From positions 10,354,001 to 10,418,000 of the forward strand of contig CM022666.1 of the NCBI GenBank assembly GCA_012295275.1: a DNA stretch of 64,000 nucleotides, written 5' to 3'. Below the pieces are notes generated by a model. The model did no database searches, was not told where the DNA came from, and saw only the letters and a program-made list of their open reading frames with translations. This stretch comes from Chrysomallon squamiferum (lineage: Eukaryota; Animalia; Mollusca). Shown in pieces: positions 1 through 64,000 of the stretch; position 1 is the stretch's first letter, and every line of letters starts with the position of its first letter. The translations under genes were made by a program, and so were the position numbers.

Positions 1-455
1 ATAGTGGATGCATAATGAATTTTTTTATACAAATGAGGTCTGTCTTGTATGCATAAGGCAATCTAGATTTTAATATTTTACTAAATATGACAACACTCAG
101 AATCTAACAAAGCATAGTGGGATATCTGATCAATAGTGACAGTTATTAGCTCATGAACTGAATTATGTCATACAAAATGCGTAGACAGATGATAAATTTA
201 TAAAAGAATTTTCTTTGATTAAATGGTAAAGTAATACTTTTTTTAAAACTTTTTTTTTTTTTTATTTTTATTATTATTATTAATTGTAGTAGTAGCAGCA
301 GAAGTAGTAATAGTAGTTTAATTTAAATTTCACATTTAACTGATGACTAGATTAGTCAAATATTTATCTACACTTTATTATATGACGAGGGAAATTTCTG
401 GAATCTGAATTTATGAATCATCAAAATGTTTAAAAAAAGAAAAACTTTCTTTCAG

Positions 456-552
456 GGTGGGAGGTTTAAGTTCATCACCTAGAACCATCCACGAATCACT
501 GAGAAAAACAAAGTCTACAGTTTGTAAAGAATCTCAAAAATTCATTTATTGA
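456..552 (+). CDS. Possible terminal exon of a gene entering from the left edge (product unidentified)
   Basis: Good acceptor (ctttctttcag at 445-455), followed by GGRFKFIT* in phase 0 (stop 480-482) or VGGLSSSPRTIHESLRKTKSTVCKESQKFIY* in phase 2. The surroundings are CpG-poor. No upstream exon lies in the window to fix the phase. Confidence 0.3.
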
Positions 553-1139
553 TTTTTACATAACTCTCCAGTTATAAAAACATGTTGAAAGTGTTAAGTT
601 GTGTTAACTTTTGTACTGGAAATATTTTGTGTGTTCTTGTGCTGAGGATATATTCAGTAAACACACACACAAACACACGTGTGTATGTATGTATATTAGT
701 ATGTTGAGAATATGTTTAATTTTGTTGATAATGTATTAATTATTGTGATAATTGTTATAGAAAATTATGAATTTGAATTCAGGATAGATTTATTTATTTT
801 TGTTTTATTAACATTTTAACTTTTAAATTTAGGATACATTTCTTTTTGAGTTAAAATTATATTTATTTTTCAGTTAAGTATACATTTGTGATGAAATATT
901 TATTTCAGAGTTATGTAAGAGATCAACAGAGGAATATTTGACATTCCTCATCTTTCTTTATATAAACATTTGTCTGGTTTCTAGTTGCCATGGTTAAGGT
1001 GCTGACTAATAATAACTGTGTTCATATCTCAGTACAAGCTACATGAGCAAGTATAAAATCACAATGCCTTGCTTAATAACACTGGATAGTCATATAGCAG
1101 GTTTGAACCTTTGGTGATAATATATTATAGTATTTATAT

Positions 1140-1280
1140 GTGTACGTGTGTATCTGTGTATATTTATGTGTATGTTCGTGTGTGTGTGTGTGTGTGTAAT
1201 GTGTGTGTGTTGTGTGTGTGTGTAATATGAATATATATTGTATGTAAGAGTGTGTGTATGCATGCATATGCATGTGTGTT
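1140..1280. repeat. Imperfect (TG)n microsatellite region
   Basis: Interrupted TG/TA dinucleotide runs. Confidence 0.85.
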
Positions 1281-2656
1281 AGTATAGGAATAGCATGGGT
1301 GTTTATGGCATACAGTATATACTGAATTTACATGAACATGATTCTAATAGAAGTGTACTTTATGTTTGGTGTATGTTGTTTTTGATAAGTTTGTTATGTC
1401 CTGTTTTGGGATATATGTGACTGTATATGTGTGCCTGTGTGCATCTACATGTATATCCTAGGTGGACAAACTGACATAAATACACAAATATAAAGAGACA
1501 GATGTAAATTAAGTTTCATTAAAAAGAAACTCTTTATTTATTGTCCATCAGAAATAACAGGACATCTTTTGTAACTTTATCCCAGAATTTAATTACAAAT
1601 TGTTGTTATTTATTTTGGTAGATAGGATATGGGTAAATTTTCAGCCACCTTCTGAATATAAATATATATAATGTAAGCAACTGAATATTTATAAATGTTA
1701 ACTGCATGATCATGAATTTATTATTAAAAATACTGAAACATATAAAATTACCTAATGTATGAAGTGTAGTTACTTCATACATGTCAAACTTTTGACACAT
1801 ATTTATGTTTGTTATTCAACTTTGTTCACTATCATAAAATTTAAAACAAGATAATAATTTACAAGTAATGTAACTATTATTAGAATTGTAAAAAATTAAC
1901 AATACTGAATATATTAAATGACGTCAGTGACAGCTATTGAGAACGGACGGACATTAATTAATGTTTATCGACGTGGAGTGACCACTACTTTACTGTGTGT
2001 TTTTGTGTTTGTTTTTTTAAATAAATCAAATCTCTTCAGTAAAAAGTGTCGTTATAAATTAAATTATATTAATTCGATCATAATTTTACTTACCTGTTAA
2101 ACTGTATGAAAAATGGTTAAACTAACACAGCCTAGAATCAAGTTACGTATGTTTGACGTATGAGCTTCGAAAGATATTTCTACTAGCTTCCGACATTTCT
2201 TTGCGGTAACATCACTTCTTAAAACACACCTGCGCTCAGGTGAGGAAGGGCACGTCACTCTAACATGTTGACAGGTATTTTTATTTTATTTTTGTGCATG
2301 GGAGATAACTGTTTTAACCGATCGGTGAATCCCTAAAAATATTCCTGTGATTATGATAATTTCAAAAAATATATAATAACTGTTTTAAAAGCATAACTAT
2401 TACAGGAATATAATTTAATATTTACGTATATATCTAGATATATAGATATATAGATATATGTTTGCGTACGTATGCTAAAACCCTGTTAATGAGATAATTG
2501 CGATATAATGGGGTTTTTTGGCTTCTTTAACTTTAGTAAAAGTTGTATTATAAAGTGTACGCATCCGTATAGGTGTATTATAAATAAATATATTTATCTC
2601 TCTATGTTTATTTGTGTGTGTGTGTGTGTGTGGTTTACTGTTTATCATTCTTTTTA

Positions 2657-3208
2657 CAGTGGAACCTCGGGTACGAACTTAATTCGTTACAGAACTCTGA
2701 TCGTAAACCGAAGCGATGTCAGACACACGAACGCCATTCTCGTGTTTTGCAATTATGTCTTTCTTAACCTCTACTGTGATGCGTTTATACTTTCCACCAG
2801 CACTATCGCTTTCAATTTTTGTTTTGTTGGGCGCCATATTGGATAGAGTATAATGAAATATATACGCATAAAATCAGCAACGCTTTAAAAAAATGCGAGC
2901 GCACAATATCAATGCAAAAGCTGTTGGGCTGCAACTGTGTATTGAAGACTAAAGACCCTAATTCCTGATATATATTTGCTATAGGGATGCCTACAATCCT
3001 TACTTTGACCTCGGTTTTGACGTTAACATCTAGTCTTATCTTTACTACATGTTGACGTCAAAACCGACGTCAAAAGAAAGCTTGTGGCGCGTTGCTCTAG
3101 TTCGTAACTCAGGATATTATTCGTAAACCGACACAAAAATTGCCCAAGATCACGGTTCGTAATCCGATTGTTCGTGCTTCGAGGCGTTTGTAACCCGAGG
3201 TTCCAGAG
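2657..3208 (-). mobile_element. Tigger/pogo-type non-autonomous DNA transposon (internally deleted)
   Basis: TA-flanked TIRs: CAGTGGAACCTCGGGTACGAAC on the left; the right end reverse-complements to CTCTGGAACCTCGGGTTACAAAC. It retains the transposase N-terminus on the minus strand from 2837: MAPNKTKIESDSAGGKYKRITVEVKKDIIAKHENGVRVSDIA (CENP-B/psq-type HTH). Confidence 0.85.
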
Positions 3209-3318
3209 TATTTGTTACCATATCTTATTAAATATTTCATGAGGTTATGGCGTAAGAATTCACAGGGAACTATATTAAGATTTTCACCGGAATACTTCTT
3301 TGTCGTCAAGGGCGCGAT

Positions 3319-3326
3319 CGGAAGTG
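3319..3326 (+). promoter_or_regulatory. ETS-type motif in the CpG-rich proximal promoter of DYNLT2B
   Basis: CGGAAGTG about 40 bp upstream of the ATG in a CpG-dense patch. Confidence 0.4.
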
Positions 3327-3366
3327 TTTTCGTCGTCGTTTATGTCAAATACATAGTTTTATTAAA

Positions 3367-6300
3367 ATGGGTGATGAACCGCAAGAAAGTGTTAGTAATA
3401 GTTATATTATTCGTCCCAATTTTGCTCACAAGTAAGTAAGAAATGGTTTTGATAGCATCGGTCTTAGTGGCAAATAACTTACACTTAAAAAATGTATGCA
3501 GTGACGGTCCAGGTTATAGTTTCTACCATAAAATGATAAATCATAAATAATTAAAATTAGTTGCCAGACTTATTTCGTACTTACGAAATTCATTATGATA
3601 ATGTAGAAAGTTATGGTAAACAACTTCACCCACCATATGAATTGTGTTTGAATTATCCTTGATAAATATTAACAGCGTTATATTAATATCAGTAACAATT
3701 ATTTTAGAGTTGACATTTATGCAAATTTAAACGTTTGTTTATTAATGAATCGTTCTGTAATTCAACCTTAATTAATTCTCAGAAAATAATAAATGACAAA
3801 AATATCAAATTCTAAACCGGTGTGGCAGGAAATCACACACCCTGTAAATCACAAAAGCCCCCATTCGTGATTTCCTAGGAAATCGCAAACCCCCAGGTCC
3901 ATATTTAGTCCATATTTAGGTTTACCATTTATTAGGAAATTACAACCCCCTCGTAATATAACAGACATACCAGTAGTGATGGTGTCTTTAACTGCATCTG
4001 ACCATAAGCCTTCCTGCCACGTGATTTTAAAATGAACAACATATATTTGCACGTTAGAAACGGGTCCAATTGGGGATTTATGCACATTTTTTTTCACAAA
4101 ATTAATTATGTTTATGTTTAAGAATGATTTAAAGTACAGTATGTCTATGAAATTGCAATAAACAGTATTTCATCTGCCGCTACCCTAAAATTTGGATTTT
4201 TCTGACTTTCTTTTTAGCTCCAGCTACAAAAACCTCTAGTCCCAAACTTGTGATATACAACTATCAAATAATAAGATATGAAATTATTTATTGACCAACT
4301 TCCTTCATACACAATAATTAATCAAAATACTGATAACACTTACTGTAGTAGTCAGAAACAGTTAGTATATACTTCTGTCTGAGATTCATCAGTCTATACC
4401 AATGGTGTGCCAGAATATGGACCTAAAAGGGATCATATGGGGTGTGTGATTTCAAGGGGTTTATATTTAACTTCTGCACCAGGTTTAACACAACTGCAGA
4501 CTAGTAAATATTTAAGGAGAACACAGATCTCATAATTTTATTGCTGTTGTTTATTTTTATTTTTATTTTATTATTATATATATTTTTATTTTCTGATTAA
4601 TAATGGAAACATCCCAGTAATGTCTGAGTTAAAAAACAAACAAGAAATATCATTAAAAAAACCCAAAACAAACAAATAGAAGAAAAATATAATTAATGAA
4701 AATGAAAATAAAGAATTTGGTTCCATTTTTTCAAATTAGACAAAATTTACATGAGCTTTTGTGGTAATATTTATCATCAACAGTGTCACTTTATTCATTA
4801 ACTGGTTTTAAAAATAAATCCAATAATGAATTAAATAATATACAAAAATGTAAAACAGTATATTCTGATTTTTTTATCCCCACTGGTCAAATTAAAAATA
4901 ATAATAAAGAAAAAATAAGCATATATTTATTTTTAGCTGATACTGTACAAAATCTAATTAAAAGGAAAGATAAGACACAACTATTTGAAATTTGAAATTG
5001 TTTTTTTTAAATGTTTCAGTAATAACTTTTTATTTTTTATTTGTTATATATTTAATATTCATCTACTAGTCATTTAATTAAACATAAAAATTATGAGAAA
5101 ATAAGTTTATTTAAAAGGAGTTCGTGAATAAAAAGTGTTGACAAAAAACTAACATATTTGTATTATTAATATTTAGCAAGTGTCAAACATTTGATTTTAG
5201 AATAGTGGTGATATGAGAGGAACCCTAATGTCACCTTTCCATTGGCATTTCTGAATACTTAGCAGCATTTGGAGAATCTTTCATTGTGCACTATCTCATC
5301 ACAGCAAATCATATACAAAGTCTTGCAGCATTCATAGAGACAGGAAATAAATATTTAAAGTTCTTATAATCCATATTGACAAAGTATAAACATACACAGA
5401 TGTTACTCTATATTATTAAGCAGTTTCTATATTATACACTAAGTTTAGTGTTTTTGTTTTGGCATAATTTAATTTCATTATTTCCAATATATATGCTTAT
5501 GTGACAGATTAAAAACTGACTCTTGTGATGCATCAGTGAATCAAACAAATTTTTATTGAGATCTAAGCCATACTGGGTGGTAACAACTGTAGCATTACAT
5601 TTGACCTACAAAGTCCCTGACATTGATTTTCATTTTATCATTGAATCATGTCCATATTTTCATTATTTCATTCCAGATTTGTCTTCAAACATAAAAACAG
5701 GAGCAAAACTATTAAATTTTGTTAAACAGCAAGTGATATTATAATAATTCCTGTTATTAGAATAATGTATTTCACTTTGTTCAAAGACCTATAATTAGAA
5801 TACTACACACAGACCTTTAGGGTCCTTGTATACCCTTCAGAGCTGGGTTTTAATTAGAACGAAATTATAACACTTATAATGTTAATGTAATTTAAACATA
5901 TATAAAGAAAAAAAGAAAATGTACTTCAGTTATTGCAGCGGTTCCTAAAATGGGTGATATGTATTTATGAGGAAATGATAAAGATAATTTAATTACTTCT
6001 TTCACTCCATATGCCAGGAAAAGTGAAATTCTTTATAGTCTTTTGGAATAGAAAGAAACAAATAGAGGATTCTGGAGATGAGGAAGAAAGTTTTGGGAAC
6101 TAATGAGTTTTTGTTTTGAGACTGTTTTATCAAATAACATAGTGCTGGCTTAATTGTGTATGAGATTATATATATAGATGATCAATTGAAGAGTAAGTGG
6201 AGAGTAGCATGAGATATCTGTTTCTCTTCCTACCTCTCAAATTATATTAAATGTTAACAATTAATGTTAGATATTTATTTTTTAATTTGGGTGTGTATAC

Positions 6301-9300
6301 ATGATTTTATATGTATGTATGTATATTTGCATGCATGTTTGTGTGTGTTTCAAGAATATAAGTTGAAAGAAACTGATGAATTAACTAAAACTGATTATAC
6401 ATAAATTTTGATATTGAAATGCATAGCTACAGAGGGTAGACGATGGTTGGCTTGCCTGCCATTATTTTGTTGTTGTTGTTGTTAAATTCAGCTTTTCGTG
6501 ATGAAATAAATTATTGATATGGATTTATGAATATTTTAACTCAAGATGTTTGGTGAAATGTAGGTGTAATTTATTTTATATGTTAAAATAAATAAAATTG
6601 TATTTCTTATTGTATTTTGTTTACTGTTACAAAAATTATTTCATAACCAGAAATGTTTCCTTTCAGTGTGCATTGATTTGTTTTACTTTTATAATCTCTG
6701 TGTATTTTCTGTAATAATAATCAAATATAAACTATAATGGTGATTTTATTTTATTTTATTCTTTTTTTAACAGATAATACATTGTTTGTATATTAAGGTT
6801 ATTTTAGGGAAAATTAAGGATCATAAAGGTGACACAAGGATCGTACAATTTAAAATGGATACAGTAATTAACACAAAACAATTTTATACATTTCAAAATA
6901 ATAGTTTTATCTGTTTAAGTTTTTGATTACAACAATCTTACCACAAAATAATATTTACTTTGTCATTTTGATTTTAGAAGAGTAAATTTTATAATCTGTC
7001 TGAAATCAAATATGTATATGTACGTGTATGTCTCTGCATGTTTTAGACAAAGAATATACAATCCTTTATAATAATTAAGTATGCATATATTTATTTTAAT
7101 TTGTCATTATCATTTTATATTGCATTTTAGTGGAATGTTATGCTTGCAAATAAAGCATGTAGACTATTTTTGACCTCATGATAAGGAATAGCTAGTGTTT
7201 ATTTTATAATATCTGATTAGTGTGTTATGTGAGATGTAATGTATTTTTAATTTGTAATTTCAGATTCCGGTCAGTGATGGTGAAGGAAATGATACACATG
7301 GTGTTAAATGAACACTTGTCAGACAAAGAGTACAACCCAGAAGAAACAACAGACTGGACTAAACTAATAGCAGACGACATTAAAACAAAACTGAAAGGTT
7401 AGAGTTCAGCTGAGTAAATATGGATTCAGTACCTGTAATTATTTAGACAAAAAGCCTAAATAACTATATTATGTAACAAACTGTTTGTTTTATTTATCCC
7501 TGGTGACTAAAAAGTTACTGAAGATATGTAAAACTATCATTTTGTCTTTTATCATACTTCATTTCATAAAACACATCTTACCAAAATTTACCAACCTCTT
7601 TCAGAGCAAATCAAATATTGTAAAATATCCTAAGTCTTATCAGGAATTTTTATATTTTTCACTGAGAAATGATATCAAGAAAATAAGAAACTGACAGCCT
7701 CTTCCATGAATTTATTATTTTATAGTAAAATTGTTGTTGTAATAAAAAACTGAAACAGATAAAACTATTATTTTGAAATGTATAAAACTGATTTGTGTAT
7801 ATTACTGTATCCATTTTAAATTGTATTATTGATATTTATGATCCTTTATTTTTCCAAAAATAACCTTAATATACAATAAACAATGAATTATCTATTTAAA
7901 AAATAAACTAATAAATATATTGTACATTCAAACATAAAAAAAAAAATGAAAACTTCAGTTCATAGGCATAGGAAGTTTTGAAATTATGAATATTTAAATT
8001 CATTAAACATGTTATGATCAAATATAAAGAATAACTACAGCTTCATTTATTACATGACATTTTAAAGTGTAAATTGCTTGAATAAAAATATAAAATATTT
8101 TGAAAATATGTTTATTTGATTTCAGATCTAGGTTATGATAGGTACAAGTTTGTTGTGCAAGTGGTTATAGGAGAACAGAGAGGCGAAGGAGTCAAGTAAG
8201 TTTAACTTATATATAACTGTATATATGTTTAAACTTGTTAGTGTAATTATTGAAGGGTAAAATAGCAGCTACCATTTAGTGCTGCAGACATAAGATAATT
8301 GTCACAGTTTATTATTAGAAATTATTGTAAAGACTGATTTACAAAAAATAATAAATAAAAAGGCATGTATATATTAATAAGAAATATATATAAAATAATG
8401 GCTTGGAAGTATACTTTATGCATGTTGTTTAAAAAAATACAGATACCCATTTTTGAACAAGTGTATTGTTTTAATTAATCATGAAGGTGTTGTAAGGAAT
8501 AAACTGATTTTGTTTATCTATCATATATTACCTTTAGTGTTTATTTCTAAAAGTTCATATTATGTATATGTTTAAATTCCTTTTGCATAATGCCAAGTTC
8601 AGTTAACAAATAAAACAGCGACTTAAATTCCACAAAATATCTATTTATCTTTGTATTTAATTAATTTCAGAATGGCTTGCAGATGTTTTTGGGATTCAGA
8701 TACAGATAATTATGCTCAAGATATTTTTATGAATGTAAGTAACTTGATTTACAGTGATACCTAATAAACTACATCCTGTGGTCTTATAGATGGCAGATGA
8801 GAACTCAGCCTTTGAAGGTTTTGTACTAGTTGGGTTTATTTATGTTCTTTTTCCTATTTAACTTCTTCTTTTTTCTTTTGTTTTTTGTCGTTATTTTAGA
8901 AATTTATTTAAAATGTACATATATATATATATTTTTTTTTATCTCGTTTAACATTTCATAAAGTTCATTATCTTTATCTCTATGACAACGCAATACTTAG
9001 TTTTTCTAGAACTTCTTGAAAAATATTTTCCTTAGTATGATGAACTGTAATTATTAGATAGCATAATTCTGTTTTTGTTACAGTAGCAGTCACTAATCTG
9101 TTACTAACCTGTATTTTTATAGATGTTTCAAGAGACATTATTTATACTGATGTGACACATTTGAAATGATTATGATAAGAAACTTAAAAATAATTTGTTT
9201 TAAAATAATATAATAAATGAATAAATTCATGAAACTCCTGATTACACTTTATTTAAAATATCTAGAGATGGTAACTGTATTACTACCTGTTTATATCGAA

Positions 9301-9665
9301 ATGCTGTTAAATAATGTTTAGGTAATGTCATACAGAAGTGGTTTTTTTCAACATAAAAAGAAAGGATATGAATAGATATAACTAAAAATATATTAATGTA
9401 ACACACTGAAAAAAACTAAGTGTTAGTTTTGACATGTTAGAACTTGACTTAGCATTCAAAACTAAATGTGGTAACAATTTTTTGACTATAGACTCGGGTG
9501 TTTCTAAGACATGCTGTTAAAAATAGATAACTGCAAACACTTATTACTGAATTCTTATCCCAGTTACTTGAACTATTGCCAGAATCTGCTACACACATTT
9601 TATTCCTTCTTTTTCAGGACTCATTATTCTGTGTGGCTGCAGCTTTTGGTGCATTTTACTACTAA
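3367..9665 (+). CDS. DYNLT2B: Dynein light chain Tctex-type 2B (Tctex1 domain-containing protein 2), 126 aa, 5 coding exons
   Basis: Exons 3367-3431, 7264-7397, 8126-8195, 8671-8734, 9618-9665; all GT-AG, phases continuous, 381 nt. Protein MGDEPQESVSNSYIIRPNFAHKFRSVMVKEMIHMVLNEHLSDKEYNPEETTDWTKLIADDIKTKLKDLGYDRYKFVVQVVIGEQRGEGVKMACRCFWDSDTDNYAQDIFMNDSLFCVAAAFGAFYY*. The motifs Y.IRP, RYK.VVQVVIGEQRGEGV, RC.WD.DTDNYA and the FYY end are typical of TCTEX1D2. Confidence 0.95.
3817..4483. mobile_element. Degenerate MITE-like element with repeated subterminal motif
   Basis: The left end carries GAAATCACACACCC and variants (AAATCACAAAAGCCCC, GAAATCGCAAACCCC). The right end carries the inverse GGGGTGTGTGATTTC (about 4439-4453). 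Outer flanks are taaaCC...GGttta. No coding remnant seen. Confidence 0.5.
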
Positions 9666-10145
9666 AACTGAATTTATCCATTCATGTTAATGATTATTTA
9701 TTAGATGGAGATTTGTAAGGGGAGACAATTTGACATACATCTATTTCCAGCAAACATTAAAGATGGTGAAATATAAAAATTGTTTTAAAATTTCAGTCAG
9801 ATTATGTATAAAACTAATTCCAGTTTTTAAATTTTTGAAGATAAAAAGGTTGCTGTAAAAAAAATAATAACAGAAGTAATAATTGGATGTGTATAATAAA
9901 CAATTGTCAGACATTGCAAAATATTATTATTATTATTATTATTAAATTCATCATTATCAGTAATGCACATATTTTATCTTCACCAACAAGAATAATTAAA
10001 AATTAATTTACTATAACTTAACTGTTTTTATAAATTGTAAAACAGATTATATTAATGTATAAGCATCATCTGTTGTTATAAAATTGTCTGATTACATTTT
10101 TCACATTTTGACATTTTTTTCATCACCTGATGCTGTTTATTTCTT

Positions 10146-10160
10146 TTGTTGTTGTTGTTG

Positions 10161-10207
<47 letters not shown>
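10146..10207. repeat. (TTG)n-(TG)n compound microsatellite
   Basis: Read directly from the sequence. Confidence 0.95.
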
Positions 10208-10208
<1 letters not shown>

Positions 10209-10559
10209 TAAATTTCATTATTTTATAGACTGAATCTTATTTGTTATATTTTCTTTAATTAAAAATACAAATTATTGAACAAAATTTATAAGATACCAGT
10301 AAAAATGATAATAAAAATATTCTCTTCTAATTGTTTTTCTTTATTTATTTCTTTATTTTTTTTAAATAATTGTTATAATTGAAATAATTGTCCAGCAAGA
10401 TAAACACTTTTAAAAAGAAAATGCTTTCAGTTTAAATTTGTTTTTCTGTTAAAATGTTGTTATACATTATGTAGCAAGAAAATAGTCTGGGATCAAATAT
10501 AACATGAATATAAATTAGTTTGACCATCAAAATCTACAGTACTAAGATCATTTATTCTT

Positions 10560-11040
10560 TTGTACAACTAAAACAAACTGAACACAAGACTATAACAAAC
10601 TTAATGCTCTATACTGTAGACTAACTACATATAACTATAATAGATTATATTCAACTTTAACAAACTGAACAGTACATCTATAACAAATGAATGTGTACAA
10701 TTACAACAAACTGAAAACTAGAACTATAGCAAAATGTGTACAACTACAACAAACTAAACATGTAGAACTATAACAAACTCAAAATTGATGAACTAATATG
10801 GAACATCAAAAACTCAACAAACTCGACAAATGTTATAGCAAACTGAACATTGCAGAAATATACCAAACTAAACTATAACAATCTAAACAGATATCACTAT
10901 AACAAATATATGCACAACTATGATAAACTAAAAAATGTAGAGCTATAATAAACCAAACTAAACTATAGCAAACCAAATGCTTATAGACCTATGGCAAATC
11001 AAACATGTATACATATAACAAAGTGAACATTTTAGATGTA
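10560..11040. repeat. Degenerate minisatellite (ACTATAACAAACTGAAC-type core)
   Basis: The core acta(t/c)aacaaact recurs at roughly 20-30 bp spacing with many substitutions. Confidence 0.75.
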
Positions 11041-11784
11041 TAAGAAACAGAAAAAGCCATTGAGAATGAACTGATAACTTTAGAGGATAAATATAAATGA
11101 TTATAAAATAAGAAGAAGAATTCCAAAGGATAAAAAAGTTTTAAAATAGTTGAAACATAAACTAATGAAAAAAATTATTTTGGACAAACAAGAATAAGCT
11201 GAATATATATTAGAATGATAAAAACAAATTTAAAATTAATAAATAATGCCATTAAAATAAAATTAACTACAACTTTACTATCATATTATACAGTGATTGC
11301 CAAATCTGTCATTTGTAACTGATGCAATTACAATTATGACATTGCAACAACAGACTGTGCAATAAATATTTACATGTATACTTCTTTCCATGTGATAATT
11401 AATTACACTTAATTAGCCATAAAGAGAAATTATTATTTTATTTTTATTACTATTTTATTTATTATTTTTATTTTTTAATTTGTCTGCAGTACAACATATA
11501 AGATGTACGTGAAAATGAATAACACCTACAAACAGAAACATGGATAATTCAAATATAATTTAATTACTGCTAGAAAACAACCATCTCATGTTTCAAAACA
11601 CAATTTATCAAACTCTATGGCTAACTGCCAAAACCCTTACTTTTAGAAAGCATATCGGAATGCAGCACATATTTATATCATATGGTTTGCTTGTTATTTC
11701 TTAGAGAAAGCATAATTCAAAATAGTGTTTCACTTCCTTTTTCCTTACCTAACATGTGTAGATCATTTATTTTATTTATTTATT

Positions 11785-11786
<2 letters not shown>

Positions 11787-11853
<67 letters not shown>
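11787..11853. repeat. (ATT)n microsatellite
   Basis: Read directly; it produces the spurious poly-Ile ORF 11682-11927. Confidence 0.95.
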
Positions 11854-11856
<3 letters not shown>

Positions 11857-12039
11857 TGTTGTTGATGATGTTGCTGCTGCTGTTGTTAATCAATTTTATT
11901 AAATACTTCAACCTTAAGAGGTTTTGATCATTTCTAGTCCAGCGACTTTCATTGTACTAAAAATTTAAACTGACTAATTCAAAATTCTTCATACCATTAA
12001 ATGTAAGTATTAAGTCACTGAAATAGAACAGAAAACAAC

Positions 12040-12290
12040 ACTTTAAAATAACTTTAAATAAAACATGCAGAAATAGTCCAGCAGCTTTAAATGGTCTAAT
12101 ATTTTAAATAGACTAAATCATACAGAAATATTCTTTTAACTTTGAATAGACTAAAATCAGATGGCAATAAGCCAATATCTTTAAATAAAGTAAATTACAT
12201 TGAAATAGACTATTAACTTTAAGTAGATTCAGTTAAATGGAATAGGCTTAATCACACTGAGCTAGTTGAATTTCATTAAGTAGTTTAAAA
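12040..12290. repeat. Degenerate tandem repeat of about 39 bp
   Basis: Recurrent blocks such as ctttaaata(g)actaaa...cagaaata at about 39-bp spacing. Confidence 0.5.
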
Positions 12291-13848
12291 TAGTTTGTAC
12301 TCCATGAAAAAGTTGTATTTCCTGTTCTACCTACTGAGTTCAGTAGTGTTAAGTTTATCTATTATTTCAAAATTATTTTTAAAGTTATTACTTAAGTGTA
12401 TTTTGTGTGTGCTTGATGTGTATTTGTATCTGTATGTGTGGCTGTACAGCTGAGTGTCCCCCTACTTGTGATAAATCTGGTGCATATTCACTAACTTTCC
12501 AAACTCACAGCAATAACCTGCAAAACAAAACAAAAAATAAATAAATTACCAAAATTAATAATCTGCAAGACAATTATTAACAAAATGAAATTCCAGAAAG
12601 AATCTGATAGAAATCATTTGCTACTGTTCACCCATCCTCTATTTGTGTGTCAAACGTGTGGAATTAGATTAGTATTATTATTACAATCATTATTTTTAAT
12701 TATTATTTCATCAAATGTTAAAATGATTTGAAACATTATGATGATGCTTATTTACCAGTATTAAAATATAGTTATTTAACTAACTTTGAAAACAACTTTA
12801 AAACAACTTTAACTACCTGTCGGATTTCTTAACATCTGTACACTGATTTTGAAAGACGGAATCTTTGTTCATGTAACCATTGTTAATACTTTAAGTCAAA
12901 ATAATTTAAATGTTTATAAATAAACATTAAATATTTTGAATTTAATAGAACCTTAAATGTTCCTCTGAAACTAAGACAAAACAGAACAGGTGTGAGAGGA
13001 ACTAACTACATTTGACAGATAGTTCTAACATATCGTACACCTCCAGCGAAAGGAAATAGCCTTATCAGTCTGGTTGTTTGGTGCATAACTGAAGAAAAAA
13101 ATGAAAACAAATTTATGATCTATTTTAGCCAATGTACAAACAAGTAGTCAGTGTATGAAATAGAGTGTAATTTTTATGTATAATCTATTGTTTCTCAAAA
13201 TTTATTACTATCATTATTTATTTTTTTAATAACTTTTTGTTCTAATTATTATTGATGGTAATGGGATAATTCCAGTTCTAACAACTGCTCCATTAACAAA
13301 ATAATAATAACAATAGCCTTATATTGTTATAACATTTACCGAATATGTAACACAGATGGCGCTAGAAGCAGACGTATCAAATAAAGCAGACGTTTTTAAA
13401 ATATTTAGGTCATGTTTTCACTTCCTCTTCCGCGGTCTGCTAAAAGCATGGAGACTATCGAATTGAGAACTTCGTGACTATGTGTTAACCTTGTTAAAAG
13501 CTCACACCGTGATTCTTTGCTAATCAGCAACAAATATAACAGATGTTAGAGCTTATGGCAACAAACTGCAGCCCAGCAGACGACAATGCTGTAAAGATTT
13601 ATTTTCTTTACTGGGTTTCTTGGCGTGTTAAGAGATTGAATTAGCATTACATTTTTACAGTAAATTACCTCTTGATACTATATAATCAATACAAACAACC
13701 TACTATGGGTTAAAAAATAAATAAAAATAAAATGAAATAAAATAATAAAAAATAAAACAAAGTGTTGTAAGTATTATATGAAAGATGAAATCATATTTTT
13801 CCTCTTTATTTGGGCCTAAGTATTCTGTTCTATAACCTCTGAATAGAA

Positions 13849-13851
<3 letters not shown>

Positions 13852-13887
<36 letters not shown>

Positions 13888-13888
13888 T

Positions 13889-13954
<66 letters not shown>
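13852..13954. repeat. Poly-T followed by (AAT)n/(ATT)n head-to-head microsatellite
   Basis: Read directly from the sequence. Confidence 0.9.
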
Positions 13955-13955
<1 letters not shown>

Positions 13956-15631
13956 TTGTTACTTATGACAACAAAAAAAAAAAAATATATATATATATTT
14001 TTTTATTATTATTATTATTAATTTTTTTTAAATGTTGTTTTTATATATATATATATATACTCAGGAAAGCCGTACCTTAATAAATACAGTTAAAAGCATC
14101 CCTCATACAATAAAAAGAAATTAATGAATTAATGAATAATTTTAAATATCTAAATAAACTTTGCTTGGCTATGACAGTGAAATATAAATTATTATTCGCA
14201 AAACAGACTCCTGCTTGATTTAACTGTGTCGCCGATGCTGAATAATTCGTTATTATTAACCTCGAATATTCGACATGATTATAATATTATTATAATTTTA
14301 TGTTAGTAATGAACTGATTTGACCTGAAGTTTTGTTGGAATTCATGGAAAAAGGCAAAATTTGTAGGCAAGTAATTTCGTGGCGATATTTTTCATTTCGA
14401 CATCCAATTTATAATTACAGTACGGTGACACGTGGTTTTTAGGATAGGTAAAGAAAACTAACTAAATATAAAAATATATTTCAATAAGTATAATCAAATC
14501 ATATGAAAAACAATGTACGTAGCATCTTTAAATGTAAACATTACAAGTAATTATTCAACGTTGTACCTTTAAATAGTTTTCGTCACACAGCTTACCTTTT
14601 CAATGAAATTAAATTTCTAAAAGTAAACAAACTCTGAATACGTGCTTTCAAACACGTTTCCAAAGCGTTAGCAGAGAAGCGTAAATACAGGTTTTTATTT
14701 TTATTGTCAGTTTTAAGGAAATGGTTTTCTGGATTATTTTAGCACGACCTATTTACTCTGCTGGCGCCACGTATGACACTATGGCAAACTACTCCGACGA
14801 GCAAAAAGTGTTAAATGGGTAATAATAGTTATTTTGCTGCTTCTTTGCAGAATTTCCGGGGGCTGCAGTTTCTACTACATCGAGGTCTGTTTAAGGTTTA
14901 TTCTAAGGAATGAACATTTTACGTGATTTAAAATATCTTAAATTATTTTGATCTCCAAAACAGCGGTCAGAGCTGCATTCAGATACAGACTGCTATTGTC
15001 TTTTACGTTCACCGCCAGTATTCATTAACAAAAAGATACATTGCAGAACATTTCAATTCTCTGTTTCGTTTTTTTGTTGTTGTTTTTTTAAATAACTAAG
15101 TTTTTAGAGTTAAAGTTTGGAACCCAGTTCGAGCCTCGTTTATCTTATTTCTGTCAAAGACATTTACTCCTAGTTCCAGAGCTCACCTCAAAGAGGCCGA
15201 ACCTTCCAAGTCTGTTTTTCAGGAAGATATTTTATCTCAAGGAAGAAACCAATCATAGGGGGAAATTTGATCTGTAATTTGACACCGCTTACAATAATAA
15301 TCATCAAATTTAACATTTCACTAAAAATGCATTAAGCTAAGATTTCATTGTTAAATGTTGTATGTAAGTGCATTTTACAATAAATTAAATATTCAAATAA
15401 ATCATTCATAAAAATTAAATATGATTAAATATAAATTATATTACCCCTCTAAATATTAATGGTTTAGTCCAGATTGACTGAAAAGTCGGCAGGTTAGTGT
15501 GTTTGTGATTACCATTTGCTTTAACGTTGGGGTAAAATCTGCATCAAAAAGGACTAAATCCACCTACGCCCACAGTAAAATACCCTGCTCTCTATCACCA
15601 CTTTGTACACATTATAGTGACATCATCCACA

Positions 15632-18600
15632 ATGTCCACGACTTCGAAAGCTGAGATGGAAGGTAAGAACTGAATTTTGTTTTTCAAATTCTTTAAGAAT
15701 GACACACTGTTTCTCTATTTAACACATTTAGGGCAAGGTTCTCTAATCTAGTAATAAATACTCGAAATATTAATGTTTTAATGCTACTATAAGTCAATTA
15801 AAAATTATCAATGACAGTTAAAAAAGAAGCAACAATACATTATGTTTTCTAAGGAAAATGTACATTTTTTAAAATCGGTAATGTAATTGAAACGTACATA
15901 CATATGCAGTGGTATCAGGGACGCGTGTGGTGAGCTAACGAGTGATAGCTGATTTGTCTCTAACAGTGAACATTATACATTAGACGATGCGCACGGAATA
16001 ATGTTTAAGTATTATAACATTCCTAGACTAAATGGGAACATCGATTGGATTTAAGGCAGATTCTTATTTTAAGGCTACGAGTTGATATGTGATCAAAATG
16101 CATATTGCGTCAACGAATCCTGATCTCGCAAATATGTAGGATATGTAGGCAGATGACTATGTTCGACAAATACAAAAAATTATAAACTTAATATCAGTAT
16201 TAAAAAAGTGTATACCAAACAAGTTTAAGATTTATATTAGTGCAAAACAGTATTCAGTCTTGTATGTTACTCTCAATGATTTAAACAAAATATATTCACT
16301 TTGATAAATTCACAGTGTAGACAGTTTAAATATGTATAATTTAAGTCTGAAAGATGAAATAGTAATGTTGGTGTTTCATGCAAAGCTTTAATGAAGGTTG
16401 CACTGAACGGAGAACAAACAGTCCTTCTGGATGAGAACATTGAAATATTTCCCATGCTGCTGAAGATGTAATCTGTTCAACAGCAGATTTCTTTATTCAT
16501 GTTGACGTATCAAAAAACAACAAAAATGACTGTTTATTTTAAACTTTTAAGTAATTATAAAATTTTGATTCATTTCCATTTTTTTATGTATAAGTAGAAA
16601 TCTACGCGTCTTGAAACTACTTTGGCGTGTCATCTATAACTTAAAAGGAGATCAAGAGAAAAAAAAAAAAAAAAAAAAAAGATTATATATATGTAGGAAA
16701 TTTCTATAAGATAAGATTGTGACGAGAAAAGATAATTATATTCCTTTAACAGGAAATGTCAGTTTATAGCAGGAAGGTAAAGTAATACAACAGATATGAC
16801 TAGCTTGGATTGGAAATGGATTAAATAGGCAAACCCTTAAGATGTTGGCGACGAGATGAAGGCAGTTGCATTTTACGAAAAAGAAGCCTTATTCTTTTAA
16901 GTGAGCATAGACTAATTTTAGTGCATTGATAAACGAATACTCGGAAGTATGTATACTAGAAAATGTATTAAGATTCTGAATCATTAATATGACTGTATAT
17001 TTTTAGAAATATAATACTTAGAAAGGTGATCCTGGTGTCAAAAACTGATCTTTATGGAGTCAATAAATTTATCAAAACGGTTTGTTGTCAAACAGTTCAA
17101 ATAGCTGATTAAAATGGTGGTGTTTCTAAGATGAAAATCAAATAATTTCTTTAGGAAAGACACCTATTCATGATAAATGTCACATTTTTAGTGGTTGATA
17201 AATTTAGTTTTGAAGACACCGAAATGATAAATCAAGATGAGGTATGTATATTTTGAAAAAATGACAGCCATATCGCCCGAATAAATTTCAACAAATGTGA
17301 TATTGGTCCAGGGTGACTGATTTCTGCCATACTGTCACATTATATTGCCATAGTGTCATGTTATACTGCGCCACCATAGTGCCATGTTATACTGCCATAG
17401 TGTCACGTTATACTGCCAGTCACGTTATATTGCTATTGTGTCATGTTATACTGCCATAAAGTCACGTTATATTGCCATAGTGTCATGTTATACTGACATA
17501 GTGTCACGTTATACTGCGCCGCCATAGTGTCACGTTATACTGCACCGCCATAGTGTCATGTTATACTGACATAGTGTCACGTTATACTGCGCCGCCATAG
17601 TGTCACGTTATACTGCGCCGCCATAGTGCCATGTTATACTGACATAGTGTCACGTTATACTGCGCCGCCATAGTGTCACGTTATACTGCGCCGCCAAAGT
17701 GCCATGTTATACTGCCATTGTGTCATGTTATACTGAGCCATAATGTCGCGTTATACTGCGCCATAGTGTCACGTTATACTGCATCATTGTGTCACGTTAT
17801 ACTGCCATAGTATCACGTTATACTGCCATTGAGTCACGTTATATTGCCATAGTGTCTCGTTATGCTGGCATAGTGTCACGTTATACTGAGCCATAATGTC
17901 ACGTTATACTGAGCCATAATGTCGCGTTATACTGCATCATTGTGTCACGTTATACTGCCATAGTGTCACGTTATACTGCCATAGTATCACGTTATACTGC
18001 ATCATTGTGTCACGTTATACTGCCATAGTGTCACGTTATACTGCGCCATACTGCTGTCCCGATTATTAAAAAATTAAAGCTTTTTTACAGGACTATAAAA
18101 TATGTCTACTTCTAAAATATATAAGTTTACATTAAATAAAATGTAGTGGTTTCCTTGATTTTCTCGTTTAAAATCTATAAAGCGTTTATTTGTGTAACAA
18201 TCGTTTTTTTTAACCGTTTACTTGTCTTGTATTTCATTTGATCACTAGTTGAAAGCCGACTTAGAGAAATACCCAGTGTGAACAAAAATGTTACAAAATT
18301 GACACTAATAAAGATATTTAAATCAATTATTATTGCCTAATAAAACTCGCGACAAAATCCACTGGGTTTGCTGCAAACACAACACTGAATGTGATATCTG
18401 ATTTATCTTAATCTCAGTTCGTTATATTCGCAACCCGTGCAGGACTGAAATTGTTATCGTCCGTGAGAATTATATATAATTCATATATATCTGCATCACA
18501 TGGCAGTTCACGTACATCCAGGATTTCGTAACAGCATGGAGCGAGATCCATGCAGAAGTGAAAGACAGCACAGAACCCTAAAAAAGTCTCCAGAATCTGA

Positions 18601-18686
18601 CCCCAGGAATAATTTGCATAATTTCAAGATGGCGAACCCCACATATTTCAGTGTTCTACAACCTTATTACCAACAGAGGAAAACAT

Positions 18687-18746
<60 letters not shown>

Positions 18747-21613
18747 AAATTGTTCTGTGACTTTATATTTAATCAGCTTATCTCCAATGAAATAACTATC
18801 TTCTCACAGAATAGATTAATCCAGAACTGTAAGCATAGTTTTCTCAATATACCCCACCAAAACCTAGTTGTGTCTACTGTATCCGGCCCGAAACTGGCGA
18901 CACCATTTTGATTATCAATTGGTTTCTTCTGACGAATGTATGAATTTTCAGAATGTCTGTGTTTTCTACGTCATTATATGTCCGGACGAGCCGACAGAAC
19001 ACAATAAACAGTCATGACGTACCATGTTCGAAAAACATACAAGTAATAACGCTTACAATGTTAACTTGAAATATAGCAATGCTGTCGTATAATAACGCAG
19101 TGATTATCTCTTACTGTACTGTATTGTTATTAATTAATTAATTAATTAATTTATTTATTTATTATTATTATTAATTTTTTTTTCATGAATACTTTTCTTT
19201 GTTACTTTTATTTTCTGACCTTCATAATGGAGCGTTGTAATTCACGCCAATATCCATATATTTCGTTCGATGGTAAGTTCGTTTGTGGATGAATCGCAGA
19301 CAAGTCATTTATTCAAACTCATGGTTGATTTAAAACCAAATATTTTCTCTAAATGTTTTTTTTTTTTTTTAACGTTTCTTCTCATTGGTAATGCTAAATG
19401 TAATATGTTGATTCCCTTGCTAATAAGGATAGAATTATGATCTTATTATATTAATATATTACTGTATTAAATCATTTGCACACCACTTTGACTCGCCAGT
19501 CCATTAAACCGATGAGTACTGAGAAGATAGTTATTTCATTGGAGATAAGCTGATTAAATATTAAAGATAATTGGGTTTTTTTTAATAGTTAAACAGTACA
19601 TCGCTAAGGTTTTCCAGTTTGCCGATGTTACGGTTGGAAGGTTAAACATGTATTTATATTATACTTAAGACAAACATCAACAATAAAGGATATGATATTT
19701 TATAATAAATTCGAATATTGTAAACAGTAATTAAAAAAACACATTTGTTCATATAAAAATAATATTAATTTTAACTATACAAAACATAAGAGAACAAAAA
19801 CGAGACCACTTAGATCATTCCACCAGAAAGAACAACATGAGAGAGAGACGGCGGGAGGGAGAGCATGAGGAAGAAAATAAGAAGGAATACAAAGATCTTA
19901 ATAGAAAATACAAGAAAAAATAAAAAGGATAAGCAAGAAGAACGATAAAACAAGAAAGTCTTCTATAAACACGAAGAACACAAAAATATTTATTCTTGTT
20001 TGCATTTCTCTCATTACAAAATATTATTTCAGATGATTTCGTTTTCTTCACGTGCATAGAAACATGGCGTCCTGGGGTCGCCGAGCGGGATTGCCAGAAG
20101 AAGATAAACTCGACACTGCATTCCTTATCAGAGCTATAATTCACTTTAAACTGTCGTAAGATTAATATATTGTCAAGTTTATCAAAAAAGTATCTGAATA
20201 TGTATTAAGATTTAAATTTAAAGATTCAGTTGTATCGTTGATTAAGGTACAGCCTTGTGATGTGTATTAGAGAAAATCTAAAAACTGAAGTTGATTTTGA
20301 ACTTCTTTTTTTTCAGACATCCATAGAACAATTATTATTTCCTTTAGTAAATGATATTGAAGAAACTGAATTGAAGTTCCGAAAAAATAAATATGTGGCT
20401 GACAAATACAGTGAAAATGTAAATAAAGAAGCTATCATGACTGTCTTCACGGATTTATATTTATGAGCAATATGACTTTTTCGTCATCTAATGTGTAAAA
20501 TGTGCACTATTTATGTTTTTGTATAGGTATGTGGTCAATAACTCGGTCTAGCTAAAACCATCAACAGTTTAATTGCCCGACACAGCAGGTCTCTCTTTGT
20601 CTCTTCCAATATGTGGTAGTACTTGTGTTATTTTCACATTTACAAACACGCACATACAAATGCATGCCTTCGTATAAACACTTACCTACCTACCAACATA
20701 AATATATATGCACTTATACTCCGGACGTCTGATTACTTGCATATACTGAAATGTGGGTTGATGCCGTGGCGAAAATCCAAAATGTTTGCAGCATCCTTTA
20801 GAAGAAGTGTTGCGATTTCTTCTGCAAGATATCACTTCAGATCTGGTGGCATTATTTGTTCAAGGACTAAATTCACTGTAGCAGACTGAAGTATAACTAG
20901 ACATTAATTGTCAGTTACTAGATCAATCTTTTCTGCCAGTTTTCTGTCAGTGTTCCTCTTTGAACGAGTTTGTAGAATGCAGTTTCATTTTGAATATTTA
21001 TAAATGTAATATGTCAGGACAAAAAGTATGTATAATTAGAAAACAAATGAGATTTCAAGATACCTTTTATAGGTTTTTATTTTATTTTATTTATTATTAT
21101 TATTTTTTGTTTTGTTTATGTCTGCCATATTTTACAGAACAGCGTACCGTATTATCTCTGGTAATGCAATTAATATGTAACTGTTTTGTCATTTACCAGT
21201 AAATGAAAATAACACTTGCATAGCAACTCATTTTTCTAATAAATTACTAAGTTTTATGTTAATCATATTTTTTCTTTTCTACAGACAGACACTTGTTTGA
21301 TAATAATAATAATAAAATAAATAAATAAATAGAAGATTCTCCCCGACATAACGATTTTTACAGCGTTATTTAGTAAAGACTTGCAGCAAGTTTTAATAAT
21401 ATTTATATTTTGTAACGAAATCCATAAATACCATGTATGATTCATTTAACATTTTGCATGTAATGCCAAACTGTGCCAAAATAATCTGTAAAAAGAAAGG
21501 AGAGTCCTACATTTTGGTAACGTTATATTATCCATATGAAACAAATGCATTATCATTTACCAATTTCTTTTTATTATAACTTTATATTTGTACACACATT
21601 AAAAACAATGGCT

Positions 21614-21646
<33 letters not shown>

Positions 21647-23861
21647 TTTTTTTGTGTGTGTGTTAATGTGTGTGGCGGTTTTAATAATAATAATTATATT
21701 TATTATTATTATGTATCTTACTGACGCGAAAACGATATAAATGTCGTTCTTTCGTAAATACACTTTACATGTTTAGTGTGAAATAAATATATGACATTTA
21801 TTTTTATCTCATCGACTCTTTAGATAATATCCAAAAAATCTGGAGAATTCCAATGCAAATTTTGATAATCAGTTCTTTTTTCTTTTATTGATAATAATGA
21901 TTACGGTAAGGTGTAAACTGTATTTTTATACTGAAGTGAAATTTATTTTTAATGTGAAGAGTGAGCTTAATGTTTTTAATAAACCATATTCACTGGGCTG
22001 ATGATTTGTACGCTTTTATCTTAAGTCACTTCTTTCTTTCAAGTTCAACATGTTTCGTTGTTTATTTACACGTACATGGAGAAATCGTGTTTCAACCATA
22101 TACAAAGTGGTACAATTGCACAAATTCTGAGAGTAGCCAGGGGGTCGGTACCAACCATTCGGGCAATTCCTGATTTAAAAACAACTCAGTACAGTTTAGT
22201 TTGTTGGTGAACTGTGAACATTTTTAATAACACATTCATAAACATTATATTACCTAGAATTTTTATTTTAGATATTTTACTCATCGAAATTAGCTGAGTT
22301 TTTGTTGACTTCAAAATATTATCATGAAAATATACACAAGCTTATTATCAAATTAAAATGCCGGTTACTTTGTTTATTCCACAGAGCTACGTTGATAACT
22401 CATAAAAATATTTAGGACATGAAGCGAATTATACTGTGATAATAGATGTTAAATAAATATTAAACATTTAATAAATTGATTCTTAGATTACGTTCAAATC
22501 CTGAGTTTTTGGCATGAATAAAGAGTCGAACTTTTTACAGCTGAAAATATTGATTTGTAAAAGACCGTGATGTGTATTTTCCATACGTCTATTAGGAAGG
22601 TGCATATTATTTCAAATGTATCACTTACCAACATATAACAAAAACTTCTATGACTGCATTCGTTCTTGAAAAGAACTTATCATTAGTTATTTACTTTAAT
22701 CATCTGTTACTTCTCTTTCTACATAGCTGTATTCTACAGTAGCTGGGCCAAGGGCATCATGCACTTATAGAAAGTTGTTTTCTCTAAATAGCAAATAATT
22801 TCTTGACAGGAACTGCAAAAAAAAAAAAAAAAAATGTTCATAATTTGGCAAAAAATATATTTGCGATGTTTCCATCAAACTAGTCAAAATAGTAGCTTCC
22901 AAAGTTTATTTCTACTGCGCAGATTTAACTAACTGAAGGCCAAAGTGACTGCGTAGAATGTAAAATTAACAGTAACTTTAATAAATTCAGTGGTACGTAA
23001 GAAAGATACTTAATATAAGAATTCTTCTTTTATTTAATTTATTATAAACAAATACTAAACAGAATTATTTATAAAATTCAGAAATTTTATTTTTAAAGTT
23101 TAAATTATGTTGTTGCCGAAGTTGGGCATGGGAAAATAGTATGCTACTTCCTTTATTATATTTTCTACTTAATTTTATTATATTATTATTATTATTTATT
23201 TATTTATTTTTGGCATATATATATAAAATAGGAATGAGAAGTTTTCTTTATGTTATTGTGCATATGCGTTGTGGTTCTTTTCTCACAAAAACCTGGCTTT
23301 ATTTGATCAAGAATGCTGTAGTACAAGAATAGCTTACATTTTATCATAAAAAGATATTAGTTTTCCTTGCTCCATTGTTTTTTTTTTATAATACACTAAA
23401 ACGATGTACACTATATTAAAATTAATTAATTAATAAAAAAAAAAATAATAATAAATGTGTTATTAATGATATAATTAAATTTATATTAAATGCCGCTCAT
23501 GATAATAACCAGCTATGTTTATAGATAACATTATTTTGTGTTGTTGATGATAATTATCAGCTATATTTATAGATAACATCATTTTATATTGTTGATGATA
23601 ATTACCAGCTATATTTATAGATAACATCACTGAGTGTTGTTGATAATAATTATCTGCTATATTTATAGATAACTATATCTTACGATGATGATGATATTTC
23701 AGATGTTAGGGAGGTGTTTGATTTGTTTGATTTCTGGGATGGACGGGACGGACTGATAGACGCTGTCAAAGTTGGTGACTTGTTGAGATGTGTCGGCTTA
23801 AACCCCACCGTGGAGCTTGCGATTAAACATGGAGGTACCAAGAAACCAGGTACAACAAAAT

Positions 23862-23911
<50 letters not shown>

Positions 23912-24020
23912 TGAGTACGTCTGTGTCTGCATGTGTCTGTATATTTTCGTACGTACATAATACGTTCGTGCGTATGTTTGTCTTCATCAGCAATATTTCA
24001 AATCCATCAAAAGTCCACAT

Positions 24021-24051
<31 letters not shown>

Positions 24052-24859
24052 TTCCGTGAATAAAAGTTAATGTTTTTATTCAGGAGAAAAGCAGCTTGCA
24101 TTTGAAGAATTTTTAGCCAGTTACGAAGCAGTGAAAAAGGAGAAAGATGTGGGTACCTACAAGGAGTTTGTTGAAGCTATGAAATCTTTCGACCGAGAAG
24201 GGCAGGGCTATATTTCGGCAGCGGAGATGCGACATATGCTTACTGCAATGGGTAAGATAAATCAATGATCACAATCTTTTTCGTGACAGCTGTCGTGAGT
24301 AGATAATCGTGACAAACGTGCTGTAAAAACTGAACTTACGAGAACAGTTTCGCAGGTGAACACTTACTTACTGTCTAATAAGTTGAACTCATTTGTGAAT
24401 CTTGTCCATGTTAGCACTCCCGATTTCTGGCTGAAGCTAAACAAGTGATATAAATCATTATCAATAAATTACTGTCATTACTGGAACCACTACCACTACC
24501 ATCATCACAACAGCGACGACAGTGACCAGTGCCACCGCCTTGTATCAAGTTTCATTAACAAACAGGAATGTATTCTTCCTCTTTCTTTCATTTCATTCTT
24601 TTTTTCTTTTATATGTATACATTTTTTTTTTCTTCTTCTTCTTTTTTTTTCTTCTAACAGTTAAAGAAATCACCGGATATAATAAGACATCTTCGTACTT
24701 CACTAAACTATACCACTGTGTTTGAAGTTAAAATTTTAACTACATGTAATATGTGTTGTTATTGCAGGAGAGAGACTTTCTGATGCCGAGGTTGACGAAA
24801 TTATCAGACTCACTGACACGAGAGAGGACTTAGAGGGAAATGTTAAATATGAAGGTATT

Positions 24860-24891
<32 letters not shown>

Positions 24892-25812
24892 GTCAGGGTT
24901 CCCAATATAGGGTAAATTATCCAAGAAATAAATTTGTCGACTCTGGATTTGAACATATTCTGGTACACAGGTACTTCACCAATAGTTCACCATCAGCACA
25001 TGAAATAACATAGTTAATCGATATTATTGCTGCATTTGTTCAACTTAAAATAATTTTATTCAAAATATTTTTAAAACTTTCACTCTGACGTTAATTTGTC
25101 AAAGTAGAAGTGTAAACTCAAATTAAACGGATGGGATGAATTTACTTACTAAAAGCCGCAATGAGTAAGAGAGAAGAAAAGATTGGGAAGCTTAATATAT
25201 GTATATATCAATACAGAGATGTTTACTCAAGACGTATGGCAATGAAAAACACGTCACTAGAAAAAATGGCACTATGGAAGTATGGAAAAATGACAAAAAT
25301 TGCATTAAATGTCGAACTTAAAACTATTATAATAAAGAATTCATAAAATGTATGATTAAATATAATATAAATTTATCTTTTGTACATAGCCATAAATTTA
25401 AAAGAAAAAAAAAGAAGAAGAAAAGTAAATAAATAAATAAAATAAATAATAATAATAAATTAAAAAATAGAAAATAGATCTTTCATATATAATGGATATA
25501 GTCTTACAGTGACATGTTTTAAACACTGCCAATTTTTTTTTTTTTTGATACATCCATACTCTTAGCTTTGTATTTTTTCATTAAGTACTAGATTTTTGTT
25601 TCTTTAGTCAGATGTGTGTGTGTGTGTGTGTATGTTGTTATTATTATTATTATTATTATTGGTAGTAGTATTGTCGTTGTTGTTTAACTTAATAGTTTAA
25701 CTTTTTAAAATTACTAAATAGGTCAGGAATAAATCCAGTGATGCCATGAATCATTTGATTTTCAGATTTTATTAACAAAGTTTTGAAAGGCCCTGATGGG
25801 AAAGATCTGTAA
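15632..25812 (+). CDS. Myosin essential (alkali) light chain, paralogue A, 159 aa, 5 coding exons
   Basis: Exons 15632-15662, 23703-23849, 24084-24251, 24768-24854, 25766-25812 (480 nt, phases continuous). Protein [46 protein letters not shown]...[82 protein letters not shown] and [10 protein letters not shown] are scallop-type ELC motifs. Exon 1 lies 8 kb upstream and is assigned by phase, its strong donor (AAG|GTAAGA) and similarity to paralogue B's N-terminus. Confidence 0.93.
17326..18053. repeat. Minisatellite, about 21-26 bp unit (GCCATAGTGTCACGTTATACT), roughly 30 copies
   Basis: Contiguous tandem units with 2-5 bp insertion variants (GC, GA, GCGCC, GCAT), in intron 1 of ELC paralogue A. 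Confidence 0.97.
18690..18744. repeat. (CA)n microsatellite
   Basis: Read directly from the sequence. Confidence 0.95.
23501..23673. repeat. 48-bp tandem repeat, about 3.5 copies
   Basis: Unit approximately GATAATTACCAGCTATATTTATAGATAACATCATTTTGTGTTGTTGAT; it ends about 30 bp before the acceptor at 23702. Confidence 0.9.
23870..23909. repeat. (TG)n microsatellite in ELC-A intron 2
   Basis: Read directly from the sequence. Confidence 0.95.
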
Positions 25813-28351
25813 GAACTGAGAAGACAGACAACAAGAAAAATTTCCTCTCCAAGATAACTTTACTCTAAACATATCGCTTTCTACCAGTGTGTTTTTGTTT
25901 GCTTCCTGCTATACTGGATTATATGGAGGTTGTGTTTTCGCTGTTTCTGGGGAAACCATGTTTCTACGACACGTTAATCGTACTAACTGTTAACCGATAT
26001 CTATAAACAGCTTTTACTTACAGGACAGCTTATGTACAAAAATCATTATATTTGTTTCACAAATTTTACATTATATTTACTCTTTCTATTTCAGTTTAGA
26101 TGAAAATATCATCTTCCTACGTTATTATTCTGCTTTGAATTCAACCTTTTCCTCTTTCCACTCAGATTTCTTTTTGTATGTACTGAATGTTTTCTTTCTA
26201 CTACCTCGTAACTGAATATAAATTCATTCACTTAAAGACTTAATAATTACTGATGGATATCTAAATTTAATTTCGCTAGTTTTCTAATAATCCGGTATTT
26301 GTAATAATTCAATGTAGCAATATTTACAGTGGATCTAATGTTTGGAAGAAAGTTTTCTTGGTATGTGTACTGAGGGAATATTTTCCAGGGTTTTTTTAAT
26401 GCACATTTGCTCATAATTACTTGAAAGTGAATATATTTATTGTTTGTGTGAAGTTTGTAATTACTGTGTTAGCAGACTTAATCATAGAACAAGGTAGTTT
26501 ATATATAGAGTGTGTTAGTTTGAAATTTTATAGCTTTATAACACCGAAGTCGCAGTTCATTTACTTCTAAACTTCCACACATGTACCTGTTTTCTTCTAG
26601 TCGTTATACAGGTAGTTTCGTTTTATCAGTTGAGATGTACCTGCCTTTTCTAATCATTAAAACAAAGAATTTCGTTTTGTCAGTTGATACTCCCTATTTT
26701 CTTCTAGCCATTATGCAGGTAATCTGAGAAGGAAGATTGTTTTATCTGTATTGTTACTTTCGAATAATCTTTGCGTGGCAATTACAAAACTCAGATAACG
26801 ACAGTCACGTGATGTTCCGCAAATCTTTTGTTTTGTATTTTAATAAATAATATATACAAATAAAATTTAAAAACCAGGAATGTCAGAGTGCCAGTGTGTG
26901 GCTTGGATATCACGTGACCTTATGCAACACTTTATATCATCTTTTATTTATATGTTCACTTTCTCCACATGAATCATAACTACTTAATAGAAATACTGAT
27001 AGTGACGGAAAAATAATATGTGCAAAATTACTGATTTAAAATACTGATTGTGTGTGTTTTACTATATTCACTTCGATTAATTATTTCCTATTTACAAGTG
27101 TTATTAACTAATAAAAGAATGAAAAACTATCTCTTTTTTAATAATAGTTCTATTAATTTGGCAACAGTCTTAACGAGTATTAATATATGTAAACAATAGT
27201 AATACCTAAAAAGTAAAGTAATATAAATAATTAAAATGCCTTGACACATTCAGCACGACTGTAAAAACTATTAATTCTCCGACCATTTTTTTTTTCTTCT
27301 TCTGTTTTAATATTTCAAAACATTATGGAAGTTTCAGTTTTTTATAAATTAGTATCATTATTTAATAGTTGCATTTTACTTTATTCTGATGTTGGAAATA
27401 TACTTTTCATTACTTTAATTTTGTATGTGTCTGTGTGTAATTTATGCTACTAAATTGAAACTTCAAATAATCGTGTTTTTTCATTAAACTAAGTTTGTTT
27501 TTATAAAATATTTGTAAATATTTATGGTGTTGGCGCTCAATAAAACATTCCTGGAAAAATTCCTTGTTATTATTTTTCATTTATATTGGGAAGTTGAAAT
27601 CAACTTTGTAAACAGATTAGATTAGTGGATGGTACTGGGTTGTGACGTGAATCCATTAACGTTTTATTGCTGCAAATGAAAATATTCGAGAAATCTGAAT
27701 TGGATAATATTCAGGAATATCCAACCATTATATGTTGTAAAACATTCAAAACTGACACTGAATACTTAAACCAGAAGCATTTTTTCTAGCACGACGGAGC
27801 TTACACTGATTTCCACTACTTACAACAGCTGAATGTGTGAAAACATACTGTGTACCGGATATACAGCCGAATTTGACATGGATAAATAACTTGGAAGTTG
27901 ACAAATTGGACTGCATATAACAGTGACGATATTCTGTAAGTATATTTAAAAGTTTTTGCTTAAAGTAGCGCATAGTACATTTAAATCGTTAGAATATAAT
28001 TATTATAATTAAGGTATCACTTACTGGTTCAAACGCAGATAGTGTTCATGTGTTTTATTTTTGTTTTATTAACTATAATTTTGTCTATAATAAATATTAA
28101 AAAAGTAAAAAATTTAAAAAAATAAAAAGAAAGTATGATCCAGAAAAATTCATCTTAAAAATTATATATATCAAATTAGGAACAAAAGTACTATTGGCAA
28201 GAAATTTCGAATTATCGTAAACATTTTTCTGCCGTATATCAGATCTAATATAGAGTTCAATAGATACATCCTTTCATAAGTTTCGTTTCATTTTGTCTCG
28301 TTATATTTCCTCTGGGTAGCAAATGAGAACAAATATTTGATTGAAAACATC

Positions 28352-28357
28352 TTTATT
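28352..28357 (-). terminator. Probable polyadenylation signal of ELC paralogue B
   Basis: AATAAA on the minus strand about 540 nt after the last stop codon, followed by T/GT-rich sequence. Confidence 0.55.
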
Positions 28358-28897
28358 GGGAGTTATTGCATGTTACACGCAGTCAAGGTTTCGAAAGGTT
28401 TATCCACGAAGACATTTTCACTGAGACAAAAAAAAAAAAAAGTCCAGTTCTGAAGAACAGCTGTACATAGTGCATTCCTCTGCGGATTACGTCCATCTTA
28501 GTAGACTAATGATAAGGGAACAGAGAAATAAATTAATAAATAAATTATAAACTTCACACGGCAACACAGTATATATTTCCCGAGACAGTTCTCGCTTCCA
28601 GTAAGAAATCCGAGAAAGAATGTTTGAAATTCTGCTACTAAATTAATACTTGTCGAAATACGTCCAGTACGAGAAACAAAGGTTAATATATTTTTGGCAC
28701 GAACATGTAGCAGTATGGATAATGTTTCATTGTTTCGTTATTTATTTATTTCTGATTTGTTTTGTTTGTTCTTTATTTTTTTGTTTTTTGGTTTGTATTT
28801 TTTTGGTTTTTTTTTTTGGTTGTTTTTAACTTGTAGCTATTGTGGGTCACAACTGATGATGAAAAAAAAAAAAAAAAAAAAATCACTTTTTAAAGTA

Positions 28898-31800
28898 TTA
28901 TTTTTCATCCGGGTATGGACCAGCCAGCACTTTAGATATAAATTCTGAAATGAAAAAAAAAAAAAAAAAAAAAAAAAAAACCGTGAAAAATGTTAATAAA
29001 AACATTGTACATTTTGAATTCAACAGCTTCATGCTACTTTTATATTTTTATTATTGTTTTAATCCGACAATAATTTACTGTTTCAAAGTAAAATGCCTAT
29101 TTGCAGCTAATTATTAAAAAATAGATATTTTTAAAAATATAAAAATATGTAATAGTAAGAAAGATTAAAATTAAATCTTTCACAAAAATACAGCGAAATT
29201 TGAATAGCATTTGCATCTAAAGATATTATTGGTTTTAAAGTCTTTAAACTTTATTTTTAACTTACATTTTTTTTTAAATTTACAGTTATAAAGATATTTA
29301 TAAATAGCTAAAACTACATGTATCCTTATTAGAGAAAACCCAAAACATTTCCGATGCAGACATTTGATTTTAACAAATCTTTGGTTTTGATAATTACAAT
29401 AATTCCAAGTTTTTTGTGTCAAACCTGTAACTTTCTCCTTCATTTTATTAATATTACTGAGTTAAACGATAACTGTGGTAGTAGCAACACTGTTAGTTAT
29501 AATAATGATTGTATTAGAAAGTATGGAGGTGTTACTATGTCAATGTGGTTGCAACAGTAGAAATATGGCGGTAGTAGTAGTGGCTGTTGTTTTAGTAGTA
29601 CACATATGCTTTAGTTCACTGATCTATATTTTATAGTAGCATATCCTGCAATCGCTGTACGTAATGGCAAATATAATTTTCTTTCAGACAAATTTTTATA
29701 GCATTTTGGAACTGAACTACATTTTCTTTCATAAATTATTTCTTCACACACACACACGCGCGCGTAATCAATACGTAGTTAATTTCTCTACAAATCTGTT
29801 ATTATTGAGGATTGCAGGATAAATAATAACTGGTTACTGTCATATGATATCAGCATTATCCTGTTGTGTCGAATGTACTGAGACTGTTCTCACCTTCGCA
29901 GGATAAAGCTGATATTTTAAAACAGTTATTAGTTATTCCCTATTTTATACAAAGACTAAAAATTTAAAATATCAGTTTTACTTAACTACTTAAAATAATA
30001 TTTTTATTACATCGTCAGTTTTCCATAAAGTTATGATTTTAGTCATTTAAATTCTGAATCTGAGATTGTTTTGCTAGTTCAGAATTAAGAAGTGAATAAA
30101 AAATATGTTATTATAAAATGTTAAAATAGAAAAACTAAATCGGAAAAGAAAAACACAACTAAAAAAACAACAACAAACAAAAGAGAAATTAAAGAAATAA
30201 AAATAGCAAATAAACGAGTTATGTGAGGGTGTTTTTAGAACTGTTAAGAAATGGTGATAACTGATTGTTACCGCACCCTTTACTTGTCCCCAAACGGACC
30301 GGCCATGACCTTTGTGATAAATTCTGAAAGTAAGAGTTAGTGTAGAGACGTTGTCTATAAATAAACATAACTTTGTTTAATCATAAAGTAACAGGTGGAA
30401 CCAGACACTGCGTCGTCTCCATACTGATCTGGCGTACATGTTCTTTTCACGACAAAACTTTTTTCATTTATTTATTTATTATTTATTATTGCTATTATTT
30501 TTTTTTAAAGAAAATATTGTACCACCACCACCCCAGTAAATGTATGAGAAAAAAAAAATTAATAATAAAATTAACAAATAGCAATTCTAACTGCAAAAGT
30601 TGATTTGTTTTAAAGTAAAATTTCCATCATATGGCACACATACCTTCGTATTTGACGTTTCCTTCCAAATCTTCTCTCAAGTCAATGCACTTAATGATGT
30701 CATCAACTTGCTCGTCTGAAAGTCGGTCACCTTGAAAAACAATATCAGATATCAGTAATATAGCATACAATATAATGACATATCCACTTGAAACTATCAC
30801 TGTCATTATCATCATCCATACAAAATATCCATATAAGAAAAGCATTACCGATAACTAACAATAGTAAACCATTAAAGGTTGTAATTAACTGTTACTTACC
30901 GAGAGATGTCAACACGTGTCTCATTTCAGCAGACGAGATGAAACCTTGTCCTTCTCTATCAAAAGTCTTGAAAGCTTCCATGAAGTCAGCGTAGGTTCCT
31001 GTGTCTTTCTCTTTCGAAACAGTTTCGTAAATTGGCAGGAATTCCTCAAACTTGTATGACTTTTCGCCGAATTTCTTTACTCCTCCATTCTTCATGATGA
31101 TTTCCTGAGTCGGGTTCAGTCCCAGACAGTATAACATGTCGCCTGTTTTGGCAGCGTCGACATCACCGTCGCGACCATCCCAAAAATCGAAAAGGTCAAA
31201 CACCTCCCTAACATCTGCAGTGAAGTTTATTCAGTTTAATTTTAAAAACCTTCAAGTACGTGAATTGCATTATATCTGATAATCGCCAATATTGAAATAA
31301 CTAGTTTTAAATCATTCGTTTATTCAATGGATTGATTTTAATTTATTTTAATTTTTATATATTTCGGGATTTATTGAATATTTTCCTTAGAAATAAACTG
31401 TGAAATATATTTATAGTCTAGCCCCGTGCATTTTGAATACATGCATTAAATGTTCAGCTACTTCAAAAACAAATAATTAATTTGAATTATTCCCTTTTTC
31501 ACTTTTCTCCCCAAATTTTTATCTGTTTATCATTTTTCTAATTATAGTATCAAATTTACTATCAAATTAAATCTGATTACTAAATAACAATGATTTAAAC
31601 AATAATATACTGCAATGGGAAGGAGAGTATGGGTCCATTTATGGCAGTACGCTGCATGGGTTATATGTATAGACTAACAGCACGCTGGAAGCATCTTAGG
31701 TTTATTACGCCAAAACATTTATTTAGATCTTTGGGTTTGTACTAAATATATGTTATAAACAGTAATTCCTGTGCCCAGTAATTTCTCGGAGTACTAACTA

Positions 31801-33888
31801 GACATATTCGCGGAAATATTTTAAAATTTCATTTGCATTATTTACTAATCTTATGTATTCGTATCAAGTTGAGTAAAAATTCGTCTATATCTGAACCGGT
31901 TTTGTAATTACTGTCTTACCACTTAGAATATAATTATAAATGACAAAATTAATAATTTTTTATTATTATTATTTTTTAACTTGCCAATTAGTGCGTCACA
32001 TTAGCAAGCCGAAATGAATGGATTCAGCATTTATTAAAAAAAAAAACCCAGAAACACGATTCTTTGTTTTTAATGTAAATGAGATTTGTTGTTCGGAAGG
32101 TAATGCAAATTCGGTAGCTAAACATTTTGGAATTTTTAAATTATACACACAAGCTGTACTGAGAGAGATATCTGGCGTTAGTCATTTGTGAGGTGCGAGC
32201 TAAAAACAGAATACGGTTACTGATGGAGAAAACTCTGTTGCTAAGCTGCAACGCAGGTGTGGAATACATATCTGATATCACATGGTATTTTCCGCTTTAC
32301 CTAAATCGTGTACAGCTATTTCTAGTTCAGCGAAGCAAAGCAGAAATAAAAAAAGAGAGTGATGATGTGGGGAACAACTGTAGTTATAAATTACATTTTT
32401 ATTCATTAAGTTTTTCAACAAAATCATGTAAAACGGTCCACTGCGTTTTTTGCTAACGTGCATTATATTTTCGGCATACAGTGAGTGCATTTTGCAAACA
32501 AAAAAAGTGTGTGCATGTGTGTGTTATTCACCGAAAGGAAGCTGAATCGAGCACTGCTCGACTATAAAGCGAAATGTTTCAACAGCCGCATGAGTGCCAC
32601 AGTGGCAGACAATATCAGGTTACTCTAGTTTGACTTCGTACCAAACGAAGATTCCATTTGTGCAAGTTGAATCATCTGCTAGACCAACGTAATTAGACTA
32701 GATGTAGAAACCGTAAACTGGCAATACGTATGCATATGGAAACAAATAAAAGAAGACCCAGTTGCATAAACTGTTCCAACGTTTATCTACATGAAAAACT
32801 AAATAAAATTCCAAAAATAATTATAATAATGTTATAGAAAATAACAAAGCAAAAGATGGAGAAAAAAAAAAAATGGACATTCACGTTATTGCTAAAAAGT
32901 TATTGTTAAACTTTGCTTTAAAAATTACAGATACAATTTTCCAGCTTTGTAATTGCAGCATGTGATAACTGAGTATTTATAAGTAATATATGATAGCAGA
33001 TACATTTTTTTTTACGCCCATTTGACATTCAGACATTAGTAGATTATTGTTATTTATTTATGTTACAGATATTGAAATTATCGTACTCACCTTCGATTTC
33101 AGATTTCGATAACTGAGACTGAAATTGAGGAGAAAAACGGAAGAATTAATCTTTTATTAAGTAGGAAAAAAAAAAGTATATGTATTTATTTTTATCCTTG
33201 TTGATTTCTATATTTGATCAAGAATAAATAATCTTTTGAAAATAATTCTGTTCATATATTCGGGTATTTATCGTAAGCTCGAGCGGTTATAAAAGAAAAA
33301 AATATGTATATATATCAACCTACATTCTCTCAGGTTTTATCGAAACAGAATAATAATAAATTATTAGAAAACAAAGAAATTAGGAATGATAATAATCTGT
33401 GCTTAATTATAATTTTATACTTATGATAGAAAATGAAGGTGTATTTTTTTTAAAATTATTTTAGTAAAGAACATTTTTTTTAAACCTGCAAAAATATATT
33501 TTGTTTTATAAAATAAACCGTGCCAGGTCAATATAGATTTTGGTAGATAATTTAAAGTACATTTAAATATTTATAAAAATATATACGTGCATAAATTGTA
33601 TAAAGATAATCTTTACTCTTTGTATTTTTAAATAAATTTTTGCCTTCGAATAACTTTTGAAAGTTTTGATAATCAGTTACTGTCGTGAATTAAATATTAA
33701 ATTTGATGCAATCAAATGGACAAAGCATATTAATTTAAATGCATTATTGCATATACTGACTTCATTTTCCTGAAATATTCGCAAACATTTTAAATAAAAA
33801 TACACACAGGTTACCACACGGGCTAGGGTGTAGGAAAATCATGCTTTCGTGGGTGAGGTTGGGATATGGAGAAATCACATCTTACCAT
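28898..33888 (-). CDS. Myosin essential (alkali) light chain, paralogue B, with alternative C-terminal exons
   Basis: Exons (-): 33888-33886 (ATG only), 33118-33091, 31214-30900, 30730-30644, then either 30323-30280 ([14 protein letters not shown]) or 28944-28898 ([15 protein letters not shown]). Protein [46 protein letters not shown]...[60 protein letters not shown] on the minus strand at 28357-28352. Confidence 0.95.
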
Positions 33889-33988
33889 TGTGGCTGGGTT
33901 CTTGGTTGCTGCCTCGTCAAATGTTAAAGCAAGAAGACTGTTCTCGGAATGTTAAAAATGCCGTGTGCTTTTCTCCCCCACGTGCCTC

Positions 33989-33997
33989 CTATATATA
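33989..33997 (-). promoter_or_regulatory. TATA box of ELC paralogue B
   Basis: TATATATAG on the minus strand within GC-richer flanks, about 100 bp upstream of the ATG at 33888. Confidence 0.7.
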
Positions 33998-34559
33998 CGA
34001 CGAGTCCACTACCGTACTTGGGGGTGTGTGAATAACAAATGCTGCTGCAAAATGGAAGATACCTGCAGAGTGCAACATATGGTGTTAGAGGCTTAGGATA
34101 ATTTTAATTGTATGCCCTGTTGTGAATTAGAAGATCTATGTAACCAGTAGTTTTCAGCATCATCTTGCGCTTTCGTTTCTTATACAAGATTAGGATATCA
34201 CACCTGTTTTGTTTGTTTCTTCTTCTTCTTCTTCTTTTTTTCTTCATCGTTAACGGAAATGACGTTTTAGCCGTAAGGAATATTATTTTATTCACGTGAA
34301 CAAATACTGCTTAGCATTCGATTCCTGTAATATGGCAGTGGAACTTCGTTTTATCTTTTTAATGGCAATAAATAATCTGCCCCCTCGTCAAAAAACAACA
34401 ATAAAATTATCAAATATGCTTTGACAAAAATCAAGAATTTAAACGTGTGTGTTGTAAATGACAGGTAACTAGCACTTTGTGTTGCTAGGCATTCTGAATG
34501 GCCTTGGTCATATATGGTTGCAACACATGGCAGAAAACACATGAACAGCCCAGTACGTG

Positions 34560-34569
34560 CCAAAATAGG
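34560..34569. promoter_or_regulatory. CArG box (SRF site) upstream of ELC paralogue B
   Basis: CCAAAATAGG is an exact match to CC(A/T)6GG, about 570 bp upstream of the TATA box of a muscle gene. A near-match TCATATATGG lies at about 34508. Confidence 0.5.
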
Positions 34570-34987
34570 TAAGGCGGGAATGTGATATCTGTCGGCTGCC
34601 AGATATACTGCCAGACATACGTTTACGCTAGAATGTGAACGAGGTTTGGTGCAATTAAACACTCTCTGTCGTGTTTTGTAATTATATTAAGCTATTTTAT
34701 TCAGTAGAATGAATAAACTGGAAACAGAAATAATAAAAACACAATTTTTTGGAGAGTCAAGGAAGCTAAAAACTGAGGTTTAGCTGATTTTCAAGTTAAA
34801 CTGATTTATGTTTGCTAGATTCCTGTAAACAGATGGTTGTCCTATATCAGATAATGCGCATGTACATGACCTTGTATTCTGAATAGTTTTGTTCTAATTA
34901 ATTAAACAGCGGATGGTTTGCAGAATAATACTGCGCAGTACTCTGTATGCGGCTCTTTATATTTAAATTAACTGGATGATCTAAAGA

Positions 34988-35027
<40 letters not shown>

Positions 35028-37318
35028 GTAATAATAAATAAATAAACAAACAAACAAATAAGGGGATGAAAACATTTACGATATCGATGTAGCATTTATT
35101 ATGTGTACAAATAACTGGAGATTGTTTTCATGCACACAAGTCGACTGCCCAGAAAATATCACATACATAGCTAAATATGCTGGACCTAATCCAGTTTATA
35201 ATAATGTTTTAGATTAAAAATGACTTTCAAATGAACAAGACTAGCCAGATAATTATACTGGTTATAACAGATATACATGTATTGAGTGGGAACGGTTACA
35301 TCCTTCACGCTGCCCTCCGTGATGTTTATTATTATTATTATTACTTTTTTATTTATTTATTTATTTACAATTATTATTTATTATTATTATTATAATTATT
35401 ATTATTATTTTTTTTTTTTTTAAATGAAATTCAGTAAATCTTTAAACCACAATAGCACACCATCCCACGTTGTTAAATACTGGATTCTGTTCTTGTTAGC
35501 CACGTGGTTTTTAGTTTATATCAGCTAGAATATAAGGTCATCATCATCCATGCATGTTCTTCTATTTAATTTCGAACTTCATAAAACAATATGAAAAATT
35601 TATGAATTTTAGGGTATTTTCAAAAAGACTGAAACTGCTTGTGAAAATGGCATAATAAAAATTAATTTTGATGTGATATTAAAGTCTCGACGGTTGTGTG
35701 AATAACGTTTTATTATTATTATTCTTAATTCATAAACAAGTGTGGTAATACCTGCCAGCTATCGACACTTGTGATTTGCTTCAGGTAACAATAAGGAGAC
35801 CGTTTAAAAACCCCATCACGGAAAGACGAAATGGTATAAATATATATGACACCGGACCATTAAGAGGCAGCAGGAACATACAGATAAAATGGTTAATAAC
35901 TATAATTAAAATGTAAACCTTTGACGATTCAAGTTATTGTTTATATTATTTTTTGAAAAGTATACAACAACGAAGTCATTATAGTTAATAAATACTAGGG
36001 CGGTGCCATTTTTTGATAGGTGTATGTATCTGTGTATGTACTGACGCACACATACAAACAGTCACTGGACTGAAAATTACCAATGGGTGCACTGGCTGCA
36101 CTCGATCATTAATCTCTTGTGCATGGTCGCTGTTTTCTATCCATGGAGACACGGCCTACTCTCTTTTACACAGGAGCAACAAACAGAACATATTAAATAT
36201 GAACAGTCTATAATTGAGTGACTGTATGATATTTTGTTACATATATTTCCTTAATATATATTCTTAATAATAACAATAAATAAATAAATGAAATGCAATA
36301 GCATTTGTTAACAAATACTAAACAGTCTCAACACTTATTTATAAAACAGTTGCACTGACTCTTTCTGGACGAAGACCATGAAGTTGTACTGTTGTGTATA
36401 CTTATCCTGACTAATTCTGCAATGGATATATTTATTTTCTTATTAATTTCCGCTGTTACACTTCTGTTTGTCAAAAATCATTTTGAAACATCATGCTGAA
36501 TTAGAATAATCAAATTAACAAACACATAGGAAAATACAGGTCAGTTACAACAGTAAGAGTTAAAACAAATAATATTCATCACAGATAATCGAACTTACTG
36601 GAATACTAACAATTAAGCTAGTAACAAAATCAATACTAAAAATAATCATTATAGTTATCTTTCTCAGTCATTATACATATTCAGCAATTTATTGTAGGTT
36701 TTTTCAAAGTCATGATTAAATAAGATTATTTTCAACTGTAACATTATAAAAACAAGGATACAAAACTGAATTATTATTTCATAGGTCGTCAGATTATCAA
36801 TAAATAGTTTAATAGTTTTTAAAATAAAAAAAAAAATAAAATAAAAAATAAAAATAAAATGTCAGGCAAAGATCCAAGGTTCTTGGAAGCCATTTCCACA
36901 TTATTTTAATAATATCCATTTAACAGTCAAAACGTTTTCAATGGTTATTCTTGAAAAAGTTATCAGCCTTGAGAGTCTACAATTATTGAAATTTACCAGT
37001 CCTGAAAATTGTAAACTTGCAAAATGTCCAGGAATGTGGCTGGTCAATCCAAACTTAATTTTGTTTAAAATAAAGCCATGTTATATGAGTTGAGTTCAAT
37101 AAAATACAGTGTTATACTGAAAATTATTCTTTATCAAAATATATAACAGTTCCCAGTGAAATGACAGATTTCCTTCAAATGAGAACAAAGTGTCACTGTC
37201 ATAACAAAAACTGCACATGATAAAAATCAACAATTTGGTGTGATTAACCAAAAAACTAAATCACAGGAAAACATGACCTCTGAGCAGGAAATTTTGAAAA
37301 TAAATGTAAATAAATGCT

Positions 37319-39997
37319 TCAAAAGTTAGTTTGAAACATGTCAAACAAGAAATTTATGTCTTCTACATCATTTATCCCAGGTAGCTCTGAACACTTTTTT
37401 AAGTGCAATCCATGTATCTTATCATATTTGATGAAATAACCTAAAATAAAAAAATAAACCAAAATTTCACACAGAAATGAACTATGACATCTTGAAATAT
37501 AAATTCAAACAAAATATTCCCAACAACTTTGATTTTGAAGAATCTTAAAACTGAATTCATTTTCTCTAGGCAAACTGCTATTTTCTGTTAAAAATTACAC
37601 TATTTATTTCAACTTTTTTCATGCATTTTGGATATTTTGTGGACCCTATAATTCTAAATTAATATACATTAGTGCATACATACATACATTGTCTGTTTCC
37701 AGACTGTTGAAATAATTACCTGAAAGCAGAAATGATTCTAAACACACATAATTGTCAACTGGATGAATGTGAAAGTGTCGTAAATCTGGCTTGTTTATCC
37801 TTGTATGTTCCTACAGAAAATAATATTTAAGTGTTATGTATTATTGCTTACATGTATGTGCATTTATACATGAATTATAATTTTTTTATATAATGATGAT
37901 AATTTGTATATATCTTTCAGTAAATACCTAAAATAAGATAAATACTTAAAATACCTATAAGATAAAATTAACATTAGCATTTATTCACAAACATTTAGCT
38001 CTGAGGCCTTGTCAGTTCTGCCCTTTAGAAGACAGGTTATATGAAATAGAAAACTGCCTCTCTTTCTACTTTTGCCCTGCCCTTTTTCAGTGAAAAACAC
38101 TATATATATATATATAGATATATCAATCCTTTAATGTTAAAAAGATCACATATGATATAAACAAATACATATGAATTAACTAACTTATAAAAGTGTGAAG
38201 TTATAAGAAAATAAACACATACATCTGAGAAATATAATTTGCCATTCAAGTTTGCAGTCAGGTATGTCCCAGATAGATGGTCTTGAAGGCAACAAATGAA
38301 AACATTTTTCAGGTTTTTAGTAGACAAAGCCCTGAAGCTGTAACACATGAATAAAACTGTAAAAGAAAAAAATGCAATATGATTTCTGATATCTAAGACA
38401 GAACCACAACATAAATTGTTATAATGCTACAATACTTCAGTTTTTATGCTTTTGTTTTTGAGTATTTTTTATCTTTATATTTCTATACATAACATATCTG
38501 ATAATTTCAATGCTTGTATTTTATTAGTAGAAAGAAACAATTTCGATTCATACAGAGATATGTGAAGAAAAAAATAAAGAAAACAAAATGACTTAACAGA
38601 TAGAAAAGTACTGGTCACTATGCTCTCAGTTAATCAAAATCTTTAAAAAATAAGACTGCATTATAAAAATTAAATATCAGCCTCTGTGCATCCTTACAAG
38701 CGTGTTAATTCAGTTTCATATTTTAGTATTTGAAAATATTGCCAAAAGAAATATATATTAAATATAATTCAGCTAAATATACAATATGTTTTTTGCCTAT
38801 TCATTTGTAACACAATAAGCATATTTTAATAATCAACAATTACCTTTGTCATTTTTGCAATAAAATGGAAGACAAAACACATTTTGAAGAATTAAAAAAT
38901 TACAGTATACCACATAGACAGGGGAGAGTTTGTGAAAATGTAATATAACATACACACATGTATGATCTATGTAACATAGCTACACAGACACTCAACTATA
39001 CACTATTACATTGTATTGTTACTATTATGAAAGCATCTCACATTTCTCCTTTATTGAAAAGTCCAGTTCGTCTTCCATAATAGCCAGCTGCATGTCAGAT
39101 TTTGTCAAAAAACACCCTGACATGGCTGCATGTCGAATAAAAACATTCTTTTCACCGATAAGCTGGATATCAGCTAACTTGTCTTTCTTCTTTTGTTTGA
39201 TGAATTCAGCACAAATACTGAATGTTGTGACTGAGGGGAAAAAAAGGAAAATATATCTAACAATATACTGAAATCTCTTTTAACTTAAGGACCTTGTAAA
39301 TAATTAGTTCAATTGACTTTATTATGTGTTTTTCATGAATTTATTGTTATCATTTCTTGAAATTAATGTGACTGTTATTAAATCTCAACTATATACTTTG
39401 TCTATAATGAGGAAATCTGCTTATGAATTAGCAGCAGTTATACAAACCTTTTCAGCAAGCACACAGTCTTTGTGTGTTACCAGCAAGCTGCAGATCACTT
39501 TTCTATTATAATAAAATTCAGATCTAGAAATTTCACAGCATTCAATTTTGAGAAATAAATTGATTATGATTGATAAAGAATGCAAAATGAAATGTTTAAT
39601 TTAATATGTTAATTATGTATAATTACACTGGCATATACAGATAAATAAAAAGGGAACCTGCAGTGGCCATCAAACAGGTTTCTTTTATATAATATTTCAT
39701 ATATGTATGCTCCGTGTTGAAAAGCCATTTATCACAAACACTGGTAAATGTATCCTGGGAAAAAACCTGTAACAATCCTATGATATACCTCTGTTTGCAT
39801 TTACTTAGTTAATTCACTTCTGCAATCATAATTTTTTTTCTGAATGGAATTAGATATAAACTATGTTTAAACTATGTTTAGCTGCATAAATGTTATAATT
39901 AATCTTTCTCTGCTGTACTCATCAATTCCTGATGAAGGGAGATAATCACATTTCTCAAAATTTTAGAAATAAACTTACAAATTCTAGGATTCTCCAT
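37319..39997 (-). CDS. Leaderless beta-trefoil protein, putative interleukin-1-family-like cytokine, 184 aa
   Basis: Exons (-): 39997-39979 (part of exon 40059-39979), 39230-39042, 38356-38223, 37810-37720, 37440-37319; all GT-AG with pyrimidine-rich acceptors, 555 nt, open throughout. Protein MENPRIFTTFSICAEFIKQKKKDKLADIQLIGEKNVFIRHAAMSGCFLTKSDMQLAIMEDELDFSIKEKFLFMCYSFRALSTKNLKNVFICCLQDHLSGTYLTANLNGKLYFSDEHTRINKPDLRHFHIHPVDNYVCLESFLLSGYFIKYDKIHGLHLKKCSELPGINDVEDINFLFDMFQTNF*. It has a three-fold repeat (SGCFL/SGTYL/SGYFI). The gene structure is well supported; the start codon and the family assignment are inferred. Confidence 0.75.
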
Positions 39998-42900
39998 CTG
40001 TATTTGTCTTATTACTGTTTGCAACAAGCCAAAACCATTGGTTACAATTTTGTCTTTGCCTGAAATATAATAAACAAATACATTTTTAAAAATAACATTA
40101 AAATTTCAAATAGTTTCAAGCTTCTTTACATTTTGTAATTTCTTATTAAATAAAATAGCTGTAATGTCACAAAGACATCATGAAAAATGAAAGTTGTTTC
40201 TTAATACAACTAATAAAACACATGTTTAACAATTGATTATTTTCTCTAAACAAAATAACACATTAAAATAGCTTTAAAAAAACCTCACCATTTCTAAAAA
40301 ATTTAAATACATTTTTATCTACCTGCTTCAAGAATGACACGAGTTTCTATTACTCTATAAACCTATACTGAGGTTATTTAAAAAATCTAAACAGCTACTT
40401 CAGCTTAGTCATTGCTAAAACTTTATGTTTGAAATAACAAAGCCAATGCCTGTAAGAATCACATTCGATTGTAGTTTTAAATTAAGTAATATATAATGTG
40501 GAACAAAGCAATTTTGTTTAATGTTGTCACCTTCATTAGAATGGTTGTCAGATTGTTTCAAAACAGTAGCACTTTGTTAGGAAAAAATTATTACATATTT
40601 TCAAAAATATCAATATGGAAGTTTAATGGAGTAAATGTTTTTACATTCTTTTTAATATTAAATTACGTAATCATTATATTATTAAAAATATGAATATGCA
40701 TTTCTATAAAAATAATTACTGTTTTCAATTGAACCATATTAGATCATTTATAATCAAATTAGAATTACACTAACTAAACATATTTATAGTGTTTTCTTTG
40801 TTTAATGTCAGTAATAATTCAGTAACAGTGGTGATCTAGATTGACATAAATACATCATTTTACCGTATAGTCAACAATTAGCAATTTATTTACTTGTAAT
40901 TACTGGGTGACCCTGTTGCTTATTTTTGTGGGATACATTATTTAAATTATTATTGCTGTAAAAAAAAAATATTATTAATAATAATAAATAAAACAAATTT
41001 TAATAAATTATATTGTTTTAAAAATAACTTTAACATACTTTCTTTACTTCAATCTTTTTATATCATTTTAATCTGTGCCAATAAGGAATAATTACAAAAT
41101 AAATAATAAAATAATAATACAGAATTTTGTTATATTCGACGTTCCAAATACTGAACTGATGAAATTATCAATTATTGGTAGAATTTACAGTCTGAAATCA
41201 TTTCAGAAGTAGGTGGCTTACCGCTCAAATAGACACGTGTCACAAATGCTCTTTTTAAATGTTTTAAATTCGATAATATGCTTACTCGCTTATGTCTATA
41301 CCTACTATATAATTACCTGGACTACATCGATATAGTAATTACATCATTTATCACAATTAACACAATGACTGAATGAGTTGTGTTGTGTTTCCCCCTACAT
41401 CATGTCTAAAAATACCAGCTTTGTTTGCCCTACTTTTTATGCGAGTCAGTGGCAAACTGCATCCCACGGGGCTTTCTGAATGGCACGCCTAATAGCATAG
41501 GGTAACTTGACTCTTTTTTAAATGAGGCAAAAACTGATGTTTTTGAAGTCAGTTATGTCTTTCCGCAACGAAGTCGGTAGAATTCAAACGGTAACCGTAG
41601 ACATAAAGTAAAAACGAATTCATTCAGTAAACTCTAAAATGGTTTAACTACACACCAGCACGTATACACAAACACCACAAAGAAATTAGCAAAACACGCT
41701 TATTAACTTAGTAAACTTTTATTTTTCGTAAATGTTTACTGTCAAATAATAATAATAATAATAATTAAAAAAAAAAAAAAAAAAATTAAAAATATATAAC
41801 GTTTTCTTAAATGTTAAGAGGAGGGCAGTTATCCAGTTTCCTATTTCCGTACTCCTAATCTTTGGTCAGTTTCTTCAAATCTGAAATGACAGTAAGGCTT
41901 ACGTAAGAGTATGATAATCAGCATCCGCTTTTTATATCCTTAAAGCAACCATCACTGTTTAAAGTATGTCGTATTTCTCGGGAAACTAAATCTATTCAGA
42001 AACGTTTTAGAGAGTAGTAGATCGAGCTGAAATAAAAGCGATGTTACATTACTGTACTTGAAAATAGAACGTATTGTTTGTTTCTTTTTCTTCTTATGTT
42101 GTTGTTATTGTTTAATAGTTGTAATTATATTTTGTTTTATTTTGTTTCGTTTATTTATTTACTTATTTATTTTCTGTTTATTATTATTATGTTTTAAACC
42201 TTCACAAATCCTGAAATTGTTCATAAATATTTATTATTTTCTTAGATATTTGGGAAAACAGCACTTTTATTAGCTCTTCACATTTGATCAAAATAAGGTA
42301 TAGCTTCATTATTGTTATGTCGTGGAAAAGGTGATTTCTAAGCTGTTGATTACCAACAACAACAAAACAATAAAATAACATTCATTGGTGTAGTTTTAAT
42401 ACATCTTTCTAATACCATATAGGCAGGACTGGTAGGTGTAGGTGAGATATAGTCAGTATTTTCCATTCCAACCACTGTCCATGACTAATTTATCAAAAGC
42501 TGTGAAATAACATTAATAAATGATGTGTACTTTAACAGTTGAAATAAATTGGTTATTCTTTGAAGCTAATCAGTCTGAGCTTGGGCTATACAAAAATTAG
42601 ATTAGTACAAAATAATCAGTGCAACTTAACATTTGTCTGAAATGCTTCAGAAGCATCAAAAACTTTAATATTAATAGGTGTTTTGGGGAGAGGTTTTTTT
42701 GTTTATTGTTTATTTATGTATCATTAGGAAACAATAAATTTACCAAGTCATTGCTGATTAAAATAGAGAAAAAAGAAATATTTCACATAAATTATTTATT
42801 ATTTCTCATGCAGTAAATTTTTCATTAGTGAGCCTTCAGTGGATACGATAATACAACACTTTATCCAACAATAAATAAATAAACAAACAGACAAATAATA

Positions 42901-43750
42901 ATAATTATACTGTGCCAAATAAGGTTAGCAATTACGTACAAGGTGTGAAATACAGACAACCTGAATGGATGTTCAGTTTATTTGTACACATTATTTCATT
43001 GATACAACATTTCTGAATGTAACCGGCAGTAACACGTTGTCACGGTGTCAACGTCGTTACTTGAATGTCAACTGATGAAATGGAGGTGTACATCACCCAA
43101 GATGGTGAGAGAGGCTCAATAATGTGTGTGTGTATCAGCGGCATTGATAATACCATCGTCGTCTCATGCTTCTAATGAGAGTATTAATATCAGTAACTGC
43201 TTTCTATTCCCAGTTCGGAACAATTTAAAGGTCATGGACATTAAGGATATGAATATGGTTTTCGTGTACCATACGGCCCAGTAGGTCCACTGTATGCTCA
43301 ACTGAGGAAAAGTCAGGGGACTTTCAACACTTGGATGTGGTTCTGCTCAAGAAGATTAGCCTAATGGTAAATGATCTAGCGTTGTCATATTGAAACAGAA
43401 CGTCAGGTTGCTGCTGCAGGAATGGAATAACCATTGGTGTAATACTCTCGTCGCAGTAACGTTGATCAGTCATGTTTCCGTGAATGAAAACGAGATCCGT
43501 TTTACCGTCACCATGAATGCCGGCCCAGGCCATAACGCTGCCACCGCCGTATCGGTCATCATATCGTTCTCCCCGTCGCCTCCATACATGACATGACGCC
43601 TACGATCTTCAAACTGAACATACGGCTTAGTCCCATATGGTAGAAAGGCTAAATGTGGTTCAGTGGTCTTATTGACATGCTTGGTTTTACCTCAGTCATT
43701 ATAATGAACTGCTCCAGATTATTTGGAAAGCGATTATTATTGTATAAATA

Positions 43751-44418
43751 CAGTAATATCTCGCTTAACGATATCACGCTTTAACAATCTTTCTTCTTTA
43801 CAAATTATATAAATAGAAATTTAATTTAATAGTTAATTGCTCGAAATAAATGATACAAATGTATACAATGCATGTTTTTTAAGTCCGTTTTCTTTAATTT
43901 TTCGTTCATTCACGAGCTTCTCTCAGCTGTGTTGATCAGTTGACACGTCATACGTGCACCTGATATTCTGATTCTCTTTTGTTTTCTGCTTCGATTTAGA
44001 CTTAAACTCGTTTGTAATTTATTCTTCCAATATCTCAAAACGAATAACAGTAAACCGGCAAATGCTCATGATAAAAGAAACGGAAGACAATAACTTTAAA
44101 AACAAAATACATTATCTTAAATGAAACCAAACCCACAATGAGTGGCATATAATTATTTCTTAATGTATTTGTATACATTGATTTGTAAATGATTTACTGT
44201 TTACTTAATATCTACAATCTATTAAATCATTTATGTCTAAACTGCCGTTTTATTTCTCCATATTTTACCTCTTTTTTTTTTATGTCAGATCTCATCAGCG
44301 AGAAAGTAACTACTGCTTTTAACCTTAATTCTATGTAAATTAGTCTCCCGCTTAACGATACCTCACTTCACTATTGGAAATTTGGAACCAATTACATCTT
44401 TAATCTGAGGTATTATTG
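43751..44418. mobile_element. Tigger/pogo-like MITE nested in the 43624-45467 element
   Basis: TA-flanked. Left end CAGTAATATCTCGCTTAACGAT; the right end reverse-complements to CAATAATACCTCAGATTAAAGAT. An internal copy of CGCTTAACGATA lies at about 44349. Confidence 0.65.
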
Positions 44419-45024
44419 TAGTATGTATGCAAATATGACATAAATATCGCATAAAGTATGCAAACATAACAAATATCGAAATAATCTATGTATCGAATGT
44501 AGTGACTATAAATAATTAAAAAAGAAGGTATTCATCTAAAAGTATTCCCAATGATTTGGTCCTTCGTATAAACTTTTTCAGTCATAGCCAAAGTATTTGT
44601 AGGTCATAATATCTTTAGTGTACATACTATTAATATACTATGTCACATATATTGTATGATATGTGCGCAATCCGAATATGTATGTGTGCATAACGTAAAT
44701 ATGATCAGTAACAGATGTTTAAGTTGAATATGGTTGAATTCGAACAGTTAATGATAGATGTAACGTTCACATATTCTATTTACTGAATATAAGTAAATTA
44801 CTCGTATGTAAAATATGTTAGTTATTTATAATATTTTTGTCGTTTTCTTTTACAGAAGCAAGCCATAAGCATTAATAAAAACACATCGTGCCGCTTTTTA
44901 CTTTTCTTTTCTTTATTTATTATTTTTTTTAATAGATAGATGAAATTGATGTAAAATTGTTTATTATTGGTCGCTTGTTTTGTAACGGAAAGGAAATGTT
45001 TATGAATTAGAAATGACCACCTTA

Positions 45025-45073
<49 letters not shown>

Positions 45074-45111
45074 GTAACAGTAATTATAATAAGAAGAATA
45101 AGAAGAATAAC

Positions 45112-45151
<40 letters not shown>

Positions 45152-45230
45152 GTAATAATATTATAATAATAATAATGTTGATGATGATAATTATGATGAT
45201 GATAATGAGAAGGAGGAAGATGATGAAATA
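45025..45230. repeat. Compound (AAT)n/(GAT)n trinucleotide repeat
   Basis: Read directly; it produces the spurious poly-Asn ORF 45013-45231. Confidence 0.92.
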
Positions 45231-46323
45231 ATGAAAAAGTAACAAATCAACAACAAATGACCAGTGAACGCTTATTCTGCTTTCGGTTGATGTTACATAA
45301 TCGATTTAGGAACAATGTGCTCCGCCTCTGAATGTTAGAAAGAAACCAAGATGTATGTACAGGCCAAGTTCATTATATACAGAGGTAATCAGGTATTGCG
45401 GTAAACCAGCTTTTTCTACGAAATGGGAATTATACGAACTGGGAATTCTACCAAATGGGAAGACACCGAACATACACCTGAATTCGTCTGTGAATAATGT
45501 CTGATTCCATTGTCTGCGTCGCCAGTGTTGGTGTATTCTGGCCAATCTCAGACGTTCCTAAATGTGACGCGCTGTCCGTGAAACAGCTACAACAGGGCGA
45601 CATGCCTGTAATCCAGCAGCATGGAAACAGTTACGGACAGTTTGAGCATGAATTTCAGAGGTTTCCTGCAAAGTACGGGCTAAACGTGGAGCACTTTCGA
45701 ACCTGTGACGTGCACTAAATACCTATCTTCCCTTGCAGTAGTTAATGGTGGTCGACCAGAAAGGTGTCGATCTCGCACTTGCCCAGTTTGGTGTACGCAT
45801 TGCCGAGTCGTGATATGGTACTGTCATGAACACTAAAATACTGAGCGACGTCGTGTACGCTTAACGCCGGCCCGTTGCTTCAAGACGTTGATTTTCCGTT
45901 AAGCCATGACGGCGACCCGTTATAAACAGGATAAATTCTAACTTTTGTTTTTGAAAATGTGATTGCAATAGACCCGTATTGCACGCGCTTCTGCGACAGT
46001 ACGAGCGCACCGCGTTGCGCGTGCAGTACGGATAGCGGCGTGCGATATGACAAATGGTGTTCTTTTAATTACCCAAAGCGACATAACATACGCAAATAAC
46101 ATACTACCAAGCTTTATCATTTTATTTTAATTTATCTGGAAGTAAAAGTCAGTTACAAAAACTTGCTAAACTTTTTTGGTTTAGTATAATTTATTATGCT
46201 AATGATGTTTTTTCTCTCTCTTCCCAAGTTTACTCATACATCTAGATACAATTATTAAGAGACATAAGGTAATACTCACAAAATGCAACTTAATCTAAGT
46301 ACAAGAAAAAAAAAAAAAAAAAA

Positions 46324-46363
<40 letters not shown>

Positions 46364-46858
46364 CCTAATAAAATAAAATACATTTTATTTATATAATCAT
46401 ATAACATCTGTTGAAAAGCTAGCAATATGTTTAGAAAATATAAAATTGTTCCACTAATCTTGTATACAATTAATAGTATGTTACAAGTTTTACTAAATGA
46501 ACTGCAAACCTATTAGCCATGGAATACGTACATAAATAGTTGAGTAATACTATGAAAAGTTTAAATAATACATTTTTTTCTTACTCTGAAAAGTAGTCAA
46601 ATAATGTATATTGTTTTTATACATTTCACAAAAAATGTACATCTGAATACTTTATAAAAAAAAATCTGATACTGCCACATTAAAATGTTTATTTTTTAAA
46701 CACTATTTCTTACAATGGAATTAACTGATGAAATTAAAATTTCAACTTAAAGCATCATGAGAGAGAGAGAAAAATTAAGTTATTAACATTATTTAATGAA
46801 ATTTAAAAAACAAATATTGTTCACAATTATTGTTAGTTTTAAGTAGCAAATCAATATA

Positions 46859-47522
46859 CAGTGGTACCTTGACTTACGAGTTTAATTCGTACCGTGACTA
46901 AACTTGTATCTCAATATACTCGTATATCAAATCAATTTTCCAAATTGAAAATAACTGAAATACCATTAATTCGTTCCAGCCTCCTAAAAACCACCACAAG
47001 TTTTTATAACGTATTTTAAATAAGAAAAATGTATATATAAATGAAAAATATTGTATAAAAACAAAAATAAAAGAGAATGTAAAGAAATAAATTGATTTTG
47101 TAAAATGTATAGAGTTATGGTTTCTCTCTCTTTTTATGGACAGAGGTCCACAGCTTATTTTAACGCCTTTAGGTGGAGTTGTAGACTTTATCGACACCTT
47201 CGGCTTCATTATGGTACATATCGCAAAAGTACTACGCTCGTACTGCCTAGCCATGTTGACTATATCATAGTATGTGCACACCTCGCTCATGTTTTTCTAT
47301 GATTTCATGCTGTAATTCAGTGAACATCATCCGCTTCTTCTCAGCACTCACTTTCTTGGGATCCATGGAAATTTGGCAAAATACTGCACAACACAACAGA
47401 GATGCTTCCACTGCGAGATAACCACGTGAACCAAACGAGTGAGACGCGGGATGCTGACCGGGCGGTTGTTCGTAACTCGAAAAGCTCGTAAGTTGGAATA
47501 ATCTTAACTCGAGATACCACTG
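46859..47522 (-). mobile_element. Tigger/pogo-type non-autonomous DNA transposon (internally deleted)
   Basis: TA-flanked TIRs CAGTGGTACCTTGACTTACGA / reverse complement CAGTGGTATCTCGAGTTAAGA. Frameshifted transposase N-terminus on the minus strand from 47366: MDPKKVSAEKKRMMFTELQHEIIEKHERGV... then MARQYERSTFAICTIMKPKVSIK. Confidence 0.9.
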
Positions 47523-49060
47523 TATATATAATAAAGTTTTTATAAAATATTTTATACTGTTGACACGTAACAATACTAACATCATGTATCAACTCGACTT
47601 TTTTTAAACGAATCGATTTGAAATAGCCTGGGTACAGTTAAAAGATTAAACCATTAATATATTATATTAAAGCATTTTGAATTTACTAAATGTATAAAAA
47701 CATTTAGATAACGAACATTCCTTTCATTAAAAGTCCCAATTTTTGCCTAATTATTTCTTAGCCGAACCTATGTAATGATTTAAAGGTTAAAGGTCACGTG
47801 AATTACATTTTTAAAATACTATGCGGAAAACGATTTAGTGAATCTTCTAAAAATAAACAAGCCTGTCATCACTGCCAAACACAGCGAACAGGTAAAAATC
47901 ATAGCCTTTCTAAGCGTCTTTTTAACATATCTTAAGGTTTAACAGTAACAGGTATCCTACGCAAGGTGTAGACTAGTGTTCACAGGTTTGTATTCGTATA
48001 AATCTTAATAACATATTCACAGTATTAATGGCATGGAACTGTCTTCAGCTAGTTCCGTCATGATTTAGAATATTGTGTTAATGTTTATAAATAATTATTA
48101 TTTTGGTGGTTTATAGCTTAGAGGTCGTAATATGAAATGCAACGTTCCATCCCACCATGCTGGCTCAGTGGCTGTATAAACAACCGGAAATAACCTTAGG
48201 CAAATGATATGTCGTCTGTTATTAATATCATTTCAGTCAATTATTTCAGATATTATTATTATTATTATTATTTATAATCCCATGAATGGAAAACGTTTGT
48301 AAAATAAAAAAAAATATAATGTCACCAGAAAAATAAAAAATATATAATTTTTATTTCCAGCTTACTAATGGCAAATGATAGTGAATTAATTAAGCATTAT
48401 TTATCACATACATTTTATGAAATACTGTAATCAAATTGATTATACCATTGACATAACTATTATTTTCTCTCATTCTCAGATCATGTTAGTCATGGTACTG
48501 AAAATGTTCAGTGAGATTTATACTGATAAAAAAGAAAAACTTTTAAAATACCAAAGAACTTATTTTCTGGCGTTGACTTTTCTAGCATATGAAACATTTT
48601 TGTAATTCACAATATTTTTACAAAAGTACAAAATACCTTTCATGTGTGTTTTAAAATAGGACAACATGTACCAAAATCTTTGATATATCATTTGCAGATA
48701 TTTGAGACACTGTGGTTAGTGGGAATTTATTAATTTTGTTATTTTATACATACATATTTAATTTATATTATTTTTGTTTTGTTTGCAGTACATATGCAAA
48801 TTTTATTAGGCTAATTGTGTTCATTATTAAAAAAAACATACAAAAAATAACTTATACTAATTAGGTATCAACATCATAGAGACAAGTGGTGACAGATGAC
48901 AGTGATAAATCAGTGAAAAATGTAATAATAAACAGTGACAAAAAATTATGGCAAATGGATATGGAAGATTATGACAGGTCACAAAACTTAATATTAGTGA
49001 CAAGGTAGTGTAAATGGTGACACAAGATAACTGACAAGTGGTGGCACAAAATAATGCTTG

Positions 49061-52000
49061 ATGGCTGGCCGTAACAAATATTCACCAAGTGGAGGCAAAG
49101 CTGTTTTTCGGACTATTAATCAGACTTATGCTCAACAAGGGTAAGCATTTTCCAGGTTACTTTGTTTTACACTTACTTACCAGTCATGTGTAGGTATGAC
49201 AGTTTTCAAGAGAAGCTATTGTATTTTTACAAAATATGTTGTTTTTTTTTTTTGTTTTTTTTCATTAGGGCAATTTTAAAGATATTTACTTATTATTGCT
49301 TAATAATTTATAATTAATTATTATTGTTATTGTTGCATATTTTTATATTTCCTTACAGAGAATTTTTTTTTTTTTTCTTGTGTTTGAATTATGAAATTTC
49401 AATATTCTGGATTATCAAATATTGTCTGAAAGTTAAACACAAAGTTCAGTAAAAGGCACACATTTTAAACTTTTAAAAAACATATACAACATAAATAACA
49501 AATAATCATTTAAAAAATTATAATAACAAAGATGGAAGAGACTAAGTGATGTGTATTTGTTGCTGTTTTTTCCTATAGGTCAAGTAAACTTGGTGTTGAC
49601 AAAATACCAATTACAAGATGTGGAATATTTTCACTTTCCACCCTGTCATGGCTATCTCCCATTATGTGGTCCCTCTATAGAAGAGGAGTAGGGTCTGTTT
49701 TATGTCTAACATGGTGGGAAGAAGATACTACACAATATAATGTTGATAGGTATGTTTATTTACTGATAGAGAGTATAATGCTGATAAATTGATACTAACA
49801 TAAAATAGAATGTGTTTTTCTAATGACATTTTCAGACTCAGTGTCTACTGGGAGAAAGAATTAGAGTCAGAGGGAACAGAAAGATCATCGTTTGGAAAAG
49901 CCGTTTACCAGACTTTCAGAAAAAGGCTGATCTGTTCAGAAGTTATTGTTTTATTAGCAGTAGCATTTTCTTTTGTTGGATCGGTAAGTTAATGCTTTTT
50001 GTAATTATAGTTTTTATCTATTTATACCTATTCCCAGCAGACTCATATGCACTTGCACACTCACTCACAATCATTGTTTGTTGGTAATAAAGAAGAAAAA
50101 CTGATGTTTCCACTATAAGAACAACTCTTTTTAGTTAACAGAAAGATATCTTTCAATAGTTAGACACTCATTTAGTAAAGCAGTGCTCTATTGCAGATCT
50201 CTAAATCTCCTATTTACACACTGGCATTTGTTAATCTTGTGTTACATTTAAAATGTGAATGGAAGAGATACATTGGTTTATGAATTTGTTAATTTGTTGT
50301 CATGAATTTGATTTTAAACCAGGCTATAATTCTCCGACTGCTGCTGGACCATATCCTGGAATCTAGTGCTGGAGTTGTCGAGGGAGCAGTCATTGTTCTT
50401 GGATTGATTCTCAGTGAACTTTGTCGATGTCTTTGCTTTTCTTTGGCATGGTGCCTCAACTACTGGAATGGTAAGTCTTTAAATGGTGAGGGGTAGAAGG
50501 AAAAATATATTAAATATGAATTTTGTGTTATAATTAAAATAATAATAATAATAATAAACAATTATAACAATAATTAAAAAAATAAAAATAATAACATCAA
50601 CACAGAATTTGCAATAATTGTTTATTTTGAGCATTGTTGAACGGTACATAATTTATTATTTGTTGGTCATTTTTCAGGTGTATTAAAAAAACACAACAAC
50701 ACTCCTTTGTATATCTAATTTCATCTTTGTATAATTTAGAGATTTAGGGTAGTAGTTCTAAATAAAGCCAGTGGAAAAAAAATGAATGTTGATTGTACAG
50801 TTTCAAATCATAAAAGAGCTTGAATCTAAATCGGATTTTAATTTAATAGTTTTAATAAATTTTATGTTTATTACAAACATTGCGTTGAACACAGAATATA
50901 AATTGAGTACAAATCCTGAATTAATCAAATAATTTGAGTTTGGTGCAGCTAAGTTAAATTAGACAGTAGTGTTTGTACTGAGTTGTTGTTAATGCATAAT
51001 TTAACACAAATTTTCAGTTGTACAAATGTCTGTTATGACACAACAAGTGAACTTAATACAGATTTGGTATAACTGAATCAGTTTTAGACACTGGTTTTTT
51101 GAATTGTAAAATGTCTGTGCTTAATACAGATACTTTAACCTGGTTCCCACACATCTCAGTTGTTTTCAAAATAAATGTTTATTATCTTCATTTGTGTTCA
51201 GTGTAGCAGTAAGTTGTTATATTTGCATCAGTGGTCTTAGCTGTGTGATGCAGCCTCATATTTATTGATCTGTGTTAACACTTTTCTGTTTTAAACCATA
51301 TTTGTACAGAAGTTTGGCTTCATAGGGTTTTTTTCTTATAGTAGTTAACAGACTGATCTCTATCAAATGTAGATAGATTGTTTCTAGTGTTTCTCTTGTG
51401 TGTGGATACTGACCATTTGTTCTGTTTGTTTGTGTGTGTCTGTGCATTCATACATACATTCATTGATCATTCTGTCCATTAAATTTATAAAGTGATTGTC
51501 AAACTGTTGATAAGTAATGTCAGTGAAAACTTTACTACATGGGTAATTACAGGCAAAACATTTGCTAACTGTTTTGGAAGACATGTAGGATTTGTATTAT
51601 CTTAATAAGATAATTATTATTTCCAGAAATCAATAAAAATAATAATTACATTGTTTCATATATTGACCTATTTCAGGCATCAAGGTACGAGGAGCTGTTA
51701 TGGGTTTGCTGTATAAGAAAATACTCAAACTGCGCAGTCTGAAGGACAAGAAGATTGGAGAGGTTCATTTTATCACTATCTTTATTTATAAAATATTTTA
51801 GTATAAAAATATTAGATACAGTTTTGGGGTCATGTTTTTCCCTACATTACCTCGTCTTTTTTAATACTGCAGCTAAAGTAATAGACAGCCAAGTCACTGT
51901 TAAGTTACAGTATTACAACAATCATTAGATCAAGTAAATACAAATTTTTATATATAAATTTAAATATAAAAATAGTGATTATAATTAATTATTTTTCAGC

Positions 52001-52636
52001 TGTTATTTTATGTGAATAGTTTTAAAATGAATTGATCTTTAATATTGTTTTTTTAACTATTTAATCTTTAATAATTTATTTTTAAAAACTTTATTTTGTT
52101 ATTATTTGGTTGCTTTTTTTTCCTGCTTTTTTTCAGCTAGTAAATCTGTGTAGCAATGATGGACAGAGATTTTTTGAAGTTATGGTAAATGGACCGTTTA
52201 TCCTGGCTGGTCCAGTAACTTTTATTGTTGGATCTGTTTATCTTGGTGTTTTGATAGGTCCCTGGGCCTTGATTGGAAGTGCCACATATTTTGCATTCTT
52301 TATATTATTAGTAAGTCACAGTATTAGTATTAGCACTGTTATCATCATCATTAATTTGTTATATTTATTATATTGCCTTGTCAGTATTATTAGTAATAAA
52401 CAAAGATATTTTTTCTGAATGAAAGCTATTATTATTTTTAATATTGTTTATATACATTAAAGTACTTTTAGCTGTTATTATTATCATCATCATCATCATC
52501 ATTATTATTAATATTATTACTGTGATTATTATAGTTATTGTTAATACAACTATATATACTGTATTTGAATAAAGTATATAAGGGAAGCAAAGAAATCTAT
52601 TTTACCTGAATGAAAGATAAAAAAAAAAAAATAAAG

Positions 52637-52671
<35 letters not shown>

Positions 52672-54116
52672 ATAATAATAGTAAATGTATAATTTACAGA
52701 AGTTTGTGAGTGACATAATGGAGAGATTCCGATCAAGGGCTGTGTCATTAACAGGGGACAGGGTGAGTGATGTCTCAGTCATAAACTTTGTTAATTCTCA
52801 TTGAAAAAACATCTTCATTTTCACATTTATATAATAACTGACTAAAATATTTTTTTTAAATATAGAATTGGTTTAAATATAAATATAAATATTTAAAATA
52901 GTTTAGAACATTTTTTGTTTAGATTCATTTGTGATGTATGTTTATTTGTGCGTGTGTAAGTAGTCATGTCTGTATGCTTGTGTGAGCTTGTGTGGTTTAG
53001 AGTTGTAATTTATTTGGTAAAATAACTGATATTAAATAAGTGTTTTAGATTATATTTTTATTATTATAATTTACATATAAGTTTATTGCAACAGTACTGT
53101 TTAGATTATGTTAACAACTAAAATATTATTAATGTTTAATAAATGTTTCATATTACACTGACAGCTGTTTTGTATTGATGTTAAATAAATTACTCGTATG
53201 TATACTGTAGGTGAGTCTGATGACTGAAGTACTCACCTGTATGAAACTTATTAAGATGAACTCCTGGGAAAAAGCTTTTAAAGCAAGAATCAGTGGTAAG
53301 TTATTTATTCATAATTTTCCCTCCCAAATTTGGAGATAATGACTTTGTAATAAAACTGAAACATAGTAACAGTTTGTATTGATTTTCTCTTTATCACTGG
53401 ATATAAACATATTCCTGATGAAAGGGAAAATGTCAGTCTCTATAGTTTCTAGTAGGCACACTGTTATTTTATGTCCGTACTTTATTGTTAGCAAAAGTTG
53501 GTGACTGAACGTATAAAAGAAAAACATTTCTGCTATTTTGTAAATATTGCACATGATAATGATCTCATTATAGCAGTAAATCTTAACTTGAGTACAGAAT
53601 GTCTAGCAGTGAGTATAAGAATATTCGTTTTTAATTAATAATTCTTTATGTGTTTTTTCTTATGTTGGTTTAACTTCAGAAAAAAGAACAAGTGAGAAGG
53701 TGGCCCTGGAACATGCATATTTTTTACAGAGTGTCATCACATCTCTGGTTCCCATGGTTCCTCTTATAGCAGCAGGACTCATGTTTCTAGCTTACATCTT
53801 ATCAGGAAATAACCTGAAAATGTCAGAGGTAAGCTTTTTTGACAAAAAAGTAATAAAAAAAATAACTGAAGAAGTATAAATTTATTATCTGGCATTGTTC
53901 ATGGTAAAACAGAAGGTAATGTTGAAAAAACTCTTTTGGTAAGAAATAATAGTTCTGGTAAATGATGATTTGTTTGTGACGGTTTTCATAAAGGCAAAAA
54001 TTATAGCAGTTCTTAATGAAATAAATAAAAATCAATATAATTTGGTACTAATTCAGCTATGTTCTTTATAATAATAAGACTACTACTACTACTACTATTA
54101 TTACTACTACTATTAC

Positions 54117-54158
<42 letters not shown>

Positions 54159-55906
54159 CATAAAGTTGTTGTTGAAGGTGATTATTGTGTGATCATCAAT
54201 ATTGTCTTATAAGAATTAAACAAAAATATTATTTGTGAAAACATATGAATGATAAATAATTGAAATATCTTAGAAAAATCCAAAAATCCTTGTTTTATGA
54301 TTTAATTAAGGCATTCACTGTGATAGCACTGTTATATGCTATCAGTCTGTCTCTGGGCTTGATGACTCATGGTGTGAAAACCCTGGCAGAAGCTTCTGTG
54401 GCTGCTCGCAGATACAAGGTATTTATTTATATTTATATTTCTTAAATTAGGTTTTGTTTTATTTAAAAAATTGATGGAATTAAAAATAAATTCTCTATGA
54501 GTTCAGTTTAATATCAACCAGTCAGTAAATCTGAGCAGCTACAGCAGTAAAAGATTAACAAAGATTTTAATAAAATTGCCTACTTATCAAGCTGTTGAAA
54601 CTATTATGCTAAATGTAAATAACTTTTTTTTTTATCAAACTGTTTTATCCACATATCAGATATTATTACTATGCAAATTTATGAATGGCACCATGTTTTA
54701 TTGAGGAAATTCTGATTATGGATGAAATTGGTGATGGTCAAGGGGAGATAACAGAAGATGATTTGTCTGTGAAAATATGCAATGCCACTTTCAGCTGGGA
54801 AGGACATGATAATGATGGTTAGTTTTTCAACAATTAATTAATTAATCAGAAAATGGTAATATTAAGTTATCGAACCACTCCACTATTGCCATCTGTTAGT
54901 GAAATAAATATCATGCTGAACTGAAGACATTATGCTACAACATGCTAACTCAATGTGACAATTGTTGTGTCATAACAGGTAATGTATATCAAAATGTATT
55001 AAGTGAACAAGTAATTTATTAAGCAAACTGTGTAGGGTGACTGATAGTAGTCAGTTATTAAGTGAAAGAACAGACATCTCTGTATTTAAAATATAAACTA
55101 CTGAAACTTGCTATGTTCAGAAATTGGAATTTAATAATAAAAAATATATATACATATATATTCCTAAAAGTGCCTTTTTATATTTAGAATTGTAAATCAT
55201 TTTTAAAATGGGACATTTAAATTAAGTGATTCAGATTATTAAACTAAACTAGAATAAAAAAGTGGAATTACTCTAAATTCAGTAGAACTTTTTTCTTTTT
55301 AATTACCTTTTTTCTTGTTGTTATTATATTAGGAGTTTTTGTTTAGTATTTTGCTTTTATTTTAAAAATTGATTTATTTTTAAAAAAAAGTAATTTGATC
55401 TGTTGTACTTTAACAGACAATTTAAGTGTGGAGTCTGTGATTGGTGGAATTTCAAAGGACGAAATACTTCAGACATATAGATATAGACAAACTGGCTCTC
55501 ACAGTTTGGACAACAGTGAGCACAGTAACATGGAAAGATCTCCACTGCTAGGAACTACAGAAAAAACCACTCAGCTGACAGATATTACTTTTGATATTAA
55601 AACAGTATAAAACATTTACCGTTATTTCAAAAAATAATTTTAATATTTGAACTCACTGAAATCTTTGTTTTAATCATTTTAGTTTCCTGTTATCCAGAAT
55701 GATTAAACCAGTGGTATAAATATGGAAAAAAAGATTTAAAATTTGAAAAATATTAAAATGCTCTGAAGATGTTTTATTGAAAATGTGTTATTATATTAAC
55801 TTTTTGGGGTTATTATTTCTTATTGTTTAATTTTGTTACTTTTCTTGAAAAAAAATAAAAATAATAACAGGAAAAACAATAAATAAATAGCAAGAGCATA
55901 TATAAT

Positions 55907-55939
<33 letters not shown>

Positions 55940-58900
55940 CACTGAAGATTACGTAACGTATGTGTTGTTTTCAGGGTGAACTTATTGGTGTATGTGGCAT
56001 GAGAGGCAGTGGAAAGACTTCTCTGCTCCTTGCATTACTAGGGAGGGTAAGTTACTCAACAGTATTCTGTTTTCCTTTATTGTTACATTCAGATACTACC
56101 AGTGTTGATATACCTTTATGTCTTTGCTGATATTATGTTGTCAGAATTAGAAAATACTGAAAGTTGTCAACGTATAAAGAAAATTGGTTTTCATGTGTTT
56201 ACATAAAACCATTGGAAATATATTAATCAAATTCAGGTGAAAAAAAGAACAAAACAATCAGGCTGAACACAATGGATAACAATGAAAAACAATGGATTTA
56301 TTTATCAACAATGAAAAATGAATGTTAAAAGATTTAGTTTTTTTATATTACCACTTTTTTTTAAAATTATTATTCTGTTTTAATATATCTTTAAATTTTG
56401 CTTTATTACAATAATTAAAGTTTTGCCAGAGAATTTTAAAAAAAATGTTTTTGTTTTATTTGACAGATGAAGTTTCTATCAGGTAAATATGCAGTCAAAG
56501 GCCGAGTTGCCTATGTCAGTCAGGAACCCTGGATAATCAATGGCACAGCACGAGAAAATATTTTATTTGGTAAAGTGAAAGTTGAAGAAAAGTGAGTAAT
56601 ATGATTGACCACATTTCTCTTGAACAGCATCTTGTTTTGAAAAACACAAAAAAGAAAATATGTTAAAATTTGTTCAAAGTTGTGGATGTGTTTTTTGTCT
56701 AAAGATGTTTAGATATTTTAATACTTTCATTGTCTGGATAAATATTTGATTATCTCATTAATGTTTTAAAAGTTTTAATTTATAAAAACAGTACTGTTGG
56801 TTCGTTTTTTTATTGTTATTTTATTGTTATATTTTTAAAACTGTAGATACAAGAGAGTTATTGAAGCATGTTGTTTGGATAAAGACTTTGACACTTTTGG
56901 AGCAGGTGATTGTGTTGAAGTGAGTTCTTTATTTAGTAAAATATTTATACATAGAATAGTTGTGTGAATCTGTGCAAGTTAAACACCAGTAGTATCAAGT
57001 ATTAATTTGTCTTTAGTCATTGACCCTTGTTCACTGCAGTAATTCGTAAGTTTTATACATCATAGGTATTAACAGTTCTAATTATTGGATTTTATAAGAC
57101 TAATTGGGAATAAATGTTAAGATTTGAATGATTAAATGGGAAATAAAATAATGTAGTAGTCATTCAAAATTTTAAATATAAATGAATGAAGGAAAATGTT
57201 TTTTCAAAGCTTTAAAATAATATGATTTAGATTGGTGAAAGGGGACTGAACATCAGTGGAGGTCAGAAACAGCGTATCAGTCTGGCACGTGCACTGTACA
57301 GTGACAGTGACGTGTATCTCCTGGATGATCCTTTGTCATCACTCGACATTCAGATTGGACGTCATGTATTTACCCACGGAATTAAGAGATTACTGAAAGG
57401 AAAGACTATTCTGTTTGTTACACACCATCTTGAAGTAAGTGAAATATGTGAATATAAAAAGGTTAGTCTATAGTATCTCTGATCTGGATGCAATATTATA
57501 ATGTAAAAAAGTTAATGGTTTTGCATGTTTTGTTAAGTGAATGAATATACTTAAGCAAATATTTCTACTGTTTACATTTCACAACTAACCACTGGTTTCT
57601 CTGCAAACAATGAATGCACAATTTTAGTATGAAGTTATGAGAAACATGATTTAGAATTTATAAATTTACAGATTTTTACTGATTCACAATTCCACATATT
57701 TTATATCAAAGGTTTTGGAATGTCCTTTCTGAGGGAATTAAAAAACTATTTATGAAATGCTTTTTCAGTATTTGAGTAGGTGTAGTCGGGTGATTCTGAT
57801 GCAGTCTGGGAAGATTGTAGAGATGGGAAGTCACCCTGAATTGTTGGAGGCTGATCACGACTATGCAGATCTCATGGAGCTTTATTATAGCAAGTATGAA
57901 CAGATACAGAAAGAGAGAATGAAGGCAAATAGTCTAACTGGACAAGGTATGTAATAAGACTCAATAAATACTCATCAGTTAAAAACTGACATTAGTTCAA
58001 TAAGAGTATGAAGTGTCTACCATTGCTTAAAACTTACTAAAATAGATACTGTTTTTATATTTGTTTAATCAGATTTAAGTGAACAAAGTATATCCACATT
58101 CAATAAATATATAAATTTTATTAGCAACATCTGTACACATTCTAAGTATCAGCTGTTAATTATATATTATCTCATTTTGCAAAAAGAAATATCAGTTTTA
58201 TAGACCAGATGACAATTTGTAAAGCATTTTTCAAAGTATCAAGTCATAGTTTTTTTGTTATTTTAGAATAGTGATGCTTATTTTACTTACATGTTTTTTC
58301 TTCCTTGCTATCAGAATTACTGCAATAATTCATTTGCTTGATGAATAAGACAAATATTTCTGAGCGATTGTTTAAATATTATTTTGTTTGTTATTCCCAC
58401 CTTTAACATATGTCCAGAAATTGGTTTTATACAATATTTCTGAGCGATTGTTTAAATATTATTTTGTTTGTTATTCCCATATGTCCAGAAATTGGTTTTA
58501 TACAATAAAGATGTTGTATCAGTTATAATATGTTGTTTTTGTTGTGTAAGATCGAACCACGCCACAGAGGGGCTTTTCCCGACTGTCTCGAAAAGTGCTC
58601 AGTCGTCAGCTGAGCCGTATGACTACTATGGAAGGACTACAACATCAGTACAGCATCATTTCCACCAGCAGCACAGTGTTTGGGGATTATGACTACGGTA
58701 TCTGAATATTACTGATTAATAATATTAAACAGATACAAATTAATACATTTCTAAAGCCAATTGTTTGAGGTTTTTTAATTTTTAAGTTTAGATAAAATAT
58801 CTGAAAATAATGAGGTTTTTTTTTAAAAAAAGAAGAATTTTATAATTACTATATAAGGATTTAGCATCTTATTTTATCTGCAGATATCCTCTACCCAATA

Positions 58901-61900
58901 AAAATAATAATGGCAACAACAATAAAATTATTAAAACTAATGATAATGTTAGGATTAAATAATATTACTAATATTAATAAAAATAAATTTTTCAAAAGAA
59001 AAACATTTATCAATGATAAAAATGTATATCAAACAAAATTCAAGTGATATAACAGAAATGTTGAAAGCAGAGTATAAATTATATTATATAGTTGATATTG
59101 ATGATGTGGTGGCTGGACAGGAAGATGACAGTTTTCACATCACTTGTGAAGCTTACAAAACATACATAGCCAGTGCTGGTGGATACTGCTTTGTCGCTCT
59201 CATTTTCATCTCATTTGCTCTCAGCATTGGCATTCAGACAAGCACCAGCTGCTGGTTGGCATATTGGCTTCATCAGGGTGATGGGGTAGGTGCATGTAAA
59301 TATATTCTTATATTTGTTGATTTGTTATTTCTGGTTTAAATATTAACACATATGATTATTCATGTTTGTTTTTAATTGAGATAAATGATTCTTTCTTTCT
59401 CTACAATAATGTATTTGTTAGTTTTTTGTTGACATGTAAGTATTAAAGCAAGTAAGTGTCTAACAATATATTCAATAATAGGTAAAAAAAAAGTTTAGTT
59501 TATTAATCACAGTATTATTATACCTTTTTATTTTGTTCTGTTATTTTTTATTTATTTATATTTGTGATAATTATGTATATATTATTTTTTGCTTCAGAAT
59601 TCAGAATCTTCCATCAAAAACAAAACTAGTGACACTGGCAGTGTTGCCAACAATCCTGATGTCCACTTGTATGCACTTGTCTACAGTCTGCTCATCATCT
59701 CCATGCTTATAATTGTGGCTATTCGAGGCCTTGTTTTTATGAAGGTGACAGATTTATTGTACTTTCAAAAACATTCATTACAATTAAAAATATCTGAACA
59801 AGATATAAATGTTTAGAATTAGTATACAAATTTGTATTTGCATACTAATATAACTGTGTGCTTTCAAGTTGCTTATTTTTCATGATTACTGATCTTTGTA
59901 ATAAAATAATAACTTAGTGATGTCATTTTGAATATACAAATCTAAAACTATCATTTGTTGACACAGAATTGGGTTTTTTTCATTCCAGTTTTAGTAAAGG
60001 TTAGTCATCAGAACAAATAAAACAATAATTTGAAATATTTTAATTTTTGATATTCATGCATTTTAAATCTGATTTTTATCACTGCGTTTCACTTATTATG
60101 GGATGAAACTGAAGTAATTAGATTTAAAAAATAAAATAAAATACAAGCATAAAATAGTGTTTTATTTTAAATGTTTTCTTTTTTTCTTTTTTCAGATATT
60201 ACTTCGAGCTGCTACACAATTACACAAAAAACTTCTTCAACGAACTCTCTATAGCCCAATGAAATTTTTTGATAAAACACCACTGGGAAAAATTATCAAC
60301 CGCTTTGCTGCAGATATGGATGAAGGTAAATTTTTACAAAATTGGAGTAACTATCAAATAAGTTTTGCTAGAAAATTATCATATTATTTCCCTGTTTTTT
60401 TGTGTTTTTTTAATGTTTCTAGCTTATTGGTTTCTAATTATGTCTTCTTACTTTTCCATCTGTTTATTTACTGTTAAAACTAACACTGTTGTTTTTTTAT
60501 ATTAAAATATAACTTGTTATATGACACATTTAAAATGGCATCTACATTTATTATTAAGAATTGAAATTCACATACACATGCACACACAGTAGTAAATGCT
60601 TAATAATGATAATATTAACAAAAAACAACAAAAACAAACAAAAAAGTCACATCAGTATTTTCCGTAAATTAAAGGAAATAATTTGGAATAATTGAAAGTG
60701 AATTTAAGATTAAAATAATTCTTTTATGTCCTTCTAAACAAAGGTTCAACAGCATACTAAGATTGTTTGCATCAGGAAATAATTTTGTTCATATGATTAA
60801 CCCAGTTTGTTCCATTTAATTTTGTTCTTTTTCTTAAACAATTTTTCAGTTGATGTTCGTTTACCATCCAATCTTGAGTTGTACCTTCAGTATGTTTTCC
60901 TTCTGTTGTTTTCCCTCATTATGATTTGTATCTTGTTCCCATGGGACCTCCTGGCTGTTGTGCCACTTTCTGTTGTGTTTTTTATACTGGCTTGCATGTT
61001 TACACCTATCTTACAACGGCTCAAGTTTATAGACAATCTCACACGATCACCATACCTCGGCCATCTGGCTGCTTCAGTGGAAGGCATTTCTACTATTGAT
61101 GTTTATGGGCAGTCTCAGAGTTTTTTTAAACAGTAAGGCTAATTAAGCATCGTCAACTCTTCTAGGTGTTTTTTGTTATGAAATAATAAGAAATGAATGA
61201 TAATGGACAAACACATTGACATGTGTTTTCTAACTTTAGAAAGGATCTGATAATGGTTCTGTTGCTATTAGCTGATAAAAGAAACCCTCCGAATAATGGA
61301 AGTGAGTTTCCTTTCTGATATTCATTCAAGAAACTGTTAATATGAAAATATATTTTGTCCATTAAATATCCTTTCAATAATTATGCATATGTTAAACAGA
61401 CATTTTCTGATATATGTATTTCAAAATTTTATAAACTTAAAAATAAACAAAATAATACCAGAATAACTTTATGAATAAATATTATTAATTGTGGAATGGT
61501 TATTTCAGATTCTGTGAAATGTTGGATATGAACACTGTTCCATTCTTCCTGTTTTATGCAGCAAATCGGTGGATTGCTCTTTTCCTTGATCTTATGACAA
61601 TTATTGTGATAGGTGCAACTGGGTTCATTGTGGTTTTCACAGTAACCCCAGACAACTCTGCAGAGGCTGGCTTGGCATTATCATTTGCTTTTCAGGTATA
61701 AACTGTTGCTGGCACTAATCAGATATAAAACCATGTTTATTATTTTTTCTTACAATGTAATCTAAATAAATAGTTGTGACAGAGTTAATGAAGGTTAATA
61801 TGTTTATACTGTTTCCATAATTCTGTATTCTTTGTATGATTATGTCAATGCAATTTATTCATTGTATGTATACATGTGACTTATTAGTACAGTATATGTA

Positions 61901-63827
61901 CCTTTTCATTTTATGAATTTGTGTACATGTAAATACAACATGTAATTTTCTGTACATCTGTATGTTTGTCAGTATGACTGAAGATAAGACTTTGTATGTT
62001 ATAGATAACCATATTACTGCAGTACACACTAAGATTTTCTGTTGAGACAAGTGCTCGATTTTCTTCTGTTCAGCGAATAACAGACTACATTGAGGTATGT
62101 AAGAATTAATGAATTTTTAATACATTTGCTGGCAAAATGAAATGAAAAAGTCACTGGTAATAATATGTAACAAAGAGTTGTTTTATCTCTGTAGACCTGG
62201 CTATGGCTTGACGTGTCTCACGATCAATCCTCCATTGGTGTCACAACCATTGCCATGAAAGATAACACTAAGTGTTTCATCTATGTGAAGGCAGATATAA
62301 AAGATCACTTGCTGCTTGTTGTGGTAAGAGAAGCACATGGTTTTCATGATATATATAAAATAATAATTGTTGGTAAGATTGGTAACATGAATATTTTTTC
62401 AGAACTTACAGATTGAAGGTAATCCTGCAGGAGAAGCAACTCCTGTACCAGCAAGCTGGCCCAATGAAGGATACATCACATTTTCTAAATACAGGATGCG
62501 TTATGGTGATGGACTGCCACTTGTTCTGAAGGGAGTCACACTGAATATTCAGCCAAAGCAAAAAATTGGAATTGTTGGGCAATCTGGTTCAGGTAAGATA
62601 CTAATTACAGACTGTAGATCCACTTCGAACAATTCAAATTCATTAAAATCACTTTTTGAAATAGACTGAACAGTGAAAACAATCAGTATATATAATAAAT
62701 AAACAGATATCACTAACTCTAGATCAACCTGAAAGAATTCAAATTTATCAAAGTCATATAGCATTTAATTAGACTGATCCTTGTATATTGAATAAACCAG
62801 CTGAATTTTTGAGATGTTAGTAATAAAATAAAGTTACTGCACTTTGTGATAGTTTAATTTTATTTAAATACTGATTGTTCTGTTAGGAAAATCATCTCTT
62901 GGTGTTGCTCTTTTTCGACTGGCTGAGGCTGCTTCAGGTGCTATAACAATTGATGGACGAAATATTCGTGATGTGAAGTTGACTGACCTTCGTTCTAAGT
63001 TAACAATTCTTGTACAAGACCCAGTATTGTTTGTAGGCACAGTTAGGTAAGATTTCTAGAGGTAGTTAACAGTTCTGTATTTGTTGTAAATTATGGTTGT
63101 TTATTTAAATATTTACTATTTTGTTAAAATATGGCTTTGTGTTATCACTGGTTTGCAAAATTAGTTCTATTTTATTTTACAGACAACAATTTAATGTATT
63201 ATTTTGATGAAATATAACATGAAATATAACTTGTTACATCTGTTTTAGATATAACCTGGACCCTCTGGGATTGTGTCATTCTGACGATACAATCTGGCAA
63301 GCTTTGGAAAAGTGTCACATAAAGGAAAAGGTCAAACATACTTATTGGTTTAATAATGATGATAGTAACTTTAAATAAGTTTTTAATAAAAAGATAAAAA
63401 TGTAATGGAGAATATTAAATTTCATTTTTCTTAATACTATTGTTCACTTAAGCGCATATATGCATGTTCAGTTTTTTTTATTTTTATAATAAATATGTAA
63501 GTAACAGGTATCAGCTATAAAAGGGTAAAGCACAGGATATTGCAATATTACAGAATTCATGTAAATGTATGTAAACAGATATGTCATGTGTCAATTCTTT
63601 ATGAAAAAATTATTTTTGTTGTTTTACATAATTTTTATAATGGTCATTTTATGTAAATTGTAATATTTTTTTATTATAGTTATCTCTGGATTATATATTT
63701 GTTTTTGCTGCAGGTTGCAAGCTTAGAGAACAAACTGGATACTTTGGTAGAAGAAAACGGACGTAATTTTTCCACAGGAGAGAAACAGTTACTTTGTTTA
63801 GCAAGAGCTTTATTACGTCACACAAAG
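49061..63827 (+). CDS. ABCC5: ABC transporter subfamily C, ABCC5/MRP5-like (short MRP without TMD0); 3' end lies beyond the window
   Basis: 28 in-phase coding exons: 49061-49140, 49579-49749, 49836-49983, 50323-50470, 51677-51762, 52137-52310, 52700-52762, 53211-53295, 53680-53828, 54311-54418, 54706-54817, 55417-55604, 55975-56046, 56467-56591, 56847-56919, 57231-57434, 57769-57946, 58551-58697, 59092-59285, 59598-59744, 60196-60325, 60850-61132, 61509-61695, 62005-62094, 62403-62592, 62887-63046, 63249-63330, 63714-63827. NBD1: Walker A GMRGSGKT, signature [16 protein letters not shown], Walker B YLLDD. NBD2: GQSGSGKS, FSTGEKQ. ABCC5-like segments include [21 protein letters not shown] and [12 protein letters not shown]. 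Exact orthology within the ABCC5/11/12 clade is not established. Confidence 0.88.
54080..54158. repeat. (TAC)n/(TAT)n microsatellite
   Basis: Read directly from the sequence. Confidence 0.92.
58353..58506. repeat. Recent intronic tandem duplication (80-bp unit; second copy has a 9-bp deletion)
   Basis: aatatttctgagcgattgtttaaatattattttgtttgttattccca...tatgtccagaaattggttttatac starts at both 58353 and 58433. Confidence 0.92.
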
Positions 63828-64000
63828 GTATCATTTGAAATAAATTGCAAACTTGTACTGTTTTGTATCTGCTACAAAACTTTTTTTTTATTTGGAACAA
63901 TACTTGATTCACGACAGTTTCAATGGTTAGCGAAGCATTTTAACAATTTCTTCTCATTCATGTAAAAACAAAGGTTTCCATACAAAATGAAATAACAAAT

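Follow-up and report, generated by a model that had tools for sequence, protein, structure and literature searches.

The window analysed here is the whole 64,000-nt stretch of Chrysomallon squamiferum contig CM022666.1, and has a GC content of about 29%; the mean for Gigantopelta aegis is given as 37% in the available part of PMC7895826. On its minus strand lies a five-exon open reading frame (39997-39979, 39230-39042, 38356-38223, 37810-37720 and 37440-37319). All four introns begin with GT and end with AG, with phases of 1, 1, 0 and 1 in order, and the joined exons make up 555 nt that encode 184 amino acids and a stop codon. The five in-phase exons and the 184-residue frame described in the initial annotation are thus confirmed. 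The parts of this candidate gene are listed below.

39979..40059, minus strand: exon 1, 81 nt counted from its acceptor (40059), with 19 coding nt if the ATG at 39997 is the start
39042..39230, minus strand: exon 2, 189 nt, closing at a phase-1 intron; a short N-terminal part with a lysine cluster, then putative trefoil strands 1-3
39178..39198, minus strand: lysine cluster, residues 18-24; possible nuclear-localisation-like patch, judged from the sequence
38223..38356, minus strand: exon 3, 134 nt, between a phase-1 and a phase-0 intron; putative strands 4-7
37720..37810, minus strand: exon 4, 91 nt; putative strands 8-9, with an F-x-hydrophobic strand and the LES motif
37733..37741, minus strand: LES motif, residues 138-140; corresponds to the (F/L)ES of strand 9 in the IL-1 family (strand predicted)
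37319..37440, minus strand: exon 5, 122 nt including the stop codon; putative strands 10-12
36436..37318, minus strand: possible 3' UTR; hexamers that could direct polyadenylation at 36910, 36813, 36693 and 36436

The surrounding genes seen in the window, where linkage to GCC2, ESD and an IL-1R-like gene was looked at, encode myosin light chains (two genes) and an ABC transporter. The two myosin essential light chain paralogues face each other at 23.7-24.9 kb (plus strand) and 28.9-31.2 kb (minus strand). The minus-strand copy and a protein of Gigantopelta aegis agree at 134 of 135 aligned residues, a match that places the host with the neomphalid vent gastropods of peltospirid type. The minus-strand copy is 84-87% identical to Haliotis proteins over its long exon, and the plus-strand copy is about 68-71% identical to that same Gigantopelta aegis match. 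Between 49.5 and 64 kb on the plus strand lies a multi-exon ABC transporter that appears ABCC/MRP-like by eye, with Pfam ABC_tran matched on two exons. No paralogue of the candidate gene was found within the 64-kb window. For the recently described invertebrate IL-1 family treated below, the available part of PMC13736523 reports no microsynteny among lophotrochozoans.

By a rough home-made scoring of the region 36000-49500, which contains 642 AG and 760 GT sites, the five acceptors of the model fall within the top 0.2-7% of the former and the four donors within the top 0.9-9% of the latter. GC makes up 34% of exons 2 to 5 and 26% of the introns (Fisher p=2e-4), and first-position GC is 0.38 in the candidate gene versus 0.49-0.57 in the neighbouring genes. 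Downstream of the stop codon there is no AU-rich enrichment (ATTTA at 5.9 per kb versus 6.6 in introns).

The exon junctions, for which the initial annotation had looked to RNA, were compared with contigs of four sequencing runs, three of them RNA runs, which are small metatranscriptomes of depth about 3. No joint in these contigs fits an intron of the model, a result that neither confirms nor excludes splicing. The RNA contigs that reach exons (X1, 39141-39374; X3, 37266-37524) pass unspliced from exon into intron at a depth of about 3, and so represent DNA or pre-mRNA; run X4 gave a short repeat piece only. A piece of intron 3 (38002-38046) is a small dispersed repeat, and contigs from other places match there in all four runs.

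With 39997 taken as the start codon, an 11-residue hydropathy profile sampled every five residues gave no signal-peptide-like stretch, in keeping with the claim that the protein has no hydrophobic leader. Hydropathy peaks at 1.5 near residues 6-16, just ahead of the lysine cluster, and the putative trefoil is preceded by two aspartates only, Asp23 and Asp27. The initial annotation had also described a three-fold internal repeat. All six of the motifs that it quoted are in place, but the repeat itself is weak by sequence: with 2000 shuffles per pair and windows chosen by the analyst, only repeat 1 against repeat 2 exceeds the shuffles (p=0.018), and the comparisons of 1 with 3 (p=0.31) and 2 with 3 (p=0.48) do not.

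The LES motif stands 47 residues from the C-terminus and is followed by G145, Y146, F147 and I148. These residues align with the vertebrate motif FES-PG-WF (PMC12108812, available part), with only the Pro lost. The spacing from LES to G145-I148 equals that of the PROSITE IL-1 signature, [FC]-x-S-[ASLV]-x(2)-P-x(2)-[FYLIV]-[LI]-[SCA]-T-x(7)-[LIVM] (PMC4880838, available part), which is given without the Pro in the accessible text of PMC7144542. The full signature is absent, since four of its nine positions agree at the LES register and the best agreement anywhere in the protein is five.

An (F/L)ES motif is also used to recognise ‘IL-1anc’, the invertebrate IL-1 family described in 2025-2026 (PMC13736523 and the preprint PMC12338702, each as far as available). 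Judged by eye, (F/L)ES-x6 followed by an aromatic/aliphatic-hydrophobic pair occurs in 9/9 lophotrochozoan (bivalve and brachiopod) rows of the Table S2 portion available from PMC13736523. The same pattern arose in 1513 of 200,000 shuffles of the candidate protein, and together with the flanking D..F and a terminal F-x-F in 9 of 200,000, although the patterns were drawn up after the sequences had been viewed and these rates flatter the match. The signature Pro, whose absence the initial annotation had noted, is likewise mostly missing in bivalve IL-1anc proteins.

Flanked by a phase-1 and a phase-0 intron, exon 3 measures 134 nt, and the coding part 3' of it 213 nt. In human IL1B the corresponding exon is 131 nt and the remainder 213 nt, the central intron positions being compared with those of the human gene only. 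FGF cores also have introns of phases 1 and 0, and FGF genes are marked by a middle exon of 104 nt and by a C-x-F-x-E core motif. The candidate shows neither of these two marks, its middle exon being 134 nt. Its intron phases 1, 1, 0 are those of the last three introns of vertebrate IL-1beta genes (PMC4880838, available part), plus one extra phase-1 intron placed 7 residues past the L of LES. According to the accessible part of PMC13736523, the coding region of an IL-1anc trefoil is split into three to five exons, and two central introns are conserved in phase; the putative trefoil of the candidate occupies four exons, and its central introns are of phase 1 and phase 0.

Searches for relatives used single exons or a stacked exon alignment as queries, that is 30-62 residues of a fast-evolving protein, and the following results are accordingly weak negatives of little power. 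Pfam gave nothing relevant for the five exon pieces (one chance match at E 0.084; no IL1 and no FGF match). A HMMER search of 1.84 billion representatives returned no relative with exon 2 alone as query. Word searches passed 0/67 and 0/484 candidates, none of 598 pattern matches in metagenome contigs was confirmed, and no relative was found in the annotated confamilial snail. Searches of PDB sequences gave chance matches only; among them an IL-22 entry at E 0.57, a helical cytokine, was taken as chance. The ESM Atlas gave no usable match for exon 3, and for exon 2 it gave no more than matches below 0.9 to bacterial Pterin_4a clusters, which were rejected. An AlphaFold model of exon 3 alone has four strands (mean pLDDT 70.5, pTM 0.34), which in this model would fit trefoil strands 4-7 as expected. 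A structure search with the model matched no trefoil and, for a single exon, neither supports nor excludes that fold. The low-confidence model of exon 2 alone has three central strands.

Taken together, the five exons make up an intact frame, and we consider it likely that its 184-residue product is a beta-trefoil of the IL-1 type and acts as a leaderless immune cytokine. An IL-1-like protein is the best reading, since LES and its spacing point the same way as the phases of the introns and the likeness by eye to bivalve IL-1anc proteins. The initial reading as an IL-1-like cytokine is thus supported in part, and none of the tools used assigned the fold or the family.

Two other accounts of the same exons deserve weighing. 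A different beta-trefoil, such as an intracellular FGF-like protein, a fascin- or AbfB-like protein or a mytilectin-like lectin, would resemble IL-1 through the shared fold only. The pattern hydrophobic-x-S...G-aromatic recurs in many trefoils, phases 1 and 0 are typical of FGF genes too, leaderless trefoil lectins (mytilectins) exist in molluscs, and the lack of a tool-based tie to IL-1 also leaves room for such a protein. We nevertheless regard this account as quite unlikely, given that LES falls in the third repeat with IL-1 spacing, that the middle exon differs in length from that of FGF genes and the FGF core motif is lacking, and that lectin and fascin trefoils usually have strong repeats and a Pfam match where the candidate has weak repeats and none. 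That the exons line up by chance, or belong to a silent pseudogene, seems barely credible, even with no spliced RNA contig, no relative (the annotated confamilial snail included) and a first-position GC below that of the neighbours. Four introns with high-ranking sites, 184 codons without a stop, the raised exon GC and IL-1-like motifs that run across exon borders all argue for a gene, and the RNA runs supplied only shallow metatranscriptome contigs.

The 5' end bears on a third account. The frame of exon 1 is open from the acceptor at 40059 to the first in-frame ATG at 39997. This acceptor ranks among the best 1.9% of AG sites, and the AG directly before the ATG scores very poorly. Given the open frame upstream of the ATG and the acceptor at 40059, at least one further exon should lie 5', most simply a first exon that is non-coding. 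An out-of-frame ATG at 40038 (minus strand) opens an 8-codon frame (40038-40012) that stops before the main ATG and, judging from the sequence, could dampen translation if that part is 5' UTR. A GC-richer stretch at 41.2-41.95 kb (minus strand) has TATA-like boxes (around 41937 and around 41440), a one-mismatch kappaB-like site (41468-41477) and two strong donors (41317, 41222); such an arrangement might represent a promoter and non-coding first exon. Sites of the kappaB-like type are not enriched in the window (24 observed versus 20.7 expected). Further upstream of the gene, decayed transposon-like stretches occupy 43.0-43.6, 45.3-45.9 and 46.9-47.6 kb. They appear Tc1-like and pogo/Tigger-like by eye, that at 46.9-47.6 kb has apparent terminal inverted repeats, and four ORFs within these stretches were assigned to no Pfam family.

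The 184-codon frame could then be only the 3' part of an IL-1anc-type gene, with pro-domain or PDZ exons joined at the acceptor at 40059 to encode a cleavable precursor. Such a precursor would account for an ATG that sits within an 81-nt phase-1/phase-1 exon whose frame is open from the acceptor, and a PDZ domain is present in most IL-1anc proteins and in all 7 bivalve rows of the available part of Table S2 (PMC13736523). A scan of 40120-49500 gave 18 phase-1 donors scoring at least 2.5. Apart from those in the transposon-like stretch (46.9-47.6 kb) or at the beginning of the adjacent gene, none of them has an in-frame ATG, and none has a good acceptor outside that transposon-like stretch, although the scan may miss weak exons because genuine donors of the model score down to 0.3. 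A crude pattern scan found no PDZ-like exon upstream of the candidate, its four matches in the window all lying on the opposite strand, with the same reservation for weak exons. With no plausible coding exon at these donors, we judge the longer precursor unlikely.

An IL-1-type protein of 184 residues would, by analogy with IL-1anc and IL-1alpha, be made in the cytosol and perhaps enter the nucleus by way of its lysine cluster. It might be produced in haemocytes or epithelia and rise on microbial contact, as its analogues suggest. Little or no processing would be needed, as the trefoil would have no more than about 30 residues in front of it. The protein could leave the cell through gasdermin pores or on cell damage, and would then be expected to bind an Ig-TIR (IL-1R-like) receptor and activate NF-kappaB/AP-1. 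The available part of PMC13736523 reports that IL-1anc genes are induced in lamprey, sea urchin and anemone, and that one of the urchin proteins is cleaved by caspase; its authors state that pro-inflammatory function and receptor binding of IL-1anc have not been directly demonstrated. The small single-domain form should be easy to express, and suits experiments on the binding of invertebrate IL-1 to Ig-TIR receptors.

Some species of the host family are chemosymbiotic (PMC7895826, available part), and a role in host-symbiont control is therefore testable. One speculative extension, which we hold to be a long shot, is that a minimal peltospirid IL-1 lacking PDZ and pro-domain, and beyond the reach of sequence search, acts as a ready-made alarmin or a receptor antagonist that sets tolerance of the bacterial endosymbionts of the oesophageal gland. 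If true, an IL-1 cytokine would govern a chemosynthetic symbiosis.

The initial annotation had implied that IL-1 outside vertebrates would be new. This is not supported, as the IL-1anc family, with molluscan and PDZ-less members, is in print (PMC13736523), and the picture of IL-1 origins is unchanged for the same reason. In the available part of its Table S2, the bivalve proteins and those of a brachiopod all carry PDZ, the bivalves in 7/7 rows. The same source, as far as available, counts a PDZ-less subset within the family, including SparIL-1.2, PclaIL-1.2/1.3, PvanIL-1.2 and AjapIL-1.1. No gastropod genome appears in the Table S1 material available from PMC13736523, and the word ‘gastropod’ is absent from the portions of its text and supplements examined; Haliotis, Gigantopelta and Lottia have no mentions in the available content of supplementary file 4. 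No paper on gastropod IL-1 was among the matches listed in our literature searches. The candidate is likely a gastropod member of the IL-1anc kind, apparently without PDZ or pro-domain, from a class unsampled in that study. If it is an IL-1 member, it extends the invertebrate family to gastropods and adds an independent loss of PDZ in molluscs, where 7/7 listed proteins carry this domain.

Compared with vertebrate IL-1beta, IL-36 and IL-1RA, the candidate is alike in being leaderless (as is IL-1beta), in a FES-PG-WF-like motif with conservative changes, and in the intron phases 1, 1, 0. It differs in agreeing with only 4/9 PROSITE positions, in its extra phase-1 intron, in lacking a long pro-domain as modelled here, and in giving no Pfam IL1 match on single exons. 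The bivalve and brachiopod IL-1anc proteins (PmaxIL-1.1-1.3, CvirIL-1.1-1.2, MtroIL-1.1-1.2 and LanaIL-1.1-1.2), compared by eye in the accessible material, share with it (F/L)ES and the downstream spacing, the D..F strand before (F/L)ES, the terminal aromatic strand and a signature Pro that is mostly absent. The bivalve proteins in that material possess PDZ, whereas no PDZ-like exon was found upstream of the candidate. The PDZ-less IL-1anc proteins of crayfish (PclaIL-1.2/1.3), shrimp (PvanIL-1.2) and crinoid (AjapIL-1.1), as far as they are documented in the available part of the source and compared by eye only, are alike in being short and mostly trefoil, of similar size and with no signal peptide listed, and differ in phylum. 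In the same material the crustacean members of this subset have no clear (F/L)ES, in contrast to the candidate, which carries LES.

Follow-up and report, generated by a model that had tools for sequence, protein, structure and literature searches.

A predicted compact IL-1anc-type beta-trefoil gene in a mollusc and the phases of its central introns

The IL-1anc family was described in 2025-26 (Fontenla-Iglesias et al., Nat Ecol Evol 2026, PMC13736523; preprint PMC12338702). It is defined by a C-terminal IL-1-type beta-trefoil of 12 strands with F/LES in strand 9, and its invertebrate members have two central trefoil introns, the phasing of which is conserved relative to L/FES, with the trefoil distributed over 3 to 5 exons (PMC13736523). 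Most members also carry an N-terminal PDZ domain, which is absent in a subset (PMC13736523). For vertebrate IL-1beta, PMC4880838 gives phases 1, 1, and 0 for the last three introns and places all 12 strands within the last three exons. Genes for the FGFs likewise have a phase-1 intron followed by a phase-0 intron within the trefoil core. Two internal core introns are ancestral to chordate Fgf genes and are retained in amphioxus, and the Fgf11-14 genes have core-flanking introns as well (preprint 10.1101/2024.08.30.610304).

Here, we compare these systems with a five-exon gene on the minus strand (39997-37318) of a 64,000-nucleotide stretch of DNA, referred to below as the window. Judging from the sequence, we consider it likely (probability of roughly 0.6) that the product of the last four exons is a compact IL-1anc-type beta-trefoil, and a PDZ domain is probably absent. 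The gene is thus probably a further member of the IL-1anc family and not a new kind.

Gene model and predicted exon content

The exon junctions were deduced from sequence logic only, and the assignment of introns to strands is based on motifs and an internal repeat rather than on a fold; a crude strand propensity scan gives indirect support for a trefoil. Read in this way, the five exons are joined by four GT..AG introns with phases of 1, 1, 0, and 1 in order, and splicing yields an unbroken frame of 184 codons from the ATG at 39997 to a TGA at 37320-37318. Every intron coordinate and phase proposed in the first-pass annotation could be located in the sequence, as could the 134-nt middle exon and an additional phase-1 intron toward the 3' end. 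The gene is unannotated.

The coding part of exon 1 (39979..39997) encodes MENPRI and the first base of codon 7. Upstream of the ATG, the frame is open to 40105 and holds no other in-frame ATG, and an AG at 40061-40060 could place the start of the exon at 40059. Intron 1 (39231..39978; 748 nt, GTAAGT..CAG, phase 1) lies upstream of the predicted trefoil and splits a codon into T (39979) and TC (39230-39229). Exon 2 (39042..39230; 189 nt) encodes the first three predicted strands as well as an N-terminal stretch of 28 residues that includes Asp 23 and Asp 27. It is followed by intron 2 (38357..39041; 685 nt, GTGAGA..CAG, phase 1; KEK-F-LFMCY), which interrupts the codon for F70, the first residue of an F-x-F motif in predicted strand 4.

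Predicted strands 4 to 7 are encoded by exon 3, the middle exon (38223..38356; 134 nt), and intron 3 (37811..38222; 412 nt, GTATGT..TAG, phase 0) falls between D114 (..LYFSD) and E115 (EHTR..). Exon 4 (37720..37810; 91 nt) contains PDLRHF (37789-37772) and LES (37741-37733) and would form strands 8 and 9; an in-frame TAG lies immediately 5' of 37810, so that the exon can start no further upstream in that frame. Intron 4 (37441..37719; 279 nt, GTAATT..TAG, phase 1) interrupts the codon for G145 (LLS-G-YF) in the turn after LES, runs in frame with exons 4 and 5, and harbors 5 stop codons. Exon 5 (37318..37440; 120 coding nt plus the TGA) is predicted to supply strands 10 to 12. All of these features are on the minus strand.

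The two ends of intron 4 look alike, which had raised the suspicion that it arose by duplication. This origin was rejected: the donor and acceptor flanks score 11 against each other versus 7 to 12 for mismatched intron pairs, 168 of 2000 random 50-mers attain the same score, and longer comparisons are at shuffle level.

Motifs, searches, and RNA evidence

The protein contains, in order, EKFLFMCYSF, KPDLRHF, and, after a further 10 residues, LESFLLSGYFI, in which LES occupies residues 138 to 140 and is followed by x4-G. We compared these segments by eye with nine lophotrochozoan IL-1anc proteins in Table S2 of PMC13736523. There, [FL]ES-x4-[GNDS]-x-[YL] occurs in all nine, [PAT]D-x-[RK]-x-[FL] occurs in seven of nine at 11 to 21 residues before the [FL]ES motif, and F-x-F occurs in six of nine, upstream of the other two. 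The F-x-F, PD-x-R-x-F, and LES-x4-G of the present protein thus have the order seen in the published proteins, with similar spacing.

A strict joint pattern taken from the nine proteins does not match the spliced form, which has F at a position occupied by Y or L in the nine, and matches only when intron 4 is read through unspliced. Once this protein had been seen, the joint pattern was loosened; in that form it matched none of 20000 shuffled copies of the protein and gave a single match, presumed to be this gene, when the window was translated in all six frames (127996 residues).

The sequence x-S-G-x-[FY]-[LI]-[TK] occurs three times (residues 43, 97, and 143), as expected if the protein folds as a trefoil. 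The score of this three-fold repeat was reached by 2, 6, 22, and 2 of 300 shuffles with windows of 8, 10, 12, and 14 residues, respectively, whereas pairwise self-alignment of the protein gave no significant score (attained by 39 of 200 shuffles).

These patterns bear on whether the model might be a product of chance, that is, of a fortuitous joining of open frames and sites resembling splice signals in an AT-rich sequence. Single open reading frames (ORFs) of 60 to 110 codons are indeed common in the window; 34 of its ORFs have 85 residues or more. However, the model has four consecutive segments on the same strand with compatible phases and raised G+C content (0.29 to 0.37 in exons versus 0.24 to 0.28 in introns), along with the three-fold repeat and the family-specific motif set that none of the 20000 shuffles matched. 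We therefore regard a chance origin as very improbable.

Database searches returned little for the predicted protein. Taken singly, the five exon peptides had no Pfam match to IL1 (PF00340) or FGF (PF00167) at E values up to 10, and four exon peptides had 2, 1, 0, and 0 matches among PDB sequences (E up to 10), none of them a trefoil. No relative of exon 2 was found among 1.84 billion representatives (HMMER, E up to 0.001), and a word-indexed protein search gave no longer-protein relative for exon 2 or 3. For the same two exons, the best score in the ESM Atlas was 0.87, to an unrelated bacterial family, with otherwise no usable match. The invertebrate IL-1anc proteins, according to PMC13736523, are also missed by sequence-profile searches. 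When the spliced protein served as a tblastn query, the window yielded no paralogue.

A PDZ domain was likewise not found at this gene. On the minus strand from 39900 to 54500, the 129 ORFs with 28 or more residues gave 0 PDZ matches at E values up to 1, a search that split PDZ exons could escape, and a regular-expression scan with a general PDZ-type pattern gave one match, near 41317, which is unrelated. The segment KDKIVTNG in exon 1 was discounted as a sign of a PDZ domain, since the pattern that picked it out had been written to fit it. Transposon remnants lie upstream of the gene, and 5' exons could lie beyond them.

No synteny with IL-1R, TRAF3, GCC2, or ESD was apparent in the 119 ORFs that span 58 residues or more, and neither Rfam nor tRNA scanning of the DNA around the gene gave matches. 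A neighboring exon encodes part of a myosin essential light chain, for which the best match is to squid (164 bits) and then to scallop (148 bits) light chains. By this one gene the host is a mollusc, nearer to squid than to scallop, and IL-1anc has been published for that phylum.

Two RNA contigs fall on the gene, and no spliced contig was seen across it. One (39141-39374) crosses the acceptor of intron 1 and the other (37266-37524) crosses that of intron 4, both unspliced, colinear with the genome, and at a depth of about 3. In addition, in one DNA run (X5), a 5-to-7-base replacement removes the AG at the acceptor end of intron 3, along with the two opening codons of exon 4, which implies that the phase-0 junction is either unconstrained in some individuals or mis-modelled.

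Such observations would fit a decaying or silent copy, or a model in which one or more junctions are wrong, in which case the phases would belong to a transcript that the cell does not produce in this form. The lack of any annotated or assembled relative in the protein searches and the L/FES-type match obtained from unspliced read-through of intron 4 would also fit. Nevertheless, the frame of 184 codons stays intact across four junctions, although stops are frequent at the local G+C content of about 28%; pyrimidine-rich tracts precede the acceptors of all four introns; and exon 5 looks, by eye, like the C-terminal ends of MtroIL-1.1 and PmaxIL-1.1. The RNA contigs, at their low depth, may represent pre-mRNA or DNA carry-over. 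On these grounds, we consider a decayed or mis-modelled gene unlikely and retain the five-exon IL-1anc-type gene as the preferred reading.

Intron phases in IL-1 and FGF genes

The first-pass annotation had proposed that the introns mirror those of vertebrate IL-1 genes and that this amounts to alignment-independent support for IL-1 rather than FGF ancestry. The first part is supported as regards the phases: introns 1 to 3, with phases of 1, 1, and 0, follow the rule for the last three introns of IL-1beta in PMC4880838, and the phase-1 intron 4 comes after them. The choice of IL-1 over FGF, in contrast, does not follow from the introns. The 1/0 pair is common to FGF genes, and phases alone therefore cannot separate the two families. 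The annotation had itself assigned to FGF genes a 1/0 pair around a 104-nt middle exon, which agrees with the lengths in FGF5, where a coding exon 1 of 364 nt and an exon 2 of 104 nt result in phases 1 and 0 (PMC2754481). The intron features that remain as discriminators, the 30 nt by which the middle exons differ and a single intron farther upstream, are weak.

The matches to published IL-1anc motifs favor IL-1, and they depend on alignment. The intron pattern is the one expected for an IL-1 gene and does not by itself exclude FGF kinship, with which it is also compatible. The middle exon of IL1B would be 131 nt, near the 134 nt of exon 3 in this gene; the size of the IL1B exon was not found in print.

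A real gene encoding a trefoil of another lineage, either FGF-like or independent, could carry the same introns, and the 1/0 pair would then reflect FGF kinship or a deeper trefoil ancestor. The phases given by the FGF5 exon lengths, the two ancestral core introns of chordate Fgf genes, and the flanking introns of some of them are all in keeping with such an origin, as is the absence of an IL1 match in Pfam. FGF domains are usually easy to detect, yet none of the five exon peptides matched the FGF profile, and the middle exon is 134 nt rather than 104 nt. Moreover, the L/FES, PD-x-R-x-F, and F-x-F motifs agree with those of published IL-1anc proteins. A trefoil from another lineage is therefore quite unlikely in our estimation.

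If the gene is of the IL-1anc type, introns 2 (phase 1, ahead of predicted strand 4) and 3 (phase 0, following predicted strand 7) would correspond to the central pair that is conserved across the IL-1 superfamily and would descend from its ancestral gene, and intron 4 (phase 1, behind LES) would be an addition specific to this lineage. Because FGF genes have the same phase pair, the phases support an ancient trefoil cytokine better than they support IL-1 to the exclusion of FGF. The only paper found that joins FGF, interleukin-1, intron positions, and a common ancestor is PMC13736523, which does not discuss FGF introns.

Relation to known IL-1 genes

The predicted product has no recognized signal peptide and would be made in the cytosol, perhaps to be trimmed at an Asp within its first 30 residues. 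Like other IL-1 proteins, it may be released upon cell damage and bind an Ig-TIR receptor.

If an IL-1-type trefoil is confirmed, the IL-1anc family would reach a mollusc lineage beyond the bivalves, and a PDZ-less, very compact form would be added to its lophotrochozoan members. It would also provide one more independent gene that keeps the central intron phases, thereby strengthening the case already made in print that IL-1 arose once. Genes of this type escape annotation and sequence searches, and finding them needs a combination of gene structure, short motifs, and folding.

A bolder proposal is that this is the first IL-1-type gene of a cephalopod-like mollusc, a minimal, PDZ-less protein of 184 residues unseen by sequence search, and that the 1/0 pair marks one ancestral trefoil-cytokine gene behind both IL-1 and FGF. 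We put this forward tentatively, as possible but doubtful. Table S1 of PMC13736523 lists no cephalopod or gastropod genomes, the word “cephalopod” appears 0 times in that paper, and no cephalopod IL-1 was reported among the literature matches listed.

Compared with vertebrate IL1B, whose last three exons hold all strands of the trefoil (PMC4880838), the gene has the same run of phases (1, 1, 0), one intron more (phase 1, after LES), and no long pro-domain in the model. The crustacean proteins PclaIL-1.2, PclaIL-1.3, and PvanIL-1.2, as given in Table S2 of PMC13736523, also have no PDZ domain and are of about equal length, but they belong to another phylum and, by eye, are without L/FES at the corresponding place.

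The nearest listed members are the bivalve and brachiopod IL-1anc proteins of Pecten, Crassostrea, Mytilus, and Lingula. The lophotrochozoan proteins differ from the present one in having a PDZ domain (nine of nine, versus none found here), in being much longer than its 184 residues, and in having Y or L after the turn where this protein has F. However, the L/FES, PD-x-R-x-F, and F-x-F motifs are common to both. A mollusc host and a trefoil divided among 3 to 5 exons (four predicted here) are shared as well, as are the two central introns of conserved phase, which in this gene lie 68 residues (phase 1) and about 23 to 24 residues (phase 0) before LES.

Exon-intron structure of the candidate gene

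Reading of the minus strand from 40100 to 37300, with the exon pieces spliced by script, yielded a five-exon gene model whose coordinates and intron phases match those of the first-pass annotation to the base. The coding part of exon 1 (39997-39979, 19 nt) begins with an ATG at 39997, and a possible exon start, preceded by AG, lies at 40059. There follow intron 1 (39978-39231; 748 nt, phase 1), exon 2 (39230-39042; 189 nt), intron 2 (39041-38357; 685 nt, phase 1, which interrupts the codon for F in KEK-F-LFMCY), exon 3 (38356-38223; 134 nt), intron 3 (38222-37811; 412 nt, phase 0, at the LYFSD/EHTR boundary), exon 4 (37810-37720; 91 nt), intron 4 (37719-37441; 279 nt, phase 1, within the G codon of LLS-G-YF), and exon 5 (37440-37318; 123 nt, TGA included). 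The spliced product, counted from the ATG, has 184 residues. All four introns have GT..AG borders with acceptors preceded by pyrimidine-rich tracts, and the G+C content computed by script is 0.24 to 0.28 in introns versus 0.29 to 0.37 in exons. An in-frame TAG immediately 5' of 37810 sets where exon 4 starts and thereby fixes phase 0 for intron 3. No second copy of the gene was found within the 64-kb window.

Two RNA libraries with the same organism label cover small parts of the window. Each provides one short contig with a depth of about 3 (39141-39374 and 37266-37524), and both contigs are colinear with the genome over predicted acceptors (introns 1 and 4). They may represent pre-mRNA, retained introns, or DNA carry-over. 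Neither library gave a spliced contig, so the junctions are those predicted from the genomic sequence. When intron 4 is retained (37646-37810, minus strand), the frame continues for 24 codons before a stop.

A DNA-type sequencing run from another study with the same organism label (X5) matches the window closely, with a cluster of differences at 37806-37811. Here, 5 bases are replaced by 7, and the script-based comparison indicates that intron 3 loses its acceptor AG and exon 4 its first two codons. Either a broken copy exists in some individuals, or the intron 3 junction is less sure than it appears. The same run has a 23-base insertion after 38911, inside intron 2.

Motif and repeat evidence

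Ancestral-type IL-1 proteins of invertebrates (IL-1anc) are found throughout Eumetazoa (Fontenla-Iglesias et al., Nat Ecol Evol 2026, PMC13736523). According to that paper, most members combine an N-terminal PDZ domain with a C-terminal IL-1 trefoil, the F/LES motif in strand 9 is often conserved, and the proteins are missed by conventional sequence searches; their trefoil is encoded by 3 to 5 exons, with two central introns whose phases and placement relative to L/FES are conserved. The molluscs in its Table S1 are bivalves only. Nine lophotrochozoan proteins listed in its Table S2 (two from Lingula, three from Pecten, and two each from Crassostrea and Mytilus) were compared by eye, without alignment statistics. 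All nine contain [FL]ES-x4-[GNDS]-x-[YL]; seven have [PAT]D-x-[RK]-x-[FL] 11 to 21 residues upstream of it, and six have F-x-F farther upstream. The 184-residue protein presents EKFLFMCYSF, KPDLRHF, 10 further residues, and LESFLLSGYFI in that order, and its C-terminal end resembles by eye those of MtroIL-1.1 and PmaxIL-1.1 in the same material. “F-F” and “FES-PG-WF” are named as conserved IL-1 motifs in the abstract of PMC12108812; their local equivalents would be F-x-F and LES..SG-YF.

The strict pattern built from the nine proteins does not recognize the spliced form, whereas unspliced read-through of intron 4 satisfies it and is the better fit to the published L/FES-turn pattern. With one position relaxed to allow F, a joint pattern matched 0 of 20,000 shuffles of the protein and occurred once when the whole window was translated in six frames. 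This occurrence, known as a count without position, is taken to be the gene under study.

Database searches used single exon peptides. With these, Pfam returned no family of interest, the PDB matches included no trefoil, and an ESM Atlas search gave nothing usable. Protein searches with exons 2 and 3 found no relatives, including 0 matches at E ≤ 0.001 for exon 2 among 1.84 billion representatives. In a three-way gapless comparison, x-S-G-x-[FY]-[LI]-[TK] occurs three times (residues 43, 97, and 143), with a repeat score equalled by 2, 6, 22, and 2 of 300 shuffles at windows of 8, 10, 12, and 14. Pairwise self-alignment was not significant (39 of 200 shuffles attained the score). The result of a crude scan for strand propensity fits a mostly beta protein. 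Together, these sequence features lend modest support to a putative beta-trefoil-like three-fold repeat with a unit of 46 to 54 residues.

Genomic surroundings

Of 129 minus-strand ORFs examined as far as 54500, none matched PDZ, and none of 119 larger ORFs belongs to an IL-1R-like, TRAF3, GCC2, or ESD gene. The surroundings include a large myosin essential light chain exon (30895-31230, minus strand), whose nearest solved chains are squid mantle LC-1 (3i5f_C; 164 bits) and then scallop chains (148 bits) in a PDB without a gastropod chain. By this ranking, the host is a mollusc and possibly a cephalopod. On the plus strand are a Tctex-1 dynein light chain exon (7217-7399; E = 6.5e-8), a further EF-hand exon (24071-24265; E = 8.9e-7), and ABC transporter exons (57231-63962; five ORFs with ABC_membrane and ABC_tran matches), by eye of the ABCC/MRP type. 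Transposon remnants extend across 43300-47600. One is a decayed Tc1/mariner-type element (43327-46126, minus strand), split at 45025-45176 by an (AAT)n array, with a transposase-like ORF recognized by eye (43327-43599) and an HTH_Tnp_Tc3_2 match (45561-45722; E = 2.2e-6, under the curated cut-off). The end of a 107-residue ORF (47268-47588, minus strand) resembles by eye the N-terminal DNA-binding part of pogo/Tigger-type transposases; this ORF has no Pfam match.

Ancestry and comparison with known IL-1 genes

The first-pass annotation had read the intron phases as favoring IL-1 rather than FGF ancestry, while itself noting that FGF genes share the 1/0 pair; this reservation proves decisive. 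In FGF5, the coding part of exon 1 is 364 nt long and exon 2 measures 104 nt (PMC2754481), which gives phases 1 and 0, and in chordate Fgf genes two internal core introns are ancestral, with core-flanking introns as well in Fgf11-14 (10.1101/2024.08.30.610304). The 1/0 pair is therefore common to both families, and the phases do not separate them. The alignment-independent discriminators left are weak, namely, the upstream intron and the length of the middle exon, which is 134 nt here versus 104 nt in FGF5; that of IL1B would measure 131 nt. The case for IL-1 draws instead on the IL-1anc motif matches and on the absence of an FGF profile match for any single exon peptide in Pfam.

The predicted protein would lack a leader and reside in the cytosol as an IL-1-type pro-cytokine. 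Trimming at Asp 23 or Asp 27, N-terminal to the first predicted strand, may occur and would parallel the Asp-directed caspase cleavage demonstrated for one sea urchin IL-1anc; cell damage would then release the protein, which an Ig-TIR receptor would recognize.

Most likely, the gene adds a PDZ-less member to the IL-1anc family as published, and it shows the intron phasing usual there plus one extra intron. The observed layout is confirmed, the first-pass interpretation is supported in part, and the conservation of IL-1 gene structure that it put forward has already been published as a general rule. According to PMC4880838, the last three intron phases of IL-1beta genes are 1,1,0 and the twelve strands are confined to the last three exons; phases 1,1,0 also occur here. 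Four predicted trefoil exons, with LES at residues 24 to 26 of the exon after the phase-0 intron, likewise agree with IL-1anc as described in PMC13736523.
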